DNA from: a virus | Taxonomy: Duplodnaviria; Caudoviricetes | Strand: one strand, 5' to 3' | DNA: 64,000 nucleotides | IMG/VR virus record: IMGVR_UViG_3300017791_000207 | Coordinates: 1-64,000 of that record | Shown: piece after piece, positions 1 through 64,000 of the stretch | Numbering within the stretch: position 1 is the first letter of the stretch | How the letters are laid out: each line of letters begins with the position of its first letter | Made by a program: the position numbers and the translations under genes | The notes under the pieces: model-generated | Database searches by the model: none | Seen by the model: the letters and a program-made list of their open reading frames with translations, nothing else | What the model was told of the DNA's origin: nothing

Positions 1-1
1 T

Positions 2-1810
2 CTAATATTAGACAATGGTAATTCTATCAACACTCTTTCAGGGATTATAAAATCTACCCAAGACCTTATTAACAGGTTAAAAAGTATCATTCAAGATAAA
101 TTAAGACTTTTCTCTAACAGGAACATAAATCCTTTGGTAGATACTGCTATTCGTACACTTGACCAAAATAATCCAAATACAGATATTCTTAGACAAGTAC
201 AAGAGATAGAAGATTTTCAGATTGCACCTGCTACAAGAAGGGAACAACAAATAATTGGAGAAATCAAAGACCTATATAAACAGATTGATGATTATTCCAA
301 ACAAATAGCTGCCAAACAACAAGTACTTGATAGAATTAATCAAGATTTATTTCCTATCTTAAACCCTGTCGAGGACGAGAAAGTATTAGAAGATGTAAAA
401 CCTGTTCAAGAGGTAAATCCAACTCAACCTACAATAGAAGAAGATGGAATACCAACAGAACAACCCAAGAATGAAATACCTGATGAACCAATCATACCAA
501 AGTATAACAGAAACCAAGATAAGAAAGAAACGAGCGAAGATGATGTTAAAAAGCCTTTACCAATTCTCTTTAAAAGTACCGTTATACCGAACATTAAAGA
601 AGCAACTTGGTACAAGAGGTTTGACAACTTTACAAAAGGCTTTAGATTCCTAACTTCTCGTCAGAAGGCTAATTCTCGTGCTATCTATGTAACTGCCAAT
701 AATGAAGAAGCCCTTGGTTTAAAAGGATTGATTGAAAGCACCACAGGAGATTTCTACGAGAAAAATGATATTTCACTAACTGATACAGACCAAGGTAGGA
801 TTCTTACAGTTATTGTAGAAATTGATCCTCAAACAGGTCAACATTACTTCGTTGATTCAAGAGGTAATCGTCTTAGCGAAGTTGGTAAGGAAGCTGACAT
901 TACCAAGGTTGTTACTGCTCCAATGCCAAACACCTCTGATGAATGGGAGAATTATGCAGGACAAAGATATGCTGATAGACCAGGATATAAAATTGAAGAT
1001 GAAGTAGCCTCATATAAGAATAAGAGACAAGCTATTTTCAATGGTGAATATGATAATAAACCAATTCCATTTGAAGTTTCAAGAGGTAAAGAAGACAAGA
1101 ATATCACCAAGCCACAGAATGTAGTTGATAAGCTTATTTCGAAAGACCAAGTTGCTCAAGTAGGATTACTTCAAATCAAAGGTTCAAGAGAAATTAACAA
1201 TGTCGCAGGTGAACCTATCAAAGGTCTACTTCCAACAGATGTAATCATAAACAATGGAGATGCCATAGAAAAAGTCTACACTCATAATCTTGATGCAGAC
1301 AATATCGCAAATCTATTTACTTCTCTTGATAAACGTGCTGACCAAAGAGTAGTAGATTTTCTACAAGGTCAACTTTATATGAAGGAAGGGTTGAATTGGA
1401 TTAACCTTGATACTAAAACAGCTACCTTAAATGGTAAGGATTACAAATTCAATGATTCACAAGGTATCAAAGAAGCTTTAAAAGAGCAAGCTCACCATAT
1501 CAATAGAGACCTACTCAATAGTAAAGAATCATTTTCAGAAATGATTGCCGACCAAGATGGTAATCTGACTGAAAGATCATATCAAAATTATCAGGCTTAT
1601 CTTATTTCACCTAAAACTGTCGAAGGAGAAAATAGGACAGCTCCAATATATACATTTGCCAATAAATTCACTGATAAGTATATTGTTCTTCAAGACCAAT
1701 CTAATCAAGGCGAAAAACAAGAGGATAATCAACCACAAGCACCTTCTGAAGTAGGAGAACAAACAATTATCACTCCCGAAGGTCTTCCTGAAATAAATTT
1801 GTGTATTTAA
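2..1810 (+). CDS. Large virion-associated protein, C-terminal part (5' truncated by window edge)
   Basis: The frame of ORF 134..1810 is open back to base 2. Acidic Q/P/E-rich linkers; lies next to another giant ORF, as in crAss-like internal virion/ejection gene blocks. Confidence 0.55.
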   Translation, partial: LILDNGNSINTLSGIIKSTQDLINRLKSIIQDKLRLFSNRNINPLVDTAIRTLDQNNPNTDILRQVQEIEDFQIAPATRREQQIIGEIKDLYKQIDDYSKQIAAKQQVLDRINQDLFPILNPVEDEKVLEDVKPVQEVNPTQPTIEEDGIPTEQPKNEIPDEPIIPKYNRNQDKKETSEDDVKKPLPILFKSTVIPNIKEATWYKRFDNFTKGFRFLTSRQKANSRAIYVTANNEEALGLKGLIESTTGDFYEKNDISLTDTDQGRILTVIVEIDPQTGQHYFVDSRGNRLSEVGKEADITKVVTAPMPNTSDEWENYAGQRYADRPGYKIEDEVASYKNKRQAIFNGEYDNKPIPFEVSRGKEDKNITKPQNVVDKLISKDQVAQVGLLQIKGSREINNVAGEPIKGLLPTDVIINNGDAIEKVYTHNLDADNIANLFTSLDKRADQRVVDFLQGQLYMKEGLNWINLDTKTATLNGKDYKFNDSQGIKEALKEQAHHINRDLLNSKESFSEMIADQDGNLTERSYQNYQAYLISPKTVEGENRTAPIYTFANKFTDKYIVLQDQSNQGEKQEDNQPQAPSEVGEQTIITPEGLPEINLCI

Positions 1811-1851
1811 CTTTTTTATTCAAATAAATTTTGTAGCTTTGCTCAAAAAAG

Positions 1852-2070
1852 ATGACAAATTCATATATAGACTCCGATGGTTCTGAATATATTTTTTCAA
1901 TGAACTTTTATAAAAGAGAAAAAGATTCTAATATTGTGAAACCATGTTATATTTCTGATATACCTTGTAAATTAAGAAGAGATATTATTGAAGTATATAA
2001 ATTTAGGATTAAATTTTATGGTGAAAAACCTACAATTTATCAAAAGATAAAAAACTTTTTAGGAATTTAA
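1852..2070 (+). CDS. Small hypothetical protein with its own promoter
   Basis: 72-aa ORF; TAGCTTTG (-7 box) at 1834-1841. Confidence 0.5.
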   Translation: MTNSYIDSDGSEYIFSMNFYKREKDSNIVKPCYISDIPCKLRRDIIEVYKFRIKFYGEKPTIYQKIKNFLGI

Positions 2071-2082
2071 AACATTATAACA

Positions 2083-5000
2083 TTGGCTTGTCCTGTAAAT
2101 AGAGAATCTATAAAAGAAGCACTTAATAATAAAGTGCAGGAATTATTAAAGACACAAACCCCCACTGAGATTAATACTCTTTTTGGGGATGATGTGTTTT
2201 ACGAAGGTACTGAAATACAAATACCTAATGAACTAATAGATAAATATGAAGATACTTATGAAAGTCAACAAGGAACTTTAGAAGGTAATCAAGCTTATTT
2301 ACAGATTCGTGACGCAGTGATGCCTAAATCTTCTCCATTATCTATCCGTAAAGTTCAGATAATGCTTGATAGGATGGGAGTAACTGTTAAATCTCTCACA
2401 GACCTTGTAGTTAATGGTAAGAAATTAGATGTAAATGGTGTTGCTCTATCATTGCAGTCGCTTGTTGCAGTAGCAGATGGTAAGATTCAAGAAGCACTTC
2501 CTGAAGAAGCCTTTCACATAGGTATTGAATTACTTGAACAAAAGAACAAAGGTTTGGTAAATCAGATGCTTGCTCAAGCTACATCTCTACCTATTTGGAA
2601 TGAAGTGTATAATCAATACAAAGATACCTACAATGATAATCTTCGCAAGATAAAAAAAGAAGCAATTGCCAAGCAACTTGTAATTGAACAAAATAATCAA
2701 GAAACTACTAAAGTCAAATCATGGTGGCAGAAAGCCCTTGACTTTTTAAAAGGGTTATTTAACAGTACAGAAGTAGATTTAAATCCATTTTCAGATGCAC
2801 TGAATATTCTGACTAATGGCGATATTGGGACAGTAAGAAATACACTACTTAATAACTTTGATTATCTCAAAGAACAAAATATAACAGATGAAGTTGCTCA
2901 GACAATTGTTCAGATGGCTAATTCAGACATATCTGATTCATCACTTCAAGAGGCTGTTCAACAGATAGTACCTGAACAAGGTTTTTATCAATTAGCTAAT
3001 TCCGACACATTTTCTAAACTGACAGCAACAAAAGATGATACAGGAACCACTGATATAAAAGACGATGTAGAGAATAGATTCAAACAAGAGTATGGTAATT
3101 CCAACACTTTTGTTCAGGCTTGGAATGAATTTAATAACCAAGATACAGCAGATGGGCATAAGGATGCAATGGATGTTATCAGAAGATATATTGATCCAAA
3201 TGGTAATGCAAGAGAAAATCCACTGACAGATATAAATCCATCATCAGATAGCTATGATGAAATTGAGAACATAGTTGCTGCAAAAATAGCCGTCTTTCCA
3301 TCAGGTACAAAATTCTCTGTTAATCAAACTCTCATAGACCAAACAACCAAGAGAAAAGGTCAGGTAGATTTAATGGCTGTAACTCCATCAGGTCAAGTTT
3401 CAACCTTTAAGTTCCTTGCTTCTGATCAAAAAACTATTAATTCCAATAAAAGATCTGCTTTCTCAAAATATATGGGTGATATAAAAAGTATCATCCGTCA
3501 AGGGTATGGAATCAGGGATCTTGGAGATAATAGGATTATTCCTTTGGTGATGGGAGCTGATACCCAAACTGATTTTGAGAAAAGTACCTACCTTGAAATA
3601 GCTCCTGTTACAGACAGAACAAATATAAAGGCTGTGAATGACCTTCTATCTAAACTAAATGGTCAACTTGATAAACTCAGAAGTACAAATGGTAAAAGGG
3701 AACAGAAGAAATTAGAAGTTACATCCAATAAGATAGTTGAGGCTATCAATACACTTCTTGTAACAGGTTCATTTGATAAGATAATTGGTATTGGACAAGC
3801 TGCAAATACCGATGCTGAAAATCTTCTTAAAAGTTTTGATACAAGAAAGAATGATAAATCTTATTTCAGGGATTTGTCAAATACACAAGATAATCTGACT
3901 GCATTAGATGAAATGAATCTTATCATCAAGAAAGCCTCTAAGTCAAGTGACGAACTATTCCAAGGTAAGAAGCAAAGCACCAAGAGAGCTAACAAAGTTT
4001 CAGAAAGAAATAGAGAGTTACTTGATGAGTTGAATGACAAGATGGATATCATCAACAATCAAAATGCTGAAAAACAAGGAGTAAAAAATGTATTGAATGC
4101 CGAGACTGTTGTAAGTTGGGGAACAAGGATGTTTAAAAGACTTTCTGAAGCTCAGACAAAAGCAACTCAATATCTTTATAAAAGAGTTTCTGAACTTGAC
4201 CGAAGGATTGAAACTACACTTACGTCAAGGCTTGGTGAATTAAAAAACCTTAGAACTGAGGCTATACAATGGGCTAAACAAAACAATGTCAAAGAATCAG
4301 AACTTCTAAAACAAATCCAAAAAGAAGGTACATTCCAACTCATAGACCAATATGACAAAGAGAAGTTTGTAACAGACCTTACTAAGGCTCAGGAAGATGG
4401 TGATAACAAAGCAGTTGATGATATCATAGATAAGAAAGCTTATGATACCTTTGTAGAAGGAGAAAGACAGAATAGATATTTTGCTATTGATAATGATGTA
4501 TCAGCAGATGAAGAAGAAAAGCAAAAACAGAAAGATTTATTTGAAGAAAAATATAGCCCATACAATACGGATAACTATCACATAAAAAGATTCATATCAG
4601 ATAAATATTATACCGATCAGTATAAAAAACTTTTGCAGAAAGGAAACGAACCTATCTATAAGATGTATGAGTATGTCCGTAACTTAAATGATAGAGCAGA
4701 AGCAGCAGGAGCATTACAAGAATGGCAATCCAAAACTGTTATTCCTCAAATAAGGAAAGACTTAGTTGATAAGCTTGTCTTTGGTGGAAAGATTCAGCTT
4801 GGTGTTAATACATTTAAAAATCTTGCATCAGGTTCAACAGATGACTTTAAATATGGGGCAATTGATCCTTTGACAGGAGAAATACTAAATAAAATACCAT
4901 TCTATTACATCAGAGACTTAGGTTCTATTCAAGAAGATGGGACTAAAGATTATAAGAATGTATCTACTGACTTCTTTAAAGTCATGGGTATATATGAGCA

Positions 5001-6753
5001 CCAAGTTACCAAATATGAGGCTTATTCTGATATTGAGGCAGAAGTATCCCTTATGTTAAAAGGTGAGAGAATGAAAGAGTCTCTTGCTACTAACAGGTTT
5101 GGATCAGTTATCGAAGGTAAAGCCAATAACCAAAACAATGATATAAATGCCAAGTATTTTCAGAATTTCATCAATGCAAAGATTTATGGGCAGAGAAATG
5201 TTGATTCACAATTTGACAAAAAATTAATTCAGATCTCACTCACAGGAGCCAAGAAATTAAACCAATTAGCAGGTAGAGAAATAGTCAATACAGATTATGA
5301 CAAGCATTATATCACAGCAACAGGTCTGATTGATAGTATGAACAAATTCTTCCAAATGAAAGTCCTTGGGTTGAATCCTGTTGTATCCATTTCAAACTTT
5401 GTAGGTGGTAATATGCAAGCCTTCATAGAAAATGGTAGATATTTTCGTAAAAGAGAATTCATAAGTGCGGAAATGGAATATTGTTCTAAGAGATGGGATG
5501 CAAAGACAATAGGTTTTCTTGATTATTTTGACTATCTATACGATGGTGAAAGAACACGAGAACTAATTCACCAACTTACTTTTAGTAAAATTCTAAAAAG
5601 TTCAGTCCAAGAATACTTATATTCATTCCAAAAGATTTCAGAGAAACCTTTGCAAGGAGCATTTGCCTTAGCATTAGGTAGAAATACAATAGTTCAAGAT
5701 GGTAATTTGGTTAATATCCGAGAATACTTGAAAGGACAAGATAAATACAAAGATATTTATAATCTTCCTACTAAAGCCCAAAGAGATAACTTACAAAAGG
5801 AATTTGAAAGAGATGTCGAAGAATTAAAGAAACGTTCAATATTTGAGATTGCTACTTTTGAGAATGAAAAACTCGTCATACCAGGTATTGAAAGAAACTC
5901 AGAAGAAGTCTCACGTTACATTGAGTTTAACCATCAGCTTGTACGTCAATCTACAGGAGGGGGTAATAAGGATGATTTAAGACAAATAAACCTTACGATG
6001 TTAGGCAGATCAGCGATGACTTTCAAAAATTGGGTGCCTGGGCTTCTATCTAATCGTATTTCTTCACTAACTTATAATGTTGGTAGAGATACTTATAATA
6101 TGGGTAGATGGACTGCATTCACACAAAATGTAGGATTAAATTTAGCTAAATCAGGTCAAGACTTATATGGTATTATCTCAGGTAATGACAGAGGTATTCA
6201 GATAATGAAAGAGAGATATCAAGTTGAAAAAGAGAAATACCTTAATAAGACAGGTCAGGATGATTTTGAAACTCAGTTTACAGAAAGGGATTTTATAGAC
6301 ATGTATCGCCAAGGTATCAAATCAACTATGCAAGAAGCTCTTATGATGGCTTCAATCATGGGTATGATTGCTTATGTTGGTGCTCATCAACCTCCGAAAG
6401 ATCAAGAGGTTAAACTTGGAGGGTGGAAATGGTTTATGAGATCTTTAAATAAAATTGAAGATGAACTTGGATTCTTCTATGATCCTCGTCAGATGATCAA
6501 TGCGGCAAATGGTGGTATGATTCCTGCCGCAGGAGTTGTAAAAGATATGATAAAATTGTTAGATAATTTTAGAAGAGAAGTAGGAGGTCAGATAAATGGA
6601 GATGAAGAGGCTCAAAAAAGAGCAAGACCTTTGAAATATGCAATGAAAGCTTTTCCTGTTGTGAAACAATTAGATCAATTCTTTGTGGTTTTTACCTCAG
6701 AATTTGCCAAAGAATTAGATGTAGATATTGATTATAAAGACCAAGTTAGGTAA
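2083..6753 (+). CDS. Large internal virion/ejection-type protein (1556 aa) with degenerate zincin-like and PD-(D/E)xK-like segments
   Basis: LPEEAFH (HExxH-like) and GQVDLMAVTPSGQVSTFKF (nuclease-like) motifs, long helical regions; size and context typical of crAss-like cargo proteins. Confidence 0.6.
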   Translation: MACPVNRESIKEALNNKVQELLKTQTPTEINTLFGDDVFYEGTEIQIPNELIDKYEDTYESQQGTLEGNQAYLQIRDAVMPKSSPLSIRKVQIMLDRMGVTVKSLTDLVVNGKKLDVNGVALSLQSLVAVADGKIQEALPEEAFHIGIELLEQKNKGLVNQMLAQATSLPIWNEVYNQYKDTYNDNLRKIKKEAIAKQLVIEQNNQETTKVKSWWQKALDFLKGLFNSTEVDLNPFSDALNILTNGDIGTVRNTLLNNFDYLKEQNITDEVAQTIVQMANSDISDSSLQEAVQQIVPEQGFYQLANSDTFSKLTATKDDTGTTDIKDDVENRFKQEYGNSNTFVQAWNEFNNQDTADGHKDAMDVIRRYIDPNGNARENPLTDINPSSDSYDEIENIVAAKIAVFPSGTKFSVNQTLIDQTTKRKGQVDLMAVTPSGQVSTFKFLASDQKTINSNKRSAFSKYMGDIKSIIRQGYGIRDLGDNRIIPLVMGADTQTDFEKSTYLEIAPVTDRTNIKAVNDLLSKLNGQLDKLRSTNGKREQKKLEVTSNKIVEAINTLLVTGSFDKIIGIGQAANTDAENLLKSFDTRKNDKSYFRDLSNTQDNLTALDEMNLIIKKASKSSDELFQGKKQSTKRANKVSERNRELLDELNDKMDIINNQNAEKQGVKNVLNAETVVSWGTRMFKRLSEAQTKATQYLYKRVSELDRRIETTLTSRLGELKNLRTEAIQWAKQNNVKESELLKQIQKEGTFQLIDQYDKEKFVTDLTKAQEDGDNKAVDDIIDKKAYDTFVEGERQNRYFAIDNDVSADEEEKQKQKDLFEEKYSPYNTDNYHIKRFISDKYYTDQYKKLLQKGNEPIYKMYEYVRNLNDRAEAAGALQEWQSKTVIPQIRKDLVDKLVFGGKIQLGVNTFKNLASGSTDDFKYGAIDPLTGEILNKIPFYYIRDLGSIQEDGTKDYKNVSTDFFKVMGIYEHQVTKYEAYSDIEAEVSLMLKGERMKESLATNRFGSVIEGKANNQNNDINAKYFQNFINAKIYGQRNVDSQFDKKLIQISLTGAKKLNQLAGREIVNTDYDKHYITATGLIDSMNKFFQMKVLGLNPVVSISNFVGGNMQAFIENGRYFRKREFISAEMEYCSKRWDAKTIGFLDYFDYLYDGERTRELIHQLTFSKILKSSVQEYLYSFQKISEKPLQGAFALALGRNTIVQDGNLVNIREYLKGQDKYKDIYNLPTKAQRDNLQKEFERDVEELKKRSIFEIATFENEKLVIPGIERNSEEVSRYIEFNHQLVRQSTGGGNKDDLRQINLTMLGRSAMTFKNWVPGLLSNRISSLTYNVGRDTYNMGRWTAFTQNVGLNLAKSGQDLYGIISGNDRGIQIMKERYQVEKEKYLNKTGQDDFETQFTERDFIDMYRQGIKSTMQEALMMASIMGMIAYVGAHQPPKDQEVKLGGWKWFMRSLNKIEDELGFFYDPRQMINAANGGMIPAAGVVKDMIKLLDNFRREVGGQINGDEEAQKRARPLKYAMKAFPVVKQLDQFFVVFTSEFAKELDVDIDYKDQVR

Positions 6754-6828
6754 AATAATTAAACTCCCCAAAATAAATAGGTTAAGTATTTCTTAAAATG
6801 AAGTATTTAACCTATCTTTGTATTATAT

Positions 6829-7560
6829 ATGTCTCACTTACAATTGACACTTTCATACAATCGAGCAACTCTTCTTTCAAGAGCTTTGTATGCTTATTTA
6901 CAACAAGATTGCGAGGGTAAAAGTACAATGTTAATCTTCAATACAGGTAAACCATATGAATTAAATATCGGTGATTTACCTCCTAATAAAGAAGTAATTC
7001 TCATAAATTCAGATAAAGAATACAATTCCGTTGGCGAAAAGTATGTTGAAGCTATGAAATATATTCCCGAAGATTGTACAACCATTAACTTAAAAGATGA
7101 TGATGACTTCGATACTTCCGATGGAATGAGGAGAGCTTTAGAAGGATTACAAAAGAGTGGAAAGTCAGCATATAAATCAGCTAAATCCTATTTTCATTTC
7201 CAAGGTAAGATTACCCAAGAAGGAAACAATTTAGAAGGTTCTATATTCATGAAAATTGAACACCTTCGTAAGTATGGATTTCACACAGAATACTCAGTTA
7301 AATATCATGATGCATGGTTATTACCACTTCTTCAAAATAAGGATATTCAAATAGATGAAAACTGTAAACCATATTTTGTTTATGATTGGCACTGTCCTAC
7401 ACCAACCTACAAAATGAGTGGCCTTGGTGAAACAGAAGCAAACTTTCAAAATTCACAATTAATTTCAAATGATTTCGGAAATGGTATTCTTACACCAAAT
7501 CCTGTAAATTACCATAAAATTTTAGAAAAATGTCTATCCACGGATATGCCAAGAAAATAA
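6829..7560 (+). CDS. Glycosyltransferase, GT-A fold (GT2-like)
   Basis: N-terminal TLSYNRATLLSRAL..LQQD and KDDDD (DxD) motifs; TATCTTTG promoter box at 6813-6820. Confidence 0.75.
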   Translation: MSHLQLTLSYNRATLLSRALYAYLQQDCEGKSTMLIFNTGKPYELNIGDLPPNKEVILINSDKEYNSVGEKYVEAMKYIPEDCTTINLKDDDDFDTSDGMRRALEGLQKSGKSAYKSAKSYFHFQGKITQEGNNLEGSIFMKIEHLRKYGFHTEYSVKYHDAWLLPLLQNKDIQIDENCKPYFVYDWHCPTPTYKMSGLGETEANFQNSQLISNDFGNGILTPNPVNYHKILEKCLSTDMPRK

Positions 7561-8540
7561 CCATAGGTACTGTAAGTGTATTTGATTGGTCTACATTTAC
7601 TACCAAACTTCCTCCTTCAAGTGAGGCATCTTTGTGGTTTGTGGTGGATAGACCTGAGTGTGAATGTCCAACTACAACTTCGACCACATCTACCTCTACA
7701 ACTGTTGTATCCAAGAAAATAGAATTTGTATTTGATAATACTTCCGAAGAAGACCCTAATATGGATATAACAGATATGACAGTTACCTATAATTCAGGTG
7801 CTAATTATCTTTATAATAATGCAGATGTTGATGTTTCAGTAACACCATTTAATACGGGGTTATTTGATTATACACCAACTGTAGATTTAAATCAGCCTGT
7901 TGTAATGAATTTTACAATGCCATCACTTGCAACAGCGACTCAAACATCAGTTTATAGAATTGTAGGAGCTAACCCTATTACACTCGTTGATTTATTCAAT
8001 ACCACGGCAGGATCACCTGTTGCAAGGACTTATAGTGTTAGTACAACAGATATAGTAGTAAGTTACAGAGTTCAATTTGATAGCCCAGGAGCCACAACCA
8101 CGACATCTACAACCACAAGTTCAACTACTACGAGTGCACCACATACTTTAATAATAAGAGTTGCTAATAACACAAGTTATTCCCCACTTCAAGTTATCTC
8201 ATTTCATTATGTGAATAGTTCTGATGGAGTGGATTACTTTGGTTCAACACCAACTACAATACCTATGGGAGGTACTGCTGATATTTATACAACGACACTT
8301 GTAGATGTCAGTCAACCTCTTATTGATATTGATTTTAGGATTACGGCCTCACTTGAAATGGATACAAGCCTACAATCTTTGAATTCTGGTACAATGGCTA
8401 ATACACCAAATTCATCAACACAAACTCACCATTTAAATGGTCTTGGTGGAAGTGGAGATGACCATGCAGCATACACAAGCTTTAATCTTGGTGATATTAC
8501 TGCCTCAACTACACTATTATATTTAAATTTGACTACATAA
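7530..8540 (+). CDS. Thr/Ser-linker-rich virion surface/decoration protein
   Basis: Two mucin-like linkers (PTTTSTTSTSTT; ATTTTSTTTSSTTTS) separate a small Cys-containing N-terminal module and two beta-rich domains. Confidence 0.55.
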   Translation: MSIHGYAKKITIGTVSVFDWSTFTTKLPPSSEASLWFVVDRPECECPTTTSTTSTSTTVVSKKIEFVFDNTSEEDPNMDITDMTVTYNSGANYLYNNADVDVSVTPFNTGLFDYTPTVDLNQPVVMNFTMPSLATATQTSVYRIVGANPITLVDLFNTTAGSPVARTYSVSTTDIVVSYRVQFDSPGATTTTSTTTSSTTTSAPHTLIIRVANNTSYSPLQVISFHYVNSSDGVDYFGSTPTTIPMGGTADIYTTTLVDVSQPLIDIDFRITASLEMDTSLQSLNSGTMANTPNSSTQTHHLNGLGGSGDDHAAYTSFNLGDITASTTLLYLNLTT

Positions 8541-8572
8541 TACTTTAAAAAGTCCCTAATAACTACATACTG

Positions 8573-9601
8573 ATGAAAAATCTGACTGCTGTAATAGCTG
8601 TATCCAATGTTAAATCTCAAATTTATCAATTGGAGATGTTATTTGAATCCATGCGAGAGTTCAATTTTAAATATCCTGTACATCTATTGGTATATAAAGT
8701 TACGGAGCAAGAACCTTGGATGAAGGAGTGGGATGAACTTAATACACTCTACCCTGAAATTCAAATCTTCAAATATTCCGATAATGATTCTCTCAAAGGA
8801 CTATTAGCAGCATATCATAACCTACATAGGTTCTTTTCTCTAAGAGAACATTTCAAACAATACAACTTAGATGCAATCTTATACCTAGATTCAGACATCA
8901 TATTTACCAAAGAATTAGATATAGACGATTTAATACAAGACGATATAAACTATGGTGCAGATATAAACTCATATAACAATTGGACATATTTTACAGGTAA
9001 ACGTTCAATGGTAAGACCTGAAAAATTACAAGATTGGGATACTAATAAACCCCTTAATAAGATATGGGATAGTTTTAACCTTAGTGAGGAAGTATTGAAA
9101 TCATTTGATGATCAAACAGCAGGAGTTCCATTCCTATTAAAAAATATAACTTGGGAGTTTTGGGAAGAATGTTTATATGAAACAGTACCTCTAAAGAAGA
9201 CTTTTGACGGATTAAACCAAAAATATATCAAAGGTAACACTCCTCAAGAAAGGTCTAATAATGGATGGCAATCTTTCTGTGTTGATATGTGGGAAATTAT
9301 CTTTAAATACCTTGGTAAGGGGGTTGAAATGAAGATAGATAGGAGATTGGACTTTGCGTGGGCAACATCAGATATTTCAGAAATAAACAGTAAAGGATCG
9401 GTTCATAATGCAGGTATAACCCCTGAAATGCAATCATATGCCTTTTACAAAGGAAGATATATTTCAGGTATAGTATCACCATTTGATGAAATTGAAGAAC
9501 CTTATTTAGAAGCTTTACACAACAGTACTCTTGCACAACGATATGCCTCTTGGTATTATTTAGACTACCTTATTAAAGTACGAAACAAAAATCATAGATA
9601 A
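8573..9601 (+). CDS. Glycosyltransferase, GT-A fold, resembling protein O-glycosyltransferases (HPAT/SGT1-like)
   Basis: ILYLDSDIIF (DxD), GWQSFCVDMW and late HNAG motifs. Confidence 0.65.
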   Translation: MKNLTAVIAVSNVKSQIYQLEMLFESMREFNFKYPVHLLVYKVTEQEPWMKEWDELNTLYPEIQIFKYSDNDSLKGLLAAYHNLHRFFSLREHFKQYNLDAILYLDSDIIFTKELDIDDLIQDDINYGADINSYNNWTYFTGKRSMVRPEKLQDWDTNKPLNKIWDSFNLSEEVLKSFDDQTAGVPFLLKNITWEFWEECLYETVPLKKTFDGLNQKYIKGNTPQERSNNGWQSFCVDMWEIIFKYLGKGVEMKIDRRLDFAWATSDISEINSKGSVHNAGITPEMQSYAFYKGRYISGIVSPFDEIEEPYLEALHNSTLAQRYASWYYLDYLIKVRNKNHR

Positions 9602-9602
9602 A

Positions 9603-10694
9603 TTGAGAACATTTACAGTTGGAGAAAAGATAGGTGAAAATATTTTATTAGAATATTTAGGACGAGAAGGAAAACATCATATGGGAATGTTCGAATGTTT
9701 AAAATGTTCTAAACCTTATAAGGCAAAAGTTTCTATAGTTCAAGCAAAAGATAAAAAATATTGTGGATGTTATAATCACAATATTGGAAACACTTATGGT
9801 AAAACAAGTAGTTATATTAAATTAGGGATTGATGCTAAAACTTCTGAATATCATGCATGGAATGCAATGAGACATAGATGTAATAGTCCTAAAAATAGAG
9901 ATTATCATAAATATGGGGCTATTGGAATAACCGTTTGTGAGGAGTGGAATGATGTAAAGACAGGGTATATAAAATTTTTAGAGGATATGGGTAATAGACC
10001 ATCAAATAAACATGGCCTATACAGAATAGATGTTACAAAAGGATATTCAAAAGAAAACTGTGAATGGATAATGGATTGTGAAAAAGCTGTTAAAACAAAC
10101 AAATTCAAAAGTTATATTTACGAAGGTACTGTTTATAGCAGTAGAGAAATTTCAGAATTATTTGGTCATAATATTACAATGGCAAATGAATATGAAAGAA
10201 AAGGATTATCAGATGATGAAGTTATTGAACAATTAAAATTATCTGCTGAGAAGAAAAAGAAATTAGCAGCAAGAAGCAAAGAAGAAAGGAAAATTTTAAA
10301 TAAAATAAGAGTAAGTGTTAGAGGAAGACTTCACAAAGCTTTAGATGAAAAATTAAATAAAAAGAAGAATGATTATACTAAAAATATATTAGGGTTGGAT
10401 ATGGAACAATTCTTTTTATACTTAGAATCTAAATTTGAAGAAGGTATGACTTGGGATAATTATGGTAACAACGGTTGGCATATAGATCATATTATTCCTC
10501 TTTCATGTGGAGATACCGAAGAAGAAATTTATCTTTTATCTCATTATACAAATCTTCAACCTTTGTGGGCTGAGGAAAACCTCAGAAAGAATGCAAAATT
10601 AGATAAGAGTTTAATTCCGAAACTCACTGAAATTAAAGAAAAAGCAAAACAAAGAGAAATTAAAAAATTTTTATTAACAATTCAAAACAAATAA
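9603..10694 (+). CDS. Free-standing HNH-type homing endonuclease, bipartite
   Basis: N half: CxxC..CGC, EYHAWNAMRHRC, YGAIGITVCEEW, RID..KGYSKENCEW. C half: GMTWDNYG..WHIDHIIP...HYTNLQPLWAEENLRK. Confidence 0.8.
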   Translation: MRTFTVGEKIGENILLEYLGREGKHHMGMFECLKCSKPYKAKVSIVQAKDKKYCGCYNHNIGNTYGKTSSYIKLGIDAKTSEYHAWNAMRHRCNSPKNRDYHKYGAIGITVCEEWNDVKTGYIKFLEDMGNRPSNKHGLYRIDVTKGYSKENCEWIMDCEKAVKTNKFKSYIYEGTVYSSREISELFGHNITMANEYERKGLSDDEVIEQLKLSAEKKKKLAARSKEERKILNKIRVSVRGRLHKALDEKLNKKKNDYTKNILGLDMEQFFLYLESKFEEGMTWDNYGNNGWHIDHIIPLSCGDTEEEIYLLSHYTNLQPLWAEENLRKNAKLDKSLIPKLTEIKEKAKQREIKKFLLTIQNK

Positions 10695-10695
10695 A

Positions 10696-10860
10696 ATGGC
10701 TAAAAACAGGCTGAAGGCATTTGTGAAATATGACTCGTCAGGGCGTATTGTGCCAGGCATCTTAATTGTAAGAACCAAGAAACCAACAGGAAATGGTGAT
10801 TGGGTGGAAATACCAAGTACACGCTGTTGCAGTAATTTAGAGGTTGTTCCAACAACTTAA
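10696..10860 (+). CDS. 54-aa small virion protein (absent from ORF track)
   Basis: MAKNRLKAFVKYDSSGRIVPGILIVRTKKPTGNGDWVEIPSTRCCSNLEVVPTT; fills the gap and is followed by a terminator. Confidence 0.7.
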   Translation: MAKNRLKAFVKYDSSGRIVPGILIVRTKKPTGNGDWVEIPSTRCCSNLEVVPTT

Positions 10861-10867
10861 AAATTGA

Positions 10868-10891
10868 GTTGCCCCGTAAGGCAACCTTTTT
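10868..10891 (+). terminator. Intrinsic terminator
   Basis: GTTGCC-ccgtaa-GGCAAC followed by CTTTTT. Confidence 0.6.
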
Positions 10892-10938
10892 CAATTAAAA
10901 CAAAACATTTAAATAAACAGAAAAATATATTTTTCCTG

Positions 10939-11688
10939 ATGTCAAACTATACAAAACTTTTTAATTATACAGTCAAGGATTTAACACAAGATGCAGATTT
11001 CCGAAGATGGATGTGTGCATTATCCAAGAATTGTTCTTCGGGGGGTGGAGGCGGTGCAGTTTCATCTGTCAATGGAGAAACAGGAGATGTTTTACTTGGA
11101 TTACAGGAAGTAACAGATGTTAATTTCAGCACTAATAAATCCCTTGTTAGTACAGGATTTTCAGGACTATCACCTAACAGTACAGGTATTTTTAAAATAT
11201 CAAATTTGAGTGGATTTGCTAATGGCACTGCTACAGGAGCCATTGGATCATTCGTTACATTAAATGATACGACAGGAGAAATCAGGTTAGTACCTAATGG
11301 AGCTGTGAATCCATCACCCTCACTAGCTATAAATAAAATATCAGATGATACAGGAATCATTGCTAAGTTTGATGGGAGAGTACAAGGAACTGCGGCCACT
11401 ACTAACGGTGAATTTGTAATATATGATCAAGTAATTCCTGTTATACAACATCCTTACAAAGGAGGTCAATCTGTATTTACAGCAGATGGTACAACCACAG
11501 TATTTAATATCACCCATAACCTTGGTGCTATACCTTCTTTTTTTAGTTTAACTACCACTCAACCCATTGCTGCAAATCATTTAACACGTACTATTACATT
11601 TCCAGACAATAATACCATGAGATTAACATTTGCACTTCCTCCCAACCCTACGGAAAATGCAAATTATGTATGGATTGTTTACAAATAA
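10939..11688 (+). CDS. Tail fibre/collar-like structural protein
   Basis: SGGGGGAVSSVNGETGDV tail-fibre motif, LQEVTD motif and C-terminal FTADG..ITHNLG domain; ATG 10939 is the likely start. Confidence 0.6.
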   Translation: MSNYTKLFNYTVKDLTQDADFRRWMCALSKNCSSGGGGGAVSSVNGETGDVLLGLQEVTDVNFSTNKSLVSTGFSGLSPNSTGIFKISNLSGFANGTATGAIGSFVTLNDTTGEIRLVPNGAVNPSPSLAINKISDDTGIIAKFDGRVQGTAATTNGEFVIYDQVIPVIQHPYKGGQSVFTADGTTTVFNITHNLGAIPSFFSLTTTQPIAANHLTRTITFPDNNTMRLTFALPPNPTENANYVWIVYK

Positions 11689-11722
11689 GAGTCTTCTTTA
11701 CTAACCCTATCACCACTCTCAA

Positions 11723-13519
11723 ATGAAAAACAAATTACTAATAGTAATAGCTTTGTTATTACTCTGTTTTCCTGTACACAGTCAAAACTCAGGACCAGGA
11801 TATGCACAATTGAATGATTTCTCAATGCCTTTTATGAGGTCTGTATTTTGGTTAAGGTCTGCAATACCCGCAGGTTCAGTCCCGATCCTCACGATGTCTG
11901 GAACGAATAGTGTAAGAATTCATACTGATACTACCTTTATAAATACCTTGGCAAATAGAAATGATACAGTAGTTTATAAATTAGTGCAAATAGGTTCTGA
12001 TGCAATGCTTAGAGCTTTTGTACCTAGTTATTTGGTTTATAGAGACACCTTAAATTTGTCTAATAGAATTGATCTTAAATTTAATACTACAGACACCACT
12101 AATAAATGGCTCAGTATTGGATATGTTCCAAATTGGAATTCAATTACCAATAAACCGAATTTCCTGGATAGCTCTACATTATATACATTTATTAATGGTA
12201 AACTTTCAATAGGAGATACAACAGGACATTGGGTAAATATTGGAAGATATGTTTCTGATAGTATTACCCTCAGGGCCTTAATAGATACCAAAATGGATAA
12301 AGCAGACTCAGTTAAGTTTTATCCGATGTTTTCAAATCCTAAACCTTATTTAACAGGTGCAGATACCATTAATCTATCGAATTTAGTAGCACAAAAACTA
12401 AATCAAGTAGATACTTCAGCTCATTGGACTCCTCTCACAAGGAATTTAACAATCAATGGAGTTACACAGAATTTAACAACAGATAGATTTTGGAATGTAG
12501 GTACTTTAGTTGGTAATGATACGTTATCACTTTCCAATAGAATAAATGGTAAATTAAATACAAGTGATACAGCAAATCATTGGTATCCCTTAAGTTCAAA
12601 TCCATCAGGATATTTAACAACTATTACATCGGGTCAAGTTACATCAGCTCTTGGTTACACACCATTAAAACCTGCTGATACAACAGGTAAATGGAAAAGT
12701 TCTTCTTATACACCAACATCAAGTGAAATAACTACAGCCTTAGGATTTACACCTTATAACAGTACAAACCCGAATGGTTATATAAGTTCTATCACAAGTG
12801 GAAATGTTACAACTGCTTTGGGATATACACCTGTTACAAATGCAAGGACGCTTACAATAAATGGTACAACACAAGATCTTTCTGCTAATAGAACATGGTC
12901 AGTTGGTACAGTTACAAGTACAGGATTAACCACAGGAACAACAGGTACAGATGTAAATGTATCAGGAAGCCCAATTACAAGTTCGGGTAATATTACTTTG
13001 AATATACCAACTGCCTCAGCAACTAATCGAGGTGTATTATCTACAACAGATTGGTCAACATTTAACAACAAACAAAATAAGTTAAAACTCACAACTAATA
13101 ACACATCAGGTGCAGCAACATTTAGTAATGATACATTAAACATACCAACTTATGTTGCAGCGGCACCTACTTTTAATAATACACCTTCGAGAAGTTTAAA
13201 TAGCTCTTTTCAGGTATCAACTACAAATAATTCAAGAGTAAGTTATACGGTATCTTGTGCAACAGGATTAGCTCTATTAAATTTAAACTCAACAGCACAA
13301 GTATTTTTAGAAATTTCTTCTAACAACTCAACTTGGACTACAATAGCAGGTGGTGGTAATACTCAAACTTTATCAGTAGCAATTTCATTAGGTATTAATA
13401 CCACACAATTACAAAATTTGCAATGCGAGGTACCTGCTGGATATTGGGTTCGTCTGAGGACAGTAACCTCGGGAGGAGGGACAACAACTTTCTCAAGTGG
13501 ACAGGAAGTTATCTATTAA
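11723..13519 (+). CDS. Tail-fibre-like repeat protein with N-terminal Sec signal peptide
   Basis: VTxALG(Y/F)TP x3, LTINGxTQxL x2, SATNRGVLSTTDWSTFNNK; N-terminus MKNKLLIVIALLLLCFPVHS/Q; DT(L/I)xLSN repeats. Confidence 0.65.
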   Translation: MKNKLLIVIALLLLCFPVHSQNSGPGYAQLNDFSMPFMRSVFWLRSAIPAGSVPILTMSGTNSVRIHTDTTFINTLANRNDTVVYKLVQIGSDAMLRAFVPSYLVYRDTLNLSNRIDLKFNTTDTTNKWLSIGYVPNWNSITNKPNFLDSSTLYTFINGKLSIGDTTGHWVNIGRYVSDSITLRALIDTKMDKADSVKFYPMFSNPKPYLTGADTINLSNLVAQKLNQVDTSAHWTPLTRNLTINGVTQNLTTDRFWNVGTLVGNDTLSLSNRINGKLNTSDTANHWYPLSSNPSGYLTTITSGQVTSALGYTPLKPADTTGKWKSSSYTPTSSEITTALGFTPYNSTNPNGYISSITSGNVTTALGYTPVTNARTLTINGTTQDLSANRTWSVGTVTSTGLTTGTTGTDVNVSGSPITSSGNITLNIPTASATNRGVLSTTDWSTFNNKQNKLKLTTNNTSGAATFSNDTLNIPTYVAAAPTFNNTPSRSLNSSFQVSTTNNSRVSYTVSCATGLALLNLNSTAQVFLEISSNNSTWTTIAGGGNTQTLSVAISLGINTTQLQNLQCEVPAGYWVRLRTVTSGGGTTTFSSGQEVIY

Positions 13520-13529
13520 ATAAAATAAT

Positions 13530-14216
13530 ATGAAAGAACAATTAAAGAATCTACTTAAAGATGTAAGAACTTACCTTATATTAGGTTTAATTATAGTAGG
13601 CGCAGTATATTACAGATCATGTAATCAAAAAGCAGAGATAGGTCAAATACCTAACATAAACTACAAATTACCTGATAAAGTATATACAGATGAGAAAGGA
13701 GTACAACATGCTCAACAAACTACTCAACCCACAACTACTGATGTGCTGTCGTCGTTAGTAGATTCTTTAATTTCTGAAAATAAAAATCTGAGAAATGCAC
13801 AATCATTAGTGCAAGTAAGTACTCGAATTGATACTGTATTTGTCGAGAAGATTAAATGGAAGGATAGTACGGCGGGAGATTTCACCATTACAAAAAATGA
13901 TGAGTGGATAAAACTTGCAGTAGAGGGGAATATTAAAAGCGGGGAAAGCAAGATATCATTAGAGACAAATGATACCATTTCAATGGTTACTACAACCAAG
14001 AAACATTTATTTAAACCTGATGAAACTTCTATGGATGTCAGCTTAAAAAGCCCGTACAATAAAGTTCAACAGATGAGAAGCTACTCAATACCAGAGAAGA
14101 AAAGCCTACTTGTTGTAGGGCCGAGTGCGGGAGTATTATGGGATGGAAGTAAATGGAGACCTTCGGTAGGAGTAGCAGTAACATACAATTTATTCTCAAT
14201 TAAAACACGTAAGTAA
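13530..14216 (+). CDS. Membrane-anchored protein, putative spanin-like lysis protein
   Basis: N-terminal TM helix followed by SC, short coiled coil, C-terminal amphipathic beta hairpin (VGPSAG...SVGVAVTYNLF); end of late operon. Confidence 0.45.
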   Translation: MKEQLKNLLKDVRTYLILGLIIVGAVYYRSCNQKAEIGQIPNINYKLPDKVYTDEKGVQHAQQTTQPTTTDVLSSLVDSLISENKNLRNAQSLVQVSTRIDTVFVEKIKWKDSTAGDFTITKNDEWIKLAVEGNIKSGESKISLETNDTISMVTTTKKHLFKPDETSMDVSLKSPYNKVQQMRSYSIPEKKSLLVVGPSAGVLWDGSKWRPSVGVAVTYNLFSIKTRK

Positions 14217-14238
14217 CGTCGAAATACATTTCTCCTAA

Positions 14239-14526
14239 ATGACCAAACACAAAATAGAAGTTCCAACCTTAATGGAGGATAATCTCCGAAATTACATTCA
14301 GATGTTACTTGGTGTAAGTGAATTTTCAGATCCTGATTCTCAGGTTATATTCCAAAGAAGTAAAGGTAAATATATAGTAACTATAAAACCTGATACAGAA
14401 GAATTCCGACAAAGTATCATAGATAACATCCTATATATAAACCGTAATCTTAAAATACCAATAAAGTATTCTTCAAGTCTAGCACTTAGTAAATTAGTTT
14501 CATTTACCATTACTTTATCAGATTAA
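14239..14526 (+). CDS. Hypothetical protein
   Basis: 95-aa ORF, last gene of the + strand block. Confidence 0.55.
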   Translation: MTKHKIEVPTLMEDNLRNYIQMLLGVSEFSDPDSQVIFQRSKGKYIVTIKPDTEEFRQSIIDNILYINRNLKIPIKYSSSLALSKLVSFTITLSD

Positions 14527-14537
14527 TTGGTAAAAAT

Positions 14538-14566
14538 AAACCCTCCTTATTACGGGAGGGTTCTTT
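14538..14566. terminator. Bidirectional terminator at convergence of the two transcription arms
   Basis: AACCCTCC-ttattacg-GGAGGGTT with A-run upstream and T-rich run downstream, between converging ORFs. Confidence 0.8.
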
Positions 14567-14568
14567 GT

Positions 14569-14826
14569 TTAAATCTGAATAGTTTTCGCTTCAATCTCAG
14601 TATTATCAACTTGGGTAATCCATCCATCTTTAATACCTTGTTCAAGGATTTCTTGGAAGGCATTCTTACCATCTAAGATTCTCATGGTTTGTTCTGCTTT
14701 CGCCACTCTTGAGTTAAATGTTCCATCATCTACATAATTCATATGTGATTCGATAATAGCATTGAAGACTGCTAACTGAAGACCAGAGATACTTAATTTT
14801 TGCTCAGGTTGCCAAGTGTATTGCAT
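14569..14826 (-). CDS. Hypothetical protein
   Basis: 85-aa ORF in - strand operon. Confidence 0.55.
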   Translation of the reverse strand: MQYTWQPEQKLSISGLQLAVFNAIIESHMNYVDDGTFNSRVAKAEQTMRILDGKNAFQEILEQGIKDGWITQVDNTEIEAKTIQI

Positions 14827-15033
14827 TTGTTTTCTGTTTTTGTATTTATTGTTTGTGAATTAATTTTAATGTTTCTTTCCAAGGTCTATTTCTTACTGAG
14901 GATAAATCATCATAAAGTGCAGCATCTCCTTGCCCTTTATTATAAGCTCTAACTATTAATTCTATTCTATTTATGTTTTCATACTCATCATTAAAACCTA
15001 AATGATAAATTTGGTGTAATATTTCATCTAATT

Positions 15034-15444
15034 CTAACATTTTATTACTCTTATTTTAAGTTTGAAATCGTTAGCTTGTCTTATCATATCTGCTGTTCCT
15101 TTTCCACCTGTATCAAAGGCTATTAAATGAGTAGCAACCTCAGCCATTTCTTTGTTACGAATAGGTCCTGCTGCCTTACCATGTTTATCCCAATCTGCAT
15201 GAAATATTTTGTACTCAATAATATTCTCTTTAGCCCAATCTTTACCTAATTTATCAGCACCTTTAGCTCCACCACCAATAATCAATACTTTTTCCATTGG
15301 TATATTTTGAAAATAAAAATTGAGTTTTTCATCAAGTAAATCATAGTCATTAAAATCACGACCACCTGCAACAATTACTCTATATTCAAATTCCTTGAAC
15401 CAACCATTACCAAGATCTATTTTAACAGGTTTAGAGTTCTCCAT
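15034..15444 (-). CDS. SLOG-family protein (DUF2493/YspA-like)
   Basis: RVIVAGGRDF, GGAKGAD, ADWDKHGKAAGPIRN, GKGTADM motifs. Confidence 0.85.
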   Translation of the reverse strand: MENSKPVKIDLGNGWFKEFEYRVIVAGGRDFNDYDLLDEKLNFYFQNIPMEKVLIIGGGAKGADKLGKDWAKENIIEYKIFHADWDKHGKAAGPIRNKEMAEVATHLIAFDTGGKGTADMIRQANDFKLKIRVIKC

Positions 15445-15904
15445 TTAAATGCTTTTGTTTAAGTTCTTGTGTTAGAGCCTTTATTTTTGGTGTTTTATCA
15501 ATATCAGTATGAACTTGACTGTGGGTTTCCCAAGTAACCAATACTATATTCCACTCACATAAGGCATAAGGTTTATAAGCATCTACCCCTTTCTCTAAAA
15601 TATGGTGACAATAGGTACTTCTCAATTCACCATAAATATACTCTCCTGTTTCAAAGTCTATATGAGGACGACTACCCCATATTTTTCTAAATAATTCCCA
15701 TTGTTTTTCAAGATATTCTTTCTCTTCTAATTTCTTATCCTCACTCTTAGGTTTAACTTTAATCTTACCCGACTTTTTGAAAGAATTATTACTTTTTTTG
15801 AGTGGAGACTTCTTTAGTGTTGAATTACCTTTCTTTAAAGGGCTACTCCTCTTCAGCATCTTCATATTCAATTTCAAGTTTTTCTCCGCGCAATGCAGCA
15901 TCAT
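15431..15904 (-). CDS. HNH-like nuclease with basic N-terminus
   Basis: CHHILEK...WNIVLVTWETHSQVH; K-rich SPLKK repeats. Confidence 0.55.
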   Translation of the reverse strand: MMLHCAEKNLKLNMKMLKRSSPLKKGNSTLKKSPLKKSNNSFKKSGKIKVKPKSEDKKLEEKEYLEKQWELFRKIWGSRPHIDFETGEYIYGELRSTYCHHILEKGVDAYKPYALCEWNIVLVTWETHSQVHTDIDKTPKIKALTQELKQKHLNGEL

Positions 15905-16638
15905 AACCCAATTTAATAGCCTTTATTAAATCAGTACCATCAATAAGATCACGACCAATGATTGCATCTTCGGGTTCAAGAGGGTATATGTTCCATTTAT
16001 CTTGTCCATCAATTTTTAGATCATGTGTAATTAAAGAATCGCAATTTTGTCCTACTATAAGTGTTACTTTCATTTTAATTCAATTGCTTTTAATAGGACT
16101 GCTGTCCCTTGTTTCTTAAATGTAAATTTACCTGTGATAGTCTTTCCGTTTATTAAACCTTCTAATAAGGCATCATTTAACAAAGACATACCTGACTCAT
16201 AAGTTTTCTTGGTGTTTAATCCTTTCCATTGGATATTCAAAGCTGAACGCCCTCTTGAAAAACCTATATACTCCAAAGTATCCTCAAATTCCCAAGGCTC
16301 TTTACCATATTCTTCAGGATTATACATCCAACTATGTTGATTTCCGTCCTTGTCTAAGGGAACTATAAATGTTTTACTCATAGTCATAAAAACTTTTTAT
16401 ATTATACTTTTTCTCAAATTCTTGCACTCTTTTTTGTAGAGAATCTATATCTTCTTTTGTTAAGGGATATTTATTTTTATCAATAAAGATAGCTGTAAAT
16501 TCTCTAGCTTTATCTTCATTAAGTTCAACAAATGCTAAAGTTGTTCCATATTTAACATCGTCAGAAACATTTAAAAATCCGTTTCGATATTTACATATCA
16601 AATTGTAGGGATTAGTTGGTTCATAATCATTCTTTTTA

Positions 16639-17310
16639 TTAGATGTCTCCATTTCCATTTTTCTCTAAAAAGTTTATAATGTCTGTAAGAATAGGATTTC
16701 TATGATTAGATTTCAAAGTGCTATAACCCACAAGTCCTGATTTACCTAATTTTTGAGTCTCGTAGATACATGAATTATTTCCTATCGAAGGATCAATCTG
16801 TTCTTTGGAACCACAGAATATCATTTTACTATCTTTTCCAAGACGTGTCAATATAGTCCTAAAATCACTATATATTAGATCTTCATATTCATCTACTATA
16901 ACAACAGAATCGAGGAAACTAACACCTTTTGCAACTTCCACAGGCATTATCTCTATTAATCCTTCAGCTATCATTTTCTCAGTAGTTTGTTTACCTTGAC
17001 ATTGATAAAGATTTTGTAATATAGGAAAAATATAAGGAGCCATCTTATCCTGAATGGAACCAGGAAGTGCTGAAAGCTTAGTTTTAAGCATAGGTCGTGT
17101 AATCCATATTTTATTAAAACGTTTCTTCCTAAAATAATAAAGAGCTAAATAACAAGCCACTAACGTTTTACCGCTTCCGAAGTCCCCGTGTATAAAATTT
17201 ACATCATTTTCATAGAATAATCTACCAACTTCTTTTTGTTCCTCATTCAAGGTGACATCAAAGTGAGGTTCTGTTTTTAAAGGACGTTTTTCTTTATTTG
17301 GTAAAGACAT
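16639..17310 (-). CDS. phoH: PhoH-family ATPase
   Basis: LNEEQ, GDFGSGKT Walker A, ITRP, LPG..KM.PY, IVDE, LTRLG, QID, HRNP. Confidence 0.9.
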   Translation of the reverse strand: MSLPNKEKRPLKTEPHFDVTLNEEQKEVGRLFYENDVNFIHGDFGSGKTLVACYLALYYFRKKRFNKIWITRPMLKTKLSALPGSIQDKMAPYIFPILQNLYQCQGKQTTEKMIAEGLIEIMPVEVAKGVSFLDSVVIVDEYEDLIYSDFRTILTRLGKDSKMIFCGSKEQIDPSIGNNSCIYETQKLGKSGLVGYSTLKSNHRNPILTDIINFLEKNGNGDI

Positions 17311-17397
17311 AGATATGTTTTAGAGTGTTAAAGCATAATGAATAAAATTCATTCTTGCGAAGGTAAATAATTATTTTCAGATTAACAAATAATTCAT

Positions 17398-18099
17398 CTA
17401 AAATTTAAAAGCTTTTATTGTATGTTTGAAGGGATTTCCTTCAATAGATTTAATTTTATTAATCATCATTTCTGCAATCATCTGAATTTCTTTTTGCGCA
17501 GCCTTGTCATGTCTAAGAATAATAAAATTATAGAAACAAGACATATTCATCATTACAGACAGAGTTAATTCAGAATTCATAGTTTTGAAAAATCTTGCTG
17601 ATTCTTTTGCTCTTTTTCTACCTAAAACAGGTGTTAAATCATTTAAGGAAGCATGATACAATACATTACCTAAATCTGTGTATATTTCTAATGCATGATT
17701 CCAATCATAGCTATTACTTAATAATTTATCTGCTAAAGTCTCAAAACCTGCTTTTTCGTATGTATTTTCAGAAAATTTTATTTCTTTCCAATCCTCAGGT
17801 AAGTAATACTTATCTTCTTTTAATTCTTTATATCGTGCTGATTCTCCATTGATGTTAGCTAATCTATGTTTAAGCAGGTGAATATGACTTGCCTGATCAC
17901 AGGTAATATTAAATTCTACAATACCGCGCTCGAAGGGCGATTTATGAGGCTTACCTGATTCATTATTCCAAAGCTTATTTACAATAAGGTCTTCTATTTG
18001 TTCATCAGTTTTACTTTCTACTTCTATTTGTGTAGAAGTCCATGCAGCTCTTGCGATTGCAATATCCCCACCATACCATCCTATTAATTCAACGTTCAT
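17398..18099 (-). CDS. thyX: Flavin-dependent thymidylate synthase
   Basis: IARAA, HKSPFE, LLKHR..INGESARY, ESAR, LR...AQKEI. Confidence 0.9.
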   Translation of the reverse strand: MNVELIGWYGGDIAIARAAWTSTQIEVESKTDEQIEDLIVNKLWNNESGKPHKSPFERGIVEFNITCDQASHIHLLKHRLANINGESARYKELKEDKYYLPEDWKEIKFSENTYEKAGFETLADKLLSNSYDWNHALEIYTDLGNVLYHASLNDLTPVLGRKRAKESARFFKTMNSELTLSVMMNMSCFYNFIILRHDKAAQKEIQMIAEMMINKIKSIEGNPFKHTIKAFKF

Positions 18100-18885
18100 T
18101 TATTTTTTAATTTAAATTACCAAAGTCTACCTCTTACTCTCAGGTATTTTACTACAGATTCCACATCTTTATAAGGACTATAGTCAATACCATATTTTAC
18201 ATTTTCTTCTGATAAGCCTTTACTCAGGAGTAATTTAGCTAATTTGTTTTTACAGTATATGTCCAAACAATGATCCCCTACAACTTTTATCATATGTGGA
18301 ATTAATTTAGGATAATCCATTAAGTCAATCTCTTCAAGAGATTTATAAAAATCATTTAAACTTGCTGAGTTAGGCCAATAATTATATTCAGTCATCTTAG
18401 TAGGTGTTGCTAATATGATATTTACATGCCCAGTCAAAAAAGAATTATTATTTTCAAAATGATTAGGTATGAGAATTCTATCACCAACTTTGTAAGCTTT
18501 AAATTTATACATCTATTTACTATTCAATATGGTTATTAAATGTTTATCTCTTAGAACAACTTGGTACTCATTATCGTTTATCATTACGGGATATGTACCA
18601 TCTTGCAAGATATTAAAAATGGAGAGAGACCTATTGGTGAATATCAATTCTTTCATTTCAGAAACTTCTATACCACAAACTCTTTCCTTAAATCTCTTGA
18701 TAAAATGTTCAGATAATTGAAATTCAGTCTGATTCCACTTTTGTATCTTGAGATTAACAGCTTTAATCTTTCGTTTGGTCAAAGCAATTTCATCTGCTAA
18801 CTTGATATATTGTTTGATTTGAGCAGTACGTTTCTCTTTCAATTTCACTAACTGCATTCGATAACTTCCCAAGTTGTTCATATTA

Positions 18886-19150
18886 TTATAATTTATGCCA
18901 TCCTAAAGTTTTAGCTTTTTCAATAATTTCAATGCAATCTGATGCAATATCGAAATCTAATTTTACCAACGATTCTTTAAGTTCTTCATTATCTTCAAAT
19001 GTCAATGATCTCTGCAAATATCTTAGACAAATATTGTACCATATATCAAACACATAAGCAGGTACATCCCAAAACTCACCTTGGATTTGCAGTTAATCGA
19101 ATGTCGTCATCCGTATTCGCAATTGTTAAATAAGTTAGTGGATTAGCCAT
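18886..19150 (-). pseudogene. Frameshifted small ORF (about 87 aa if one base is removed)
   Basis: ATG at 19150 reads MANPLTYLTIANTDDDIRLTANPR*; the +1 frame continues GEFWDVPAY...GWHKL* to 18886; span 265 nt = 3n+1. Confidence 0.5.
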
Positions 19151-19155
19151 AATTT

Positions 19156-19698
19156 TTATTTTTCAAGTTCTACTCTTTCACTTTCAAGATTTCTATTTAA
19201 TGCTTTCTCTTGTGTAAAGCCTTCTTCAAGAGGATATCTAATCAAAAGTTTATCAATATTATTTTGAAGACTTTTCTCAATATCAATACCTAAATATTTA
19301 GAAAACGTACCCAATCCTATAAGTACATGCATTGTTTCAAATTCCTGAGATAGATAAACACTTATTAAATCAAGCAGATACTGTGCATCCTTATCTTTAT
19401 ACTCATAGATATAATCATCTACAAAACTTTGACCTGATGCAACAGTTACAAATTCATCAAGAAGAGCCTTTTCAAGAATATTATATTCATTAGCAATGTA
19501 CCAAAATACGTCTGCTATCTCTTCTCCTATGTTTACAAGGTCTAATTCCTTACCATAGGCTAAATTCTTTTTGTAGGCATCCACAAGTTCAGCTAATTCT
19601 GTCACAATACCCATCTTCATATGTAATAAGTCCTTATCTTTTGAACCTAATGATGGACATGTTCTTTTAGCTGCAATCTGATATTCGGATAATTTCAT
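19156..19698 (-). CDS. MazG-like NTP pyrophosphohydrolase
   Basis: EYQ..AKRT, GIVTELAELVD, EEIADVFWY, NIDKL..RYP. Confidence 0.85.
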   Translation of the reverse strand: MKLSEYQIAAKRTCPSLGSKDKDLLHMKMGIVTELAELVDAYKKNLAYGKELDLVNIGEEIADVFWYIANEYNILEKALLDEFVTVASGQSFVDDYIYEYKDKDAQYLLDLISVYLSQEFETMHVLIGLGTFSKYLGIDIEKSLQNNIDKLLIRYPLEEGFTQEKALNRNLESERVELEK

Positions 19699-19711
19699 TT
19701 GATTTATTTTA

Positions 19712-20335
19712 TTATTTTAAATTTGACCATTGACTTGCCATAGCTTCAGCAATACCTTTAAATGTTTTACTCCTCAATGTTCTCCTTTGTTCAGGAGTTT
19801 TTGCATCTAATAAGCCTTTGTAATGAAACATGCTCATACGTTTCTTTTCTCCTTTCTTACTTATGAATTCATAAAATTCTCCTTTATCAACAATATTTGT
19901 TGAACTTAGTTTAGGTAAGCCTTTTAACCATAAACATGTACTCTTTTGTACAGCATCTCCAAATTGATATGGTTGAATTATTTGGTCAGGTTTTCTATAT
20001 TCCTTAGACATGATTCCAATTGGATTTTCAATACATATTTTTTCACAATCAGCATTAACAAACTCCATGAAAAAGTTGATACTTCTTTGTTGAGAACCAT
20101 CTATCCTTTTACGTTCAAAATGACGAGCACCACTTACAGCTAAGTCTGTACACGGAGGAAAAGCAATAATCATATCCCACTTTTCTGTTAATAGCTCTAA
20201 TACATCTTTTTGAAGATGCCATTCAGGATGTCCGCCTGAACAAGGTAAAATATCACAAGAATAAGCTTCATGTCCTAATTTTCTAAACTCTATACATACC
20301 GCCTGACTTTCTTCACACGCTATTAATATTTTCAT
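19712..20335 (-). CDS. DNA cytosine-5 methyltransferase (short phage type)
   Basis: ILIACEESQ, AFPPCT catalytic motif, IENP, K.TCLWL, RSKTF.GIA. Confidence 0.8.
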   Translation of the reverse strand: MKILIACEESQAVCIEFRKLGHEAYSCDILPCSGGHPEWHLQKDVLELLTEKWDMIIAFPPCTDLAVSGARHFERKRIDGSQQRSINFFMEFVNADCEKICIENPIGIMSKEYRKPDQIIQPYQFGDAVQKSTCLWLKGLPKLSSTNIVDKGEFYEFISKKGEKKRMSMFHYKGLLDAKTPEQRRTLRSKTFKGIAEAMASQWSNLK

Positions 20336-21754
20336 AAGTAGTTTTTATTTTCAATCTCTATTTGTCTGTCATTTATTCTATCAAACTTTTGTAACTCTCC
20401 CAATATTCTTCTTCTTAATTCATCCTTTGAATAGAAGGAATCATTGGGAGAAATGGCTGAAAATATCCTTCGAGGCTTTTGTTTTACTGCTTTTCTTCTA
20501 AGCAAGAAATTATACCAAGGCTCATAGGTTTCAATTCCTTCATAAAAAACAGCCCATGCTATTCCAAAAGAATTATAATGATCTTCGAATAAAAGAATTC
20601 TTCCATCTATATTAATCTTTTCCATATTATTTTAAATTTTCAGTTAATCTTTTCTTTATTTCACGCACATAATGTGGTACATTTGATAGTGTTAATTCAC
20701 CATTTATACTTTCGGCCAAGAATCGTTCAATAACTTCATCACTAAGAGATAATGGTAATTCTTTATGATAAACACCATTATACTCTTTTAAAGCTTCGAC
20801 AATCACAGCACAAAGTTCATATGATTCTTCAGCAATAAGTTCCTCAATATAATAAAGGAGAGGTATATAACCCATTTCAGAAAGTATAAACCTGAGTTCT
20901 AACTTAATTCTTGATTCCTTAATAAGCATACAATCAAAATTTTAAATTGTTACTAGACGTTCAATTTTCCTCAACTCATTAATTGACGGACACTTACCAA
21001 AGAAAATAGTTAATTCAGAACCAAGATGATCCAAGAAATCAATCTTAATAATACTGTCTTCGTAGTTCATATCAAGAACCAACCCACCATATTGGACAGC
21101 CTTATGATAAAGAGTATGATCATTATTCAAGGATTTATTGTAACCTTCTGATTTAACATCTTCTTCATCAAGATATTTGGTTTGAACAGTCCACATTCCT
21201 GACCTAATCCTATTAAAGGTATCTGAATTTACAATAATTGGATCAAACCCATCGCCTCTATCATCAGCTTCACATTCATAGCCTACAAACAAATCCTCTA
21301 TATCAGGTATATAATACTCATTACTTGTTGGCATTTTGAATCATTTTTAATAAGTTTTTAAAAGAACTAAAAGTTGGTACTTTGAGAGTAATGCTTTCTC
21401 CATAATGACCTTTATCTACTGAGATAGACCAATAACCATCCTCATCTCCATCTAAAGAATATTTATTATCATGACTATACCAACGTCCCATTCTCAATTC
21501 AAAACTATTTTTCTCTAAGAATTCTACAATATTATGATAATGATTACTCATAAATCTCTAAATTATCATTAATAGGAAATAAAACTCCATCTGTACTACG
21601 CATATATAACTCCTCGGTAGTCTTATCTTCAGGTCTGACTCTGACCTTATTCTTTAATACTTCATCAACCGTACCTTTGGTCTTTTTACCTGTTAGTGGA
21701 GATGTGTATATGAATTTAGCCTGAGAAAATGTATTTTCGATGTGTTTATTTTGG

Positions 21755-22768
21755 TTACTCTGATTCTTGTTCTGTTTCATAAATTTCTTCTGTTTTGCTG
21801 TTTAAAACCAAATTTCTAATCTCTTCATATAATTCAGGATTATCTTCAAATAAATCTTTGACAGCACTTTTACCTTGTCCAAGTTTATCTTCTTTGTAAC
21901 TGTACCAAGAGCCCGACTTTTTAATTATACCTTGATTCGATGCTAAGTCAATCACTTCTCCCATTTTATCAAATCCAACACCCCATAAAATAGGCACCTC
22001 GCATTTACCAAATGGCTTCGCACACTTATTCTTGATTATTTCAATATTAGTTTTATTGGTTTCATTAGCCTTATCAAGGATTTTATAAAGTTTAATCCTC
22101 ATATCAGGATAGAACTTCCAGGAATTTCCTCCTGTACCCTTAGCACCTCCCATTCCACCAATATCCTCTCTAAGCTGAGACACGCCAATCACTGTACAAC
22201 CATATAAATCTAATTCGGGTTTAATCTTACGGAGAGCATCACTGTTAACTCTAGCTTCAGGTGAAATTTTAGAGTCTCCGATTTGACTATCATTCGTAAG
22301 TCTTAGTTTAGTCACCATTGCTGTATGAGAGTCAAGAACAATTAATTGTACTAAACCTGAAACAATAGTATCATAAATGAGGTTATATCCATCTTCCATA
22401 GTATTAGGTTGAGTGTACAATAGTTTATTATTATCCACCCCAATTGTTTCAGCATATTCCGAGTCATACGAATGCTCAAAATCGCATAGCAAACAGCTAT
22501 AACCTGCTTTCTGATATTCTGCAATCGCATGTAAGGTAATGGTACTTTTACCTGCTGATTCAGGCCCTAAAATCTCAATGAGCTTACCAATAGGATATCC
22601 TCCACAGTTAGTTGCACGATCAAACTGAATAGAGCCTGTACTTACAGTTTTGAAGTCCTTCTTACCCTCGGAAGCCCCAACCATAGTTCCTTTACCATAC
22701 TTTTCATTAAGGTTCTTTTGCAATTCCTCCAAGGTCTTTGCTTGAACTTGTTCTTTATTTTTAGCCAT
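21755..22768 (-). CDS. recA: RecA-like recombinase
   Basis: STGS, GPESAGKST, DFEH, SQLR, GGNSWKFY, KNKCAKPF, KSGSWY, LGQG. Confidence 0.92.
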   Translation of the reverse strand: MAKNKEQVQAKTLEELQKNLNEKYGKGTMVGASEGKKDFKTVSTGSIQFDRATNCGGYPIGKLIEILGPESAGKSTITLHAIAEYQKAGYSCLLCDFEHSYDSEYAETIGVDNNKLLYTQPNTMEDGYNLIYDTIVSGLVQLIVLDSHTAMVTKLRLTNDSQIGDSKISPEARVNSDALRKIKPELDLYGCTVIGVSQLREDIGGMGGAKGTGGNSWKFYPDMRIKLYKILDKANETNKTNIEIIKNKCAKPFGKCEVPILWGVGFDKMGEVIDLASNQGIIKKSGSWYSYKEDKLGQGKSAVKDLFEDNPELYEEIRNLVLNSKTEEIYETEQESE

Positions 22769-23433
22769 TTATATTTTGTTGTTTTAATTCTGCATATACT
22801 CTAAAAGTATCATCAAAAATATTTGGAGTTACCCAATAGTAATATTTATCATCCTCAAAAGATGGAGGAGATGCTTCTTTGATTATTTCCCATTTCATAC
22901 TACAAAGTTATAAAGAAAAATGTATTTTTCCAAGTAAAATAATTGATAATTACAAACTTTTACTGATTACCTGTAAATAATAATTCAGAAATAAGAGTTT
23001 GAATGGAATTTTGTAAATATTCTTTATTATCCGATCCCTTATCAAATATTCCTTGTAACCAAGTATTTAAATTAATGGTTACAATATGGTTATAACCTTC
23101 TGTTTTTAATTTTTTATCAAGTACGAGTGCATCAGTATATCCTAAGACTATGACTTTTCCTTCTTTGAGGTATATAAAAGACATCTCCATTTTTACAAAC
23201 TTTTAATTAGTTCTTCTTTGCTCTCAAATAATTTATATTCCTTAATAACAAGATCGTCCCCAACACCTAGAATTCTATCAAAAATATATTCAATAAAGAA
23301 GTGTTTTTCAAATACACTAAATCTAACAGATTTAATTTTCTTGTGATAAACACCATTATTGTATATAAACCAAACCTCTTGATTAGGTGCAAACTTCGAT
23401 TCTACTTCTGTTTTGTACATGGAAAAATTTATT

Positions 23434-24009
23434 TTATGGTTTTAATAATTCGATTTTGTTTTCTTCACTCAGAGAAAATGCATTTTCTCGTTTAATTTTA
23501 TCTTCAACCTCTTCCTGAATCTTAAGAAATACTTCATAGTTAGCTTTGGCAATAAGATCTTTCTTAATCACTTCTTCCATATCTTCAATCTCAAAAGTAG
23601 TCATGAAACAATCTTGTTCTTCTTTCCAAGAGTTAATGAATTTTTGCATTTCACGACAGCCACGATCATCTCTATTACCATGAATACAAATACGCTTAGC
23701 CTTTAAGCTATTCTTCGAAAGTAGGTGACTTAAAAAGACTGCACATGATGCACCCGAACCACTACCTAAGGTTTCATATACAATAGGAGTACCAACAGGA
23801 TTTAACATTACATAACGGATATATTCTTCACTAAGTGGAAAGTTAAAACTTATGAGTTCTGGGATAAAATGATTATCATTGAACCATTGTTTGAATTCTT
23901 CGTAACTTCTGATTATGCACCAAGAATTAAGTATCGGTGGGAGCTCTTTTGGACTTGTTAACCAATCTACCCAAAGTCCTATTTTATCTTCTTCTTTATA
24001 TTTTTCCAT
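23434..24009 (-). CDS. Degenerate cyclic-phosphate-processing receiver-like domain protein
   Basis: LWVD..SP, IRSYEEF, PELISF, SGASCA, IH pattern resembles the family but acidic motifs are altered. Confidence 0.4.
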   Translation of the reverse strand: MEKYKEEDKIGLWVDWLTSPKELPPILNSWCIIRSYEEFKQWFNDNHFIPELISFNFPLSEEYIRYVMLNPVGTPIVYETLGSGSGASCAVFLSHLLSKNSLKAKRICIHGNRDDRGCREMQKFINSWKEEQDCFMTTFEIEDMEEVIKKDLIAKANYEVFLKIQEEVEDKIKRENAFSLSEENKIELLKP

Positions 24010-25854
24010 TTAATTTCTCAAGTGTTTTAACTGATTCTTCATTGTATTTATCTAACAGTTTATATTCGGGTGGCAAAATGCATTTTGCTTGATCACCATA
24101 GTAAATAGGATCAGTAATAGCTTGCTTAGTCTCTTCTGTAAACTCATTGATGCCTAAATTAAAGAGAGCTTGTGTAAACCTTACATCAGGATTGTGTCTA
24201 CAATAAGTTATTAATTTTCGGATAATTTGAAAGTTTGCTTCTCTACGTGTCATTTTAATGAATTGTTATGAATGTTAACAATATGTTCTGCCGTAAGTGT
24301 ATCAATTGCTCCGCTATGTACGATATAGTATTCTTCATCCTCATCAAAGTAAAGTGGTTCTTCAGGTGTAATAATTCTACACCAACAGGATTCGCCTTGA
24401 TGACAAAATTCTACTTTCCATCTTACTTTAAGAGCAATCTCTTGTGCTTCTTTATGTGTCATGATTCTACCCATTCAATTAAAGCTGTTAAAAATTGTTT
24501 TATCTCACCCTTTGGTATTACCCAATCATATAGAATTTTAAAATCTTCTCTTGCATATTCATCAATCCAACTTCCTCTGATAGAGGTTCCCCACTCAATT
24601 TTATCTCTTAGGAAGGGCATATTAACCATATAAAGATAGGTTTTATAGTTATCCTTTATATAATCGTAAGTTTTTACATTCAAGAGAGCCTTTATCACAT
24701 CTACCATTTGTTGACCAAACTCTATAGATATTTCATCATCATAAGTTGTAAATTCGAATATATTTTCTGATACCCAATCTAATTTAGTAGTAACTTGTTC
24801 AGGATAAGCAGGAGATTCTATGTACTCCTCGTAGGCTTCTTGCAATCGTTCTTTATAGTTCATCTTCTTCGGTTATTTTAATGTTGAGAATATTTAATAC
24901 TTGCGAATAATCAATAGGAATATAATAATCTTCAGGCATCTTTATTTCTATGTAGTTTTAAAATTAATTTTTGAATCTTATCTTTGGCCGAATGGTGTCT
25001 ATCCATCATTTCATAAAGTTCATTTGTATCAAGAATAGTGCCAACTTCATAAATAATAGAAAGACCGAGCATGATATTTTCGAGTGGTAACTGACGGAAT
25101 TCATAAAACACTCTACGGAGATTCTTGGAATGACCTTTCAAAAAGTGCCTATAATGATAATCAATACCATCTAAATGGTGATACATCTTTAGCATATAAC
25201 TATACAAAGCATCATCTTGGTCAATCCATAACATATCTACAACAAACTCAAATCTCTTAGGTAGATAATCAATAAACTCCCTCTTTAAGACATCTTGATT
25301 AACTGTGCTTTCTTTGAGTTGTTCAATTGGTTTCATTCTAATTCTTTTTCGAGTAATTTAATAGATTTCTTCCACTTGATAATTAAGGAAGGAGCCTTTG
25401 GTTTATTGTTACGAAGTTGTTCTAATTTCTCGTAGATTTCAAGCTTTGTTTCTTCTACATAAAATCCTTCCTCAGATTGTTCTTCTGCATTTAACTGAGC
25501 ATTTTTACGAGATTTCCACCTGTCATAGTATTCCATATCTAATAAGCTGTTGATGAAATAATCATAGGTTCTATCGAAGGTGTTACATATTCTCGGAATG
25601 TCATATAGAAAGTACCATTTTCAGTTTCATCTTCAAATCTTATAGCATTGTTATCCCACTCAGATTCAGGTACTTCATCTATACTATCAATTTCATCAAT
25701 ATACGCAGAGCCTACTTCATTAAGATAAAATTTAAGACAAGATAACAAATCATCTGCTGTTACCCAATCAGTTTCTCCGTTTGATTTAATTTTAAATATT
25801 TTCATTGTAAATGTTTTGTTTAATTCCTTACAAAGGTAATACCAATTTTTCATA

Positions 25855-25884
25855 AAAACAAAAGGTGAGCCATAAGACCCACCT
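25855..25884 (-). terminator. Intrinsic terminator
   Basis: On - strand AGGTGGGTC-ttat-GGCTCACCT followed by a T-rich tail; TACCTTTG promoter box follows at 25831-25838. Confidence 0.7.
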
Positions 25885-26110
25885 AAAGTTTTGTTAATAA
25901 AGAAATACTAATCCCATTCTAAGATTTCATGTGGTTGGTATTGCTGTTTTAACATCTCTAATTCAGCATAGAACTCATGTTTATCTTGACTCTTAATTTC
26001 CTTTGCTATATAGTAAGAACCTCTTTCAGTAATACCATACACTAAAGCAACTCCATAACCATTAAATTCATTACCTAAGTCATAGGTATCTATTCCAATG
26101 TAGTAATTCA

Positions 26111-27000
26111 TTATTTGATAGGACAAGCTCCACCCGCGCAATCTTCAATTTCGAAAGAATCTTCGGAAACTTCAACAGAAGTGATAGGTTTTGTACCAAT
26201 TATTTTCTGTTCATACTGTTCTTTGGTAATTGTTTCATATGGAGCTTGATTAAATCCATGTCCATGATAAAGGAGAAAAGAAACAGTTTTCATTTCAGTA
26301 GGAAAAAACTCTTTCAAATATTCCTTAATTTCAGGTAAATCTTCTTTTTTATAATACACAGTACAACTAACAGAATTATCTGACCATTCTCGTTGCATTT
26401 GACGTACATTGTCTAACTGTTCTTTCCAAGAGAAATTGGCAGCTACAGGAGTAGTTTCAGGTAATTTACATGGAAACTCAACAACCATTGTACTTTTATC
26501 TACAGAACCATCAAAACCTATTTGAGGTTCTACATGATAACCATGTGATCGGCATACTTCTACCAAGTTAGATTCAGAAGAAATACGAATACGACGAATA
26601 TAATAAGGTCCTGCGGGGTTAGGATGAATGCCAGGAGTTACGCCTGCCAAAAGACTTAAACTACCAGAGGGTTTAACAGTGGTTAATTTAATTGATTCAT
26701 TGAATCCTTTCTGTTTAGAATATTCTTTATCATAAGCTCTTAACCAAATATAAGCATCAGATAACCAACTTCTTTGTTCTTCCGTTGCTTGTAAAACGCC
26801 TGTCATTCCAATCCCCATTCTCATGTTCTTATTAACTATATCCTGAGTCACCTTTAATGAGGATTTCAATGTCAAGGAGTGCTTATTCATTCTATATGCA
26901 TATGTCAAGACTTTTTTCAACTCTTCATATGAAGTAATATTTGGTAAAAATACCTCTGCAAGACAGCAAGTTTCACCATTATGTAAACTTTGTTCGGCAC
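26111..27000 (-). CDS. nrdJ: Class II (B12-dependent) ribonucleotide reductase, exon 2
   Basis: Reads (C)AEQSLHNGETCCLAE..RMGIG..TTVKPSGS..SDNSVSCT..QAPYE..C-terminal CAGGACPIK. Confidence 0.9.
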
Positions 27001-27190
27001 CATTTATGTTAGCTGCAATTTCATTTTGTTATTGTTGCAGATCGGACTATACCACAATCTTTGTAAGATTTCCCTTGGTAGTCTCTAGCACCTCGCCATT
27101 ACGCTTGTGTGTCGGGATTGACTGCTTCCAGTGTTTCCCCGATATTCGGGATTATTCAAAAGTAGTCACCTACTTAGGCCGCTATGCTCA
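27001..27190 (-). ncRNA. Group I self-splicing intron, 190 nt, no ORF
   Basis: Removal restores AAT CCG T|GT GCC GAA (NPCAE) and a 640-aa frame. 5' exon ends in U paired with G in P1 (CCGU^UG-agca-UAGCGG); intron ends in G; P7 strands AGAGACUA and UAUAGUCC present. Confidence 0.9.
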
Positions 27191-28223
27191 ACGGATTATA
27201 TACAACTACCTCTTGATCAGGATACTGTGTCTCTCCTGTTCTACCAATTTCTCGACTTAATTTAAGGTTGATTAAGCCATACGGTTCACCTTGGTTATAA
27301 GTATCCCAAAATTCCTGGGGGAGATGATATAAATTTTCAGGAGAAGCAATTGAATTGTTACTCATTGCCCTCCAATTAGGAATAGAACCTAAATCCCATC
27401 TTTTCGCCTTTAGATATTCTAAATCATCGTAATCACCAATAGCAATTTGAGCAGAACGTCTTACATTTCCCGCAACTACCACAGCACCAATAATATTCAT
27501 AATGTCCAAGCAATCAATAGGTTTTAATTTTTGATTAGCTCTTGAATTAAGAATTTTATGAATTTCATTAATACCCCAACAAAGATCTTCAGGACCTGAT
27601 GCAGTACCACCAAATCCTTTAATAGGAGCACCCTTGCCACGTATTAATTGTGTAGAGTAAGTAAATCCTTCACCATTGTAAAAATGTGCCTTTAAAGTCT
27701 TTCCTAAAAGCTTTACCCAACCTTCTCTTGTATCAGGTACAATGTAATCAGCATTTGCATTATCTACTCTTTCAATTTTAATACGTTTCTTTAACTTTGG
27801 TAATTGATAAACATATTCTCTCTGAATATTATAACCCACCCCTGAACCGACCATCAAAAGCTGCATCGCCCAAGTAAAAGGCTCTATTGGAGAATCGATG
27901 ACAATTCCTGCACAATTTTGAAGAGAATTCAATCCAATTTTATCGACTGTCTTGGTACCCAACTGCCACATAAATCTTCCTGCCACACTAAATTTCAGGT
28001 TTAATCTTAATCTTGCATACTCTTCCTTCTCTTTATCTGTAAATCCAACCTTTAATTGTTTATCAGAGGCTTCAATTTCTCGTTGTACTACTTGCCAAAA
28101 TTCTTCTGTCTTAGAACCAATATCATCTTCCTTCAGTCGCCTTGCATAAGTTCTTTTAAAAGTTATATATCCGATTTCTCCCCATGGAGTTTCAATCTCA
28201 TTTTTCAATTTGTCTAATTGCAT
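27191..28223 (-). CDS. nrdJ: Class II ribonucleotide reductase, exon 1
   Basis: FKRTYAR, AGR, LQNC, GSGVG, DTREGW, GFGGTASGP, VVAGNVRRSA, SNNS, GEP..N, ending YNP. Confidence 0.9.
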
Positions 28224-28313
28224 TAAAAGTGTATTTTCGTTATTTTAAAGGGCAGCAAAGATACTCTAATTTCATCTTTTAACCTAATATAAGGTAAAAT
28301 AAATCTTACTTAA

Positions 28314-29240
28314 TTAGATTAGTTTCATTCTCTTCTTAAGATGTTTGGTTATTTTCTTGGATTCTTTGATGATGTAATCTCGGAGTGGAATTTTCTCATC
28401 TTCTTCTCCTATTTTGTTCACATCATAATCTCTACCATCATTATCAGAGTCCCAAACTATCACTCCCATAAATTTAATATAGGAGAAAGTACCATCAGCT
28501 TCAAATGAAAAAGGTATCCAATGATAATGTGCTATATCATCAATCCAAGACTCATTATTCAAATCTTCTACTACTTTTAAAGCTTCTTGTTCTATTGGTA
28601 ATTGCATAGGAATGGGTGTTATTTTTTGATTTTGTTGAAATAGTTCATCTACTGATAATCTTGGGATTTTAATATGATAAGGATTTTGTTCATAAGGATA
28701 CCAAGGAGTAATTGTTGAATTTCCTGTTAAAGATCCTTTGAATTCCACCATTGTTACTTTTGATTGATTATCGGTATTTATTCCAACGTTCTTTAAAGCT
28801 TCCTTACATTCTTTAGGTTTAGTGATATCCATTTCTACCCAATTGATAGATGTTTTCGAATCTTTATATGGTATTTTGGTTGGATTCTCACCTATATTTA
28901 AAAGTGGATTATCCTCTTTTTCTTCCTTCATAAGGTCTAATTCTAAGCTACATAAAGCATTCCAACAGAATTGTGCCATATGACGAATTTTAGGATCATA
29001 TTCAGCCATATCTGCATTAAATGTTGATGTTTCGCTTTCTAATAGATGTCTGAGAGCTGCATTTCGGAATTCTATTTGTCCATTTTCTACTCGTGACCAA
29101 TTCATCCAATCTGTGTCGTGGGGGTATTTTCTATTTCCTGCTCGACTACACCTAATAACCTCCTGTAAGGCTCTTGGAAATTGCTTAAATAAAACTTGGA
29201 AATAGGGTAGTTTACCTTCTGAGAATTTTTGTCCTATCAT
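28314..29240 (-). CDS. dATP/dGTP diphosphohydrolase-like domain (DUF5664-like) fused to an unknown C-terminal region
   Basis: KF..GK, G..KY..NW, AALRHL, HMAQFCWNAL in the first 100 aa. Confidence 0.65.
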   Translation of the reverse strand: MIGQKFSEGKLPYFQVLFKQFPRALQEVIRCSRAGNRKYPHDTDWMNWSRVENGQIEFRNAALRHLLESETSTFNADMAEYDPKIRHMAQFCWNALCSLELDLMKEEKEDNPLLNIGENPTKIPYKDSKTSINWVEMDITKPKECKEALKNVGINTDNQSKVTMVEFKGSLTGNSTITPWYPYEQNPYHIKIPRLSVDELFQQNQKITPIPMQLPIEQEALKVVEDLNNESWIDDIAHYHWIPFSFEADGTFSYIKFMGVIVWDSDNDGRDYDVNKIGEEDEKIPLRDYIIKESKKITKHLKKRMKLI

Positions 29241-29886
29241 TTAGTCTAAATTAAAGTGTTCTGAAATAAATTCATCTAAATATTCTTCTAAACATGTTCC
29301 ACCATTGTAAAATACAGCACTATAATCTATAGTATCTTCTGATATTTTAAATGAAGACCCTCCATCCTCATCATTTAAGGAGGAGTCATTTAATTTGAAT
29401 AAATATCCGTCCTTGAAATAAAAGGCATCATCGGGGTTATCATAATACCTATATTTATCTGCTATAAAATTTCCTATATCATCATCCGATTCTATTTCAT
29501 CAATTCTTCTATCAATGATATGTTCTTTCAATTGCTCTTTTGTTTCTACTTTACCTAATAAAGTAAGTGTCCCTTTATGAAATTCTGTTTGTGACATACT
29601 ATTAAAATATTTTGTATTTAAGATAAGTAAATAACCCCAATGTAAGGATAATCAATATAAAATAGATAATCTTATGGTTAGGGTTTGGTAAGTTTTGCTC
29701 AGGTAATAGCGCGCTCATGATATTTGGTAATATTCAAATTTACAATAGTCTTCATTATATCCCATGTCTGCATCCTTTAGTACTTTTATAATATCCTCTC
29801 TTGTTGGAGGAGTATGAAACTCTTGGTGCAATACCACAGGCTCTTCAGGTAATCCTGATCTATCTACTTCTATACAGTATATCATT

Positions 29887-30930
29887 TTAACTTCCAATTT
29901 TATGGTGACAAAAACCTTTCTTATCGAAGGTACTTCTACTCATATCCCATTTACCTGTTGACTTGTGCCATTCAATTTCTTCTACTATTTGTTTGATACC
30001 TTTGTAAGTTCTACCATTGTGTGTAAATCCTGTCCAAGGTGTATCAATCCAACCAAATTCAAATTGGTGTACAATAGTATCATAAAGACCTTTATCATCT
30101 AAGGCAACATATTTAAAAGGTTCTACAGTATATTCAGGATAGAATTCCTTAGCCCATGCTTGTACTCCAAGTTCATATAGGAAATTTTGAATATGATATC
30201 TCATCTTAAGGTAGTTATAGGAGAATTCTTGCTCATCATTCTGACCTGTTACTTTCCAATCAAAGTCCTTAATCACCTTATTCTCATGATCCAAATTAAT
30301 ACGGTCAATCAACACTCTAAATGTAATTCCTTCATATTCGAATTTAATTGGAACTTCATTAAGGCACTCTTTATGGTTAAGTATTCCAGGTTGAGACTCA
30401 CGAGCTTTTTGAATAACCCTTTCCATCAAGGAGAAGTCTTCAAGAGTTACAATCTGTTTACCATATGAATTCCTAAGTTCTTGATAATAATCTTCTCCAC
30501 CATCTTCAATCCAACTTTCAATAAATTTTGGAAGTTTACTTTGTTTAATTTCTGATAAAACATATGCTTCTTCACAAATAGAAGCAAAATCTCCTGCAAA
30601 TTCTCCATCTTTAGTAGAATCCCTTAATGTAAGGTTCATCAAATGATTGGTAAATGTAACTTTTTGTGGTGCAGGAACTTTAGTAAGGGAGGACAGATAA
30701 AATTTTCTTTCAAAATCTTCTTCATCCTCAGCAAGTTTGGCATGCACTAACAAACCTACTCGAATACTATTCGTATCGTCTTCCTCATCATTTATTCCAT
30801 CAATATACTTCTTTCTAAAACCTCTTAAAGTTTTCTTGGTGAAGTCTGCCAATAGGGAGTAGTTATATGCTGTTTTATCAGCACGATATTCCTTCTCATT
30901 TTCATATAGTCCTAAAAATTTTAAAGACAT
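29887..30930 (-). CDS. PD-(D/E)xK exonuclease (exonuclease VIII/DUF3799-like)
   Basis: NYSLL, GLLVH, EVPI, LIDRI, DWKVT, YHIQ..LY. Confidence 0.75.
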   Translation of the reverse strand: MSLKFLGLYENEKEYRADKTAYNYSLLADFTKKTLRGFRKKYIDGINDEEDDTNSIRVGLLVHAKLAEDEEDFERKFYLSSLTKVPAPQKVTFTNHLMNLTLRDSTKDGEFAGDFASICEEAYVLSEIKQSKLPKFIESWIEDGGEDYYQELRNSYGKQIVTLEDFSLMERVIQKARESQPGILNHKECLNEVPIKFEYEGITFRVLIDRINLDHENKVIKDFDWKVTGQNDEQEFSYNYLKMRYHIQNFLYELGVQAWAKEFYPEYTVEPFKYVALDDKGLYDTIVHQFEFGWIDTPWTGFTHNGRTYKGIKQIVEEIEWHKSTGKWDMSRSTFDKKGFCHHKIGS

Positions 30931-31081
30931 TCTTCTACCTCCGTTATTTTATAATCATCAACATTAAATTTTATATCTTTTGGAGCAAATAAACTTAATT
31001 TGTCTCTCACTTCTTCGTAGGTTTCTCCGTACAAGTAGGTAACCTCTCCAAAAGCCTCTATTCTAAATAATTTTGTTTCCA

Positions 31082-31534
31082 TCATTTTAAATTCGATTTA
31101 CGACATTTTATTGACAACCAAGCGTTTAAACAATTACTTTTAAATAAACATTCTTCTTGAATAATCCATTTGGCCTCAGCGTAAGATAATTTACTTTTGG
31201 TTTCACACATTTCAAGTATTTCAAACAGAAAACTTTCTATACCAAGGTCACAAATAAGACTTTTAACATCAGATGATGAACTTAGATATTGTCGCCAATC
31301 AGATTCAGAAGTTTGTTTCTGTTTTTTTATGCGCCTACCAACTCCACTATAAGCTTCCGCAGCAGCTTTCTTACTCAACACTTTAGTTCTTGTAGAATAA
31401 AAACTCTTCATACCAATATAAAAAGGCCGATTACCATCTTCGAGAGGTACCAAACAAGTAATTCTATATACAAAACCAAACATACCTTCAGGAGGTTCTT
31501 CAAGTGGTAATCCTTGGTAAATCCATTTCGACAT
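31082..31534 (-). CDS. GIY-YIG-like endonuclease
   Basis: GFVYRIT...FYIGMK, W..Y.SS, FEILE, E...I, N. Confidence 0.7.
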   Translation of the reverse strand: MSKWIYQGLPLEEPPEGMFGFVYRITCLVPLEDGNRPFYIGMKSFYSTRTKVLSKKAAAEAYSGVGRRIKKQKQTSESDWRQYLSSSSDVKSLICDLGIESFLFEILEMCETKSKLSYAEAKWIIQEECLFKSNCLNAWLSIKCRKSNLK

Positions 31535-31830
31535 CAGTAAGCGATATTATTCTCGTCAAGTAATTCTTTTAGATTTTCTATATCTGTTTCCAAATCTCGT
31601 ACCTCGTCTTCCAATTCTTCAATCTCTTCCTTTTGACTTTCAATGGTTTCTTCTAAATCTTCAATTTGAGATTCAAGTTCTTCTACTTCTGAATCAATAT
31701 CATCTGAATCAGGTAAAATTTCTTCCAACTCTAATAGCCAATCATATTTAGACCTTAGTTCAGGATAGCCTCTCCAATTAGGTACAATACCAAGTTTTTG
31801 TTCAATCCTATCTACTATATTATCTTCCAT
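31534..31830 (-). CDS. Acidic coiled-coil protein
   Basis: Heptad E/D-rich repeats. Confidence 0.5.
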   Translation of the reverse strand: MEDNIVDRIEQKLGIVPNWRGYPELRSKYDWLLELEEILPDSDDIDSEVEELESQIEDLEETIESQKEEIEELEDEVRDLETDIENLKELLDENNIAY

Positions 31831-32109
31831 TATTCAAACATTTGTTTTAGTTCTTGAATAAAATCCTTATCAAGGAAAACTTCTAAGGGAACACTATCTA
31901 ATATTTCGTCTATTTCCATTATTTACTATGCTTTTTAATAAGTCGTTTAAAATATTCAATGTGTTCAGAGTCACATTCTGCTCCATACATAGCAACTCCA
32001 AGTTCGCTTGCAAGAGCCATTAAAGATACTTCCAAAGTAATTTCCTCATTTGTAGTAAAATTCATTTTACCTGATGGAAACTTCGAACTTTCTGTTTCAT
32101 TTGTTATAT

Positions 32110-32466
32110 TCATGATTTGATTATTTTAACATTTACATCCCAATTACCTAATCCCCTTGATACTATCTTTTTAAGCGCGTTTCTTCTAGGCTGTCCTAAG
32201 CCTTCTGCTAAATCATACATTATTTCATCACCTTCATAGATTTCCTTTCCGTAAATATCTTTCTCTCCTATAAATTGACCAACTGTCTCAGGATCAACTT
32301 CAACACATGGTCGACCCAGAAATTCAGTTTGGGCAATATAGCAAATCATTTCCTGAGAAGGTGGCTCAGAATAGCCGTTCATCTCACAAGGAGTCTCCCA
32401 ATAATGACCATAAGCATATTCCCCATTGTCTAGTCTTTTGGCTCTGAATTTAATCTCTTTTTTCAT
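32110..32466 (-). CDS. YopX-family protein
   Basis: EIKFRAK, VDPETVGQF.G.KD..GKEIYEGD. Confidence 0.85.
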   Translation of the reverse strand: MKKEIKFRAKRLDNGEYAYGHYWETPCEMNGYSEPPSQEMICYIAQTEFLGRPCVEVDPETVGQFIGEKDIYGKEIYEGDEIMYDLAEGLGQPRRNALKKIVSRGLGNWDVNVKIIKS

Positions 32467-32492
32467 TAAATATTTTTACAAAGGTAAATAAA

Positions 32493-33488
32493 TTATTTCT
32501 TAATTCCAAAGCCATTATCAACTAAATAATGGTAAACTCGTGTTAAATCATTTTCAAAGTTGAGAATGGATAGTACTGATACTGCATTATAACCTTTATT
32601 ACATTCAAATATAGAACCACTGGAAAAAACATACAGAATATTTTTATCAGTATCAACCATTGCTGAAGACTTAGATGAAGTTTTACCAGGTCTTTTTAAG
32701 CGTACATTTCTACCTCTACTACCTTCACCAACTTCCCATCCATTCTCTACCAGAATACTAACTAAATCACCTTCTTCTGCATAGTGTTCAAAAGGAGTTT
32801 TTGACCACTCTATATTAGATTCATACTTAGGTTTAGGCTCTAACTCTCTCACTTCATTTAAAGACCTGACAGCAGCAATCATGTCATCATATTCCTGTTC
32901 AGAAAGTTCACCAATTGTACCATATATTGGTTTATATCCTTCAGAAGGTGCAATTAAGAAATATCCTCCTGCATCTTCACTAGTGCCACTTCTACTCTCT
33001 ATCAAGCAAGCGGATGCATTATTTAAGGCTATTTTAAGAGCTTTAGGTCTTGTCTCAGGATCAGCATAATTTTCTAGATAGGTAATATGCCTTTCTTCAG
33101 GAGTAGTATATCGAGAAGCAAGTTTTTCATTGCCAAATAACCTTGTTGCAGGTACTTTCCATACAAGATGATAACCATTATTTTGAGTGCTCTGAACATA
33201 AGCTTTTTTAAGAATTGAATTTGGTATCACTTCTTTAACTCTATCAAATAAGTCTCCTGTTAGGTCTTGCTTACTATCAACATCCAAACAGAATACTCTC
33301 CACATCCCACCACATAACATTGCTACACCCTCACATGATTTAAAGTATTTCTCAATTTCATCAGGAGATGGTGTACGCCTTTGAAAAGTTCTCCAATTAC
33401 CTATTGAAGGAATCTTATTCTTGGTAGTTGGTATAACACAAAATCCCTTGGCTAAAAATTCACTTGCTGTCTTTACGTGGTTAGGCAT
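32493..33488 (-). CDS. Bifunctional primase-polymerase (PrimPol) domain protein
   Basis: GFCVIP..K.P..W, LDVD, TQNNGYHL, E.R..GGY...PS.GY, RPGK; ATG 33488 follows a promoter box at 33509-33516. Confidence 0.8.
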   Translation of the reverse strand: MPNHVKTASEFLAKGFCVIPTTKNKIPSIGNWRTFQRRTPSPDEIEKYFKSCEGVAMLCGGMWRVFCLDVDSKQDLTGDLFDRVKEVIPNSILKKAYVQSTQNNGYHLVWKVPATRLFGNEKLASRYTTPEERHITYLENYADPETRPKALKIALNNASACLIESRSGTSEDAGGYFLIAPSEGYKPIYGTIGELSEQEYDDMIAAVRSLNEVRELEPKPKYESNIEWSKTPFEHYAEEGDLVSILVENGWEVGEGSRGRNVRLKRPGKTSSKSSAMVDTDKNILYVFSSGSIFECNKGYNAVSVLSILNFENDLTRVYHYLVDNGFGIKK

Positions 33489-33518
33489 ATTTAAATTCAA
33501 TTGTTTCACAAAGATACA

Positions 33519-33550
33519 AAATCCCTCCATAATTTCTTACAGAGGGATAA
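33519..33550 (-). terminator. Intrinsic terminator after ssb-like gene
   Basis: ATCCCTC...GAGGGAT stem followed by TTT on - strand. Confidence 0.55.
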
Positions 33551-33569
33551 AGTTTAAGGTTAGTTTAAC

Positions 33570-34226
33570 TTAAAAAGGAAGTGAATCCTCTTCTTGTTGA
33601 GGGACACTCGCAGGTGCAGCGTTTGAACCTGCGCCTACCCATTTAAGACGTTCTACTTCTTTTGCTAATACTTCCAAGAGATAATCATTTTTCTTCTCTA
33701 AATCGGCTAAGGAGGCTTTCTTTTTGGTTTTGTCGAGCTTATCTTGAACCCATTTTACAGCGGGTACGTCACCATCAACAAATACTCCATCTTTGTAATA
33801 AGCATTGGTAAGACCTTTTACTTTCTCGCCATTTACACTTACTGTAATACCTGATTTATCATATTTGCTGCCTTCAGGTAAAAAGCGGTACGGAGCAATC
33901 TTAATTGCATCACCTTTGTTAAGCTCAGGTAAAACCTTAATAAGCTGTTCGGTATTACTATCTACATTTCCTTTTTGATCGGCAATACCAAAGTTAAGGT
34001 AAATACCTTCATCAAGTGCAATAGATAATTGTCTACCAAAGTTACTTTCACGAACAGAAACATTGTTTAGTGTTCCTTCAACTCCATACTTATAATACTT
34101 ACGATAAGACTCTTTTCCTGTTGAGGAAACATTTTTTTCAAACCCTTCTTTAGGAGTACTACTAAATTCGAACAGATTACTAGACTTATAATCCAAACTG
34201 AGGTAGGTTTTTACGCCTTCTGACAT
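33570..34226 (-). CDS. Putative single-stranded DNA-binding protein
   Basis: Beta-rich body, flexible linker and acidic tail EEDSLPF; replication context. Confidence 0.6.
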   Translation of the reverse strand: MSEGVKTYLSLDYKSSNLFEFSSTPKEGFEKNVSSTGKESYRKYYKYGVEGTLNNVSVRESNFGRQLSIALDEGIYLNFGIADQKGNVDSNTEQLIKVLPELNKGDAIKIAPYRFLPEGSKYDKSGITVSVNGEKVKGLTNAYYKDGVFVDGDVPAVKWVQDKLDKTKKKASLADLEKKNDYLLEVLAKEVERLKWVGAGSNAAPASVPQQEEDSLPF

Positions 34227-34308
34227 ATTTATTTAACCTTTTATAGAGGGTTATCTCTTGGTTGTGACCTTAATTAGGGTCGATTTATAATACTGTAAAG
34301 ATAAGTAA

Positions 34309-34839
34309 TTATTCTGAATCTACCAAATTTTTACCTAAATTTATTTCATTTAAATTAGGTGGAATATCTCGTGCATATACTTCATCTAATCCTATCCTAA
34401 GGTGAAGTCTTCGAAGTGCTGAGTACATAACATTCATTTCTGCCTGATTATTCTTCGTAAAACCATATTGTTCTCCGACATTGCCTTTATAAGGAAAATG
34501 GACACAACGGGCTTTCTTTTTCTCATTGATGTATATTAATCCCCAACCTTCGGGCAACTCTTCTTTCTTGATAAGGTCTTTCGGACAAATGTAAAATCTC
34601 TGCTTACCCATACCTTCCTCAGGTTTAATTCTAAATGGTTTCTTCTTATCACAGAGAAAATCAGAACGAGAAACTTTTACTTCAATTAACACCGAATGAC
34701 CCCATGAACCAAAACCTATTACATCAGGTATTTCTCTATTAATACTTACCAATTCCTTAAATCCTATACCAACTGAGGTATTTTTCATCATCCACCGATA
34801 AGCTATTTCTACACCTTCTTTATGGGTTATTGGTATCAT
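34309..34839 (-). CDS. PD-(D/E)xK nuclease-fold protein
   Basis: EIPDVIGF, LIEVKVSRSDF, ELP.GWGL. Confidence 0.7.
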   Translation of the reverse strand: MIPITHKEGVEIAYRWMMKNTSVGIGFKELVSINREIPDVIGFGSWGHSVLIEVKVSRSDFLCDKKKPFRIKPEEGMGKQRFYICPKDLIKKEELPEGWGLIYINEKKKARCVHFPYKGNVGEQYGFTKNNQAEMNVMYSALRRLHLRIGLDEVYARDIPPNLNEINLGKNLVDSE

Positions 34840-35015
34840 CTTAAAATTTTAATTTGTTGTAGATATAAATTAATTTTCTCTAGTACTTCTTCTTGTGTGT
34901 CTCCTTCATCAACTACAGCAGGAAAATCAGTTATCCATGCAGTATATCCTCCTTTAGGATCTTCCACAAAAGTCAAGTCTTTTAGTTCTACTTTGTTGGG
35001 ATAGTTTGTTATCAT
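34836..35015 (-). CDS. 59-aa HicB-like antitoxin-domain protein (absent from ORF track)
   Basis: FVEDPKGGYTAWITDFPAVVDEGDTQEEVLEKI matches the HicB N-terminal pattern; ATGA overlaps with both neighbours. Confidence 0.65.
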   Translation of the reverse strand: MITNYPNKVELKDLTFVEDPKGGYTAWITDFPAVVDEGDTQEEVLEKINLYLQQIKILR

Positions 35016-35704
35016 TCTATAATAGGTTTACCTTGTAATCGGAGGAATAAATTTACCGTACTATACATATCTGCTTCCAAATAAGTCTTGATTCTTTCTA
35101 TACCATTAGTATGATATTCGTTGGAAACCTCTGAACCTTTTACACCTGTATTCTTAGGTGATTTAATTTGGTATAAATAACAAGCTTCATCAAGGCTCAT
35201 GCGTGAATATCCTGTTCCCTGAATTATTTTGAGTAGGTCGGGGCTTTTTTCATCTTGAATCCATGGCTTTGACATACAATCATTGATAAATTCAGGACAT
35301 TGGATATTGTAAGTTGAGGCTCTAACACGAATTGTAGGTAAGTCGAAGCCCGTAGAATTAAAACCACAGACAAGGCGTTTACTATCAGTAATAATTTTGT
35401 ATGCCTCCGTAAGGATATCTTTCTCGTCACCTGTAAGTATCTTGGTGGTTATCTGATTATCCTTAACATAGGAAATACCAAAGGCCACAATCATGTTGTA
35501 CACTGGTGATAAAGCCGCTGTCTTCTTATATATCTCTTGTGTTTCCTTAACAGTTGGTAATTTTTCTGTTTCTCTATCACGATGTTTATACTGAAAAATC
35601 TTGAACAACTCACTTTTAGGGTCTAGTTCAGGAAGTTGTGATGCAGTTTCAATATCAATAAAAAGTAACTTGTTAATATCAAGTTCTCTAACGAATTTGT
35701 TCAT
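35012..35704 (-). CDS. DEDD 3'-5' exonuclease (PolB-exo/DnaQ-like)
   Basis: FIDIET, GFNSTGFDLP, YLEAD. Confidence 0.85.
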   Translation of the reverse strand: MNKFVRELDINKLLFIDIETASQLPELDPKSELFKIFQYKHRDRETEKLPTVKETQEIYKKTAALSPVYNMIVAFGISYVKDNQITTKILTGDEKDILTEAYKIITDSKRLVCGFNSTGFDLPTIRVRASTYNIQCPEFINDCMSKPWIQDEKSPDLLKIIQGTGYSRMSLDEACYLYQIKSPKNTGVKGSEVSNEYHTNGIERIKTYLEADMYSTVNLFLRLQGKPIIE

Positions 35705-37229
35705 TTATGATTTTTTAGTTTGTTCTAGTTCAATAATTTCTGATACAGTTAAATCTGTCCAATCATCTTCACCATCCAATACAGTATAATCAAATGGATT
35801 AAATCCACTATCTCTCTGACTGTTGACATATTTTGGATCATCGGTTACCATTTCTAAATGTTCAGGTTTAATAACACTGTATATTTCAGAATATTTACCA
35901 AGTACTTCACCAAAATATACTTCTAATCCTGAATTTAGGAGCCATTCTACATCTGTTTTCTTAGCTGTAAACACACCTTCTAAACTTCCCATTCGGCCAC
36001 AGTCAATTTCAAAGTTATAAATTGCCTCCTCTCTTTCACCTGTATAATAGGTGTATTCTTCTAAAGCTTTAGATATAATTTGTACTTCTTCTTTGTTGAA
36101 ATATTCGGAGTCTTCTAAAACTTGTCTTGTTAAATCTATTAAAGATTCATTTAACTTATTTGCTTTCATTGTTTTAATTTAAAAGTCCTTCAATATCCAT
36201 CAAATACTCTTTAAGATGGTGTTCTACTTCGGCTTGCTGTTTTTCACTTAAATCTGATGTATCATAACTCCATCCAACAATCTTAATATAAGAAGTATCA
36301 GAGGTTATTTTTTGATCACCATATTCTTCAATAGTATGATCTTTGATGATACGTGTCTCGAATTTAACATCAACTTCATAAGATTGATATTTACCATCTT
36401 TAATTTGAATAATCATTTCAATAATATTTTAAGTAATAATCTACCAATAAGAAAGTATAGTGGCATTGAACAGAGTATAATACCAAATATTAAATGTGCC
36501 ATACTTTTATGATTTTTATCTTCTTCTTTGTTGGTGAATACTTTTTTCTAATTTCTTGTAGTATGTAATGTTTAGCACTTCGTAAAGCTCTTACCTTATT
36601 TCCATGATAATCTTTATAATAATTAACTTGGAATATCTTTACATTTTTATCTTTGTAAGTAACCAAATAGTGTGGAAAAAATTGTTCATCAAAATTATGA
36701 CACCAATAAATCTTATAGTCTCTATGTACTTTACGGAGAAGTTTACACTTTAACCTACTCTTTTTCAATTTTCTTTCCTCGATAATATGAGGAAGTGATA
36801 ATACAAACCCAACAATCATCATGCCAATAAAGAAGAGTATATAAGCTGTATCTATGTCCTTCATAGTTCATCCTCCTCTTCCCAATCAAAGTCATTTTGG
36901 CATAACTCACGATAAGCAATACAATCTTTTTCTAATTCTCTGAGTTGTTCTAAATTAATTTCTTTCATGTCTATCTATAATTTAATTGATTCAACAGCTG
37001 ATTCTCTAAGTTCAAAAATAACAAATTCATAATCATTTTCTATATCAGTTATATCAATTCGCAAATTTTCTTTGATTGCTCTAAGAGGTTTAACTAACCA
37101 AGAACTTTTCCTCTTATAACCTAATGACAGGTATTCTCCTGTTTTCTTATGTCTGATACGCCAAACTTTATTGTTCATATTTTTATTGTAAAGGTAAGTA
37201 ATATAATCTTAACGGACAAATGTATTCTC

Positions 37230-38348
37230 TTAATGATAAGTTAAATATGAGTCATCCATTTTTGTTGTTGAATTTCTCAAAAATCTCTCATCGACAGTAT
37301 CTCTAAATACAAATATGAAAACTTGCGGAGAATTATGTCTGAGGCATCGGCCAACCTGTTGCGTAAAATCTTTTTCTTGATTATTGAGCTGAGTAATAAT
37401 ACCATATCTACAATTAGAGAGGTTGATACCTTCCTTAAGCATTGATTTACAATATATTTTATCTACTTCTTGATTATTAAACTTCTCGACGATTTCAGCA
37501 TTTTCTTTCTTGGTTTTTTCTGCTGAAGCGACTTTTTTACCACCTAATTTATTTGCCTGTTTAACAGAAGAACAGAATACAATCATCCGTTCACCTTCCA
37601 AAGAATCAATCAATTCAGATACTTTTTGAGTTTTTAATTCACCAAGGAATCTACTACGTGTACTACCTTCGGAAAGCATTTTTAGTTTTTGAAATTGTTT
37701 ACCCTCATCTTCATAAAGATCCTTCCAATAGGTGATAGAATCTGATATTCTTTGATAATATCCTGCATCCGTACACTTTACCTCTCTTTTGCCATATTTA
37801 AAGGTATTTCTAACAACCTTGTCATCTAATTCCAAGTAAATAATATGAACTTCTGGTTGAGGCACTAATCCTCTTTCGATAGCCTCTGTAATATCAATGG
37901 TGAATTTATCAAACTTCCTAACCTTATTAAGGATTTCTTCAACTTCATCATTAACCGTAGCTGACAATCCTATAATAACAGGAGCTTTAATGGTTAGTAA
38001 TGATTCAATCCGAATATCACTTTTGGCTCTATGACACTCATCTAAAATAACCCAATCGTATTCTTCATTTTCAAACTTAGACAAAGATGCATAGCAAGCT
38101 ATTGTACTTTCCTCTACAAGGTCATTAAATCCATGCTTGATAGCGTCGTCTCTAAAGTTCTTGATGAGGGCTATTTCAGGCACTAAAATCAATCCTTTCT
38201 TACCTATGTTTTTATGCCTTATTATATTTAAAGAGTTATACGTCTTCCCAACGCCAGTTATAAGAGATAATAGGATATTATTTTTACTATCTTGCCATTT
38301 GATAATTTCCTTACTGAGGATTATTCGAGCCTCTTGTTGATTGTTCAT
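37230..38348 (-). CDS. SF2 helicase (DExH)
   Basis: TGVGKT, LDECH, LSAT, EGIN, QQVGRCLR. Confidence 0.88.
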   Translation of the reverse strand: MNNQQEARIILSKEIIKWQDSKNNILLSLITGVGKTYNSLNIIRHKNIGKKGLILVPEIALIKNFRDDAIKHGFNDLVEESTIACYASLSKFENEEYDWVILDECHRAKSDIRIESLLTIKAPVIIGLSATVNDEVEEILNKVRKFDKFTIDITEAIERGLVPQPEVHIIYLELDDKVVRNTFKYGKREVKCTDAGYYQRISDSITYWKDLYEDEGKQFQKLKMLSEGSTRSRFLGELKTQKVSELIDSLEGERMIVFCSSVKQANKLGGKKVASAEKTKKENAEIVEKFNNQEVDKIYCKSMLKEGINLSNCRYGIITQLNNQEKDFTQQVGRCLRHNSPQVFIFVFRDTVDERFLRNSTTKMDDSYLTYH

Positions 38349-38538
38349 CTTTAATTTAATGGTGTTGGTGAATTAAATACGGTATATCCATCTTCTGAAA
38401 ACTCTTTACTTACTCCTTTAGTCACAACCCAAACTCTCCAAAGTGAATCAATCATTTCTTCTCCGCATTTTGTTCTATTACCTTCTTGGTTAGCATACCA
38501 AAAATCTTCATTTTCCTTCTGACCAAATGAGTATATTT

Positions 38539-38919
38539 TCATTTCTTCTTATTTTTATCAAGTGAATTTAATAATTTTCGAGCTGCTATGATACGTGCAT
38601 TCCACTGTCGGACTAAATCATTGTATTTATTGACGAGATTTTGGTATTTGATTTCATCTTCTTCAAGAATTTTTTGTAGTCGTTCATTTTCATCTCTTCT
38701 CTCCCAACTCATTCTCCAAAGATTATTAATGGTAGATAAACTATCATTGGGTGCAATACAACCCACTGGAATATTATTTCTCAGATATCTTTCAGCCTCA
38801 GTAAGTGGATCTTGAACATAATAAGTAGAATCAGAAAAGCTTAGATAAGGTTGATACACCTGAGCCTTAGAAGTTAGTGATAGAAATATAGTTGTTAGTA
38901 TTATTAGTGTTACTTTCAT
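38539..38919 (-). CDS. Secreted/periplasmic protein with signal peptide and coiled coil
   Basis: MKVTLIILTTIFLSLTSKA/Q. Confidence 0.55.
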   Translation of the reverse strand: MKVTLIILTTIFLSLTSKAQVYQPYLSFSDSTYYVQDPLTEAERYLRNNIPVGCIAPNDSLSTINNLWRMSWERRDENERLQKILEEDEIKYQNLVNKYNDLVRQWNARIIAARKLLNSLDKNKKK

Positions 38920-38934
38920 TTTAATAAGTTTTGA

Positions 38935-39606
38935 TTAGTGTAAGGATTTTTTATTTTTACTTGGATTCATAGGATTCAAACTTCGTCCTGGATCACCAAG
39001 GTCTTTTGTTTCCTCTTTATATCTTTTCCTATTCTTGATCCTCGATATAGATGCTAAAGAAAGTCCATACTTTTTAGATATTACTTCAAACTCTTCAGTT
39101 GATAAAAATATTTCTTTAACTTGCTCTTTTGTAACATTTGATTTTGTCGCATTTGAACCTTTACCATTATAATTTTCTTGTGAAAATGCTTCTTCAATAG
39201 TTAATTTTAATTTAAGTAATCTTGCAGAAACTTTCTTAAAAGACAAATTTAATTCTTCACACCATTGAGTAAGCGTTTGTGTTTTATCTTTATAAGTGAT
39301 AATATGATTATTCGTCTTATTATTAGCTTGTTCCTTATCGTTTGCCCACCTTATGTTGCCTTCTTCGTAATTTCCCCATGCATTTATCCTATCTACAGAC
39401 TTTTTATCTTGAGGTTTTGGTCCAATACACTTCATAAAATTATTAAATCCCTCACCCTTAGGTAAAAGAAAGGAAGGTTGGATGGTAATTCCTTTAAATC
39501 CATAATTATGATAGTCTTTGTTATTAGGATTTAAACATCTTGACTTCATATGATGGTAACATCTATATTCCTTTGGATAATCTCTACCTCTGTACTCAAA
39601 TTCCAT
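38935..39606 (-). CDS. Free-standing HNH endonuclease with C-terminal HTH
   Basis: EY..MKSRC, YG.KGI, SVDRIN..GNYE.GNIRWA..EQANN; ISKKYGLSLASISRI. Confidence 0.8.
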   Translation of the reverse strand: MEFEYRGRDYPKEYRCYHHMKSRCLNPNNKDYHNYGFKGITIQPSFLLPKGEGFNNFMKCIGPKPQDKKSVDRINAWGNYEEGNIRWANDKEQANNKTNNHIITYKDKTQTLTQWCEELNLSFKKVSARLLKLKLTIEEAFSQENYNGKGSNATKSNVTKEQVKEIFLSTEEFEVISKKYGLSLASISRIKNRKRYKEETKDLGDPGRSLNPMNPSKNKKSLH

Positions 39607-39617
39607 AAATTATAAAA

Positions 39618-39713
39618 CCCTCAATTAAAGTATGGAGTACGAGTCCATACAATAAAAGAGGGGTAAAAAGTTATTAGTTGACATCTCGTACATGTCTATA
39701 AAAGACAAAGGTA
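39618..39713 (-). promoter_or_regulatory. Promoter plus structured 5' leader with two hairpins bearing complementary loops
   Basis: TACCTTTG at 39706-39713; GACAT-gtacgag-ATGTC and GTATGGA-ctcgtac-TCCATAC. Confidence 0.65.
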
Positions 39714-39738
39714 AGATAAGTTTTTGACATTTCCAAAT

Positions 39739-40860
39739 TTATTTTAGTTTTGGTGGTTCTATTAAAGGCTTAGGTAATTGATTTAGTTCAAAGAAATAAC
39801 TACCATTCTTAATTTTATAAGCAATATCCTGATCGAATTCAATAGGCTTAGGCAAAGTTCTAAACATGGAACAAAATGGATAAAATCCAAGTCCAACTGA
39901 AATACCATCAGAATTGAAGGAATTCTTTAGAATATGAACAGACCTATAATATTTCACTCCTTTATCATCCCTCAACCAAGATAACTCATAACCTAAAGAT
40001 TCAGATTTATCATTCATATGTCGGAATGGATCAAAAAGGGCTAATACTACATCTGCATCTTGAATAGTACCTGAACTATCCTGAAAATCACTTAATTTAG
40101 GTTGAAGATCACCAAGTTTTATTCTATCTGAACCTGAAATAGACCGATTCATCTGTTGTAAGATTACAGGACTCCATCCGTAAGTATCACGAGCAGTACG
40201 CATAATACTTGAAAATTTATCTATTTCTTGTTTCTTATTGGAGGTAGCTAAAAGGCCAATATGATCTGTAAGGATTAAAACCACGTGATTGGGGTGATTG
40301 GGTGTATATACTTCTCTTTCAATCACTCCTTCGGCATCATTTATTTTTTCAATTTTTCCATGCTTTTCAGCAAAACTTCGCAAATACTCTCCAATCTTAT
40401 CAGCTTTAATAACACCCTCATAACAGGTAAGCATTGGATCTATTTCATCAAAAATATACTTATACTCACCAATTAAATTAAGCTCCTTATCATCAAGCTT
40501 AGAACCTATACCAAGTATTCTTTCAACGGGTATTAATATTCCACGATCTGCAAATATTAACCTGCTCAACCATCTTGCAGTAGAACGATATTGTTTACGT
40601 TCCATACCAAAGTAGATAATTGAAATTTTTATCTTGGCTGTATCCTTATTTTTAAGATACCACAATAAAGGATGTAAAATAAATACTTCTGTGGAAAAAC
40701 TCGTCTTAGAACTGCCTGATTCTCCTCCGATTACATATGTAGTATTCTTTGCTATATTCAAGAAATAACTTAACCTTTCGAGAGGAAATGGTATAACTCC
40801 ATTTTCACCGCTCAAACCCTTCTTTATCTCAACTTTTAAATCCTCAAATATTTGACTCAT
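39739..40860 (-). CDS. DnaB-like replicative helicase
   Basis: GGESGSSKT, YFGME, LTDHIGL, QQMNR, DFQDSSG.IQDAD, LKN. Confidence 0.8.
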   Translation of the reverse strand: MSQIFEDLKVEIKKGLSGENGVIPFPLERLSYFLNIAKNTTYVIGGESGSSKTSFSTEVFILHPLLWYLKNKDTAKIKISIIYFGMERKQYRSTARWLSRLIFADRGILIPVERILGIGSKLDDKELNLIGEYKYIFDEIDPMLTCYEGVIKADKIGEYLRSFAEKHGKIEKINDAEGVIEREVYTPNHPNHVVLILTDHIGLLATSNKKQEIDKFSSIMRTARDTYGWSPVILQQMNRSISGSDRIKLGDLQPKLSDFQDSSGTIQDADVVLALFDPFRHMNDKSESLGYELSWLRDDKGVKYYRSVHILKNSFNSDGISVGLGFYPFCSMFRTLPKPIEFDQDIAYKIKNGSYFFELNQLPKPLIEPPKLK

Positions 40861-41474
40861 TAAATTACGATTTCACTGTTAAAATTTTCTTTCTTTTGCT
40901 GTCCTAATAAAGGAACATATCTCTTCCAAACCCCTTGATTCAAATACGTCAGTGAATTATTGAAAAAACTAAGCTCGTTCCTACCACTAATTAAGGATTT
41001 CTCCATATAAGTTTCTACTGATATTCTCAAAAGCTCTAACATGGTTTCATGAGGAATTTCCCTGAGTGTTTCTAAGTATTTTACCTCGCACTTATCTTTG
41101 TCTTTCTTAAGACTTCGAGTACCCTTGAAAGTTTGATCCTTATAGGTGAATATATCTGAACTTGGAAAACTATCATACCATTCTATAAACTGAGAATTAT
41201 ACACTTTATTGTCTTTTTTTGGAATAGGTTCTTTCGGTACATACACGCCATTCCAATTATCATATTCCTGGATAAGTTCTCTACCTCTTTCCGTAAGTTC
41301 TTCGCTCCACACATACCCTAAATTCTGTAAATCAGTTTTAAACTTATGTTTAGAGGGTAAATACTGTTGATTATCTTCTTGGTAGTATCTTAGAAACTCA
41401 ATATGAGAAAGAGTAAGTTTAAGGCTATGAAGATATAATACTAAACTAAGATCTATTTGCTTGGATTGTACCAT
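40860..41474 (-). CDS. Hypothetical replication-associated protein
   Basis: Coupled to the helicase; F.EW...FP and TYLNQ..W motifs reminiscent of phage replication initiators. Confidence 0.4.
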   Translation of the reverse strand: MVQSKQIDLSLVLYLHSLKLTLSHIEFLRYYQEDNQQYLPSKHKFKTDLQNLGYVWSEELTERGRELIQEYDNWNGVYVPKEPIPKKDNKVYNSQFIEWYDSFPSSDIFTYKDQTFKGTRSLKKDKDKCEVKYLETLREIPHETMLELLRISVETYMEKSLISGRNELSFFNNSLTYLNQGVWKRYVPLLGQQKKENFNSEIVI

Positions 41475-42159
41475 AATTTGATTGATTTATTTCTGCGTGT
41501 ACCGTATTCTTTATAACTTTCTAATATGATTAGAAGTAGCCTTTCATGACATTTTTTATAAGCTTCTTCTTTGGAAACATCTTTTGATATATCTACCTTA
41601 TGGAGGTAAAAGTCATCTATTTCTGTGTGGCATACTATTTCCACACAATTTCTGACAGGAAAGTATTCAATAGAATACCTCTTTCTTACTTTTCTTAATA
41701 GTTTAGTTTTCATTACTTTAAAATTTTACTGACAAGCAGAAATAAAAATATAATTACAAAAGTTGCAATTACAAGTGCAATAGGAATCCATAGAGGACTC
41801 AACACCCAAAGCCAAGACCAACTAATTAAGTGGGCTAATTTTAATGTTATAAAATACTACTAATAATACAGTACATAAACTTGTACCACCTTTATATTCT
41901 GTGTTTGTTGCCATCTTTTTGTTTATTTATAAATATATTTAGTTTTTCTACAACTTCGTGATATGCAGAATGTTCTTTAGGTTTGTGACCATAAGTTACT
42001 ATTTTGTATTTCTTACGTAATGGAGAGTGTAAAATTTCATAGGAACATGTTTTCTGATAATTATAAGCATCTCCCATTTCATCCCACCCTTGAATATCCC
42101 ATTCAGCTTTGTCAAACCATACAGGATACCAATCATTAGGTTTAAGTAAATTGCACATA

Positions 42160-42594
42160 TTAATCAATCATAAAATAATCATTAACAATATCAGGATATT
42201 TCTCTATCACTAAATCAACTATTTCACTACTCTTAAAGCACACGCCCGAAGGATAACCCGCACCGACCTGACCGTAGCAGCCGATGACAACCCACCGAGA
42301 ACCAGACCAGTATTTTTTAAGGATATACTTATATTGAGAACCATTCTTAAAGTCAGCTACCCAATCACCATTGTAATATTTGGCAATATGAAATAGTTGC
42401 ATCTGAGCATTTAACTGTCTTTCCCACTTATCAGTTGTATTTGATGGATATGGAAGTTTAATACTTTCTATGTTTGGTGAATTGAATGTATCTTTACCAT
42501 AAGCCGTTTCAAACATTATTTGCATGGCTCTTGGACTTTCACCATAATATTTGATAGCATCTTCTTTACTGATTTCTAATTTTTTGTTTTCCAT
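42160..42594 (-). CDS. Paralogue of the DGR target protein (second, remote target)
   Basis: Shares LPY, NA, NG, WVV, PSGVCFKSS, P(D/E)I..DY.MI with ORF 57752..58303. Confidence 0.8.
   Translation of the reverse strand: MENKKLEISKEDAIKYYGESPRAMQIMFETAYGKDTFNSPNIESIKLPYPSNTTDKWERQLNAQMQLFHIAKYYNGDWVADFKNGSQYKYILKKYWSGSRWVVIGCYGQVGAGYPSGVCFKSSEIVDLVIEKYPDIVNDYFMID
42236..42307 (-). repeat. VR2: diverged DGR variable-repeat-like segment
   Basis: Locally GC-rich run of NNC/NNT codons; 15-nt identity with VR1 (42239-42253 = 57834-57848); aligns to TR with many A-site changes but also non-A changes and indels. Confidence 0.7.
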
Positions 42595-43327
42595 TTTATT
42601 GATTAGTTTTAATTTATTTCAATTTCTATTCTTGCAAATTTACCAAGGTTGTCATCTAATTCTCTTTGAATATTATGACCTCCTACCGTAAGATTACTAT
42701 TATAATCTGTACCTGATGTATATTCAGAATATGAATAATGATCTGCTTCCCTTGATGCATCTATATGACCACTCAATTGTTTGAGCATTTCTTCAGATAA
42801 TTCTTGCTTTGAAAGAGGTTTGTATGTGATCCAATATCTTATTGTAAGTGTTTTATCAGGAAAACTATTTTCAACTTCTTGAAAACGAGAAATCAAATCT
42901 TGTTTTAATCCGTCAGGTTGTTTCAAACAAGTCGAACTCCAATTCCCCCAATCCATCCAATCAATTATACCTTCTAATACTATTATTTTCTTTTCCATAA
43001 TTAATCTATCATTTTTCTCCATGATTTTTGAAGTTGCCATATAAATACACAAGCAAAGGCAGTACAACCTATTATTAAGGTTATAGCTACAGCGGGGTTT
43101 AATTGTTGAAGTTGTTGTATCATAAATAATGTATTTCTTTATATTGTGTATAACGTTCTTTAGCTTCTTCTATGGTTTTATAAGTCGAATAATCTTGACC
43201 AAAACTATACCACCAATAATTTGTAGTTTTATCAAGAAAAATCCATCCTAATAGGAATCCAAATTTCCTGATCCTATAACCATTATACACACGAATGATA
43301 TGTGTCCTAAAATATTTTCTCATATTA

Positions 43328-43335
43328 CAAAGGTA
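43328..43335 (-). promoter_or_regulatory. Bacteroidota -7 promoter box (representative; also 43798, 32479, 28256, 25831, 22903, 33509, 39706, 44549; TAnnTTCG variants at 17358 and 47719)
   Basis: TAnnTTTG recurs in intergenic gaps just upstream of co-oriented genes. Confidence 0.7.
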
Positions 43336-43369
43336 AGATTAAAATGTGTTTATTGATTGTTAAATTTTG

Positions 43370-43495
43370 TTTTTATATTGAGTTTGTTTAAATTGTAAAA
43401 ACTTCTCTTTACCACCTTCTTCATATGCTTTAATTGCTTTTTGATAAGCATTAGCAGCTTCTTCTGTTTTATAGGTACCTATGTAATTAGGCTTA
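43370..43495 (-). pseudogene. AP2-like DNA-binding domain remnant (probable decayed endonuclease)
   Basis: Translates PNYIGTYKTEEAANAYQKA immediately after an in-frame stop. Confidence 0.4.
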
Positions 43496-43827
43496 TTTTA
43501 TATACTGATGTACTATATTGAATTCTTGTTTCATACTATTTTAAAATTAGATTTATTTTCAGCTTATTTCCTATCATTACAATGTGCCCTTCTGAATACT
43601 CCTTATAAGCCTCATTTATTTTAGATAAAATTAGCTCCCATTTTTGCTGAGGATTATTAGAAAGAACTTCATAATTCAAAATCAATTCACCTTGAATGTG
43701 TGTTCGTTCATGAACGAACCTTATACCTTCAATATCTTTAAAAATTACTCCTAAAATGTATTTGATAGTTCTATTTGATTCAAATGTTTTCATATTACAA
43801 AGGTAAATGTTTATTTTGATTAAGTTG

Positions 43828-44457
43828 TTAAGGAGATTGTAATTTATCTACGTAAATTAAATTTGTTTTATTCTTGTCTTTTCCGTTCAACCAACCTCTG
43901 AGGGTTGACCATTTAATATTGTAAGCTTCGGCAGCATCTTTACAACAATCAAAAAATATACCTGTTTGTAAATCCACTACTAGTTTAGCTCTACCATTAT
44001 CTCCTCTTTCTCTCCAACCACAAGGTCTTTTAACACCTTTGAATAATTTACTTATTATATTTCTAGTCTCCTCATTGTGAGTTTTTTCGAAAAATGGATT
44101 TTTACTACCTAATTTAACTTCTGAATATTTTTTTCTACTGTCATCTGATAAAACCGAAGGTAAAATATTAGTAGAAGAATAACAACAATTCAATCCTACA
44201 TTTAATGTATCATAAAATTCCTGCCAATAACGTTCTCTTTCATTAAGGTCTTCAATTGAACATTCTTCGATTATTTCAAAAATATGATTTTTGAATCCAT
44301 ATTCTTGCAACGATTGAAAAATTAATCTTTGATTCTTACAACGGTTATTTCGATAAGAACTCCATCTACTTAATATATTTTTACTTTGTCCTACATATAT
44401 TTCTCCAATGGGATTAATGATCTTATAGATTCCTATTATCTTATTTTTATAAGGCAT
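43828..44457 (-). CDS. GIY-YIG homing endonuclease with NUMOD-like repeats
   Basis: GIYKI..YVGQS..R, FEIIE, ERE, GLN; NPF..KTH.EETR; ATG 44457 is the likely start. Confidence 0.85.
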   Translation of the reverse strand: MPYKNKIIGIYKIINPIGEIYVGQSKNILSRWSSYRNNRCKNQRLIFQSLQEYGFKNHIFEIIEECSIEDLNERERYWQEFYDTLNVGLNCCYSSTNILPSVLSDDSRKKYSEVKLGSKNPFFEKTHNEETRNIISKLFKGVKRPCGWRERGDNGRAKLVVDLQTGIFFDCCKDAAEAYNIKWSTLRGWLNGKDKNKTNLIYVDKLQSP

Positions 44458-44581
44458 AAACAAAAAATCCTCCAAATTAGGTTGCTGAATCACCGAAGTA
44501 ATACCTAAAATGGAGGAGAATAAGTTTATAATAGATGACTCAGCGATACAAATGTAAAACAAATTATTTACAATTCCAAAT

Positions 44582-46636
44582 TTATTTTGATAATTCTTTT
44601 ATTTCTTCCTTAGTTTGAGGTTTACCATAAGTTTCAACAAGCCATTCTTTTCCATAGGTTTCAAGTTGTTTGTTAGTGGGAACCTTGTCTAAACAGAATT
44701 TACGGAAATTTTCAAATTCCTTATTTCTTTTTTCTTCTTCTCTTTTCGCGCGCGCTTTCTCAGCCAATCTTTCTTCTGTGCCATCTATTTTTTCTATGAT
44801 CTTACGACATTCATCAATGTAATAATCATAATCTATACCATATTCAGTAATCGCTGCTTCATAATAAGTATTAAAAATGGTAACTTTCTTATTAGCTTCG
44901 ATATCAATTTGTTTTTCATCCTTGAACTTACGAAATCTTCTTCCTTCCTTAGAAATAAAGTACCTGTTATTCTTTTGCTGAGGAATACTGTCATTTTCAT
45001 CTTCTCCTACCGTTTCACATTTCCATCCATGACTTGCATTGAAAGTTTTACAGAAATCGTAAATATTTTGATGATTATAAATCGTATCAGCTACAGGAAT
45101 ATCCTTTAAATAGAATTCTGATAGGGCATGAGTGACCACACATTGAGATAAGGACTTATGGTATTCTCCATCTTTAATCATCTCTTCACGAGGCTTAAAA
45201 GCACCTTTATATTTAACTTTACCTTTTACATCTTGACTTAGATAGTTATTAACATCTCTTATCACCATTTTTTGATAAGCAACATACTCCAAACCTAATT
45301 TTGTTGTTTTTTCCCATTCCTGACAAACTTCCCAATACAGGCGTTTATATTCTATAGGGATCATTACTGTAATACCATCTGTGTTTACCTGTAATACTTT
45401 TAAATTGGGTACTTTCGTCATCAACATTTCAGATAACATACAAAGTGCTAATTGTCCCGCAAGAGTAGTTTTCAAGGTATATAAAGGATCATATAAGAAG
45501 CTATACATACTATTACTCTTGCCGTAGGTAGCATTTGCGGAGATCTTCAACCCATCAGCCATGGTCTTATCTCCTCGTTTCTTAGCCTCCATACGAGGTT
45601 TTACAATGTTATCCTCATATACAGTAAGAAATTCCTTACCCAAGTGATAAGGATATAAACCATTGGTAATAGCTAAGTTAGGATACAAGGAACCTACGTC
45701 CGCATCAACAATACATTCTTTATCCGTAGATTTATATATTCCTGGTTTAATACACATGTGAATGCCTCCTGTCCCAAGGTCAAACTCAGCATCTCCAAAC
45801 GAAAAAGAGTATTTAAAAGAATCCTTTAATTCCGTTACTTCAATGCCTTTTAAATATTCAAGAAGTTCATTAAATTCAGGAGTCTCAAAACTTACATAAT
45901 CAGGGATACATTCGCGAAATCTAAAACCCTTACGAAAAGTCCTCATCTTACGAACTTCATCAATAGGTTTAGATGTATGTTCACAATATAATTTGAGTAC
46001 TAATTCTTCACCAATTTTACTATCGGAGAAATTCATACAATTTATACCATATTTGTCTCTTAATCCTCTCCTAAGTTCAAGTTTATCTAAAGTCTTGGTA
46101 TAAAATGTCTTGGTAGCTTCTACATCATTTTTATTGTATGATAGGATTTCTTGCACTTGTTCTTCTGTTTCTATTTCTTGATCGTGAGCATAAGGCATAT
46201 CTTGGACATTCGGAAACTGCATAGCTATTTCTAGCTTTTTAAGTGAACATCTCCTAGCATTATTATCGTAGTGCCAAATCTTATAAAGATCCAACTGAGG
46301 AATAAGAACTTCGACTTCCTTTACCATAGAAAATAACTCGTCAATTACTTTTTGAGCTTTTTTATAGATTTCCTTGGCTAATCGTTTTCCTGTATAAGTA
46401 AGGAATTTATCTCTATTTTTTAGAATATGATGAATTACGGGATAATCGAACTCCAAATTATTATACCCTATTTGTCCTTTAAGAGTGTCTAAATGGTCTA
46501 ATAAAGCAGGTAAATCATTTCTTTTATGCCAAATAACAAACATTTTAGTATCATCGCTGTCTCTGTCTGTACCCGTATAAGTGAAACAATTACAGAGAGT
46601 CTCAATATCATAAACTTCTACTCTATTCTTTACCAT
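44582..46636 (-). CDS. Family B DNA polymerase
   Basis: Exonuclease motifs YDIE, YN..FD, YNKND; polymerase motifs DVGSLYP, K...NATYG, VNTDG. Confidence 0.92.
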   Translation of the reverse strand: MVKNRVEVYDIETLCNCFTYTGTDRDSDDTKMFVIWHKRNDLPALLDHLDTLKGQIGYNNLEFDYPVIHHILKNRDKFLTYTGKRLAKEIYKKAQKVIDELFSMVKEVEVLIPQLDLYKIWHYDNNARRCSLKKLEIAMQFPNVQDMPYAHDQEIETEEQVQEILSYNKNDVEATKTFYTKTLDKLELRRGLRDKYGINCMNFSDSKIGEELVLKLYCEHTSKPIDEVRKMRTFRKGFRFRECIPDYVSFETPEFNELLEYLKGIEVTELKDSFKYSFSFGDAEFDLGTGGIHMCIKPGIYKSTDKECIVDADVGSLYPNLAITNGLYPYHLGKEFLTVYEDNIVKPRMEAKKRGDKTMADGLKISANATYGKSNSMYSFLYDPLYTLKTTLAGQLALCMLSEMLMTKVPNLKVLQVNTDGITVMIPIEYKRLYWEVCQEWEKTTKLGLEYVAYQKMVIRDVNNYLSQDVKGKVKYKGAFKPREEMIKDGEYHKSLSQCVVTHALSEFYLKDIPVADTIYNHQNIYDFCKTFNASHGWKCETVGEDENDSIPQQKNNRYFISKEGRRFRKFKDEKQIDIEANKKVTIFNTYYEAAITEYGIDYDYYIDECRKIIEKIDGTEERLAEKARAKREEEKRNKEFENFRKFCLDKVPTNKQLETYGKEWLVETYGKPQTKEEIKELSK

Positions 46637-47463
46637 TGGTATATTCCTCCTCTATCAATAAAGGTTTTACGATTAAGGTTTATTTCAGAAAGACATTTGT
46701 TCAAGGTATTCTCTTGAAGTTTACTGGAATAAGTATGTCTTCCTTCACTATTTTCGAATAATCTCCCTTGAGGATCAATCAGTAAATAAGATCCTGTCAT
46801 AGCTTCATTATCTTCTACTACCATAGAAGGATGAGAGTGTTTTTGAACAAATCTTTCAAATCCATTCCAATAAGTTCTAATTTCTTCAAATTGAGTATCA
46901 TTTTGACCTTCTACTCTAAGCGTGTCAAATATTTTCCATCGAGAAGGGTTAGCCCATGAAATGAATTTTTGCATATCTTCATTTTGGTTGTATCTATTTA
47001 CTACAGTATTTATTTTCAGTTTAAATCCCATAGACTTTATTTTATGGATTAACACAAAATAATCAAATTCTTTTTTGGAAGTACGCCCTATTTTAAGGTT
47101 AGTTTCAGGATTCAGAGAGTCAATAGAAATACCAATCCAATCGAGTTTACCTTTGAATTTAGTTAGAAGTTCATCTGTCAATAAAGAACCATTTGTAATA
47201 ATAGAAGTTACCAAGTCTATCTTCTTAGAATAAGAAATAACTTCATAAATCCATCTGTAAAGAAGTGGTTCTCCTCCCGCGAAAGTCACTTTCTCTACTC
47301 CACCTTCTTTAAGCTTATCCAAGATATTGAATACATCCCCTTTAGAGATCTGATTTATAACATGCATATCTTCAAAGGTTGCATAACAGAATTTACATTT
47401 CATGTTACATGGTTTGACTATATGGAATGATACTGTCTCAAATGGTTTATTATCGTTTTTCAT
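46630..47463 (-). CDS. Viperin-like radical SAM enzyme (putative ddhNTP synthase)
   Basis: FH..KPCNMKCKFCY, KVTFAGGEP, SIITNGS, ISIDS, KINTVVN, P.RWKIF, VEGQN, EDN..MTGSY..IDP.GR.F: viperin-type motifs along the whole length. Confidence 0.85.
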   Translation of the reverse strand: MKNDNKPFETVSFHIVKPCNMKCKFCYATFEDMHVINQISKGDVFNILDKLKEGGVEKVTFAGGEPLLYRWIYEVISYSKKIDLVTSIITNGSLLTDELLTKFKGKLDWIGISIDSLNPETNLKIGRTSKKEFDYFVLIHKIKSMGFKLKINTVVNRYNQNEDMQKFISWANPSRWKIFDTLRVEGQNDTQFEEIRTYWNGFERFVQKHSHPSMVVEDNEAMTGSYLLIDPQGRLFENSEGRHTYSSKLQENTLNKCLSEINLNRKTFIDRGGIYQW

Positions 47464-48114
47464 ACTTTCTCTTTTTCTTAAAACTATTAGAATAATACTC
47501 CTTCAACTTCTTAATCTTCTCTGCTAAGTTTTCATACCTATTGATAGCTTCTATATGTTTGTCTATTTCTATCCAGTCGATGTATAATATGTTTTCTTGT
47601 TGTACCATTTTATCCATTCTTTTGAGAATCTATCATTTTGAATCTATAAATTCTAAGTAACATTCTAAATTTAGCACGAGTAGTCCAATTTCTTGGAAAT
47701 CTTTTTTCTTTTAATTGTCGAAGGTAAAAGAAATCATTATTTGTCATATTTTGATAAGTTTTAATGCTTCCTGTAATCCTAATTCAAGGCACTCTTCATA
47801 ATTACTAAAAGAGTTCATACAAGTATAACGTGTTCTTTCACCTATCTGATTTGGAGTATCATAGTGATAGATATCATAAGAATACTTGCCTGATGATCTT
47901 AGTATCGGTAATACATCTATTTTATGGATTTCTCTTAACCATTTTTGAAGTAGTCCTTGTGTTGGGGCAGAGATTATTTCTTTAGCATATGCATGCCAAT
48001 GAGCTACATAATTATTTAATTTCTTATCTACATAGACTTTTTCATTTGGATCAATAACAAAACCCCTTTGTTTAGTTAAGACTGCTGTCTCATAACTTAT
48101 TAATTGTTCTTCCA

Positions 48115-48837
48115 TTATCTTCTTTTAAGTAAAGGTACGAAAAATATTAACATCATAATACCTGAAAAAATAAAATCTGTGGAATGTTTGTCTAAAATAT
48201 GTTTAACATTGACAAGAGCAGGAGTATAATCTACAATTGCAGTAAATAAGAGTTTTAAACCTAATAAACCAATTACAATAAATGCTGATTTTTCAAGAGT
48301 TGGAAATTTCTCCATGAGTACAGAAAACCTGCTTGCAATGAATCTCATGATAAAAATACCAATGAACACTCCAATACAAATTATCCAAATATTTTTACTC
48401 ATACCCACTACAGCAACCAAATTATCCAAGGAAAATACAATATCAACAAACTCCACTACAATTACCGTACTCCAAAACACATTGATTCCTGACCTAGAAA
48501 CAAGCTTATCAAACCAATGTGTTTCTCCTTCTTCAATAGAGTCTTTCTGCGGTGTTAATCCTCCATAGGTAAGTTTCAAAAGATATAATCCTCCAAGAAT
48601 CTTAAATATATCTCCTACAACAGGATTATTTAAGAGCCATGCTACTAAAAATAAACATGCTCCTCTGAAAACACAAGCCCCTACAATACCATACTTTAAT
48701 GCTTTATCTCTATCTTTACCTTGTAGATTTTTATTGACTATTACTGCCAAAACGGCAGCGTTGTCAATTGAAAGAGAGGCTTCTAAAAGTACGATTATCA
48801 ATACAGTACATATTAATTGAATTATTTCTGTTATCAT
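48115..48837 (-). CDS. terC: TerC-family integral membrane protein
   Basis: LEASLSIDNAAVLA, ALKYG, FRG, GGLYL, E..DIVFSLDN; multiple TM helices. Confidence 0.9.
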   Translation of the reverse strand: MITEIIQLICTVLIIVLLEASLSIDNAAVLAVIVNKNLQGKDRDKALKYGIVGACVFRGACLFLVAWLLNNPVVGDIFKILGGLYLLKLTYGGLTPQKDSIEEGETHWFDKLVSRSGINVFWSTVIVVEFVDIVFSLDNLVAVVGMSKNIWIICIGVFIGIFIMRFIASRFSVLMEKFPTLEKSAFIVIGLLGLKLLFTAIVDYTPALVNVKHILDKHSTDFIFSGIMMLIFFVPLLKRR

Positions 48838-48943
48838 TTTGTCAGGTTTTTGATTTTACGTTTATAATAGAATTTAGTTAATTTATGACCTATGAAAAGT
48901 CCTATTGTTAAGGAGAGGATGAAATACATCCACACTAGAGTTG

Positions 48944-49804
48944 TCATTTGATTAAGTTTTTGGTTTGAAGAAGTGTTTTGATGTATTTCAGGTTTTCTTG
49001 GTAGCTTTCATCAAGATGATATGAATTACCAATTGCCTGATGATAAAGTGTGTGAAGGAATTTATAAGATTGGTATGAAACAAAAGTTTTAAATTCCTCT
49101 TTCTTACTGTTGAGAATATACTTTACAGTTCGTGTATTAAGTAGAAATCCACCTATAGACTTCATTACTTGGTTTAGTTGCACCAAGGATTTTACATAGG
49201 CATAATTCAAATAATTCTCAATGTTTGGGTTGATATCAGCATTAACTAATTCTGCATAATAAAGGTAAGAATATTCGCACTCCAACTGGTAAGAATCCAC
49301 CATTTTCTGAATCATCTTTTCATGTGAACCTGTAATTCTAATATCATCTAGGAACAGACAGTATTTACCTTTTACAAAGTCCTTGTCAATATGAAAGGTA
49401 TCTTTCCCAATCAATCTCATGCGATCCTCAGCAGATAAGGCACCATAGTCCTCATGATAAGAAATACTACGTGTAATCTTTGTCTCTTGTACAACAGGTA
49501 AATTATGCTCGGCTAGCCAATGGTTTAAAGCCCTCACAAAATAATCCTTCATGGCAAATGTAGCCGTAGGAATAAACTGATAGGGAGAAGATACTACCAC
49601 TATTTGGGTACCTTTAAACTCACGAGGAGAATACATCTCGTATATTTGACCTATAAACTTTTGAGCAAGTTCTTCACCGAATTGTTGAGCAATCTTTTTA
49701 TGTCCGAATTTAAATTTTGAATAATCAATTGGGCTGAATGGTATTTCTTCAGATTTAATTTGGTGTACTGCAATAGTTGAGGACTTCACTAAATTGTTTG
49801 TCAT
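48944..49804 (-). CDS. Phosphoribosyltransferase (ter-associated, ComF-like)
   Basis: YSKFKFG, PY..IPTA, PRPP loop LFLDDIRITGSH. Confidence 0.8.
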   Translation of the reverse strand: MTNNLVKSSTIAVHQIKSEEIPFSPIDYSKFKFGHKKIAQQFGEELAQKFIGQIYEMYSPREFKGTQIVVVSSPYQFIPTATFAMKDYFVRALNHWLAEHNLPVVQETKITRSISYHEDYGALSAEDRMRLIGKDTFHIDKDFVKGKYCLFLDDIRITGSHEKMIQKMVDSYQLECEYSYLYYAELVNADINPNIENYLNYAYVKSLVQLNQVMKSIGGFLLNTRTVKYILNSKKEEFKTFVSYQSYKFLHTLYHQAIGNSYHLDESYQENLKYIKTLLQTKNLIK

Positions 49805-50366
49805 TTGTATTAATTTGTAGATATGGAATTCCGATTTGTTGACAACCTCCATCAGCAATAGGATTATCTCCTATATGAAGGTGAGCTCTTTCATCAAAGA
49901 ATCGTGGATTAGGTTTAGCCATTCCTGTTACATCAGAATAAGCACAGTAGTCAATAAGTTTGGGAAATAGGGTTTTAATTACCTTATCCAAGGTTCTTCC
50001 TTCAATAACACCTGTATTGGATATAATGCCCACTGATATACCACTTTCTTTTAAGATACTGAGTGTAGGAATAATGGTTTCATCATAGGGTAATGGTATA
50101 TTTTCAAGGAATATAGCCTCTAAATCAGGGTAGATCTTATCATAATCGGGATACTTACCACCTTCTATCGAGAGGTAATGATATCTTTCAATAAGTGTGG
50201 AATGTCTGCCTGTTATTTCATCAAGACGAGTGAAATAATCTTTCATCTTTTTCACTGATAATTCAGTTACTCCAAAATACTTTTTCCAAACTCTTTCATA
50301 CGCCAAACCCCTGAATAAGGGATTCGGACGTATAAGAGTCATCCATAGATCGGTTGTGATGATCAT
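49755..50366 (-). CDS. HAD-family hydrolase
   Basis: DLWMTL, ISNT, KP, HIGDN..AD. Confidence 0.85.
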   Translation of the reverse strand: MIITTDLWMTLIRPNPLFRGLAYERVWKKYFGVTELSVKKMKDYFTRLDEITGRHSTLIERYHYLSIEGGKYPDYDKIYPDLEAIFLENIPLPYDETIIPTLSILKESGISVGIISNTGVIEGRTLDKVIKTLFPKLIDYCAYSDVTGMAKPNPRFFDERAHLHIGDNPIADGGCQQIGIPYLQINTNDKQFSEVLNYCSTPN

Positions 50367-50508
50367 TAGAATAATTTAATTTGATTTCTTTTAGATTGAC
50401 CAAGAGAGTAATAAAAATACCATACTCCTGATACCTTGTTAAAAGCAGGTTTTAAAATTGATCCTGCAAAGAAAGCTAGAATTACTGATAAAAGATAGAA
50501 TAACATAA

Positions 50509-51084
50509 TTAAGAATTTGTATAATGATTTGCAATTTCGTTAATATTACCATTTGATCCTGTGCCTAATGCTTCGAATTTCCACTCATCATTATGCTTGT
50601 ATATTTTACCAAACATCACACCATTAAAGCCTGAATAATCTTCTGATAAATCATACTTGATCAGTTCGGTATTGCTGTCAGCATTTACAGCACGAATAAA
50701 TGCATTTCTTACCATTCCAAATTGTTGATTTCCACGAGAAGAAGCTTCATAGATATTCACTCCAATGGCGACTTCATTACAATCATCAGGTAAGGTACTT
50801 AGATCAATCATAATAACTTCATCATCTCCATCTCCTGCACCAGTTAAGTTATCACCGCCATGTTTGACACCTTGGCCTACCTTGTTATTGAAGTAGATGA
50901 TGGATTGAACACCTCCGTGTAATTTACCATCTTTGATTTCTAAGGCAAAAGCATCTAAATCATAGGCAGGACCATTGCCTTGGTTAACATCCCAACCTAA
51001 ACCGATGTTTAATTTTGTAAGACCTGGGTTTGTTTTCGTCAAGTCTACTTTTTGTCCTTTTACTAAATTAATTGTGTCTGACAT
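50509..51084 (-). CDS. terD: TerD-family protein
   Basis: INLVKGQKVDL, GLGWD, DLDA, YFNN, GDNLTGAGDGDDE, FGMVRNAFIR, YDLSED, WKFEALG. Confidence 0.92.
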   Translation of the reverse strand: MSDTINLVKGQKVDLTKTNPGLTKLNIGLGWDVNQGNGPAYDLDAFALEIKDGKLHGGVQSIIYFNNKVGQGVKHGGDNLTGAGDGDDEVIMIDLSTLPDDCNEVAIGVNIYEASSRGNQQFGMVRNAFIRAVNADSNTELIKYDLSEDYSGFNGVMFGKIYKHNDEWKFEALGTGSNGNINEIANHYTNS

Positions 51085-51117
51085 TTTTGATTTGTTTTTT
51101 TTTGTTGTTATTGCTTA

Positions 51118-51498
51118 TTAAGAAAAATCTGCAATGATTAATTTAAGTTGTTCAATAGTATCTTCAAAAGTTTTGATTTCAGCTTCGGTTTGAGACACTT
51201 CTTGTTCAGCTTCATAAACTTTTTTACGAGCTTGTTCGCGGAATGCAAGGTAAGATTCAAAATTTTTATCAGTTCTGAAACGACTTTCTTCAAATGCTTT
51301 CTTGGCTTTTACCACTTGATTTTGATTACGAGCTAATTTTAGTTTGGCTTTTTGAAGATCACCTGTTTCTACATTTGCTAGTTCTAACTGAGCATCAATC
51401 AAAGCCTCCTGAGCAAATTGTTCGATTTTCTCTTTTTGAATTTGTTTCTCGTCTTTGTTTACAGTTTTAAGCACTGCTGCTACGAATTTGTTTGTCAT
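51118..51498 (-). CDS. Coiled-coil protein
   Basis: Helical K/E/Q-rich 126-aa ORF just upstream of terD. Confidence 0.55.
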   Translation of the reverse strand: MTNKFVAAVLKTVNKDEKQIQKEKIEQFAQEALIDAQLELANVETGDLQKAKLKLARNQNQVVKAKKAFEESRFRTDKNFESYLAFREQARKKVYEAEQEVSQTEAEIKTFEDTIEQLKLIIADFS

Positions 51499-52250
51499 TT
51501 TGATGTGTTTTTTAATTTAATTGTTTGAAATGGTTTTGATTCTTGTTTGTTATTAGGAATAAATACTTCTAATTTTTTACGTTTGTTTTTTGATAATGTT
51601 GGATAACACTCTTTCGGAGTCAAAGGTACTATAAAATGTTCTTCTATTGTTGGTATGGATTGTAAATCTTTGTTAATGTCTTTCTTAGGAATTTCCTGTG
51701 GTAAAGCTTTTACCCATCTTCCTATTAGACTTTTTGGTTTATTAAATTCCTTCACATTAAATGGTTTGCCGATTCTTTCATACTCTTCTATTTCTTCTTT
51801 TGAAGCTTTTCGAAATTTAAGTTTGGATTCATATTTTGAATCACCATTCCAACCATTGTTTCTAAGACTCTTATCTACATGCACATTAAAACCTCTTGCA
51901 TCTTCATAAGAATCTCTTGATAGTTTATAACAGTAATTTATGGGTATTGAATCCTGCCAAGTGTCCTTACCGTTGCATCCTGCCAAAAGAACTATATAAC
52001 TATCTTTTGGATATTGACAAACTTCTTCTACTATTTCTGCCCATTTTTTAGTATCATAAAGAAGTGGAGTAATATCTTCCTTTTCTTTAACTCCTACAAT
52101 TATATCACCGCCACTTGTCCAAAAACGGGGTTCACTATCTACTGTATAAATATCAGTAATTGTTGGGGTATGAGCAGGTTTAAACTTAGCACCAATTGGA
52201 TACCTTCGTTTTGCCTCTTCTAATAAGGCTTCTTGTGAGTTGTTTTCCAT
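51495..52250 (-). CDS. Hypothetical phage protein
   Basis: LLEEAKRRYP.G...WAEIV module and R.A..EEI motif. Confidence 0.55.
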   Translation of the reverse strand: MENNSQEALLEEAKRRYPIGAKFKPAHTPTITDIYTVDSEPRFWTSGGDIIVGVKEKEDITPLLYDTKKWAEIVEEVCQYPKDSYIVLLAGCNGKDTWQDSIPINYCYKLSRDSYEDARGFNVHVDKSLRNNGWNGDSKYESKLKFRKASKEEIEEYERIGKPFNVKEFNKPKSLIGRWVKALPQEIPKKDINKDLQSIPTIEEHFIVPLTPKECYPTLSKNKRKKLEVFIPNNKQESKPFQTIKLKNTSK

Positions 52251-52254
52251 AAGT

Positions 52255-53112
52255 TTATTTTATTGTTTTCCACGCTTTTAAACCAAGTGATTTTATTTCG
52301 TATAGTTCTACCTTCTTAAGAGGTTCATTTTGTAAAGGTAAATTATTATTTCCTTTCAAAAAGTTAAAATTACACATGAATGAATAATCATTTCCTACTT
52401 TAATTCGATATATACCTACTTTCTTTACATGGTATGTGTCAATAAGGTTTTTAGAACTGTCAATTTTAGTCCATGTATAAGTGTCAGGATTTTGCACGTA
52501 TGGATCATCTGAAGAATACATAATTTCTACTTCTTTGAAATTTACAGGATCAACTTTCCAATCCAAGAAATCATAACCAATTTCATAAAATAGAATACTA
52601 AAACCAAGAGGTATATTTGAGCAATCTAATACATAGATTCTGTTAGAAGCATTACCTGATAATTGGATCGTGTCACCTACCTGATATTGAATACCATTAT
52701 AAAAGAATAGTGCTGAATCAGAAAGGGTTACAGTATTAAAAGAACCTTGATTAGAATTATTACTTGTCGTACTGAAAAGATGTGTTTCGCCACCTTGTAC
52801 ATAAAGATGTCCATTACCTGTGAAATTTACCTGATTAAGAGTAGTATAACCATTTGTATAGATGTTTCCACCATAGGGTAAATTGATTGTTTGATAATTC
52901 AATACATTGTTAAATGTCCAATTATAAATATTATTCCAATTTACACTTGTACTGATTGTCATTGGTCCTTGGAAGCACTGATCACCATTGAAACTTTGGT
53001 TTGTCAAGTAAGAGCCTGTTACAGGATTATTACATGGTGGTGTAAAGTTACATTGAGCCTGACTTATATAGGAAATACCTGAGAGTAGGCTGATTAAGAT
53101 TGTCTTTTTCAT
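52255..53112 (-). CDS. Secreted protein resembling Bacteroidota surface proteins
   Basis: MKKTILISLLSGISYISQA/Q; N/T/G-rich beta body; PL..F....L.W...EI.YS.D..W..I Ig-like segment. Confidence 0.55.
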   Translation of the reverse strand: MKKTILISLLSGISYISQAQCNFTPPCNNPVTGSYLTNQSFNGDQCFQGPMTISTSVNWNNIYNWTFNNVLNYQTINLPYGGNIYTNGYTTLNQVNFTGNGHLYVQGGETHLFSTTSNNSNQGSFNTVTLSDSALFFYNGIQYQVGDTIQLSGNASNRIYVLDCSNIPLGFSILFYEIGYDFLDWKVDPVNFKEVEIMYSSDDPYVQNPDTYTWTKIDSSKNLIDTYHVKKVGIYRIKVGNDYSFMCNFNFLKGNNNLPLQNEPLKKVELYEIKSLGLKAWKTIK

Positions 53113-53114
53113 TT

Positions 53115-53522
53115 TTAGCAAAATTTTTGTTTTATTTCTTGATAAAATTCTTTACCTTCTTCTGAAAGGTCATTTTTAAACCACCATTTATCATTATCAT
53201 GTAGACAAGATAGCTCAATTAAAAATTCTTCTCCTAATTCTTGAATATCTTCGGGCAGCATATTCCATATTCTACTAATCCCTGCTTCTCCAAATACTTT
53301 ATCAATTACTTTGCGTAGAGATTTAGGGAGCAATCTACCCACAGCATCTCCATCTGTTTCTACCATAAGGCTTTCTCCACTATACATGACTTGTCCCCAA
53401 TATCTATTTGTAAAGCCTCTGTAGTCTTCTTCCTCTTTCCATCCTATGCAGCGAGGATGTTCTTTGTAATATTGGACTGTATCATCCAATATCTGTCTTC
53501 TACGATTTTTAATTGGTTTCAT
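53115..53522 (-). CDS. Hypothetical protein, paralogue of 63577..63996
   Basis: Shared LD...YY, C, GR, LP, F.....LHD...W...L...G. Confidence 0.6.
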   Translation of the reverse strand: MKPIKNRRRQILDDTVQYYKEHPRCIGWKEEEDYRGFTNRYWGQVMYSGESLMVETDGDAVGRLLPKSLRKVIDKVFGEAGISRIWNMLPEDIQELGEEFLIELSCLHDNDKWWFKNDLSEEGKEFYQEIKQKFC

Positions 53523-56340
53523 TGTATAAATTTTTTACATAATAATTCCATCCACTCCATTCCATATAAACGCGCGGTTCTCTTGGTACGATAGGGTTGT
53601 AAGGAAGATTTTTGAAATCTCTAATATTTTTTACTTTATTCACTAATAGATATTTAATAAAATCTTCGTAATTTAATTTAACATATCTTATTTTACTTGG
53701 AAAGAAATCCTCTTTATTATATTCTTTATAAAATCTATTAGGGTAAAGAGGTAAAATATTTTTTGGAAATTCTATGTTTAATGAACCTTCTTTCCACTTT
53801 CTATATTGTCTAATACTTGATATAATTCCATTATGCTTCTTATTTACTTCAATTATAGTTTTCTTAGCATCTTCATAAGAAATATATTTTAATTCTTGTA
53901 ACTTTTTCCAATTCCATTTACCTTTATAAACCGAATAAGGGTTTTGTGGAATATAAGGAGGATAATTGTCCTTTCTTTTTTCATGAGTGTTACAATCTAA
54001 AATTTCATTTCTTACAAACCATTTAATAGCTTCTTCAAATGATAAAAATCCTTCTTTATAGTTTAAAAATTCGTGCCATCTAAATTTAACACCATACCTT
54101 TTTTCAGGATCTTTTGGAAGATTTGGGGGAAAATCATTTTTTAAAGTCCATTTTTTATATTGTCTAAATGTTTTAATGTTTGAATGATTCTCTAAAATAT
54201 ATTTTTTAGCTACTGGATAACTATAAATCTCAGGTTTGAAAATGTTTTTCCAACCAGGCCAATCTCTATAATATTCTCGTGGATATCGAGGACAACGATA
54301 ATTTTTTATTTTTAAATATTCTTTCTCTGTATAAATCTGTTCTCTTTTTAAGTATGTTTTTAGTTCTTCTAATGTATAAAACTTACTTCCTTTTATGAAA
54401 CTAAATTTAAACACTTCTTTAAAATCAAAAACTTTTAATTTATTACCAGAATATTCCAAAAACTCAATATTTCCCTTAAAAGTACTATTATTAGGCTTGG
54501 CCTTAAAAGAGGTTATTCTTCCATCTTGTGTTTCTAATGCATTCAGTACTTCGATTAACTTTTCATAATCTTCTGATTCTGAGGGAATTATTACATATCC
54601 TCGTTTTTTATTAGGATACTTACGAATGCATCTGCCCACTGATTGTACAATATCAATTTTACTTTTCTTGGGATAACCATATAAAACAGCATCCGTATTC
54701 CTTACATCCATTCCTTCCTGAAAGCAATTTACCGAGGATATAACTGCCTTTTCAGCGTTTACAAAATTACCATATTGATTTTCATATAAAAATTCTGTTT
54801 GTTTAGAATTAATAGTAGAAGTATTGTAATCTAAACCATGAATCTTTTGAAATTTGTCATAGACTTCTATAAATAACTCGGCTTCATGAATAGTGGGATG
54901 ATAAGTTATTATCTTTTTGATACCATATTTCTGTATTGATTTAATGAGTGCCAACGCAGAAACTAAAATTCGAGTCTTAATACCTAACTTAATATTTTTA
55001 TCAAGGAAAAATTCTTCATTTATTTCCAATATATTCCTTACTTCTTCAGATTTAAAACCTATACTAAGTATTTTATAATCTAAGACTATTTTGTTTTGAA
55101 TCATTTCGGGTAATGAAATATTGGATATAGTTTCTCCAAATTTTTCATTATTCATCCCTATACCCTCATTAAGAAAGATTTTTTCAGTAGCTGTTAAAAA
55201 TAGGGCTTTCTCATATTTAGTAGAAGTAACTGCCGAAAGATACTTCTTATTTTCAGGTCCTGCTATTCTATGAGCTTCATCAAAAATTGCTAATTGAAAA
55301 TCAGGAAATTTATTAATGATGGATTCAAAACTTTTTAGAGTTGTAAATACTACAATATTAGCAGTCTTACTTATTCCTTGTATAGCTTCCATTTGCTTTT
55401 CTACAGAAGATGCAAGTAATGCAATTTTATTACTTTTAAGAGGTTTTTGAAATAATGAACCAAAGGCATAAAACCTGTGGTTAGGTAAAGAGTTCTTGAA
55501 AGCTTTTATTTGTTGATATAATAACATTCGGGAAGGGATAACTACTATCAGCCTTTTAATATCTAATTTCTTGACTATTTCAATAGCTGTATAGGTTTTA
55601 CCTGATCCACATGGATGTATTACCTTACCTCTGTTATTATCCTTAAAAAATTCTACTGCTTTATTTATGGTGCATGTTTGATGTTCCCACTCTTTAAATT
55701 TAGTAGTTGTCTGTTGATCTTTTGTTGGAATGACTTCCAATTTCCTTACAAGAGGTTTTTCATTTATAAGAGTTGGAATAATAGAACTAAAAGCATTTTC
55801 GATGTTATTTTTACTTAATTTAGTATCATCTTGAATGGTTTTTAGACAAATTTTCCCCTTTTGTAGAAGTGTGTAAACACCAATTAAGTTTTGAAGTGCT
55901 TTTTTGTCTTTCCCTTGGAGGTTAGTACCTTTATCAAAGGAGTAAGATTCACCACAGTTATTACAGTCATATCTTTTACCGCGCTGTATTACATTGGTGC
56001 TACTACATTTAATACAAGTTTTGTTATCTCCCCATATAATTTTCTCAAAATAATCATATACAAAGCTTTCAGTAGATGAAATACTCTCAATATCTTTTCC
56101 TTCAAGAGGTCTTTCAAACTTATCATAGGAATTTCTATCTTGAATATCATAAACCTTAAAATAAGATTTATATTTCTTTTTGAGTACTTCTAATATTTCC
56201 TCTTCTGTAAATTCTTTATCTTGTTCAGCTAAAAATAAATACAAATCAGAAATAAGATCATCTTTTTCAAAGAAGTTACTCTCAAAAGCACCATTTCTGA
56301 ATTGTTTATCTATTATTTCGGATATTGTATTATATTCCAT
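53509..56340 (-). CDS. Multidomain SF2 helicase: N-terminal helical region, Zn ribbon, DEAH helicase, five integrase-repeat-like units
   Basis: CIKC..CNNC; PCGSGKT, FDEAH, LTAT, EGMD, QSVGRCIR; five (Y/F).E(A)K....P..P..Y..W repeats. Confidence 0.8.
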   Translation of the reverse strand: MEYNTISEIIDKQFRNGAFESNFFEKDDLISDLYLFLAEQDKEFTEEEILEVLKKKYKSYFKVYDIQDRNSYDKFERPLEGKDIESISSTESFVYDYFEKIIWGDNKTCIKCSSTNVIQRGKRYDCNNCGESYSFDKGTNLQGKDKKALQNLIGVYTLLQKGKICLKTIQDDTKLSKNNIENAFSSIIPTLINEKPLVRKLEVIPTKDQQTTTKFKEWEHQTCTINKAVEFFKDNNRGKVIHPCGSGKTYTAIEIVKKLDIKRLIVVIPSRMLLYQQIKAFKNSLPNHRFYAFGSLFQKPLKSNKIALLASSVEKQMEAIQGISKTANIVVFTTLKSFESIINKFPDFQLAIFDEAHRIAGPENKKYLSAVTSTKYEKALFLTATEKIFLNEGIGMNNEKFGETISNISLPEMIQNKIVLDYKILSIGFKSEEVRNILEINEEFFLDKNIKLGIKTRILVSALALIKSIQKYGIKKIITYHPTIHEAELFIEVYDKFQKIHGLDYNTSTINSKQTEFLYENQYGNFVNAEKAVISSVNCFQEGMDVRNTDAVLYGYPKKSKIDIVQSVGRCIRKYPNKKRGYVIIPSESEDYEKLIEVLNALETQDGRITSFKAKPNNSTFKGNIEFLEYSGNKLKVFDFKEVFKFSFIKGSKFYTLEELKTYLKREQIYTEKEYLKIKNYRCPRYPREYYRDWPGWKNIFKPEIYSYPVAKKYILENHSNIKTFRQYKKWTLKNDFPPNLPKDPEKRYGVKFRWHEFLNYKEGFLSFEEAIKWFVRNEILDCNTHEKRKDNYPPYIPQNPYSVYKGKWNWKKLQELKYISYEDAKKTIIEVNKKHNGIISSIRQYRKWKEGSLNIEFPKNILPLYPNRFYKEYNKEDFFPSKIRYVKLNYEDFIKYLLVNKVKNIRDFKNLPYNPIVPREPRVYMEWSGWNYYVKNLYNETN

Positions 56341-56519
56341 TATATTCTAAATATTGTTTTGATTAAATTTTTAGTTGCCAAATCAGAAATAGTTTTAACT
56401 ACGCCTGATTGTTGTCTTTCTAAATTTTGAGTATATCTTTTCTTATACTCTTCTCGAACTTGTTCAGATTTTTTTAATGACCATTTTCCATGAACAAGAT
56501 ATTTGTCTATTGTATTCAT
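56340..56519 (-). CDS. 59-aa ORF coupled to both RT (ATGA) and helicase (TAATG)
   Basis: MNTIDKYLVHGKWSLKKSEQVREEYKKRY...KTIFRI; exact overlaps at both ends. Confidence 0.55.
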   Translation of the reverse strand: MNTIDKYLVHGKWSLKKSEQVREEYKKRYTQNLERQQSGVVKTISDLATKNLIKTIFRI

Positions 56520-57457
56520 TGTATTAAAAGTTTAGCTTCAAGATTCCTCGCGTTGGCATGACCAGTCCAACCAAGATAGGAAGCGATTGATGTTAATTTG
56601 TGCCTGTTTCTTCGGAAATTTTCTTTGATATATTTTCTTACTTTTACTTTATCCTGATCAATTACATAACCAAGGAAGTCCAAAGGTCTTTTATTGATAG
56701 GAAATACTTGTTTATTCGAGAGTTTCAATCTTAATTTTTTATCAAGGTAATCTTCAATCTCATTTTTCAAGTAATATAAATACTCTTTACTCTCATGAAA
56801 TATTACAATGTCATCGCAGTAGATAGCAAGATATTTTATTTTTATGACTTCTTTAAGGTAATGTGAGAATTCGTTAAGATAAACATTTCCAAACCACTGC
56901 GAGGTAAAATTACCAAGTACGCAGCCATGCTCGATAGAATCAATAATCAAATCTAACAACCACAATAAATCAGGATCTTTAAACTTACGTCTCAGAAAGC
57001 CTTTCAAAAGGTCGTGAGATAGTGATGGGTAAAATTTCTGAATATCCATCTTCAAAACATACTTAGTTCCTTTCCTATCTTTAAGATGTTTCTTAATGTC
57101 TTTCAAGCACTTATGGACTCCGCGCGATTTAAGGCAAGAATAGGTCTGAGAAATAAAACTATCTTTTAAAATATCTCCAATGACAAGTATTATCGCCCAT
57201 TGAACAACACGATCTTTAAATGGAAGCTTTGAAATAATTCTTTCTTTAGGCTCATAAATCTTGAATACGAAATACTCCGATAACTTATAGGTTCTTGTTA
57301 ATAATTCTTGCTGTAAGAGTCTCAAATTTTCACTTAAATTACTGTTCCATATCCTAACATCCTTCTTCTTTCTTTTGCCTTTCTGCGCCTTCTGAGAAGC
57401 CTTTATGAGGTTCTCCATACTCACTATCTTATAGAATAAATTTCCTTTTCTTTTCAT
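56516..57457 (-). CDS. DGR reverse transcriptase
   Basis: F.IYEPKER.I, FKDRVVQ, MDIQKFYPS, LGNFTSQ (DGR-type GxxxSQ), YCDD, DFLGY. Confidence 0.93.
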   Translation of the reverse strand: MKRKGNLFYKIVSMENLIKASQKAQKGKRKKKDVRIWNSNLSENLRLLQQELLTRTYKLSEYFVFKIYEPKERIISKLPFKDRVVQWAIILVIGDILKDSFISQTYSCLKSRGVHKCLKDIKKHLKDRKGTKYVLKMDIQKFYPSLSHDLLKGFLRRKFKDPDLLWLLDLIIDSIEHGCVLGNFTSQWFGNVYLNEFSHYLKEVIKIKYLAIYCDDIVIFHESKEYLYYLKNEIEDYLDKKLRLKLSNKQVFPINKRPLDFLGYVIDQDKVKVRKYIKENFRRNRHKLTSIASYLGWTGHANARNLEAKLLIQ

Positions 57458-57618
57458 TCTTTTATTTTATCACTCAACATCCCTGAGTGCTTATTACTAA
57501 GTCTCTTTCTACAATGATACTAAAGCCCGTTCAACTCATCTGTTTTTTACCACGGCTAGAAATGAGAAATATATTCTAACTTTATAGGTAGGGTCTAATT
57601 GTCTTTCTTTTTTATAAT

Positions 57619-57693
57619 AAACATACGTCTGAAGGAATCATCGTGTTGTTGTTCCAATTGTTGTTGTAGTTGACAACTCAGTCGTGATCAGAC
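57619..57693 (-). repeat. DGR template repeat (TR)
   Basis: Intergenic AAC-rich 75-mer; ungapped match to VR1 with 17 mismatches, all at TR adenines. Confidence 0.95.
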
Positions 57694-57751
57694 TTTGACT
57701 AAGGGGGTAGAATGTAGACACATTCAATTAGACCTTTTACTTGCTTTTATA

Positions 57752-58303
57752 CTACTCGTTTATCATTGAATAGTCATCATATATTTCAGGGAACATTTCA
57801 TATGCTTTTAAAGCTAATTTTGAAGATTTAAAACACACGCCCGAAGGAAGCAACGCGCCGTTGCTCCAATCGTAGCTGCAGTAGACAACCCAGCCGAGAT
57901 CAGACGAATAATACTTGTATGGAAAATATTTACCCATACTTGTATCTTTCCAAGTAAGCTCAGTTCCTCCATTCATTACTTCCGAAATAATCATCATCTT
58001 TTCAGATGCATTGATACTTTTTTGACGTGGGGTGAGTTTATTACCTTGGTAAGGAAGAACCAATTTATCTAGTCTTTCTTGAATGACAGACTTATCGATA
58101 TCTCCTGGTTCTTTAAGGTATTTCTTCAGAGTTTTAGTTTGTTCTTCGTTGGCAGCTTCAAACATTTCAGATACTTGTGCTTGTGTAAGTTCTGTATCTT
58201 CAAATAGAGAAGTCATTTTCTTGATTTTACTCTTCCAATCTTGACAAGCGATATCAAAAATGGCTTTCATACCTTCGTAAGGTACTTTTTGTGTGTTACT
58301 CAT
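57752..58303 (-). CDS. DGR target protein (about 183 aa)
   Basis: Contains VR1 (SDLGWVVYCSYDWSNGALLPSGVCF) near the C-terminus; ATG 58303 is the likely start. Confidence 0.88.
   Translation of the reverse strand: MSNTQKVPYEGMKAIFDIACQDWKSKIKKMTSLFEDTELTQAQVSEMFEAANEEQTKTLKKYLKEPGDIDKSVIQERLDKLVLPYQGNKLTPRQKSINASEKMMIISEVMNGGTELTWKDTSMGKYFPYKYYSSDLGWVVYCSYDWSNGALLPSGVCFKSSKLALKAYEMFPEIYDDYSMINE
57831..57905 (-). repeat. DGR variable repeat (VR1)
   Basis: 17 of 25 TR adenines substituted (12 A>G, 4 A>T, 1 A>C); no non-A mismatch. Confidence 0.95.
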
Positions 58304-58786
58304 GTGTTTTGTTTTACTGTTTATAAATATATAGATAATTGTTGATAACTTTATATACAAATCCTTTATAAAAAACAGACTTAGCATCAATTTCACTTAT
58401 CCTATAAAGAAACTCTAACCAAGCATCTTCTTCCTCTCCAAAATTAGCATCATCATAATCAGATAAACTAGGATGATCTAAAATTTCGGAGGCTCCTTCA
58501 GATAAGGTAAAGGAATTATACACCTCGTCTAAATTTTTAGCTTTTAATATTAACCTGTCTTCTATCATTCAAAATTTATTTAGGTCATTAATTGGAAAGT
58601 TAGTAAGGTGATCTTCAGGTATCTCAATTCGGTTGATACCTTGTGGTTGAGCGGGAATATTGGTTTTGATTGGCTCACCATAGAATAAGAAGTTCATTAT
58701 TTTGCGTATCATCAGTTTTTAGATTGAGACGATTATTAGTATTAATATTAACCAAATAAATATGTTGAGTAGTTTCAAGTAGAGTG

Positions 58787-58907
58787 CAAAGTTAAGTTGA
58801 TTATGTGAATATTAGTTGTTAAAAATTCGATAATTAAAAATTATGGTATTATAAAAACAAATATATGATAAAATTGATTGGAATGTGGAAAATTTACCAT
58901 AACTTTG
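58787..58907. promoter_or_regulatory. Divergent Bacteroidota-type promoters
   Basis: TAACTTTG on - strand (58787-58794) and on + strand (58900-58907) flanking an AT-rich spacer. Confidence 0.6.
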
Positions 58908-59290
58908 CGTATCTGAAGCACAGCATTCGGGCTAAAGTCATTCCATCGCTACTTTACAGAGAGCTTGCAGATGAAATCCTCCTCATCTTTGGAGAGGGTA
59001 CAGTTATACTTTTTTGGGAGAACCTTTATTAGTTTTTCTATACCATTGACTATTAGGAGTACGAAGTACAGAACACCCACAAGTCAAGAAGGAGTACGAA
59101 AGGAAACCTGTAAGTATAGAGTGCTAGACTAAAAGTGCGAAGCACAAAGGTTTAAACCATTAACTATACAACTAGAAACCAAAATAGTACTCAAATAGAG
59201 AATCAAGAGTGGAAATGTAAAATAGAGGAAACGATCAAGAATAAGTACGAAATATGAGGCGTTTTCTTGACATTTATCAAGATTATAATT
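58908..59290 (+). other. Long non-coding, hairpin-rich region (candidate ncRNA, leader or origin)
   Basis: About 380 nt without a long ORF; AGGAGTACGAA x2, GTGC-GAA-GCAC and GTAC-GAA-GTAC mini-hairpins, several stems. Confidence 0.4.
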
Positions 59291-59821
59291 ATGAATAAAT
59301 TGAAATATAAATCATACAGTAGCATTAAACCTTCTTTTGCAGAGGTTCAAATCATCCAACAATTAAAAGATAGAAATATCTTCTATGTTAGAGAAGTGTA
59401 TTTTTATGGTTGTACAAATCCTAAAACAGGTTGTGAGTTAAGGTTTGACTTTTATATTCCAAATAAAAATCTCATAATTGAGTATGATGGTAAGGATTTT
59501 CATGAAGATAATGATGTGCAATACAGAGATTCGGTTAAGAATAAGTTTGCTAAACTCAACAAGATAAAAGTTGTGAGAATCGAAGGTATTCAGAATATTA
59601 CTAAAGTATTAAACCAATATTTCAATTCTAAGAGCAAGCCTAAGTTCAAAAGTAAAAATACCAAAGCACAATCTTATGGTTTATCAAACAATCAAAAGAA
59701 ACGTCTAACTGAACTTTTACAGCTTCAAAAAGATAGTCCTTTAGAATTTTATGATATGCTGATGGATATTAGAAAAACAGAGAAAAGAGTGTATGCCGAA
59801 TTAAAGAGACAATTCCCTTAA
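59291..59821 (+). CDS. DUF559/Vsr-like endonuclease
   Basis: S.AE..I, E..F, LRFDFYIP, IIEYDG..H, RD..KN, VRI; the only credible + strand gene in this arm. Confidence 0.8.
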   Translation: MNKLKYKSYSSIKPSFAEVQIIQQLKDRNIFYVREVYFYGCTNPKTGCELRFDFYIPNKNLIIEYDGKDFHEDNDVQYRDSVKNKFAKLNKIKVVRIEGIQNITKVLNQYFNSKSKPKFKSKNTKAQSYGLSNNQKKRLTELLQLQKDSPLEFYDMLMDIRKTEKRVYAELKRQFP

Positions 59822-59850
59822 ATAAGAAGGAAGGGTGAAAATCTTATTAA

Positions 59851-62800
59851 TCATAAATTATCCTCAATCCATTCATTGACCATTTTCTCAAAATGTGGTA
59901 ATGCATACTCATCAATTCCGCAAGCATTCATGACATGTTGATCCCAACTTTGACAATCAGTTAATACCTTGGTAATTAATCCTTCTACTTCCTCCCTACT
60001 AAAGGTATCTTTCTGATACTTGATATTGATAAAATTATTTATTACTTGAAGGTCGACTGGGTTTGAGCACCAAATTTCTTTATCTTTATCGTACCAACCA
60101 TCGCTGTTAGAAGACCACTCCACCATTACATCTGTAATAGGTTTCTGCTCATTATAAGCCTTAATAAAGGTCTTGATAAACTCTTCGGGTATCAAAGGCA
60201 AGCCGAGGGTAGAATCTGTAGTAGCGATGATTTTTTTGAAATTAAGTGAATGACCTAATCCCATTCCACTTAAATCCACATGCTTACACACATTCATATA
60301 ATCATCGGTGATATAGTCACCTTCTTTAATAGGTTCACTTGATAAAATGTAAAGGTGCTGTTGCGAAAATCCGTTAGAATGAGGCACTCTCCTAACTGTA
60401 GGATATAGCTGTAATTGATCAATATTTCCCTCTTTAAGTAATACTAAGTTACTTTCCCTTTGGGTAGGTAACAAAACTACCTGACATTTCTTATACATAA
60501 TTAATGTTTGAATGATAAGTAAATGGTGTTATTGTTAACTGAATCACAAACCAAGGTATCACCTTTTTCGATGGCTTGATATTCTTCGGGTAAACAGAGA
60601 AATATATTTCTCCCTGAAATGCATTTTACTTTAGGTAAATCAACTTTAATCTTACTTTTCTCTTTAATCAGTAGAGATGTAAGCAAGCCTACAATAAGGC
60701 ATAAAATTAAGGCAAAGGTTTTCATATCAATACCAAATTAATTGATCAGATACTATTTCGTTTCCATACTCTGAAATGAAGTATTTAGCACCTTTGGGAA
60801 TATACATAATCACTATTTTTCTATTGTTAAATTGCGTCATAGATAAAGCTCTTCTTTTTGTGAGGCAAGCATGTAGACCTCTACTAATCTCTAATTCGAT
60901 ATAGTTAGACCAACGTTTTTTCATTCTAATATTAAAGGCTCTACCTGTCTGATAATAATGTTGCCCCTTTTCGAATTCAAAATACATAAATGGACTTTGA
61001 TTACGCTTAGTTAATACTTTATACACCTTTATATCTTTGTTGGCTATAAGAGGGTTATTTTTAGCGTGTAATGCCTCTTTATTTGTTGGGTAAGCTAAGG
61101 TGGTTAAACACATAGTAATTAGTTTAAAAAGATAAAGAATGATTTATGACAAATCCAAATACTACCAGGTTTATGAATTAAACCATTGATAAGAGGACAT
61201 TTAAGAATTGTTTGTACTATCGGAAAGGATAGCAGTATGTTTTGGTGTTTCATTGTTCAAAAACATTTTCAGGATTTTCGCGGATATACTTTGCAATTTC
61301 AGGCCATGTAACCCCATCATCATTCATGGAAGCAAGGGAATTGTGAATTTTTCCATTTATTAATACTTCAGTGCCGAGACTACCAACATTAGATTTTAAC
61401 CCAAAAAGGGAAGAGGAGTGTGTTAAGGTTCCTGTCCAAAATTTGTTATCCTCAATAAGACCTGAATTATTGAATAATTTGGATATCGGTTTATTTTCAA
61501 TCTCGTAACTACATAACAACAATTGCCCAAGGCAACAAGCTGTATATTTTTCAGGTGATCCGCTGCCAAGGACATCTTTTCCTTGTCGTTCAGGATGCTT
61601 TTCTAAGGTATCTAACCAAAGAAGCTGTAATGGTGTGAATTGATAGCACATAGTTTTATTTTTTAATGGTTAAATCAATAATATCCGTACCTTCTACTTC
61701 AAGGAATGAGATATATGTTTGTGTTTCCGTTTCAGTAATGTGAATTTTCGGGAAATAACGTTTCAAACCTTCGATATAAGCAGGAATCATCAACGGATCA
61801 ATAGGTAAAAGATCTTGTGCTACTTTACGTTTCTCTGTTTCAGTTATGTAACTGATTTGTATTTGATTGAGTGCCATAATGAAAAATGTATTTTTCTGAT
61901 ACTTGGAGTTTTAAAATTGTTCGTCTTCGCTCATTGCATAACCTTGGAACATCATAGACGCTTCATTATACGCATATTCAGCCATATAACTATGTTTGTT
62001 ATATTTGTGCAAAGACCTTAAGATATCTATTATTTGTCGACATTTCTGAACTTCTTTATCATGCTCATAACCATGCGTTTCTTCGCAATCTGACCCCATG
62101 TTTTGAAGTAAGACATATATCATAGTGTATTCGGGCATGTCAAAGTATTCCGACACTTGATGATAAACCTTATTGAAGTCTCTTAAATCCCTCTTGAATT
62201 GCTTTAGTGTTATAGGTTGCATGATTATTTGTTTTGAGTGTTATACCATTTGATAAACTCTACTACTGCATTGTAAGTAACTTGTATTTTAGAATCGCCA
62301 TTTGCAGGTATATCCACAATTTGTACCCATTTTACAGGATCTTTCTTCATTATAGAGACCTCTTCTTCAAATATAACCACTTGAAAGGCATTTCCACACT
62401 CCATATATGGTAAGTTCTCTATCTTTTCAACTACAGGCATTAACCAATCCCATGAATTGTGATAGAGTTTGTAATTAGCATCAATGTAGACATCATTTCT
62501 ATGCCCTATTGCATATAAATCATCCTTCGCGCTGAAAACAATTGCTTCGTAATCATCGCCCATAAATTCAGCAATCAGTTTATTATCTTCCATCTTATTA
62601 AGGTTTTACAGGTTTAGAAATATCAATTAAAGAACCTTCCCACACATTACCATTAAGGTACCAAACACCCTTTCTTTGGCTAATAGATAAACCAGGAATC
62701 CCGTTTAATCGTTCTTTGGTAGTATTACTTTCCCAACCTGCATTTGTTATGGAAATGATATTTTCGGGATCATTGTATTTATAGTCAATCTCATTACCAT

Positions 62801-63996
62801 GCAAGGACATTACTGTTACATTTGGTAGTACTTTAACCTCTGTATTAGAAGATTTAAAGTTTTGGCCTTGTATAAAGGCATTGACAGCATTTTGTGTTAT
62901 CTTTATCATGATATGTTATATTTAGTTCTTTTAACTCTTGAAGAAATTGTTCTTTCATGACCTTTTATTTTAAGGATAAAATATTGGCAATTAGTTGTTA
63001 AAAATGCCAATTATTAGTTGGTGCGATATAGGTAATAATCACATGCATTTACAGTTTGTTCAATTTCAATACCATCATAAGTGGCTAATTGAGAACCGCG
63101 ACCATCATAACTACAATCTTTTGCAAATGCCTCTCTATCAAAGTAATTATGGTATTGGTCAGGTATTCCAGATAAAATACAAGCGTCAATAAATGAATCT
63201 ATTGATTCTTCCCATGCGTTTTCGGCCTCTGATTCGTCTAAAATCAAGTATCTTTCATTACCATAGGTATATAAATCATCAGTTACTTCTACTTCATTCT
63301 CAAAATCAATATAACCGTCTTGCTCAACAATCCACTCACTTACATCTAATGGTGTAACATCTTCGTTTAAATCTACATAAACATCGTAATCGGCCTGAGT
63401 AGCACCAAAATACAAAGTCTCATTATCATCCTCAATATAAGGAATGTCTAAATGTTGTGCTAATGCTAAAAGTTTATTCGTTTCCATAATAGTATGTTTT
63501 TGTAAAGGGAGAAATATATTTCTCTGAGATGGTGTAAAGATAATAAGGTGATTAATACAGTTGAGTTATTGAAATGTTAAAGGTATTTTTCAAATTGTGC
63601 CTTATCGAGGGAATACGCATTAATTATATCCCTTAGTCTATTATATCCACATATAGTTAACCCCGTATAATCCCAATTATCATAATTATCATGTAATTTC
63701 TGACAATCTCTAATAAATTCAGATTCAAAAAGCTTTAGCCAGTCAGGTAATAAGTCTGAATAATTTTTTAGGATGAGGGATACATCCGCACCATATGGAT
63801 TTATAGCATCAGCCATCATCTGATTTTCAGGTGTCATATGGCGACCTATCATGCAACCTTCCGATATACCCTCCTTTGTTGCATTTACAGGTGAATATTT
63901 ACAAAGACCCTTGTTAACACAAAGTCTATTTGTATCAGTAGTATAATAATCAAGTGCATCTAATAAGAATGCCTCCTTAGTCTCAAATGTTTTCAT
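59851..63996 (-). other. Cluster of small hypothetical early-type phage genes (59851..60498, 60501..60725, 60727..61113, 61250..61651, 61656..61877, 61911..62222, 62225..62593, 62598..62909, 63014..63487, 63577..63996)
   Basis: Tightly packed co-oriented 70-215 aa ORFs with A-rich start contexts; no recognisable motifs. Confidence 0.6.
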
Positions 63997-64000
63997 TTTA

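Follow-up and report, generated by a model that had tools for sequence, protein, structure and literature searches.

The phage genome described here encodes a DGR with two target genes, and the variable region of the remote one (VR2) is a genuine DGR variable region in a non-adjacent second target. Its sequence is best read as the imprint of an 11-codon TR allele, an allele that the genome no longer contains. We think it probable that VR2 was left mismatched when recombination replaced the segment that carries the other variable region (VR1) together with the TR. The window analysed is the first 64 kb of a complete viral record of 115,287 bp with direct terminal repeats, which derives from metagenomic assembly.

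The DGR cassette and its two targets

The RT, the TR, VR1 with its target 1 gene and the remote target 2 gene all lie on the minus strand, as follows:

42160-42594, minus strand: target 2 gene (remote), P0001, 144 aa; ORF with translation, paralogue of P0002
42235-42309, minus strand: VR2 over the whole TR span, 75 nt; 25 codons, against 26 in the TR and VR1
42239-42252, minus strand: IMH-like 14-nt GC motif at the 3′ end of VR2; identical to the VR1 copy
42253-42285, minus strand: hypervariable core of VR2, 11 codons; 5 of the 11 residues differ from P0118
42286-42291, minus strand: GTTGTC, 5′ flank of the VR2 core
56516-57457, minus strand: DGR reverse transcriptase P0003; RVT_1 1.7e-15, phrog_1423 2.9e-107
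57618-57695, minus strand: resident TR; 12-codon core, 20 A-only mismatches to VR1
57752-58303, minus strand: target 1 gene, P0002, 183 aa; mosaic relative to its orthologues
57830-57907, minus strand: VR1, in target 1, cognate to the resident TR; 0 non-A mismatches

VR2 thus shares its genome with a DGR-type RT (P0003). The resident TR is the sole TR-like sequence in the 115-kb genome, and over 78 nt it differs from VR1 at 20 positions, all of them TR adenines, with no non-A difference. No Avd-type Pfam match was found in the two ORFs examined that flank the cassette (58314-58568 and 53509-56340). We also note that the TR contains a TGA in the frame of the target at 57678-57680 (minus strand), where both VR1 and VR2 read TGG (Trp); if the adenine of this TGA were copied faithfully into cDNA, the target would be truncated.

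The target 2 protein P0001 is related to P0002 (36% identity over 106 aa, BLASTP E 5e-17), in agreement with the first-pass annotation, which had called this gene a paralogue of the DGR target 15 kb away, and these two are the only copies of the family in the 115,287-bp genome. The GC-rich, VR-like segment described there is present, 11 codons long (42253-42285) and bounded by the same flanks as in VR1. The exact 15-mer said to be common to VR1 and VR2 is real, and BLAST extends it to 20 of 21 nt; VR2 is indeed one codon shorter than the TR, with 25 codons against 26 over the TR span. Two details need correction: the non-adenine differences, put at roughly eight, number 11 when counted over the full TR span, and the compensating pair of indels that had been invoked is not needed, as a single 3-nt gap suffices.

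The GC motif has exactly two perfect matches in the window, one in VR1 (57834-57847) and one in VR2, where the chance expectation is 0.42 matches (100 shuffles, with up to 3 mismatches allowed). VR2 therefore has an IMH-like 3′ element that differs from its TR copy: the latter departs from the motif at three adenines, two of which are synonymous sites that read G in both VRs. Random mutagenesis would explain this less well than a fixed, IMH-like element on the recipient side.

Target 2 is surrounded by replication genes, including those for a DnaB-like helicase (39739-40860) and a GIY-YIG endonuclease (43828-44562). The latter gene (minus strand), which combines GIY-YIG with NUMOD3 and resembles a homing endonuclease, lies 1.2 kb from the target 2 gene. 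GIY-YIG homing-type nucleases drive local gene conversion between co-infecting phages, and the proximity of this one offers a possible reason for the lower identity of target 2 (72%) than of the RTs (93%) between this phage and its sister (below).

The imprint on VR2 and its misfit to the resident TR

The composition of VR2 is the footprint that would be expected from the copying of an adenine-rich template with its adenines randomised. Its GC content is 62.5% in a genome of 32.5%, adenine occupies only 4 of 72 nt compared with 36.9% on coding strands (p = 5e-10), and C is the third base of 5 of its 9 NNY codons, versus 21% across the genome (p = 0.02). VR2 also uses codons that are rare in this genome, namely CGG (0.2 per thousand) and GCG, TCG and TGC (2-3 per thousand).

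The same pattern runs through the whole target family, for which a full HMMER search gave 114 representatives. Their common frame is a hypervariable patch, most often of 11 residues, between two conserved blocks. Lys, Glu, Gln and Met together make up 1.2% of the patch and 25.6% of the rest of the protein (44 relatives; p = 4e-50), a depletion that is expected if the patch derives from AAY codons, and the differences between several cluster mates (at least 90% identity) fall wholly or mostly within it. Among close relatives, an adenine-poor, AAY-derived imprint goes together with hypervariability concentrated in the VR. The earlier remark that the NNC and NNT codons of VR2 look like mutagenised AAC and AAT is in keeping with the adenine depletion, the excess of C-ending NNY codons and the composition of the patch across the family. 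Since 11 codons is the usual length in the family, the resident 12-codon TR would be the derived form.

A distant branch of the family is represented by 32 metagenome loci (for example L008:9613-10243) in human-gut contigs of 100-190 kb. Its C-terminus is conserved and not hypervariable, and some loci carry two paralogues. These loci have no VR frame, no RT within 10 kb and no A-type repeat, and so are uninformative on VR2; the branch looks like a non-diversified ancestor or cousin of the DGR targets. Separately, residue 85 of P0001 (42342-42344, minus strand), 12 codons upstream of VR2, is G, N or D in three close orthologues; its codon here is GGT, and the change is in the first or second base, like those inside the VR. 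This variation may be a coincidence.

VR2 does not follow the resident TR. With the best single-codon gap, the two differ by 11 non-A and 25 A mismatches, so that the A-only relationship to a TR of the same genome that holds for VR1 does not hold for VR2. An adenine-tolerant scan of the whole genome on both strands, with whole and half-length probes, revealed no second TR for VR2: the scan gave background only (9-10 non-A mismatches), and a hidden second TR in this genome was rejected on that result. With VR1 the scan recovers the TR. A degenerate pattern matching any TR able to give VR2 found nothing in IMG/VR or the GTDB species genomes, nor did DNA patterns for the VR and TR flanks in IMG/VR or the GTDB genomes. 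The search that the first-pass annotation had called for, for a TR related to VR2 by A-only mismatches, was therefore negative in the genome itself, in IMG/VR and in the GTDB genomes. At the DNA level no relatives were found in IMG/VR (with P0001, P0004, P0002 and the target 1 alignment as queries) or among GenBank phages (blastn and tblastn).

VR classes among close relatives and the mosaic DGR locus

Close relatives come from Logan and were compared as protein sequences, their TRs being deduced from the proteins; two or three proteins are assigned to one phage on the basis of contigs of identical bp count from one source. The cluster mate of P0001, P0118 (on a 7.5-kb contig), is 88% identical overall and has an 11-codon VR of the same type. 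The two differ at 7 of 23 VR residues and at 11 of 121 residues elsewhere (Fisher p = 0.01, moderately significant), and all seven VR changes can be made with the third codon base of P0001 kept. P0004, encoded by a 117,114-bp contig (the sister phage), is a 72% identical orthologue of P0001 with a wholly different, 12-codon VR, which can be derived from the TR of our window by A-to-N changes at 24 of 27 codons. Its misfits are two adjacent codons of the core and the last codon compared; this last codon is beyond the TR/VR match and fails to fit in VR1 too. The misfit at the two adjacent codons suggests that the template of P0004 was a related allele and not the resident TR itself.

The target 1 orthologue on the same 117,114-bp contig, P0008, belongs to the 11-codon class, as does P0119, which shares a 3-kb contig with an RT (P0247) that is 96% identical to P0003. 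P0001, P0118, P0008 and P0119 have the same 11-codon length and the same positions of misfit to the resident TR, and one hypothetical 11-codon template yields all four VRs by A-to-N changes. On a 98,374-bp contig, the same class-specific imprint is found in both targets, P0120 (target 1) and P0005 (target 2), and extends to states in the conserved flanks. Judged by these comparisons, the remote paralogue is evidently the normal second target of these DGRs, distinct TR alleles evidently circulate in the phage group, and this phage and its sister appear as a pair with reciprocal mismatches between the remote VR and the VR beside the RT. We also note that target 1 of our phage has two extra residues relative to all eight aligned orthologues, the first immediately ahead of the TR-homologous span and the second within the VR core, which marks the resident VR1 and TR as the odd ones out within their own group.

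These findings bear directly on the suggestion that VR2 was written from a different template, which is strengthened by the recurrence of its non-A departures in P0118, P0008 and P0119 and by the reciprocal mismatch in the sister phage. Conservation of the segment in homologues had been named as the observation that would overturn it, and the segment is instead the most variable part of the protein. The description of VR2 as a frozen product stands in a relative sense only, as P0118 carries a different VR2 of the same class; the 11-codon template was therefore active after the two lineages diverged, or in one of them.

Target 1 is itself a mosaic. The first 84 aa of P0002 are 90% identical to P0119 and about 70% to the other orthologues. 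Beyond the VR, in a tail not rewritten by any DGR, its identity is 92% to P0120 and 73% to both P0119 and P0008, while the tail of P0119 is 92% identical to P0008. The RTs of this phage, the P0119 contig and the 117,114-bp phage are 93-96% identical (77-78% to those of three further relatives), with the differences among the close relatives spread evenly along the protein, and a recombination breakpoint inside the RT was rejected for that reason. Of the origins considered earlier for the VR2 imprint, a swap of TR between phages that left the mark of an earlier or foreign allele is the one favoured by the mosaic target 1 and the 93-96% conserved RT. In the history that we propose, one RT and TR would normally rewrite both paralogous targets in this phage group, homing through short 5′ homologies and the GC motif common to the 3′ ends of the VRs. 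Recombination with a relative carrying a 12-codon allele would then have replaced the 3′ half of target 1, VR1 included, and the TR, which lies 140 nt downstream, would have been exchanged with it; the RT and the gene for target 2 would still descend from the original lineage. VR2 would thereby keep the non-adenine bases and the length of the old template, presumably without having been overwritten since. The direction and number of the exchanges are what we infer from these patterns, and VR2 is presumably not being rewritten at present.

It had also been suggested that the resident TR might still overwrite VR2 through the shared 3′ motif. In BPP-1, a recipient needs the 3′ GC element, a downstream hairpin and at least 8 bp of 5′ identity (PMC3240598). 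The 5′ microhomologies of VR2 are comparable to those of VR1 and its 3′ GC element is identical. No significant hairpin or cruciform was found downstream of either VR (z = 0.36 for VR1 and 0.26 for VR2; 91 nt folded as DNA), and such a structure was dropped as a discriminator between them, being absent at the cognate VR1 as well. No 12-codon VR2 was seen in this lineage, and the remote VRs are unconverted in both this phage and its sister, with no visible bar to conversion. As VR2 has everything known to be needed for homing, its unconverted state is left without an explanation if the DGR does act there; recent swaps, rare homing to the remote site or an unseen requirement are possible reasons.

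Several other origins of the mismatch were weighed. VR2 might be written even now by the DGR of a co-infecting relative, whose 11-codon TR would act in trans through the common 3′ motif, the remote target of the sister phage being written likewise by a 12-codon TR. The identity of the 3′ GC motif in VR1 and VR2, the 93-96% identity of RTs across the classes (by which the machinery should be interchangeable), the reciprocal mismatch in two phages and the A-type differences between VR2 and P0118 would all be in keeping with this. We nevertheless consider it unlikely, because it leaves unexplained why the foreign class occurs only at the remote target while VR1 matches the resident TR, because it would demand frequent co-infection, and because the mosaic tail of target 1, which no DGR has written, reveals real recombination at the DGR locus. 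We give slightly less credence to the idea that the contig is a chimera of two co-occurring strains and that VR2 and the TR were never on one molecule. The record is a metagenomic assembly in which such an artefact would mimic a swap, there are strains whose RTs, at 93-96% identity, might let an assembler switch between them, and the Logan contig that shows the opposite mismatch could be the other product of the same error. But the record is complete at 115,287 bp with direct terminal repeats, the 10-40% protein divergence around the breakpoints leaves few long identical stretches at which an assembler could cross, and mosaicism is also found on an independent contig, the 3-kb one that carries P0119 and the RT P0247.

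Non-canonical mutagenesis, in which the resident TR would have been the template of VR2 and errors at non-adenine sites plus a deletion by slippage would account for the misfit, has a precedent in the proposal of Wu et al. (2018), whose second target showed seven non-A differences plus an indel (PMC5758913). Here the non-A states and length of VR2 recur at the same positions in P0118, P0008 and P0119, which random errors would not do, and 11 codons is the modal length of the family, with the 12-codon TR the odd one out; we thus regard such an origin as highly improbable. Ordinary paralogue divergence, in which the segment would be a conserved or slowly drifting loop without any link to a TR, might draw on the negative searches for a cognate TR in the genome, IMG/VR and the GTDB genomes. 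It is the least credible of all and fails on the condition set in the first-pass annotation: the segment is the most variable part among close relatives, is extremely depleted in adenine and rich in GC within a 32% GC genome, ends in an exact 3′ motif of the VR type and belongs to a patch whose composition fits AAY-derived codons family-wide. Replacement of the VR1-TR segment by recombination is the reading that we retain.

Protein fold, known systems and significance

P0001 has no match to a Pfam or PHROG family. Its AlphaFold2 model (pLDDT 90.8, built on 98 family sequences) consists of helices and a β hairpin at residues 89-108, with the variable residues running from the second strand of the hairpin into the next loop. 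No clear neighbour of the model was found among solved structures (Foldseek E > 0.3; best VIA-align Z 3.2). The missing fold match would neither show nor exclude a relationship to C-type lectins, and the target family may, by its predicted structure, represent a scaffold for variable proteins distinct from the C-type lectin and Ig folds usually used.

One precedent was found in the literature for a remote VR that fits a TR type other than the resident one, that of Treponema denticola SP32. There, a TR type known from related genomes matches the VR of a non-adjacent target better than the resident TR does, and the authors took the target to have remained from an earlier DGR type (Nimkulrat et al. 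2016, PMC4891356). VR2 would be a further example of such an orphan remote target. As in SP32, the remote VR misfits the resident TR, and here the match to a template of the relatives is drawn solely through protein VRs. In SP32, the whole DGR differs (RT about 70% nucleotide identity), the setting is a bacterial chromosome and the matching TR is known. Here, in contrast, exchange seems limited to the VR1/TR segment, with RTs still 93-96% identical, the setting is an apparently lytic 115-kb phage, and there is a sister phage with the reciprocal mismatch.

Phage DGRs are known in which one RT and TR serve an adjacent target and a second one tens of kb away in the same genome (PMC5758913; PMC8008677), and the second target of Quimbyvirus is found among genes for non-structural proteins (Benler et al. 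2021, PMC8008677). The targets in those reports were assigned by an A-to-N match to the TR and carry C-type lectin domains (PMC5758913; PMC8008677); unlike them, VR2 misfits the resident TR, and P0001 has neither a Pfam family nor a solved-fold match. In BPP-1, the recipient is distinguished by a GC-rich element that ends the VR on its 3′ side and is not identical to the TR copy (PMC3240598); VR2 has a GC element of this kind. The present system differs from BPP-1 in that neither VR is followed by a GC-rich hairpin or cruciform (z about 0.3), that no Avd-like gene was seen adjoining the cassette, and that the VR lies about 25 codons before the stop and not at the end of the gene.

DGR surveys assign remote targets only by an A-to-N match to the TR, and orphan targets like VR2 are thereby missed. 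Non-adenine differences in such targets have previously been read as sloppy reverse transcription; the 98,374-bp control and the reciprocal case indicate that such mismatches can reflect history and not chemistry, the remote copy having kept an old imprint. The locus also amounts to a natural experiment on DGR recognition, in which two VRs have the same 3′ motif and the same RT family but only one obeys the resident template. As for the target family, it is a small phage protein whose gene sits among those for replication; the model is confident, and neither fold nor function is known.

It is a tentative and rather doubtful generalisation that TR alleles behave in a group of gut phages as exchangeable cassettes under a conserved RT, with remote targets left unconverted by a non-cognate TR although the 3′ recognition motif is identical, or else that co-infecting DGRs write each other's remote targets. 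If either were true, the choice of target would need more than a motif of the IMH type; if cassette exchange is what occurs, recombination would create phages whose two variable proteins sample different sequence spaces.

What the first reader, a model, noticed from the sequence alone, without database searches (positions are those of the whole stretch)
44582..47463. Phage-encoded viperin-like enzyme translationally coupled to the DNA polymerase
Seen: a 277-aa radical SAM ORF with viperin-type motifs whose stop overlaps the PolB start by 7 nt (46630-46636), downstream of a TACCTTCG promoter-like box at 47719. Established: prokaryotic viperins are host anti-phage enzymes that convert NTPs to 3'-deoxy-3',4'-didehydro-NTP chain terminators acting on phage RNA polymerases such as T7 RNAP. 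Inference: a phage placing this enzyme in its core replication operon suggests a captured defence gene used against co-infecting phages or host transcription. That would require resistance in the phage's own polymerases or primase.
Basis: partly seen in the sequence, partly recalled or inferred. Interest (0 to 1): 0.85.

Follow-up and report, generated by a model that had tools for sequence, protein, structure and literature searches.

The report
Viperin gene carried by a phage
A complete 115-kb phage of Bacteroidota-type bacteria carries an intact copy of viperin, the enzyme cells use to make antiviral chain-terminator nucleotides; the gene belongs to a separate, conserved branch found almost only in phages, but its position next to the DNA polymerase is peculiar to this one genome.

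Summary
ORF 46630-47463(-) encodes a 277-aa radical SAM protein that passes NCBI's viperin model (281.8 bits, cut-off 180). Its predicted structure matches solved viperins (TM 0.83-0.93). Its stop overlaps the DNA polymerase start by 7 nt.

The carrier is a complete uncultivated phage with terminal repeats, terminase, portal and capsid genes. No integrase or T7-type RNA polymerase was found.

The main result is phylogenetic. The protein belongs to a tight clade under purifying selection (dN/dS 0.06-0.17), with more than 120 protein clusters. I found the clade on IMG/VR viral contigs and metagenome contigs. Among 185,579 species genomes it appears once, on a phage-like MAG contig. It is absent from 50,697 phage records and from BFVD. 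Its nearest cellular relatives are Bacteroidota pVips.

- Viperin-PolB adjacency recurs in none of about 39 other clade loci, nor in the closest PolB relative.
- TACCTTCG lies inside a small ORF and is not promoter-like.
- Start/stop overlaps are routine in this genome (40 of 142 gene pairs).

The most likely role is ddhNTP production against rival phages, which is an inference. This scan had already noted phage-borne viperins on other DNA (e1-3411521, e1-5996479).

The parts
46630..47463 (-). Viperin-family radical SAM enzyme (277 aa; predicted NTP 3'-dehydratase making ddhNTPs)
   Evidence: NF038283 281.8 bits vs cut-off 180. PADLOC pVip 274 bits. Solved viperins E 1e-45 to 2e-36. AF2 pLDDT 94.5, TM 0.83-0.93 to viperin crystal structures. 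Asn238 sits at the mouse Cys314 position.
46630..46636 (-). 7-nt stop/start overlap ATGGTAA between viperin and the polymerase
   Evidence: Read directly from the sequence. 40 of 142 same-strand pairs in this genome overlap, three of them by 7 nt.
44582..46636 (-). DNA polymerase, family-B type by motifs (684 aa)
   Evidence: phrog_1252 'DNA polymerase' E 4.8e-153. 955 phage records hold homologues annotated as DNA polymerase. The translation shows DxE exonuclease, DxxSLYP, KxxxNxxYG and xTDG motifs. Pfam and PDB sequence searches gave nothing significant.
43828..44562 (-). GIY-YIG/NUMOD3 homing endonuclease just downstream of the polymerase
   Evidence: PF01541 and PF07460; phrog_314 E 6.6e-30. 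A 34%-identical copy follows PolB in L011.
47450..47617 (-). 55-aa ORF overlapping the viperin start by 14 nt; function unknown
   Evidence: no family hit
47610..47747 (-). 45-aa ORF that contains the TACCTTCG box (47719-47726)
47744..48115 (-). 123-aa phage protein of unknown function (phrog_12005)
   Evidence: homologues lie near PolB in L020 and L022
48115..48837 (-). TerC-family membrane protein. It is the last gene of the Ter-type cassette, and its stop overlaps the next gene's start by 1 nt.
   Evidence: PF03741 E 1e-44
48944..49858 (-). ComF-like phosphoribosyltransferase of the Ter-associated type (PRTase_3)
   Evidence: PF15610 E 1.2e-82. Homologues occur in 157 phage records, none of which holds a viperin.
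49755..50366 (-). HAD-type hydrolase/phosphatase
   Evidence: phrog_14393 E 3e-16; PF00702 weak, below the Pfam cut-off
50509..51084 (-). TerD-domain protein
   Evidence: PF02342 E 9.5e-61
32493..33530 (-). Primase-polymerase (PrimPol); context for the self-compatibility argument
   Evidence: PF09250 E 2.3e-9

Best explanation
The ORF encodes a functional viperin: a radical SAM enzyme that converts ribonucleoside triphosphates into 3'-deoxy-3',4'-didehydro-NTPs (ddhNTPs). It probably acts on more than one base, because it has the Asn-type pocket of promiscuous prokaryotic viperins.

The gene is an accessory gene of a probably virulent phage of a Bacteroidota-type host. It belongs to a phage-borne viperin lineage that split from cellular Bacteroidota pVips and moves between unrelated phages.

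It is probably expressed with the early/replication genes, because it sits in an unbroken chain of overlapping ORFs. I infer that it floods the infected cell with chain terminators that stall polymerases brought in by competing phages, such as phage-encoded RNA polymerases. The carrier itself would escape because it uses the host RNA polymerase, a family-B DNA polymerase and a PrimPol.

Shown: identity, fold, motifs, viral carriage, the separate clade, purifying selection, and the lack of conserved neighbours. Inferred: ddhNTP production, timing of expression, the target, and self-immunity.
For: Identity:
- NF038283 281.8 bits against a cut-off of 180; MoaA models score only 88 bits against a cut-off of 284.
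- PADLOC pVip and solved viperins matched over the full length.
- AF2 model pLDDT 94.5. The top PDB hits are all viperins (TM 0.83-0.93, rmsd 1.6-2.0 A); SkfB, PqqE and MoaA reach at most 0.67.
- 49 positions are shared at 90% or more with 74 cellular pVips. They include the cluster cysteines, GGE, the basic residues and the C-terminal R-G-Y.
- Asn238 aligns with mouse Cys314. This is the 'Asn pocket' linked to promiscuous ddhNTP synthesis.

Viral carriage:
- The record has direct terminal repeats and is rated 100% complete.
- It encodes terminase, portal, major head protein and a giant virion protein shared with Cellulophaga and Flavobacterium phages.
- No integrase was found.

Separate clade:
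- More than 120 clusters at 63% identity or more, nearly all metagenomic, on contigs up to 130 kb.
- 12 IMG/VR contigs plus about 27 metagenome contigs carry clade members.
- In the tree the clade has SH-aLRT 99 and a stem length of 0.5. It sits apart from the main Bacteroidota pVip clade.
- Only one of 185,579 species genomes holds a member. That is a 39.7-kb MAG contig whose viperin is 96% identical in protein to the one on viral contig L028.

Selection: dN/dS is 0.06-0.17 for unsaturated pairs.

Accessory, mobile character:
- 105 neighbouring ORFs around 12 viral viperins show terminase, homing endonucleases, ThyA, Rad52 and a methylase, but no recurrent partner and no kinase.

Self-compatibility:
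- No T7-type RNA polymerase in any of 7 viperin phage records, while the T7 control scored E 1e-110.
- A PrimPol is present.
- A review states that viperins have not been shown to be toxic to the host (PMC13276650).

Precedent: phages are known to carry antiviral cargo against competitors (PMC9122126).
Against: - No biochemical or expression data.
- The clade has replaced a nearly invariant residue beside the active site: Ser12 where 96% of cellular viperins have Asn. Several other conserved positions also differ. Altered chemistry therefore cannot be excluded.
- Absence of a T7-type polymerase is expected for most phages of this size, so it is weak support.
- Insensitivity of the host polymerase is known only from E. 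coli work.
- Superinfection exclusion is less obviously useful to a virulent phage than to a prophage.
- No competitor or target polymerase is identified.
Confidence: 0.5

Rival explanations
1. Anti-defence or host takeover. The phage makes 3'-deoxy nucleotides to poison host enzymes that need a 3'-OH. Candidates are the cyclases of CBASS or type III CRISPR, defence reverse transcriptases and primases, or host transcription. This would disable immunity or host gene expression rather than rival phages.
For: The enzymatic identity is the same as in the main explanation. The gene lies among early/replication genes of a phage with no integrase, where takeover and anti-defence genes usually sit. 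The chemistry (loss of the 3'-OH) would in principle block any 3'-5' bond formation; this is inference.
Against: Viperin expression has not been shown to harm host cells in published work (PMC13276650). No defence-related enzyme is known to be ddhNTP-sensitive. Nothing in the loci examined points to a specific host target.
Confidence: 0.2
2. Pathway with the Ter cassette. Viperin works together with the directly upstream TerD-HAD-PRTase-TerC genes. A base-like compound is ribosylated by the PRTase, dehydrated by viperin and dephosphorylated by the HAD enzyme. The product would be a non-canonical ddh-nucleoside metabolite, analogous in enzyme composition to the Ophion system (radical SAM + phosphatase + PRTase).
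For: TerC through PolB form one chain of overlapping ORFs with no intergenic gap. The Ter-type PRTase_3, HAD, TerD and TerC genes lie within 3.6 kb upstream. One other viperin phage (G003) also carries TerD and PRTase_3, on the same strand as its viperin. Ophion shows that radical SAM + phosphatase + PRTase can act together against phages (10.1101/2025.09.30.679545).
Against: Four of five other large viperin phages have neither TerD nor PRTase_3, and two of them are complete genomes. In G003 the cassette is 12-14 kb from viperin. None of about 39 other clade loci has Ter genes within 8-10 kb. The PRTase/HAD pair occurs in 157 phage records that lack viperin. The Ophion radical SAM enzyme is reported to be phylogenetically distinct from viperins, and its phosphatase is PHP, not HAD.
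Confidence: 0.12
3. Nucleotide-pool or DNA-modification role. The ddh-nucleotide is a precursor or regulator for the phage's own nucleic-acid chemistry, such as a hypermodified base or sugar, rather than a weapon.
For: A preprint notes pVip annotations inside IMG/VR DNA-hypermodification gene neighbourhoods (10.1101/2023.12.21.572611). This phage has other nucleotide enzymes: a MazZ-like diphosphohydrolase domain, RNR fragments and a PRTase.
Against: No glycosyltransferase, 5mYOX/TET or hydroxymethylase family appeared among 105 neighbour ORFs; one ThyA was the only such hit. A 3'-deoxy ribonucleotide cannot be extended once it is in DNA. No PurZ was found.
Confidence: 0.05
4. Neutral passenger: a recently captured host gene with no role for the phage.
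For: Its position differs in every phage, and it is often near homing endonucleases.
Against: The clade is deep (56-77% identity among members), widespread (more than 120 clusters) and under strong purifying selection (dN/dS 0.06-0.17). All catalytic residues are retained.
Confidence: 0.03

Closest known systems
Prokaryotic viperins (pVips; Bernheim et al. 2021; NCBIfam NF038283, PADLOC pVip)
   Same: Same family by curated HMM, same fold, same cluster, SAM and triphosphate-binding residues, and the same Asn-type nucleobase pocket. The nearest cellular relatives are Bacteroidota pVips at 43-46% identity.
   Different: This gene is carried by a phage, not by a cell's defence island. It forms a separate clade with a long stem. 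It has no fused or neighbouring nucleotide kinase, whereas the nearest cellular relative (Flavicella) is a viperin-cytidylate-kinase fusion of 477 aa. Ser replaces the near-invariant Asn of the N-x-H motif.
Animal and fungal viperin (RSAD2; PDB 6Q2P, 5VSL, 7N7H, 7N7I, 9DFW)
   Same: Full-length structural match (TM 0.83-0.93, 28-34% identity) and the same C-terminal RGG-Y-W tail.
   Different: No N-terminal membrane helix. Asn238 and His243 stand in place of the CTP-selective Cys314 and Lys319. It scores 152 bits against the 450-bit cut-off of the animal model TIGR04278.
Antiviral cargo of phages and satellites (P2/P4 hotspots; PMC9122126)
   Same: A mobile virus carries an immune-type gene in a variable region, presumably to exclude competitors.
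   Different: Those carriers are temperate phages or satellites of enterobacteria with other systems. Here the carrier shows no integrase, and the cargo is viperin.
Ophion (OpnA radical SAM + OpnB PHP phosphatase + OpnC PRTase; bioRxiv 10.1101/2025.09.30.679545)
   Same: A similar set of enzyme types lies within 4 kb: radical SAM, phosphatase and PRTase.
   Different: OpnA is reported to lie outside the viperin clade. The phosphatase fold differs (PHP vs HAD). TerC and three small ORFs intervene here, and the linkage is not conserved among viperin phages.
Ter-associated nucleoside-like metabolite gene sets (TerD/TerC with PRTase and HAD enzymes; Pfam PF15610 'PRTase ComF-like')
   Same: TerD, HAD, PRTase_3 and TerC are present, co-oriented and directly upstream.
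   Different: This is an independent module found in 157 phage records without viperin. No ATP-grasp enzyme was detected.

Membership tests
Viperin family (NF038283 / pVip) | Full-length match above the curated family cut-off | tested here: met
   281.8 bits vs 180, residues 10-272 on profile positions 3-280 of 281. PADLOC pVip 274 bits.
Viperin family (NF038283 / pVip) | Radical SAM CxxxCxxC cluster motif and GGE SAM-binding motif | tested here: met
   C19, C23, C26 and G63-G64-E65 are invariant in alignments A1 and A2.
Viperin family (NF038283 / pVip) | Viperin-specific C-terminal extension ending R-G-G-x-Y-x-W | tested here: met
   R271, G272, G273, Y275 and W277 align with the tail of the T. 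virens viperin-like enzymes 9DFW (engineered) and 6B4C.
Viperin family (NF038283 / pVip) | Viperin fold rather than MoaA or another radical SAM fold | tested here: met
   AF2 pLDDT 94.5. All top PDB hits are viperins (TM 0.83-0.93); MoaA, SkfB and PqqE reach 0.55-0.67.
Viperin family (NF038283 / pVip) | Nucleobase-pocket residue in the beta-8 loop (Asn in most prokaryotic viperins) | tested here: met
   Asn238 aligns with the Cys314 position of the mouse-type loop in 9DFW. It is Asn in 64 of 74 cellular and 31 of 32 clade sequences.
Viperin family (NF038283 / pVip) | Asn of the N-x-H motif preceding the cluster loop | tested here: not met
   Ser12 in 100% of the phage clade vs Asn in 96% of cellular pVips; His14 is retained. 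The consequence is unknown. This is a conserved position, not a curated defining feature.
Viperin family (NF038283 / pVip) | Makes ddhNTPs; protects against phage | not testable with these tools
   Needs expression, LC-MS and plaque assays.
Viperin family (NF038283 / pVip) | Typical context: defence island and/or nucleotide kinase partner | tested here: not met
   The gene lies in a phage genome. No Cytidylate_kin2 in the genome and no kinase among 105 neighbour ORFs of 12 clade loci. This is a typical context, not a defining one.
Animal-type viperin (TIGR04278) | Score above the curated cut-off | tested here: not met
   152 bits vs 450
MoaA (GTP 3',8-cyclase) | Score above the curated cut-off; C-terminal second cluster | tested here: not met
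   87.8 bits vs 284, and the match covers the N-terminal radical SAM core only
Ophion | OpnA-type radical SAM (outside viperins) + PHP phosphatase + PRTase as a three-gene unit | tested here: not met
   The radical SAM enzyme here is a true viperin, the phosphatase is HAD, and the genes are not contiguous. The OpnA/B/C HMMs were not available.
Family-B DNA polymerase (the neighbouring gene) | Exonuclease DxE motif plus DxxSLYP, KxxxNSxYG and DTD motifs | tested here: inconclusive
   The motifs are visible in the translation, and phrog_1252 'DNA polymerase' scores E 4.8e-153. Pfam, NCBIfam and PDB sequence searches give no significant PolB hit.

The most novel reading that the evidence does not exclude
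Viperin and the contiguous TerD-HAD-PRTase-TerC genes form one phage-encoded pathway that builds a non-canonical 3'-deoxy-didehydro nucleoside or nucleotide. This would be Ophion-like chemistry on a base other than C, U or G. The clade's Asn-to-Ser change beside the active site would reflect the new substrate.
Probability: 0.1. Interest if true: 0.85.

Novelty: new variant of a known kind. Interest (0 to 1): 0.6.

Why it matters
Viperin is the textbook example of an immune enzyme shared by bacteria and animals, and all functional work treats it as a weapon of the cell.

A coherent viperin lineage that lives in phage genomes, moves between unrelated phages and is under purifying selection implies that viruses deploy the same chain-terminator chemistry for their own ends. 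The likely target is other viruses.

The question becomes testable. Which polymerases does a phage's own viperin spare, and which does it hit? Bacteroidota phages are a good setting, because several groups bring their own RNA polymerases.

The clade also offers compact 270-280-aa enzymes without kinase partners for making ddh-nucleotides.

In the papers I could search, phage viperins appear only as passing annotations, with no analysis.

Tried and rejected
1. MoaA or a generic radical SAM identity: rejected on scores and fold.
2. TACCTTCG as a promoter: rejected. It lies inside a 45-aa ORF, occurs 17 times on both strands and has no common flanks. Promoter and terminator scans are at chance.
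3. Shine-Dalgarno-driven coupling to PolB: rejected. GGAGGA is the RGG codons, and the genome does not use SD.
4. Conserved viperin-PolB synteny: rejected.
5. Kinase partner: none found.
6. Phage RNA polymerase: no PF00940 hit, with a positive T7 control. The 1778-aa virion protein has no DxDxD motif and no PDB match. The 1556-aa protein resembles large polyvalent proteins, not a polymerase.
7. Z-genome pathway: there is a MazZ-like domain but no PurZ.
8. The unknown 251-, 288-, 126- and 135-aa proteins upstream of TerD: no family even at E 1.
9. True viperins in catalogued phages: tblastn of 50,697 records gave no full-length homologue; the best hit had 23.5% identity at E 4e-6. BFVD gave only generic radical SAM folds, TM 0.64 or less. 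The 'viperins' reported for Vibrio Schizotequatroviruses (PMC12028318) did not show up, and I could not check them further.
The Bernheim 2021 paper is not held, so statements about it rest on reviews and memory.
Full report
**What is there**

The minus strand of the window holds a 277-aa ORF at 46630-47463 and a 684-aa ORF at 44582-46636. The first ends ...TGG TAA and the second begins ATG GTA, so the two share ATGGTAA, a 7-nt overlap. The polymerase's first exonuclease motif starts at residue 8. No downstream start is therefore possible, and the overlap is real.

**Identity of the 277-aa protein**

- It passes NCBI's equivalog model for prokaryote-type viperins (NF038283: 281.8 bits, cut-off 180). 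MoaA models reach only 88 bits against a cut-off of 284, and the animal model TIGR04278 reaches 152 of 450.
- PADLOC's three pVip models score 262-274 bits.
- Every solved viperin or viperin-like enzyme matches over the full length, E 1e-45 to 2e-36.
- An AlphaFold model built on 30 relatives has pLDDT 94.5. It superposes on the mouse, Nematostella and Trichoderma enzymes with TM 0.83-0.93 and rmsd 1.6-2.0 A. The next fold class (SkfB, PqqE, MoaA) stays at 0.55-0.67.
- The cluster cysteines (C19, C23, C26), GGE (63-65), the conserved basic residues and the C-terminal R-G-G-x-Y-x-W tail are all present. In total 49 positions are shared at 90% or more with 74 cellular pVips.
- In the beta-8 loop, Asn238 aligns with mouse Cys314 and His243 with Lys319. 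Shomar et al. associate this Asn pocket with promiscuous ddhNTP synthesis in most prokaryotic viperins (10.1101/2023.09.13.557418).

**The carrier is a phage**

- The window is the first 64 kb of a 115,287-bp IMG/VR record with direct terminal repeats, rated 100% complete.
- It encodes a large terminase, a portal, a major head protein and a 1778-aa virion protein. Homologues of the virion protein are in Cellulophaga phages phi4:1 and phi17:2, Flavobacterium phage FpV4 and a gut 'csAssE' phage.
- Shine-Dalgarno-like words precede only 9 of 160 genes, below background. This fits a Bacteroidota host (the SD-poor nature of Bacteroidota is established knowledge).
- No tyrosine integrase was found.
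- No T7-type RNA polymerase was found, with T7 itself as a positive control.
- Replication genes around the viperin include a large helicase, a DnaB-like helicase, a second helicase, a PrimPol and a PD-(D/E)XK nuclease.

**A phage-borne viperin clade**

- The 5.8-billion-protein search returned 1904 hits at E<=1e-20. More than 120 clusters have 63-77% identity. Nearly all come from metagenomes, some on contigs of 70-130 kb.
- IMG/VR holds 12 clade members at 56-69% identity. Several are on records with terminal repeats, and two of those are rated complete. JGI and ENA metagenome contigs add about 27 more.
- A scan of one genome for each of 185,579 prokaryote species found a single clade member. 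It lies on a 39.7-kb contig of a Bacteroidota MAG. Its viperin is 96% identical in protein to the one on viral contig L028 (95% in DNA), and a collagen-repeat, fibre-like gene lies nearby.
- The next best cellular hits are at 43-46% identity and are Bacteroidota: Flavicella, Chitinophagales and Flavobacteriaceae. The Flavicella protein is a viperin-cytidylate-kinase fusion.
- In a maximum-likelihood tree of 108 sequences, the viral and metagenomic sequences form one group with SH-aLRT 99 and a stem of 0.5. The group also holds that MAG contig and one long-branch Chitinophagaceae chromosomal gene set among housekeeping genes. It is separate from the main Bacteroidota pVip clade. This was a quick search, and the root is not inferred.
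- Pairwise dN/dS for unsaturated pairs is 0.06-0.17.
- The 50,697 phage records of INPHARED hold no full-length homologue, PHROGs has no viperin family, and BFVD has no viperin-like fold. The tool notes that records of this genome or of one very near it may be left out of these collections.

**Context is not conserved**

- Proteins of this genome were compared with the flanks of all other clade loci. PolB appears next to viperin in none of them.
- Of five other large viperin phages, four have no homologue of this PolB. The fifth (G003) has one 43 kb from its viperin.
- The closest PolB relative (L011, 65% identity) has three small unrelated ORFs upstream and the same kind of GIY-YIG homing endonuclease downstream.
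- A Pfam tally of 105 neighbour ORFs from 12 viral loci shows typical phage content: terminase, HNH, GIY-YIG and LAGLIDADG endonucleases, ThyA, Rad52, a methylase, one integrase and a CHAP lysin. There is no recurrent partner and no kinase.
- Viperin therefore behaves as a mobile accessory gene placed in variable regions.

**The local operon**

- From TerC to PolB the ORFs overlap one after another, by 1, 4, 8, 14 and 7 nt.
- Such overlaps are common in this genome, at 40 of 142 same-strand pairs.
- The TACCTTCG box lies inside the 45-aa ORF of this chain. The 8-mer is over-represented (11 in the window against 0.74 expected), but it occurs on both strands, mostly inside genes and without common flanks. 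I leave it unexplained; it is not a promoter.
- Sigma-70 promoter and terminator scans are at chance.

**The Ter cassette**

- Directly upstream lie TerD, a HAD hydrolase, a ComF-like PRTase_3 and TerC.
- This set is a module of its own. The PRTase (usually with the HAD gene) occurs in 157 phage records that have no viperin.
- Among five other large viperin phages only G003 has TerD and PRTase_3, 12-14 kb from its viperin. Five PolB-related phages without viperin have no TerD.
- The numbers are too small to show linkage. G003 also shares other genes of this region with the subject, so common descent explains the co-occurrence.
- The enzyme set (radical SAM + phosphatase + PRTase) recalls the validated Ophion system, but that system's radical SAM enzyme is reported to lie outside the viperins. 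I keep a joint pathway as the most novel reading, at about 10%.

**Mechanism**

By homology the enzyme should abstract the 4'-hydrogen of an NTP and eliminate the 3'-hydroxyl, giving ddhNTPs that terminate RNA chains. This is the established chemistry of the family, as summarised.

A review states that these enzymes have not been shown to be toxic to the producing cell (PMC13276650). From memory of Bernheim et al. 2021, which I could not read here, host-polymerase transcription was spared while T7-polymerase transcription was blocked.

A phage that relies on the host polymerase could therefore afford to make ddhNTPs. It could gain by blocking co-infecting phages that bring their own polymerases. 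None of seven viperin phage records encodes a T7-type polymerase. This is consistent with the idea but is weak evidence.

One caution: the clade has Ser where cellular viperins have the Asn of the N-x-H motif, plus a handful of other fixed differences. A shifted substrate range is possible.

**Novelty**

In the papers I could search, phage viperins appear in two passing mentions only:
- pVip annotations in IMG/VR hypermodification neighbourhoods (10.1101/2023.12.21.572611).
- 'Viperins' in the accessory genome of Vibrio Schizotequatroviruses (PMC12028318). My searches did not find these as true homologues.

The large viperin phylogenies do not discuss virus-encoded members.

This scan has already reported the same phenomenon on other phage DNA (e1-3411521, e1-5996479). 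My results agree with those reports and were obtained independently here.

**Verdict**

The gene is a real, intact, selected viperin on a phage, which is worth following up. The special link to the DNA polymerase and the promoter box are not supported.

Noticed in passing
window 47719-47726 and 10 other sites; 17 in the genome: The 8-mer TACCTTCG occurs 11 times in the window against 0.74 expected from shuffles. It is on both strands, mostly inside genes, with no shared flanking sequence. It is not a promoter; the cause is unknown.
   Followed up: partly
window 46630-47463 (residue 12 and others): The phage viperin clade has fixed differences from cellular pVips: Ser12 for the near-invariant Asn of the N-x-H motif, Leu228 for Met (100% in cells), Leu235 for Phe, Cys257 for Ala. 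The functional meaning is unknown.
   Followed up: partly
window 28314-29240 (-): A 308-aa protein carries the N-terminal domain of dATP/dGTP diphosphohydrolases (PF18909, the MazZ type of Z-genome phages). No PurZ-like adenylosuccinate synthetase is in the genome.
   Followed up: partly
window 27174-28223 (-): A 349-aa ORF carries only the RNR alpha and class II RNR insertion domains. This may be a split or fragmented ribonucleotide reductase.
   Followed up: no
window 56516-57457 (-): A reverse transcriptase (RVT_1, E 1.7e-15) lies among the early genes.
   Followed up: no
window 2083-6753 (+): A 1556-aa orphan protein has no PHROG, PDB or phage-record match. By language-model features it resembles large 'polyvalent' proteins of phages and conjugative elements.
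   Followed up: partly
genome 74639-77749 (L120:10639-13746): The large terminase is unusually long (1036 aa). Its N-terminal part also gives weak hits to primase and DnaC-like P-loop families.
   Followed up: no
window 51118-53522 (-): Four co-oriented proteins (135, 288, 251 and 126 aa) between the helicase and TerD have no family even at E 1. The 251- and 126-aa ones have homologues 5-7 kb downstream of viperin in viral contig L026, the first inside a 785-aa protein.
   Followed up: partly
L041:5992-7422: The nearest cellular relative (Flavicella sediminum) is a 477-aa viperin fused to a cytidylate-kinase-like domain, next to an 827-aa TPR protein.
   Followed up: no
L011:1099-3456: The closest PolB relative may carry an N-terminal extension of about 100 aa that this phage's PolB lacks, if the ORF's first ATG is used. 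A GIY-YIG endonuclease follows in the same position.
   Followed up: no

Follow-up and report, generated by a model that had tools for sequence, protein, structure and literature searches.

The only phage DGR with an experimentally shown biological role is that of BPP-1, which diversifies a receptor-binding protein. Small DGR targets lying among early/replication genes make up a large and widespread family, which has been catalogued since 2021 without a name, a function or a structure. Roux et al. (2021) (Nat Commun 12:3076, PMC8144416, Supplementary Data 2-5, 8) file the cluster PC_00007 as 'Phage_other', that is, as a non-structural or unknown viral DGR target. PhANNs calls only 1.6% of it structural, the VR lies at a relative position of 0.69-0.77, and the linked RT cluster (REF_DGR_[t122]) belongs to DGR clade 1 and to FCB viruses, with soil-peat among its biomes. 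The same authors allow PC_00007 to be a structural protein that is still uncharacterised, and place in it the gut secondary target 2510129634. Quimbyvirus has a small non-structural DGR target for which a role in phage-host conflict was proposed, and which has genes for defence and counter-defence around it (Benler et al., 2021; PMC8008677). In the Roseburia phage Shimadzu, reads show that orf43 is truly diversified, selection on the small second target being weaker than on the tail target (Cornuault et al., bioRxiv 10.1101/575076).

Here we analyze a DGR from a stretch of 64,000 nucleotides (positions 1 to 64,000 of IMG/VR record IMGVR_UViG_3300017791_000207, hereafter the window), part of a complete soil phage genome of 115,287 bp with terminal repeats. 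A preliminary description of the window had overstated the novelty of its arrangement, which PC_00007 and the reports of Benler et al. and Cornuault et al. precede; the notion of a wholly new kind of DGR target was dropped, since the family appears in the supplementary data of Roux et al.

Anatomy of the cassette

The cassette, on the minus strand, combines a target gene of 183 aa and an RT of 313 aa with a VR and a TR of 75 nt each (Table 1). The GNFTSQ and YCDD motifs of the RT, noted in the preliminary description, are present; the ORF is intact, both the GxxxSQ and the YxDD motif being kept. It matches RVT_1 of Pfam (1.7e-15) and the PHROG family phrog_1423 'reverse transcriptase' (2.9e-107). 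A phylogenetic tree places it with the RT of a sister locus (L007; support 94/82) within a clade of phage DGR RTs, and 57 of 71 related RT loci possess a TR/VR pair with at least 80% of the mismatches at TR adenines.

Table 1. Coordinates of the cassette features and of the remote paralogue in the window.
Feature	Position	Strand	Description
Target paralogue	42160..42594	-	144 aa, C domain only; 36% identity over 106 aa
59-aa basic ORF	56340..56519	-	pI 10; start overlaps RT stop; stop overlaps helicase start
DGR reverse transcriptase	56516..57457	-	313 aa; LGNFTSQ at residue 182, YCDD at 213
10-bp perfect inverted repeat bracketing TR	arms 57592..57601 and 57725..57734	.	read from sequence
TR	57619..57693	-	75 nt, non-coding, AAC/AAT-codon-rich; in-frame TGA opposite target Trp138
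IMH*-like TR end (CCTTCAGACGTATG)	57622..57635	-	three A/G positions apart from VR copy
DGR target gene	57752..58303	-	183 aa from ATG common to orthologues
VR	57831..57905	-	75 nt; encodes target residues 134-158
IMH-like GC-rich 14-mer (CCTTCGGGCGTGTG)	57834..57847	-	within coding sequence; encodes conserved P-S-G-V-C motif

The pairing of TR and VR reported in the preliminary description is borne out, as are its positions: the two repeats differ at 17 of 75 nt, and all 17 differences fall on TR adenines (12 A>G, 4 A>T, 1 A>C). In other words, 17 of the 25 TR adenines are changed in the VR and none of the 50 other positions is mismatched, an outcome with a probability of 3.6e-11 by chance (hypergeometric). 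Codon positions 1 or 2 are the site of 13 of the 17 changes, and the TR, read in the frame of the target, gives N-Y-N-N-N-W-N-N-N. The VR contains 11% A against 41% in the remainder of the target gene, and the pair is the only A-specific one in the entire 115,287-bp genome. The lack of any non-adenine mismatch argues for a VR copied recently from exactly the present TR.

That the repeats arose by chance or by an ordinary duplication next to an unrelated RT (from a retron, a group II intron or a defence system) has next to no probability. The RT does give matches to group II intron, retron and Drt models in profile searches, but these lie far under the cut-offs of the models, and the RT has a GxxxSQ motif of the DGR type; the adenine counts, together with the adenine-biased pairs in the 57 related loci, refute such an origin. 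No match to the Avd family PF05635 was found across the whole genome at E <= 1, and none of the ORFs listed in the cassette has the size of Avd. Avd occurs in about 74% of DGRs and is hence not universal, the layout without it being architecture A of Wu et al. (29% of DGRs). The element is confirmed as a genuine compact DGR without Avd.

Close to the 3' end of the VR is a GC-rich 14-mer, of which the remote paralogue described below has an identical copy, and the residues Gly155 and Cys157 of the target are invariant among all homologues. Fixed TR/VR differences of the same type are present at the 3' end of all sister cassettes. The A>G differences at 57842, 57840 and 57836 lie in this 14-mer, which is fixed in every copy, and are best read as marks that distinguish IMH from IMH* and not as random mutagenesis. 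The earlier statement that changes are mostly A>G stands as a count (12 of 17), with the reservation that the last three would be fixed marks of this kind. The 14-mer itself may serve as the IMH in homing.

The arms of the inverted repeat around the TR pair in the minimum-free-energy fold. The spacer RNA from target to RT as a whole folds no better than shuffled sequence (z = -0.41), inspection by eye of the L007 TR surroundings revealed no comparable inverted repeat, and scans for promoters and terminators gave results at chance level. The small basic ORF after the RT has no family match in profile searches and might, speculatively, encode an accessory factor; as a conserved accessory gene it finds no support in L007, the ORF that follows the RT there being dissimilar.

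A paralogue of the target, not overwritten by the present TR, is located 15 kb from the cassette. It has a VR-like stretch (42233-42304) with 8% A, compared with 40% elsewhere in the gene, and comparison with an orthologue (P0163) reveals hypervariability in this stretch only. Aligned with the present TR, the stretch shows non-A mismatches and a 3-nt gap. The paralogue would represent a second target at a distance, which is old or else was written from a different template.

The target, its family and variation among relatives

The target has two domains, an N domain (residues ~1-65) and a C domain (~66-183) that bears the VR and comprises helices, a beta-hairpin, a variable loop and two C-terminal helices. 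The VR occupies 0.73-0.86 of the protein length and leaves 25 codons downstream, as first noticed in the preliminary description; this corresponds to the norm of the family (0.69-0.77 in the table of Roux et al., 25-27 codons in L007), whereas most sister targets of tail type with intact ORFs have 0-9 codons past the VR. The length of 183 aa and the lack of a signal peptide, also noted earlier, hold: orthologues share the ATG, and the highest Kyte-Doolittle mean over 19 residues is 0.72 in a protein of pI 5.2, which leaves no signal-peptide or membrane-like segment.

Structure prediction, suggested at the outset as a way to recognise a C-type lectin-like fold, gave confident AlphaFold2 models (pLDDT 90.1 for the whole target and 88.7 for the C domain alone). 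No match to a solved fold was found for them, C-type lectin included, and the fold might still be a lectin variant. Sequence searches of the target against Pfam, NCBIfam and PDB gave no match, those against PHROG and Pfam no structural protein, and an alignment (A2) searched against PDB no variable protein. A profile built from the C-termini of 21 sister-DGR targets (A5) does match TaqVP 5VF4 at 2e-5, while the profile of the target family (A4) aligns with A5 at an hhalign probability of 19% over 20 columns; we could not find profile homology between the target family and the lectin-type VR domains of Mtd, TvpA and TaqVP. Structural matches to crAss-like proteins were obtained in BFVD (E 1e-5 to 1e-2, TM 0.35-0.47). 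We treat them as leads, since the family profile finds weak and unconvincing matches in five distantly portal-related phage records (four Crassvirales and one Leptolyngbya phage) and, in Hankyphage, matches the tail-fibre VR alone.

The family to which the target belongs is large, unnamed and of phage origin, with 327 clusters. In 145 clusters at <=50% identity, the residues K, E, Q and M make up 0.1-0.4% of the VR-equivalent stretch against 1-11% elsewhere, and C makes up 8.7% against 1.1%. At the level of sequence composition, a signature of adenine mutagenesis in the VR-equivalent stretch is family-wide. Members 2611844238/9 and 2523836780/1 of PC_00007 carry the motifs of the family, and three proteins that match the target at E 1e-7 to 2e-6 (P0082, P0097, P0113) have motif strings nearly identical to those entries. 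By these shared motif strings, the target family would correspond to PC_00007.

Cassettes of the type 'small target(s) - TR ~78 nt - RT' are widespread in phages and prophages of Bacteroidota. Examples with one to three family genes, a TR of ~78 nt and an RT are present in Elizabethkingia, Apibacter, Yeosuana and other Bacteroidota genomes. Fourteen loci in Bacteroidota genomes include a related RT in seven cases and A-only TR/VR repeats in eight, seven of these eight with two VRs; L007 likewise has two tandem targets, each with a VR of its own. The Elizabethkingia miricola cassette follows Mu-like transposition genes, and that of Yeosuana marina lies among small accessory genes. Some family members measure 120-160 aa, and many lack the N-terminal domain of ~65 aa; proteins of 280-380 aa that contain the N domain have no Pfam domain. 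One homologue (L003) has no RT within 4 kb or elsewhere on its 39%-complete contig, and its large neighbouring gene is not the helicase. Searches of GenBank phage records with the cassette (blastn) and the target (tblastn, even at E <= 10), of metagenome contigs with alignment A1, and of IMG/VR with P0020 and P0016 found no relative.

Among nine orthologues with 45-73% identity to the target, the TR-adenine codons 141-144, 147-149 and 151-152 are occupied by five to seven different residues, with conserved flanks, and the VR is different in every orthologue. The metagenome material compared consists of Logan contigs of 90-95% relatives. A contig of a soil relative aligns on both sides of positions 57848-57943 (most of the VR plus 38 nt upstream), which are swapped for 88 unlike letters, and the TR of another relative (X4) differs by three letters and one 8-nt deletion over 209 nt. 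An invariant VR among relatives had been put forward as the mark of an inactive element; given its hypervariability in the nine orthologues and in the soil contig, the element is no invariant relic, and it may still be active in the source phage.

The TR also has adenines facing codons that never vary among the VRs (a TGA opposite Trp138 and an ACG opposite Ala150), so that many retrohoming events should yield dead or truncated alleles. Such alleles sit oddly with an efficient diversifier.

Could the cassette nonetheless be a relic of past retrohoming that no longer works in this phage, the differences among relatives being inherited? The in-frame TGA and the adenines at invariant codons would fit this scenario, as would a paralogue VR out of register with the present TR, and crAss-like phages often have cassettes that are silent or fragmented. 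Yet the 50 non-adenine positions remain free of mismatches, the RT keeps an intact frame and its catalytic motifs, the VR differs in every orthologue, and sister cassettes in many genomes likewise show purely A-type differences, all of which makes a relic very unlikely.

Genome position and possible role of the target

The portal of the phage is 23-30% identical to portals of crAss-like phages, to which the phage is distantly related. As the preliminary description had it, the target lies among early-type genes and outside the tail module. The cassette is part of a minus-strand replication arm that includes a SNF2/ResIII helicase, a DNA polymerase, a primase, a DnaB-like helicase, RNR and an exonuclease, while those for terminase, portal, capsid and tail occupy the plus strand at ~74-115 kb and 1-14 kb. 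The target gene is ~16 kb from the terminase-to-tail block, on the opposite strand, and is followed directly by the RT, the small ORF and the helicase, with overlapping start and stop codons. Neither module position nor similarity to virion proteins identifies it as a tail fibre or receptor-binding protein.

We consider it probable that the locus represents a functional, or recently functional, compact DGR without Avd, of the type 'small target(s) - TR ~78 nt - RT', with a soluble intracellular binding protein as its target. According to this reading, the RT would reverse-transcribe an RNA containing the TR, with misincorporation opposite adenines, and the resulting cDNA would replace the VR of the adjacent 183-aa gene, the 3' limit of the replacement being set by the in-frame GC-rich IMH that encodes P-S-G-V-C. 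About 12 codons (residues 136-152) would be randomised, corresponding to the predicted second strand of the beta-hairpin and the loop after it, within a conserved scaffold in which two predicted helices precede the hairpin and two follow the loop. Most likely, the target is made inside the infected cell as a soluble hypervariable binding protein and is not a tail fibre. We infer its expression time, intracellular location and binding function, and read its 'early' and 'non-virion' status from gene order and strand; gene position makes an intracellular anti-defence or host-takeover role plausible.

Alternatively, the target may be a virion component, such as a small protein docked on tail or capsid for receptor binding or decoration, and the DGR may serve host-range switching as in BPP-1. 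The precedent of BPP-1, the one phage DGR with a proven role, points in this direction, as does the fact that catalogued viral targets are mostly predicted tail proteins. Moreover, in some gut phages a tail-fibre target and a protein of PC_00007 have one VR in common (2510129634, which appears together with PC_00002), the A4 profile weakly touches the tail-fibre VR region of Hankyphage (E 0.007), and Roux et al. leave PC_00007 possibly structural. However, the target lies on the strand opposite to the virion genes, inside the replication arm and in a run of overlapping ORFs with the RT and a helicase, and an early/accessory placement is repeated in an unrelated Mu-like prophage. It has no structural match in PHROG or Pfam, members of 120-160 aa are too small for an anchoring domain, structural PhANNs calls concern just 1.6% of PC_00007, and the small Shimadzu target is selected more weakly than the tail target. 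We therefore regard a virion role as unlikely.

Among intracellular functions, the target might act as a sensor or exclusion factor against competing phages or mobile elements (superinfection exclusion, lysogen immunity) instead of countering host defences. Consistent with this idea, the cassette is found in Elizabethkingia, Apibacter and Yeosuana prophages, putative antigen sensors diversified by DGRs are described in bacteria (PMC10907252), and the hypervariable target of Benler et al. is located among defence/counter-defence genes. No effector domain is present in the target or conserved alongside it, though, no integrase was found in the annotated parts of this 115-kb, lytic-looking genome, and the portal is related to those of crAss-like phages; the case for exclusion is drawn from context, and we hold it distinctly unlikely.

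Returning to a soluble intracellular binder, one may go further and tentatively propose, though as a rather unlikely reading, that PC_00007-type proteins are dedicated early intracellular binders diversified by DGRs on a scaffold other than the canonical lectin, with the homing signal in frame, and that they neutralise, for instance, host defence or competitors. If true, they would provide the first non-lectin DGR scaffold and a role for DGRs in counter-defence, not adsorption. Sister cassettes in cultured strains of Elizabethkingia, Apibacter and Yeosuana offer settings that can be tested at the bench.

Comparison with described cassettes

With the DGRs of crAss-like phages (Epsilon, Zeta; PMC11054128, PMC12386605), the present element has in common the order target-TR-RT, mostly without Avd, and a setting in large phages of Bacteroidota whose genes form two blocks of opposite orientation. 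It resembles the mtd-avd-TR-brt cassette of BPP-1 in the adenine-specific transfer from TR to VR, the GxxxSQ motif of the RT, a VR in the 3' portion of the target and, putatively, the non-identical IMH/IMH* ends. It differs from BPP-1 in the absence of Avd, in TR and VR of 75 nt versus 134 nt, in a target that is most likely not a tail fibre and has no detectable C-type lectin match, and in a putative IMH inside the coding sequence with 25 further codons past the VR.

Quimbyvirus and Shimadzu likewise have a small hypermutated protein of unassigned function, off the structural module and on the opposite strand. However, their small protein is secondary and has a long VR of lectin type in common with a tail protein, whereas there is no tail target here, the small protein being the primary target, with a short TR and VR of 75 nt.

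A close likeness exists to the PC_00007 cassettes, which also have small targets (~120-190 aa) with matching conserved motifs flanking the VR, a VR at ~0.7-0.8 of the protein length followed by ~25-30 codons, a TR immediately upstream of the RT, no Avd, a viral origin and soil among the biomes. Most of these cassettes, whether catalogued or recovered here, possess two or three tandem targets, in contrast to the one adjacent target and the out-of-step paralogue 15 kb away in the present phage. In addition, the present target has an extra N-terminal domain of ~65 aa that many members lack, and it is carried by a 115-kb, lytic-looking phage with a portal 23-30% identical to those of crAss-like phages. 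To this known type, the locus adds putative IMH/IMH* marks fixed in frame, a likely second and older-written paralogue target, and confident models for which no solved fold was found to match; it stands as a further member of the type, clean and complete, within a phage genome that is closed.

The retroelement and its putative homing marks

[quoted passage not shown] Of the 75 paired positions, 17 are mismatched, and each of these is an adenine in the TR (A>G at 12, A>T at 4, A>C at 1), whereas the 50 non-adenine TR positions all match; the chance of such a restriction is 3.6e-11. The RT motifs, repeat coordinates and adenine-only, mostly A>G mismatches of the preliminary description are borne out, as is a target of about 183 aa with about 25 codons after the VR. 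Neither a second such TR/VR pair nor a homologue of the accessory protein Avd was found across the whole 115,287-bp genome; Avd-less cassettes make up 29% of the DGRs surveyed by Wu et al. Scores of the RT against models of group II intron, retron and Drt enzymes fall far below the cut-offs of those models.

Features of the DGR, its surroundings and the phage genome
Feature	Coordinates	Strand	Remarks
Target ORF	58303..57752	-	183 aa
VR	57905..57831	-	inside target ORF
TR	57693..57619	-	within 295-nt spacer between target and RT
Inverted repeat arms	57592-57601, 57725-57734		perfect, 10 bp
RT	57457..56516	-	313 aa; LGNFTSQ and YCDD; RVT_1 and phrog_1423 matches
Small ORF	56340-56519	-	59 aa, pI 10; between RT and SNF2/ResIII helicase
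Target paralogue (C domain)	42160-42594	-	144 aa; 36% identity; between DnaB-like helicase and DNA polymerase genes
Virion block	~74 kb via ends to 14 kb	+	terminase, portal, major head protein, tape-measure-like and tail proteins
Replication block	~14.5-64 kb	-	DNA polymerase, DnaB-like helicase, second helicase, primase; exonuclease, ribonucleotide reductase, radical-SAM protein, 943-aa SNF2/ResIII helicase
Radical-SAM protein	46630-47463	-	277 aa; phrog_1802, 6e-18; end overlaps DNA polymerase gene start
Large terminase	74639-77749 of genome (L004:10639-13749)		1036 aa; matches split, residues ~215-579 and ~576-1025
Homing-endonuclease-like gene	9603-10694	+	HNH/endonuclease VII
Homing-endonuclease-like gene	43828-44562	-	GIY-YIG
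Homing-endonuclease-like gene	59267-59821	+	HNH; opposite strand to DGR target, ~1 kb upstream, early arm

In all sister cassettes, TR and VR copies are set apart at their 3' ends by the same differences (TR GTCAGCTCTCACCTATGC, VR GTCGGCTCTCGCCTTTGC), which are best taken as fixed homing marks (IMH* in TR, IMH in VR) and not random products. The window equivalent is TR CCTTCAGACGTATG versus VR CCTTCGGGCGTGTG; the VR version, a 14-mer, is identical in a remote paralogue and encodes an invariant P-S-G-V-C motif. Of the 17 mismatches, three are thus putative IMH/IMH* marks, leaving 14 as mutagenesis proper. The putative homing signal sits within the coding frame, ahead of 25 codons for two helices.

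At the 5' end, sister VRs show A>G at a conserved Gly codon, the TR keeping A where all VRs carry G. In the window, too, TR adenines oppose invariant target residues, with TGA against Trp138 (57678-57680) and ACG against Ala150 (57654-57656), so many retrohoming events should give truncated or damaged alleles, whether the TR is copied faithfully or mutated to the wrong base.

The inverted repeat that brackets the TR could pair to form an enclosing stem in the RNA; the overall RNA fold there is no better than that of shuffled sequence, and by eye we saw no equivalent repeat around the TR of L007, a related locus. The small ORF begins on the RT stop (ATGA) and ends on the helicase ATG (TAATG), so that start and stop codons overlap along all three genes. 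No homologue of this ORF was found in L007.

The target family and its predicted fold

The target has no sequence match in Pfam, NCBIfam or PDB. We found nine close homologues, some on contigs of 98-117 kb, and a family of 327 clusters (E <= 1e-3) in a library of 1.8 billion proteins, none of them named and all viral where the origin is known. The N-terminal 65 residues are optional: many members, at 120-160 aa, match residues ~66-183 alone.

The preliminary description had held that a VR invariant across relatives would speak for an inactive element; among the nine orthologues, the VR codons are instead hypervariable, those with TR adenines (141-144, 147-149 and 151-152) carrying five to seven different residues between conserved flanks. 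Across 145 clusters at <=50% identity, the 12 VR-equivalent columns are poor in K, E, Q and M (0.1-0.4% versus 1-11% elsewhere) and rich in Cys (8.7% versus 1.1%) and Tyr (13.9% versus 6.7%). Such a composition is that expected from AAY codons mutated at adenines, so that the family as a whole looks DGR-written. A 178-aa member with 40% identity (L003:4001-4537), on a 74-kb contig (39% complete), has DGR-like composition in its VR-equivalent stretch; neither the locus DNA nor the rest of this partial contig contains an RT or TR.

AlphaFold2 modelled the whole target with a pLDDT of 90.1, and residues 66-183 alone with 88.7. The predicted C domain consists, in order, of two helices, a beta-hairpin (126-133, 137-144), a variable loop, a short bridge at a conserved Cys and two C-terminal helices. 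In this model the VR corresponds to the second hairpin strand plus the loop, where confidence drops to 68-77. On the earlier question of whether the target is CLec-like, Foldseek gave no PDB match below E 0.6, and hhalign aligned the family profile with a lectin-type profile at a probability of 19%, over the VR end only. The target may still have a lectin fold in divergent or partial form, given that a lectin-type VR is common to one cluster member and a tail protein.

A second target and the genomic setting

The 115,287-bp phage record, of which the window is the first 64 kb, has 141-bp direct terminal repeats and a G+C content of 32%. With a portal 23-30% identical to those of Crassvirales, Flavobacterium and Cellulophaga phages, it is by sequence a distant relative of crAss-like phages. 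Soil metagenomes contain contigs 90-95% identical to the DGR locus. The split matches of the large terminase, with weak primase/DnaC-like ATPase hits in its first part, could reflect an insertion or an atypical extension of the N-terminus.

The paralogue, 15 kb from the DGR target, has a VR-like stretch (42233-42304) with 8% A versus 40% in the remainder of the gene, and differs hypervariably from its orthologue P0163 (72% identity) in this stretch only. Against the present TR it shows non-A mismatches and a 3-nt gap (one codon shorter), located where the TR of a soil relative misses 3 nt (57658). These features therefore mark it as a second DGR-written target, one that was written either earlier or with a different TR allele as template.

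To judge from its gene position, the target most likely acts as a soluble hypervariable binder and is not part of the virion.

Related cassettes and the known catalogue

Scanning IMG/VR, we identified 71 loci with RTs 26-48% identical to that of the window, and TR/VR pairs in 57 of them (threshold: TR adenines accounting for 80% or more of the mismatches). The usual locus, typified by L008, has a target of 350-1200 aa, a VR of 107-146 nt followed by 0-9 codons, and a TR that closely precedes the RT. A profile built from the C-termini of 21 such targets matches the Thermus variable protein TaqVP (5VF4) at 2e-5, and these are therefore lectin-type tail targets. The window RT groups with that of L007 (support 94/82) within the clade of those RTs, and among the IMG/VR loci L007 alone has targets of the window type: two in tandem (160 and 155 aa; VR of 51-61 nt each, with 25-27 further codons), followed by a single TR and by the RT. 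The DGR locus closest to these two in the tree (L044:2400-3640) has its VR in an 89-aa open frame downstream of a 196-aa ORF, which suggests a tail-type target that is broken or has suffered a frameshift.

A scan of GTDB genomes with the family protein P0082 returned 14 loci, in Elizabethkingia miricola, E. meningoseptica, E. occulta, Apibacter muscae and Yeosuana marina and in several MAGs of Sphingobacteriaceae, Chitinophagaceae and Bacteroidales. Two or three family genes occur in 12 of the 14, and a related RT (E ~1e-87) was found in seven. Eight showed a TR of 76-81 nt from which the VR differs at adenines only; in seven of these there are two VRs. Five are prophage cassettes with two targets, a TR of ~78 nt and an RT: L089 (E. 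miricola GTC_862), L090, L092 (A. muscae), L095 (Y. marina) and L096; the VR is A-only in both targets of four, and in one target of L090. In E. miricola, the genes for a Mu-type transposition protein and its ATPase precede the cassette, which thus lies in the early region, and the cassette of Y. marina neighbours small unknown genes and a MazG-like pyrophosphatase; early or accessory placement therefore recurs in a quite different phage type.

The targets 2611844238/9 and 2523836780/1, listed as tandem primary and secondary pairs (Roux et al., 2021, Supplementary Data 8; PMC8144416), carry the same VR-flanking motifs as the family proteins P0082, P0097 and P0113. They are assigned to PC_00007 ('Phage_other', relative VR position 0.69-0.77, DGR clade 1, FCB viruses), and on this motif identity our family would belong to the same cluster. 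RT cluster t122 comprises 1,459 sequences; PC_00007 accompanies it in 208 cases, and its biomes include soil-peat (Roux et al., 2021). PC_00007 is classed as non-structural/unknown (PhANNs 1.6% structural; Supplementary Note 8), while the same authors allow that it may be a structural protein so far uncharacterised. In a human-gut FCB virus, the PC_00007 member 2510129634 serves as secondary target beside a PC_00002 tail protein, the primary one, and both have the same long VR (PMC8144416). This pairing connects the family with the 'second, remote, non-structural' type of target in Benler et al. (2021; PMC8008677). In phage Shimadzu, sequencing shows both VRs to be actively mutated, including VR2 in orf43, of unknown function (Cornuault et al., bioRxiv 10.1101/575076). 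Cassette type and target family thus belong to a published but uncharacterised class, of which the window provides a further member.
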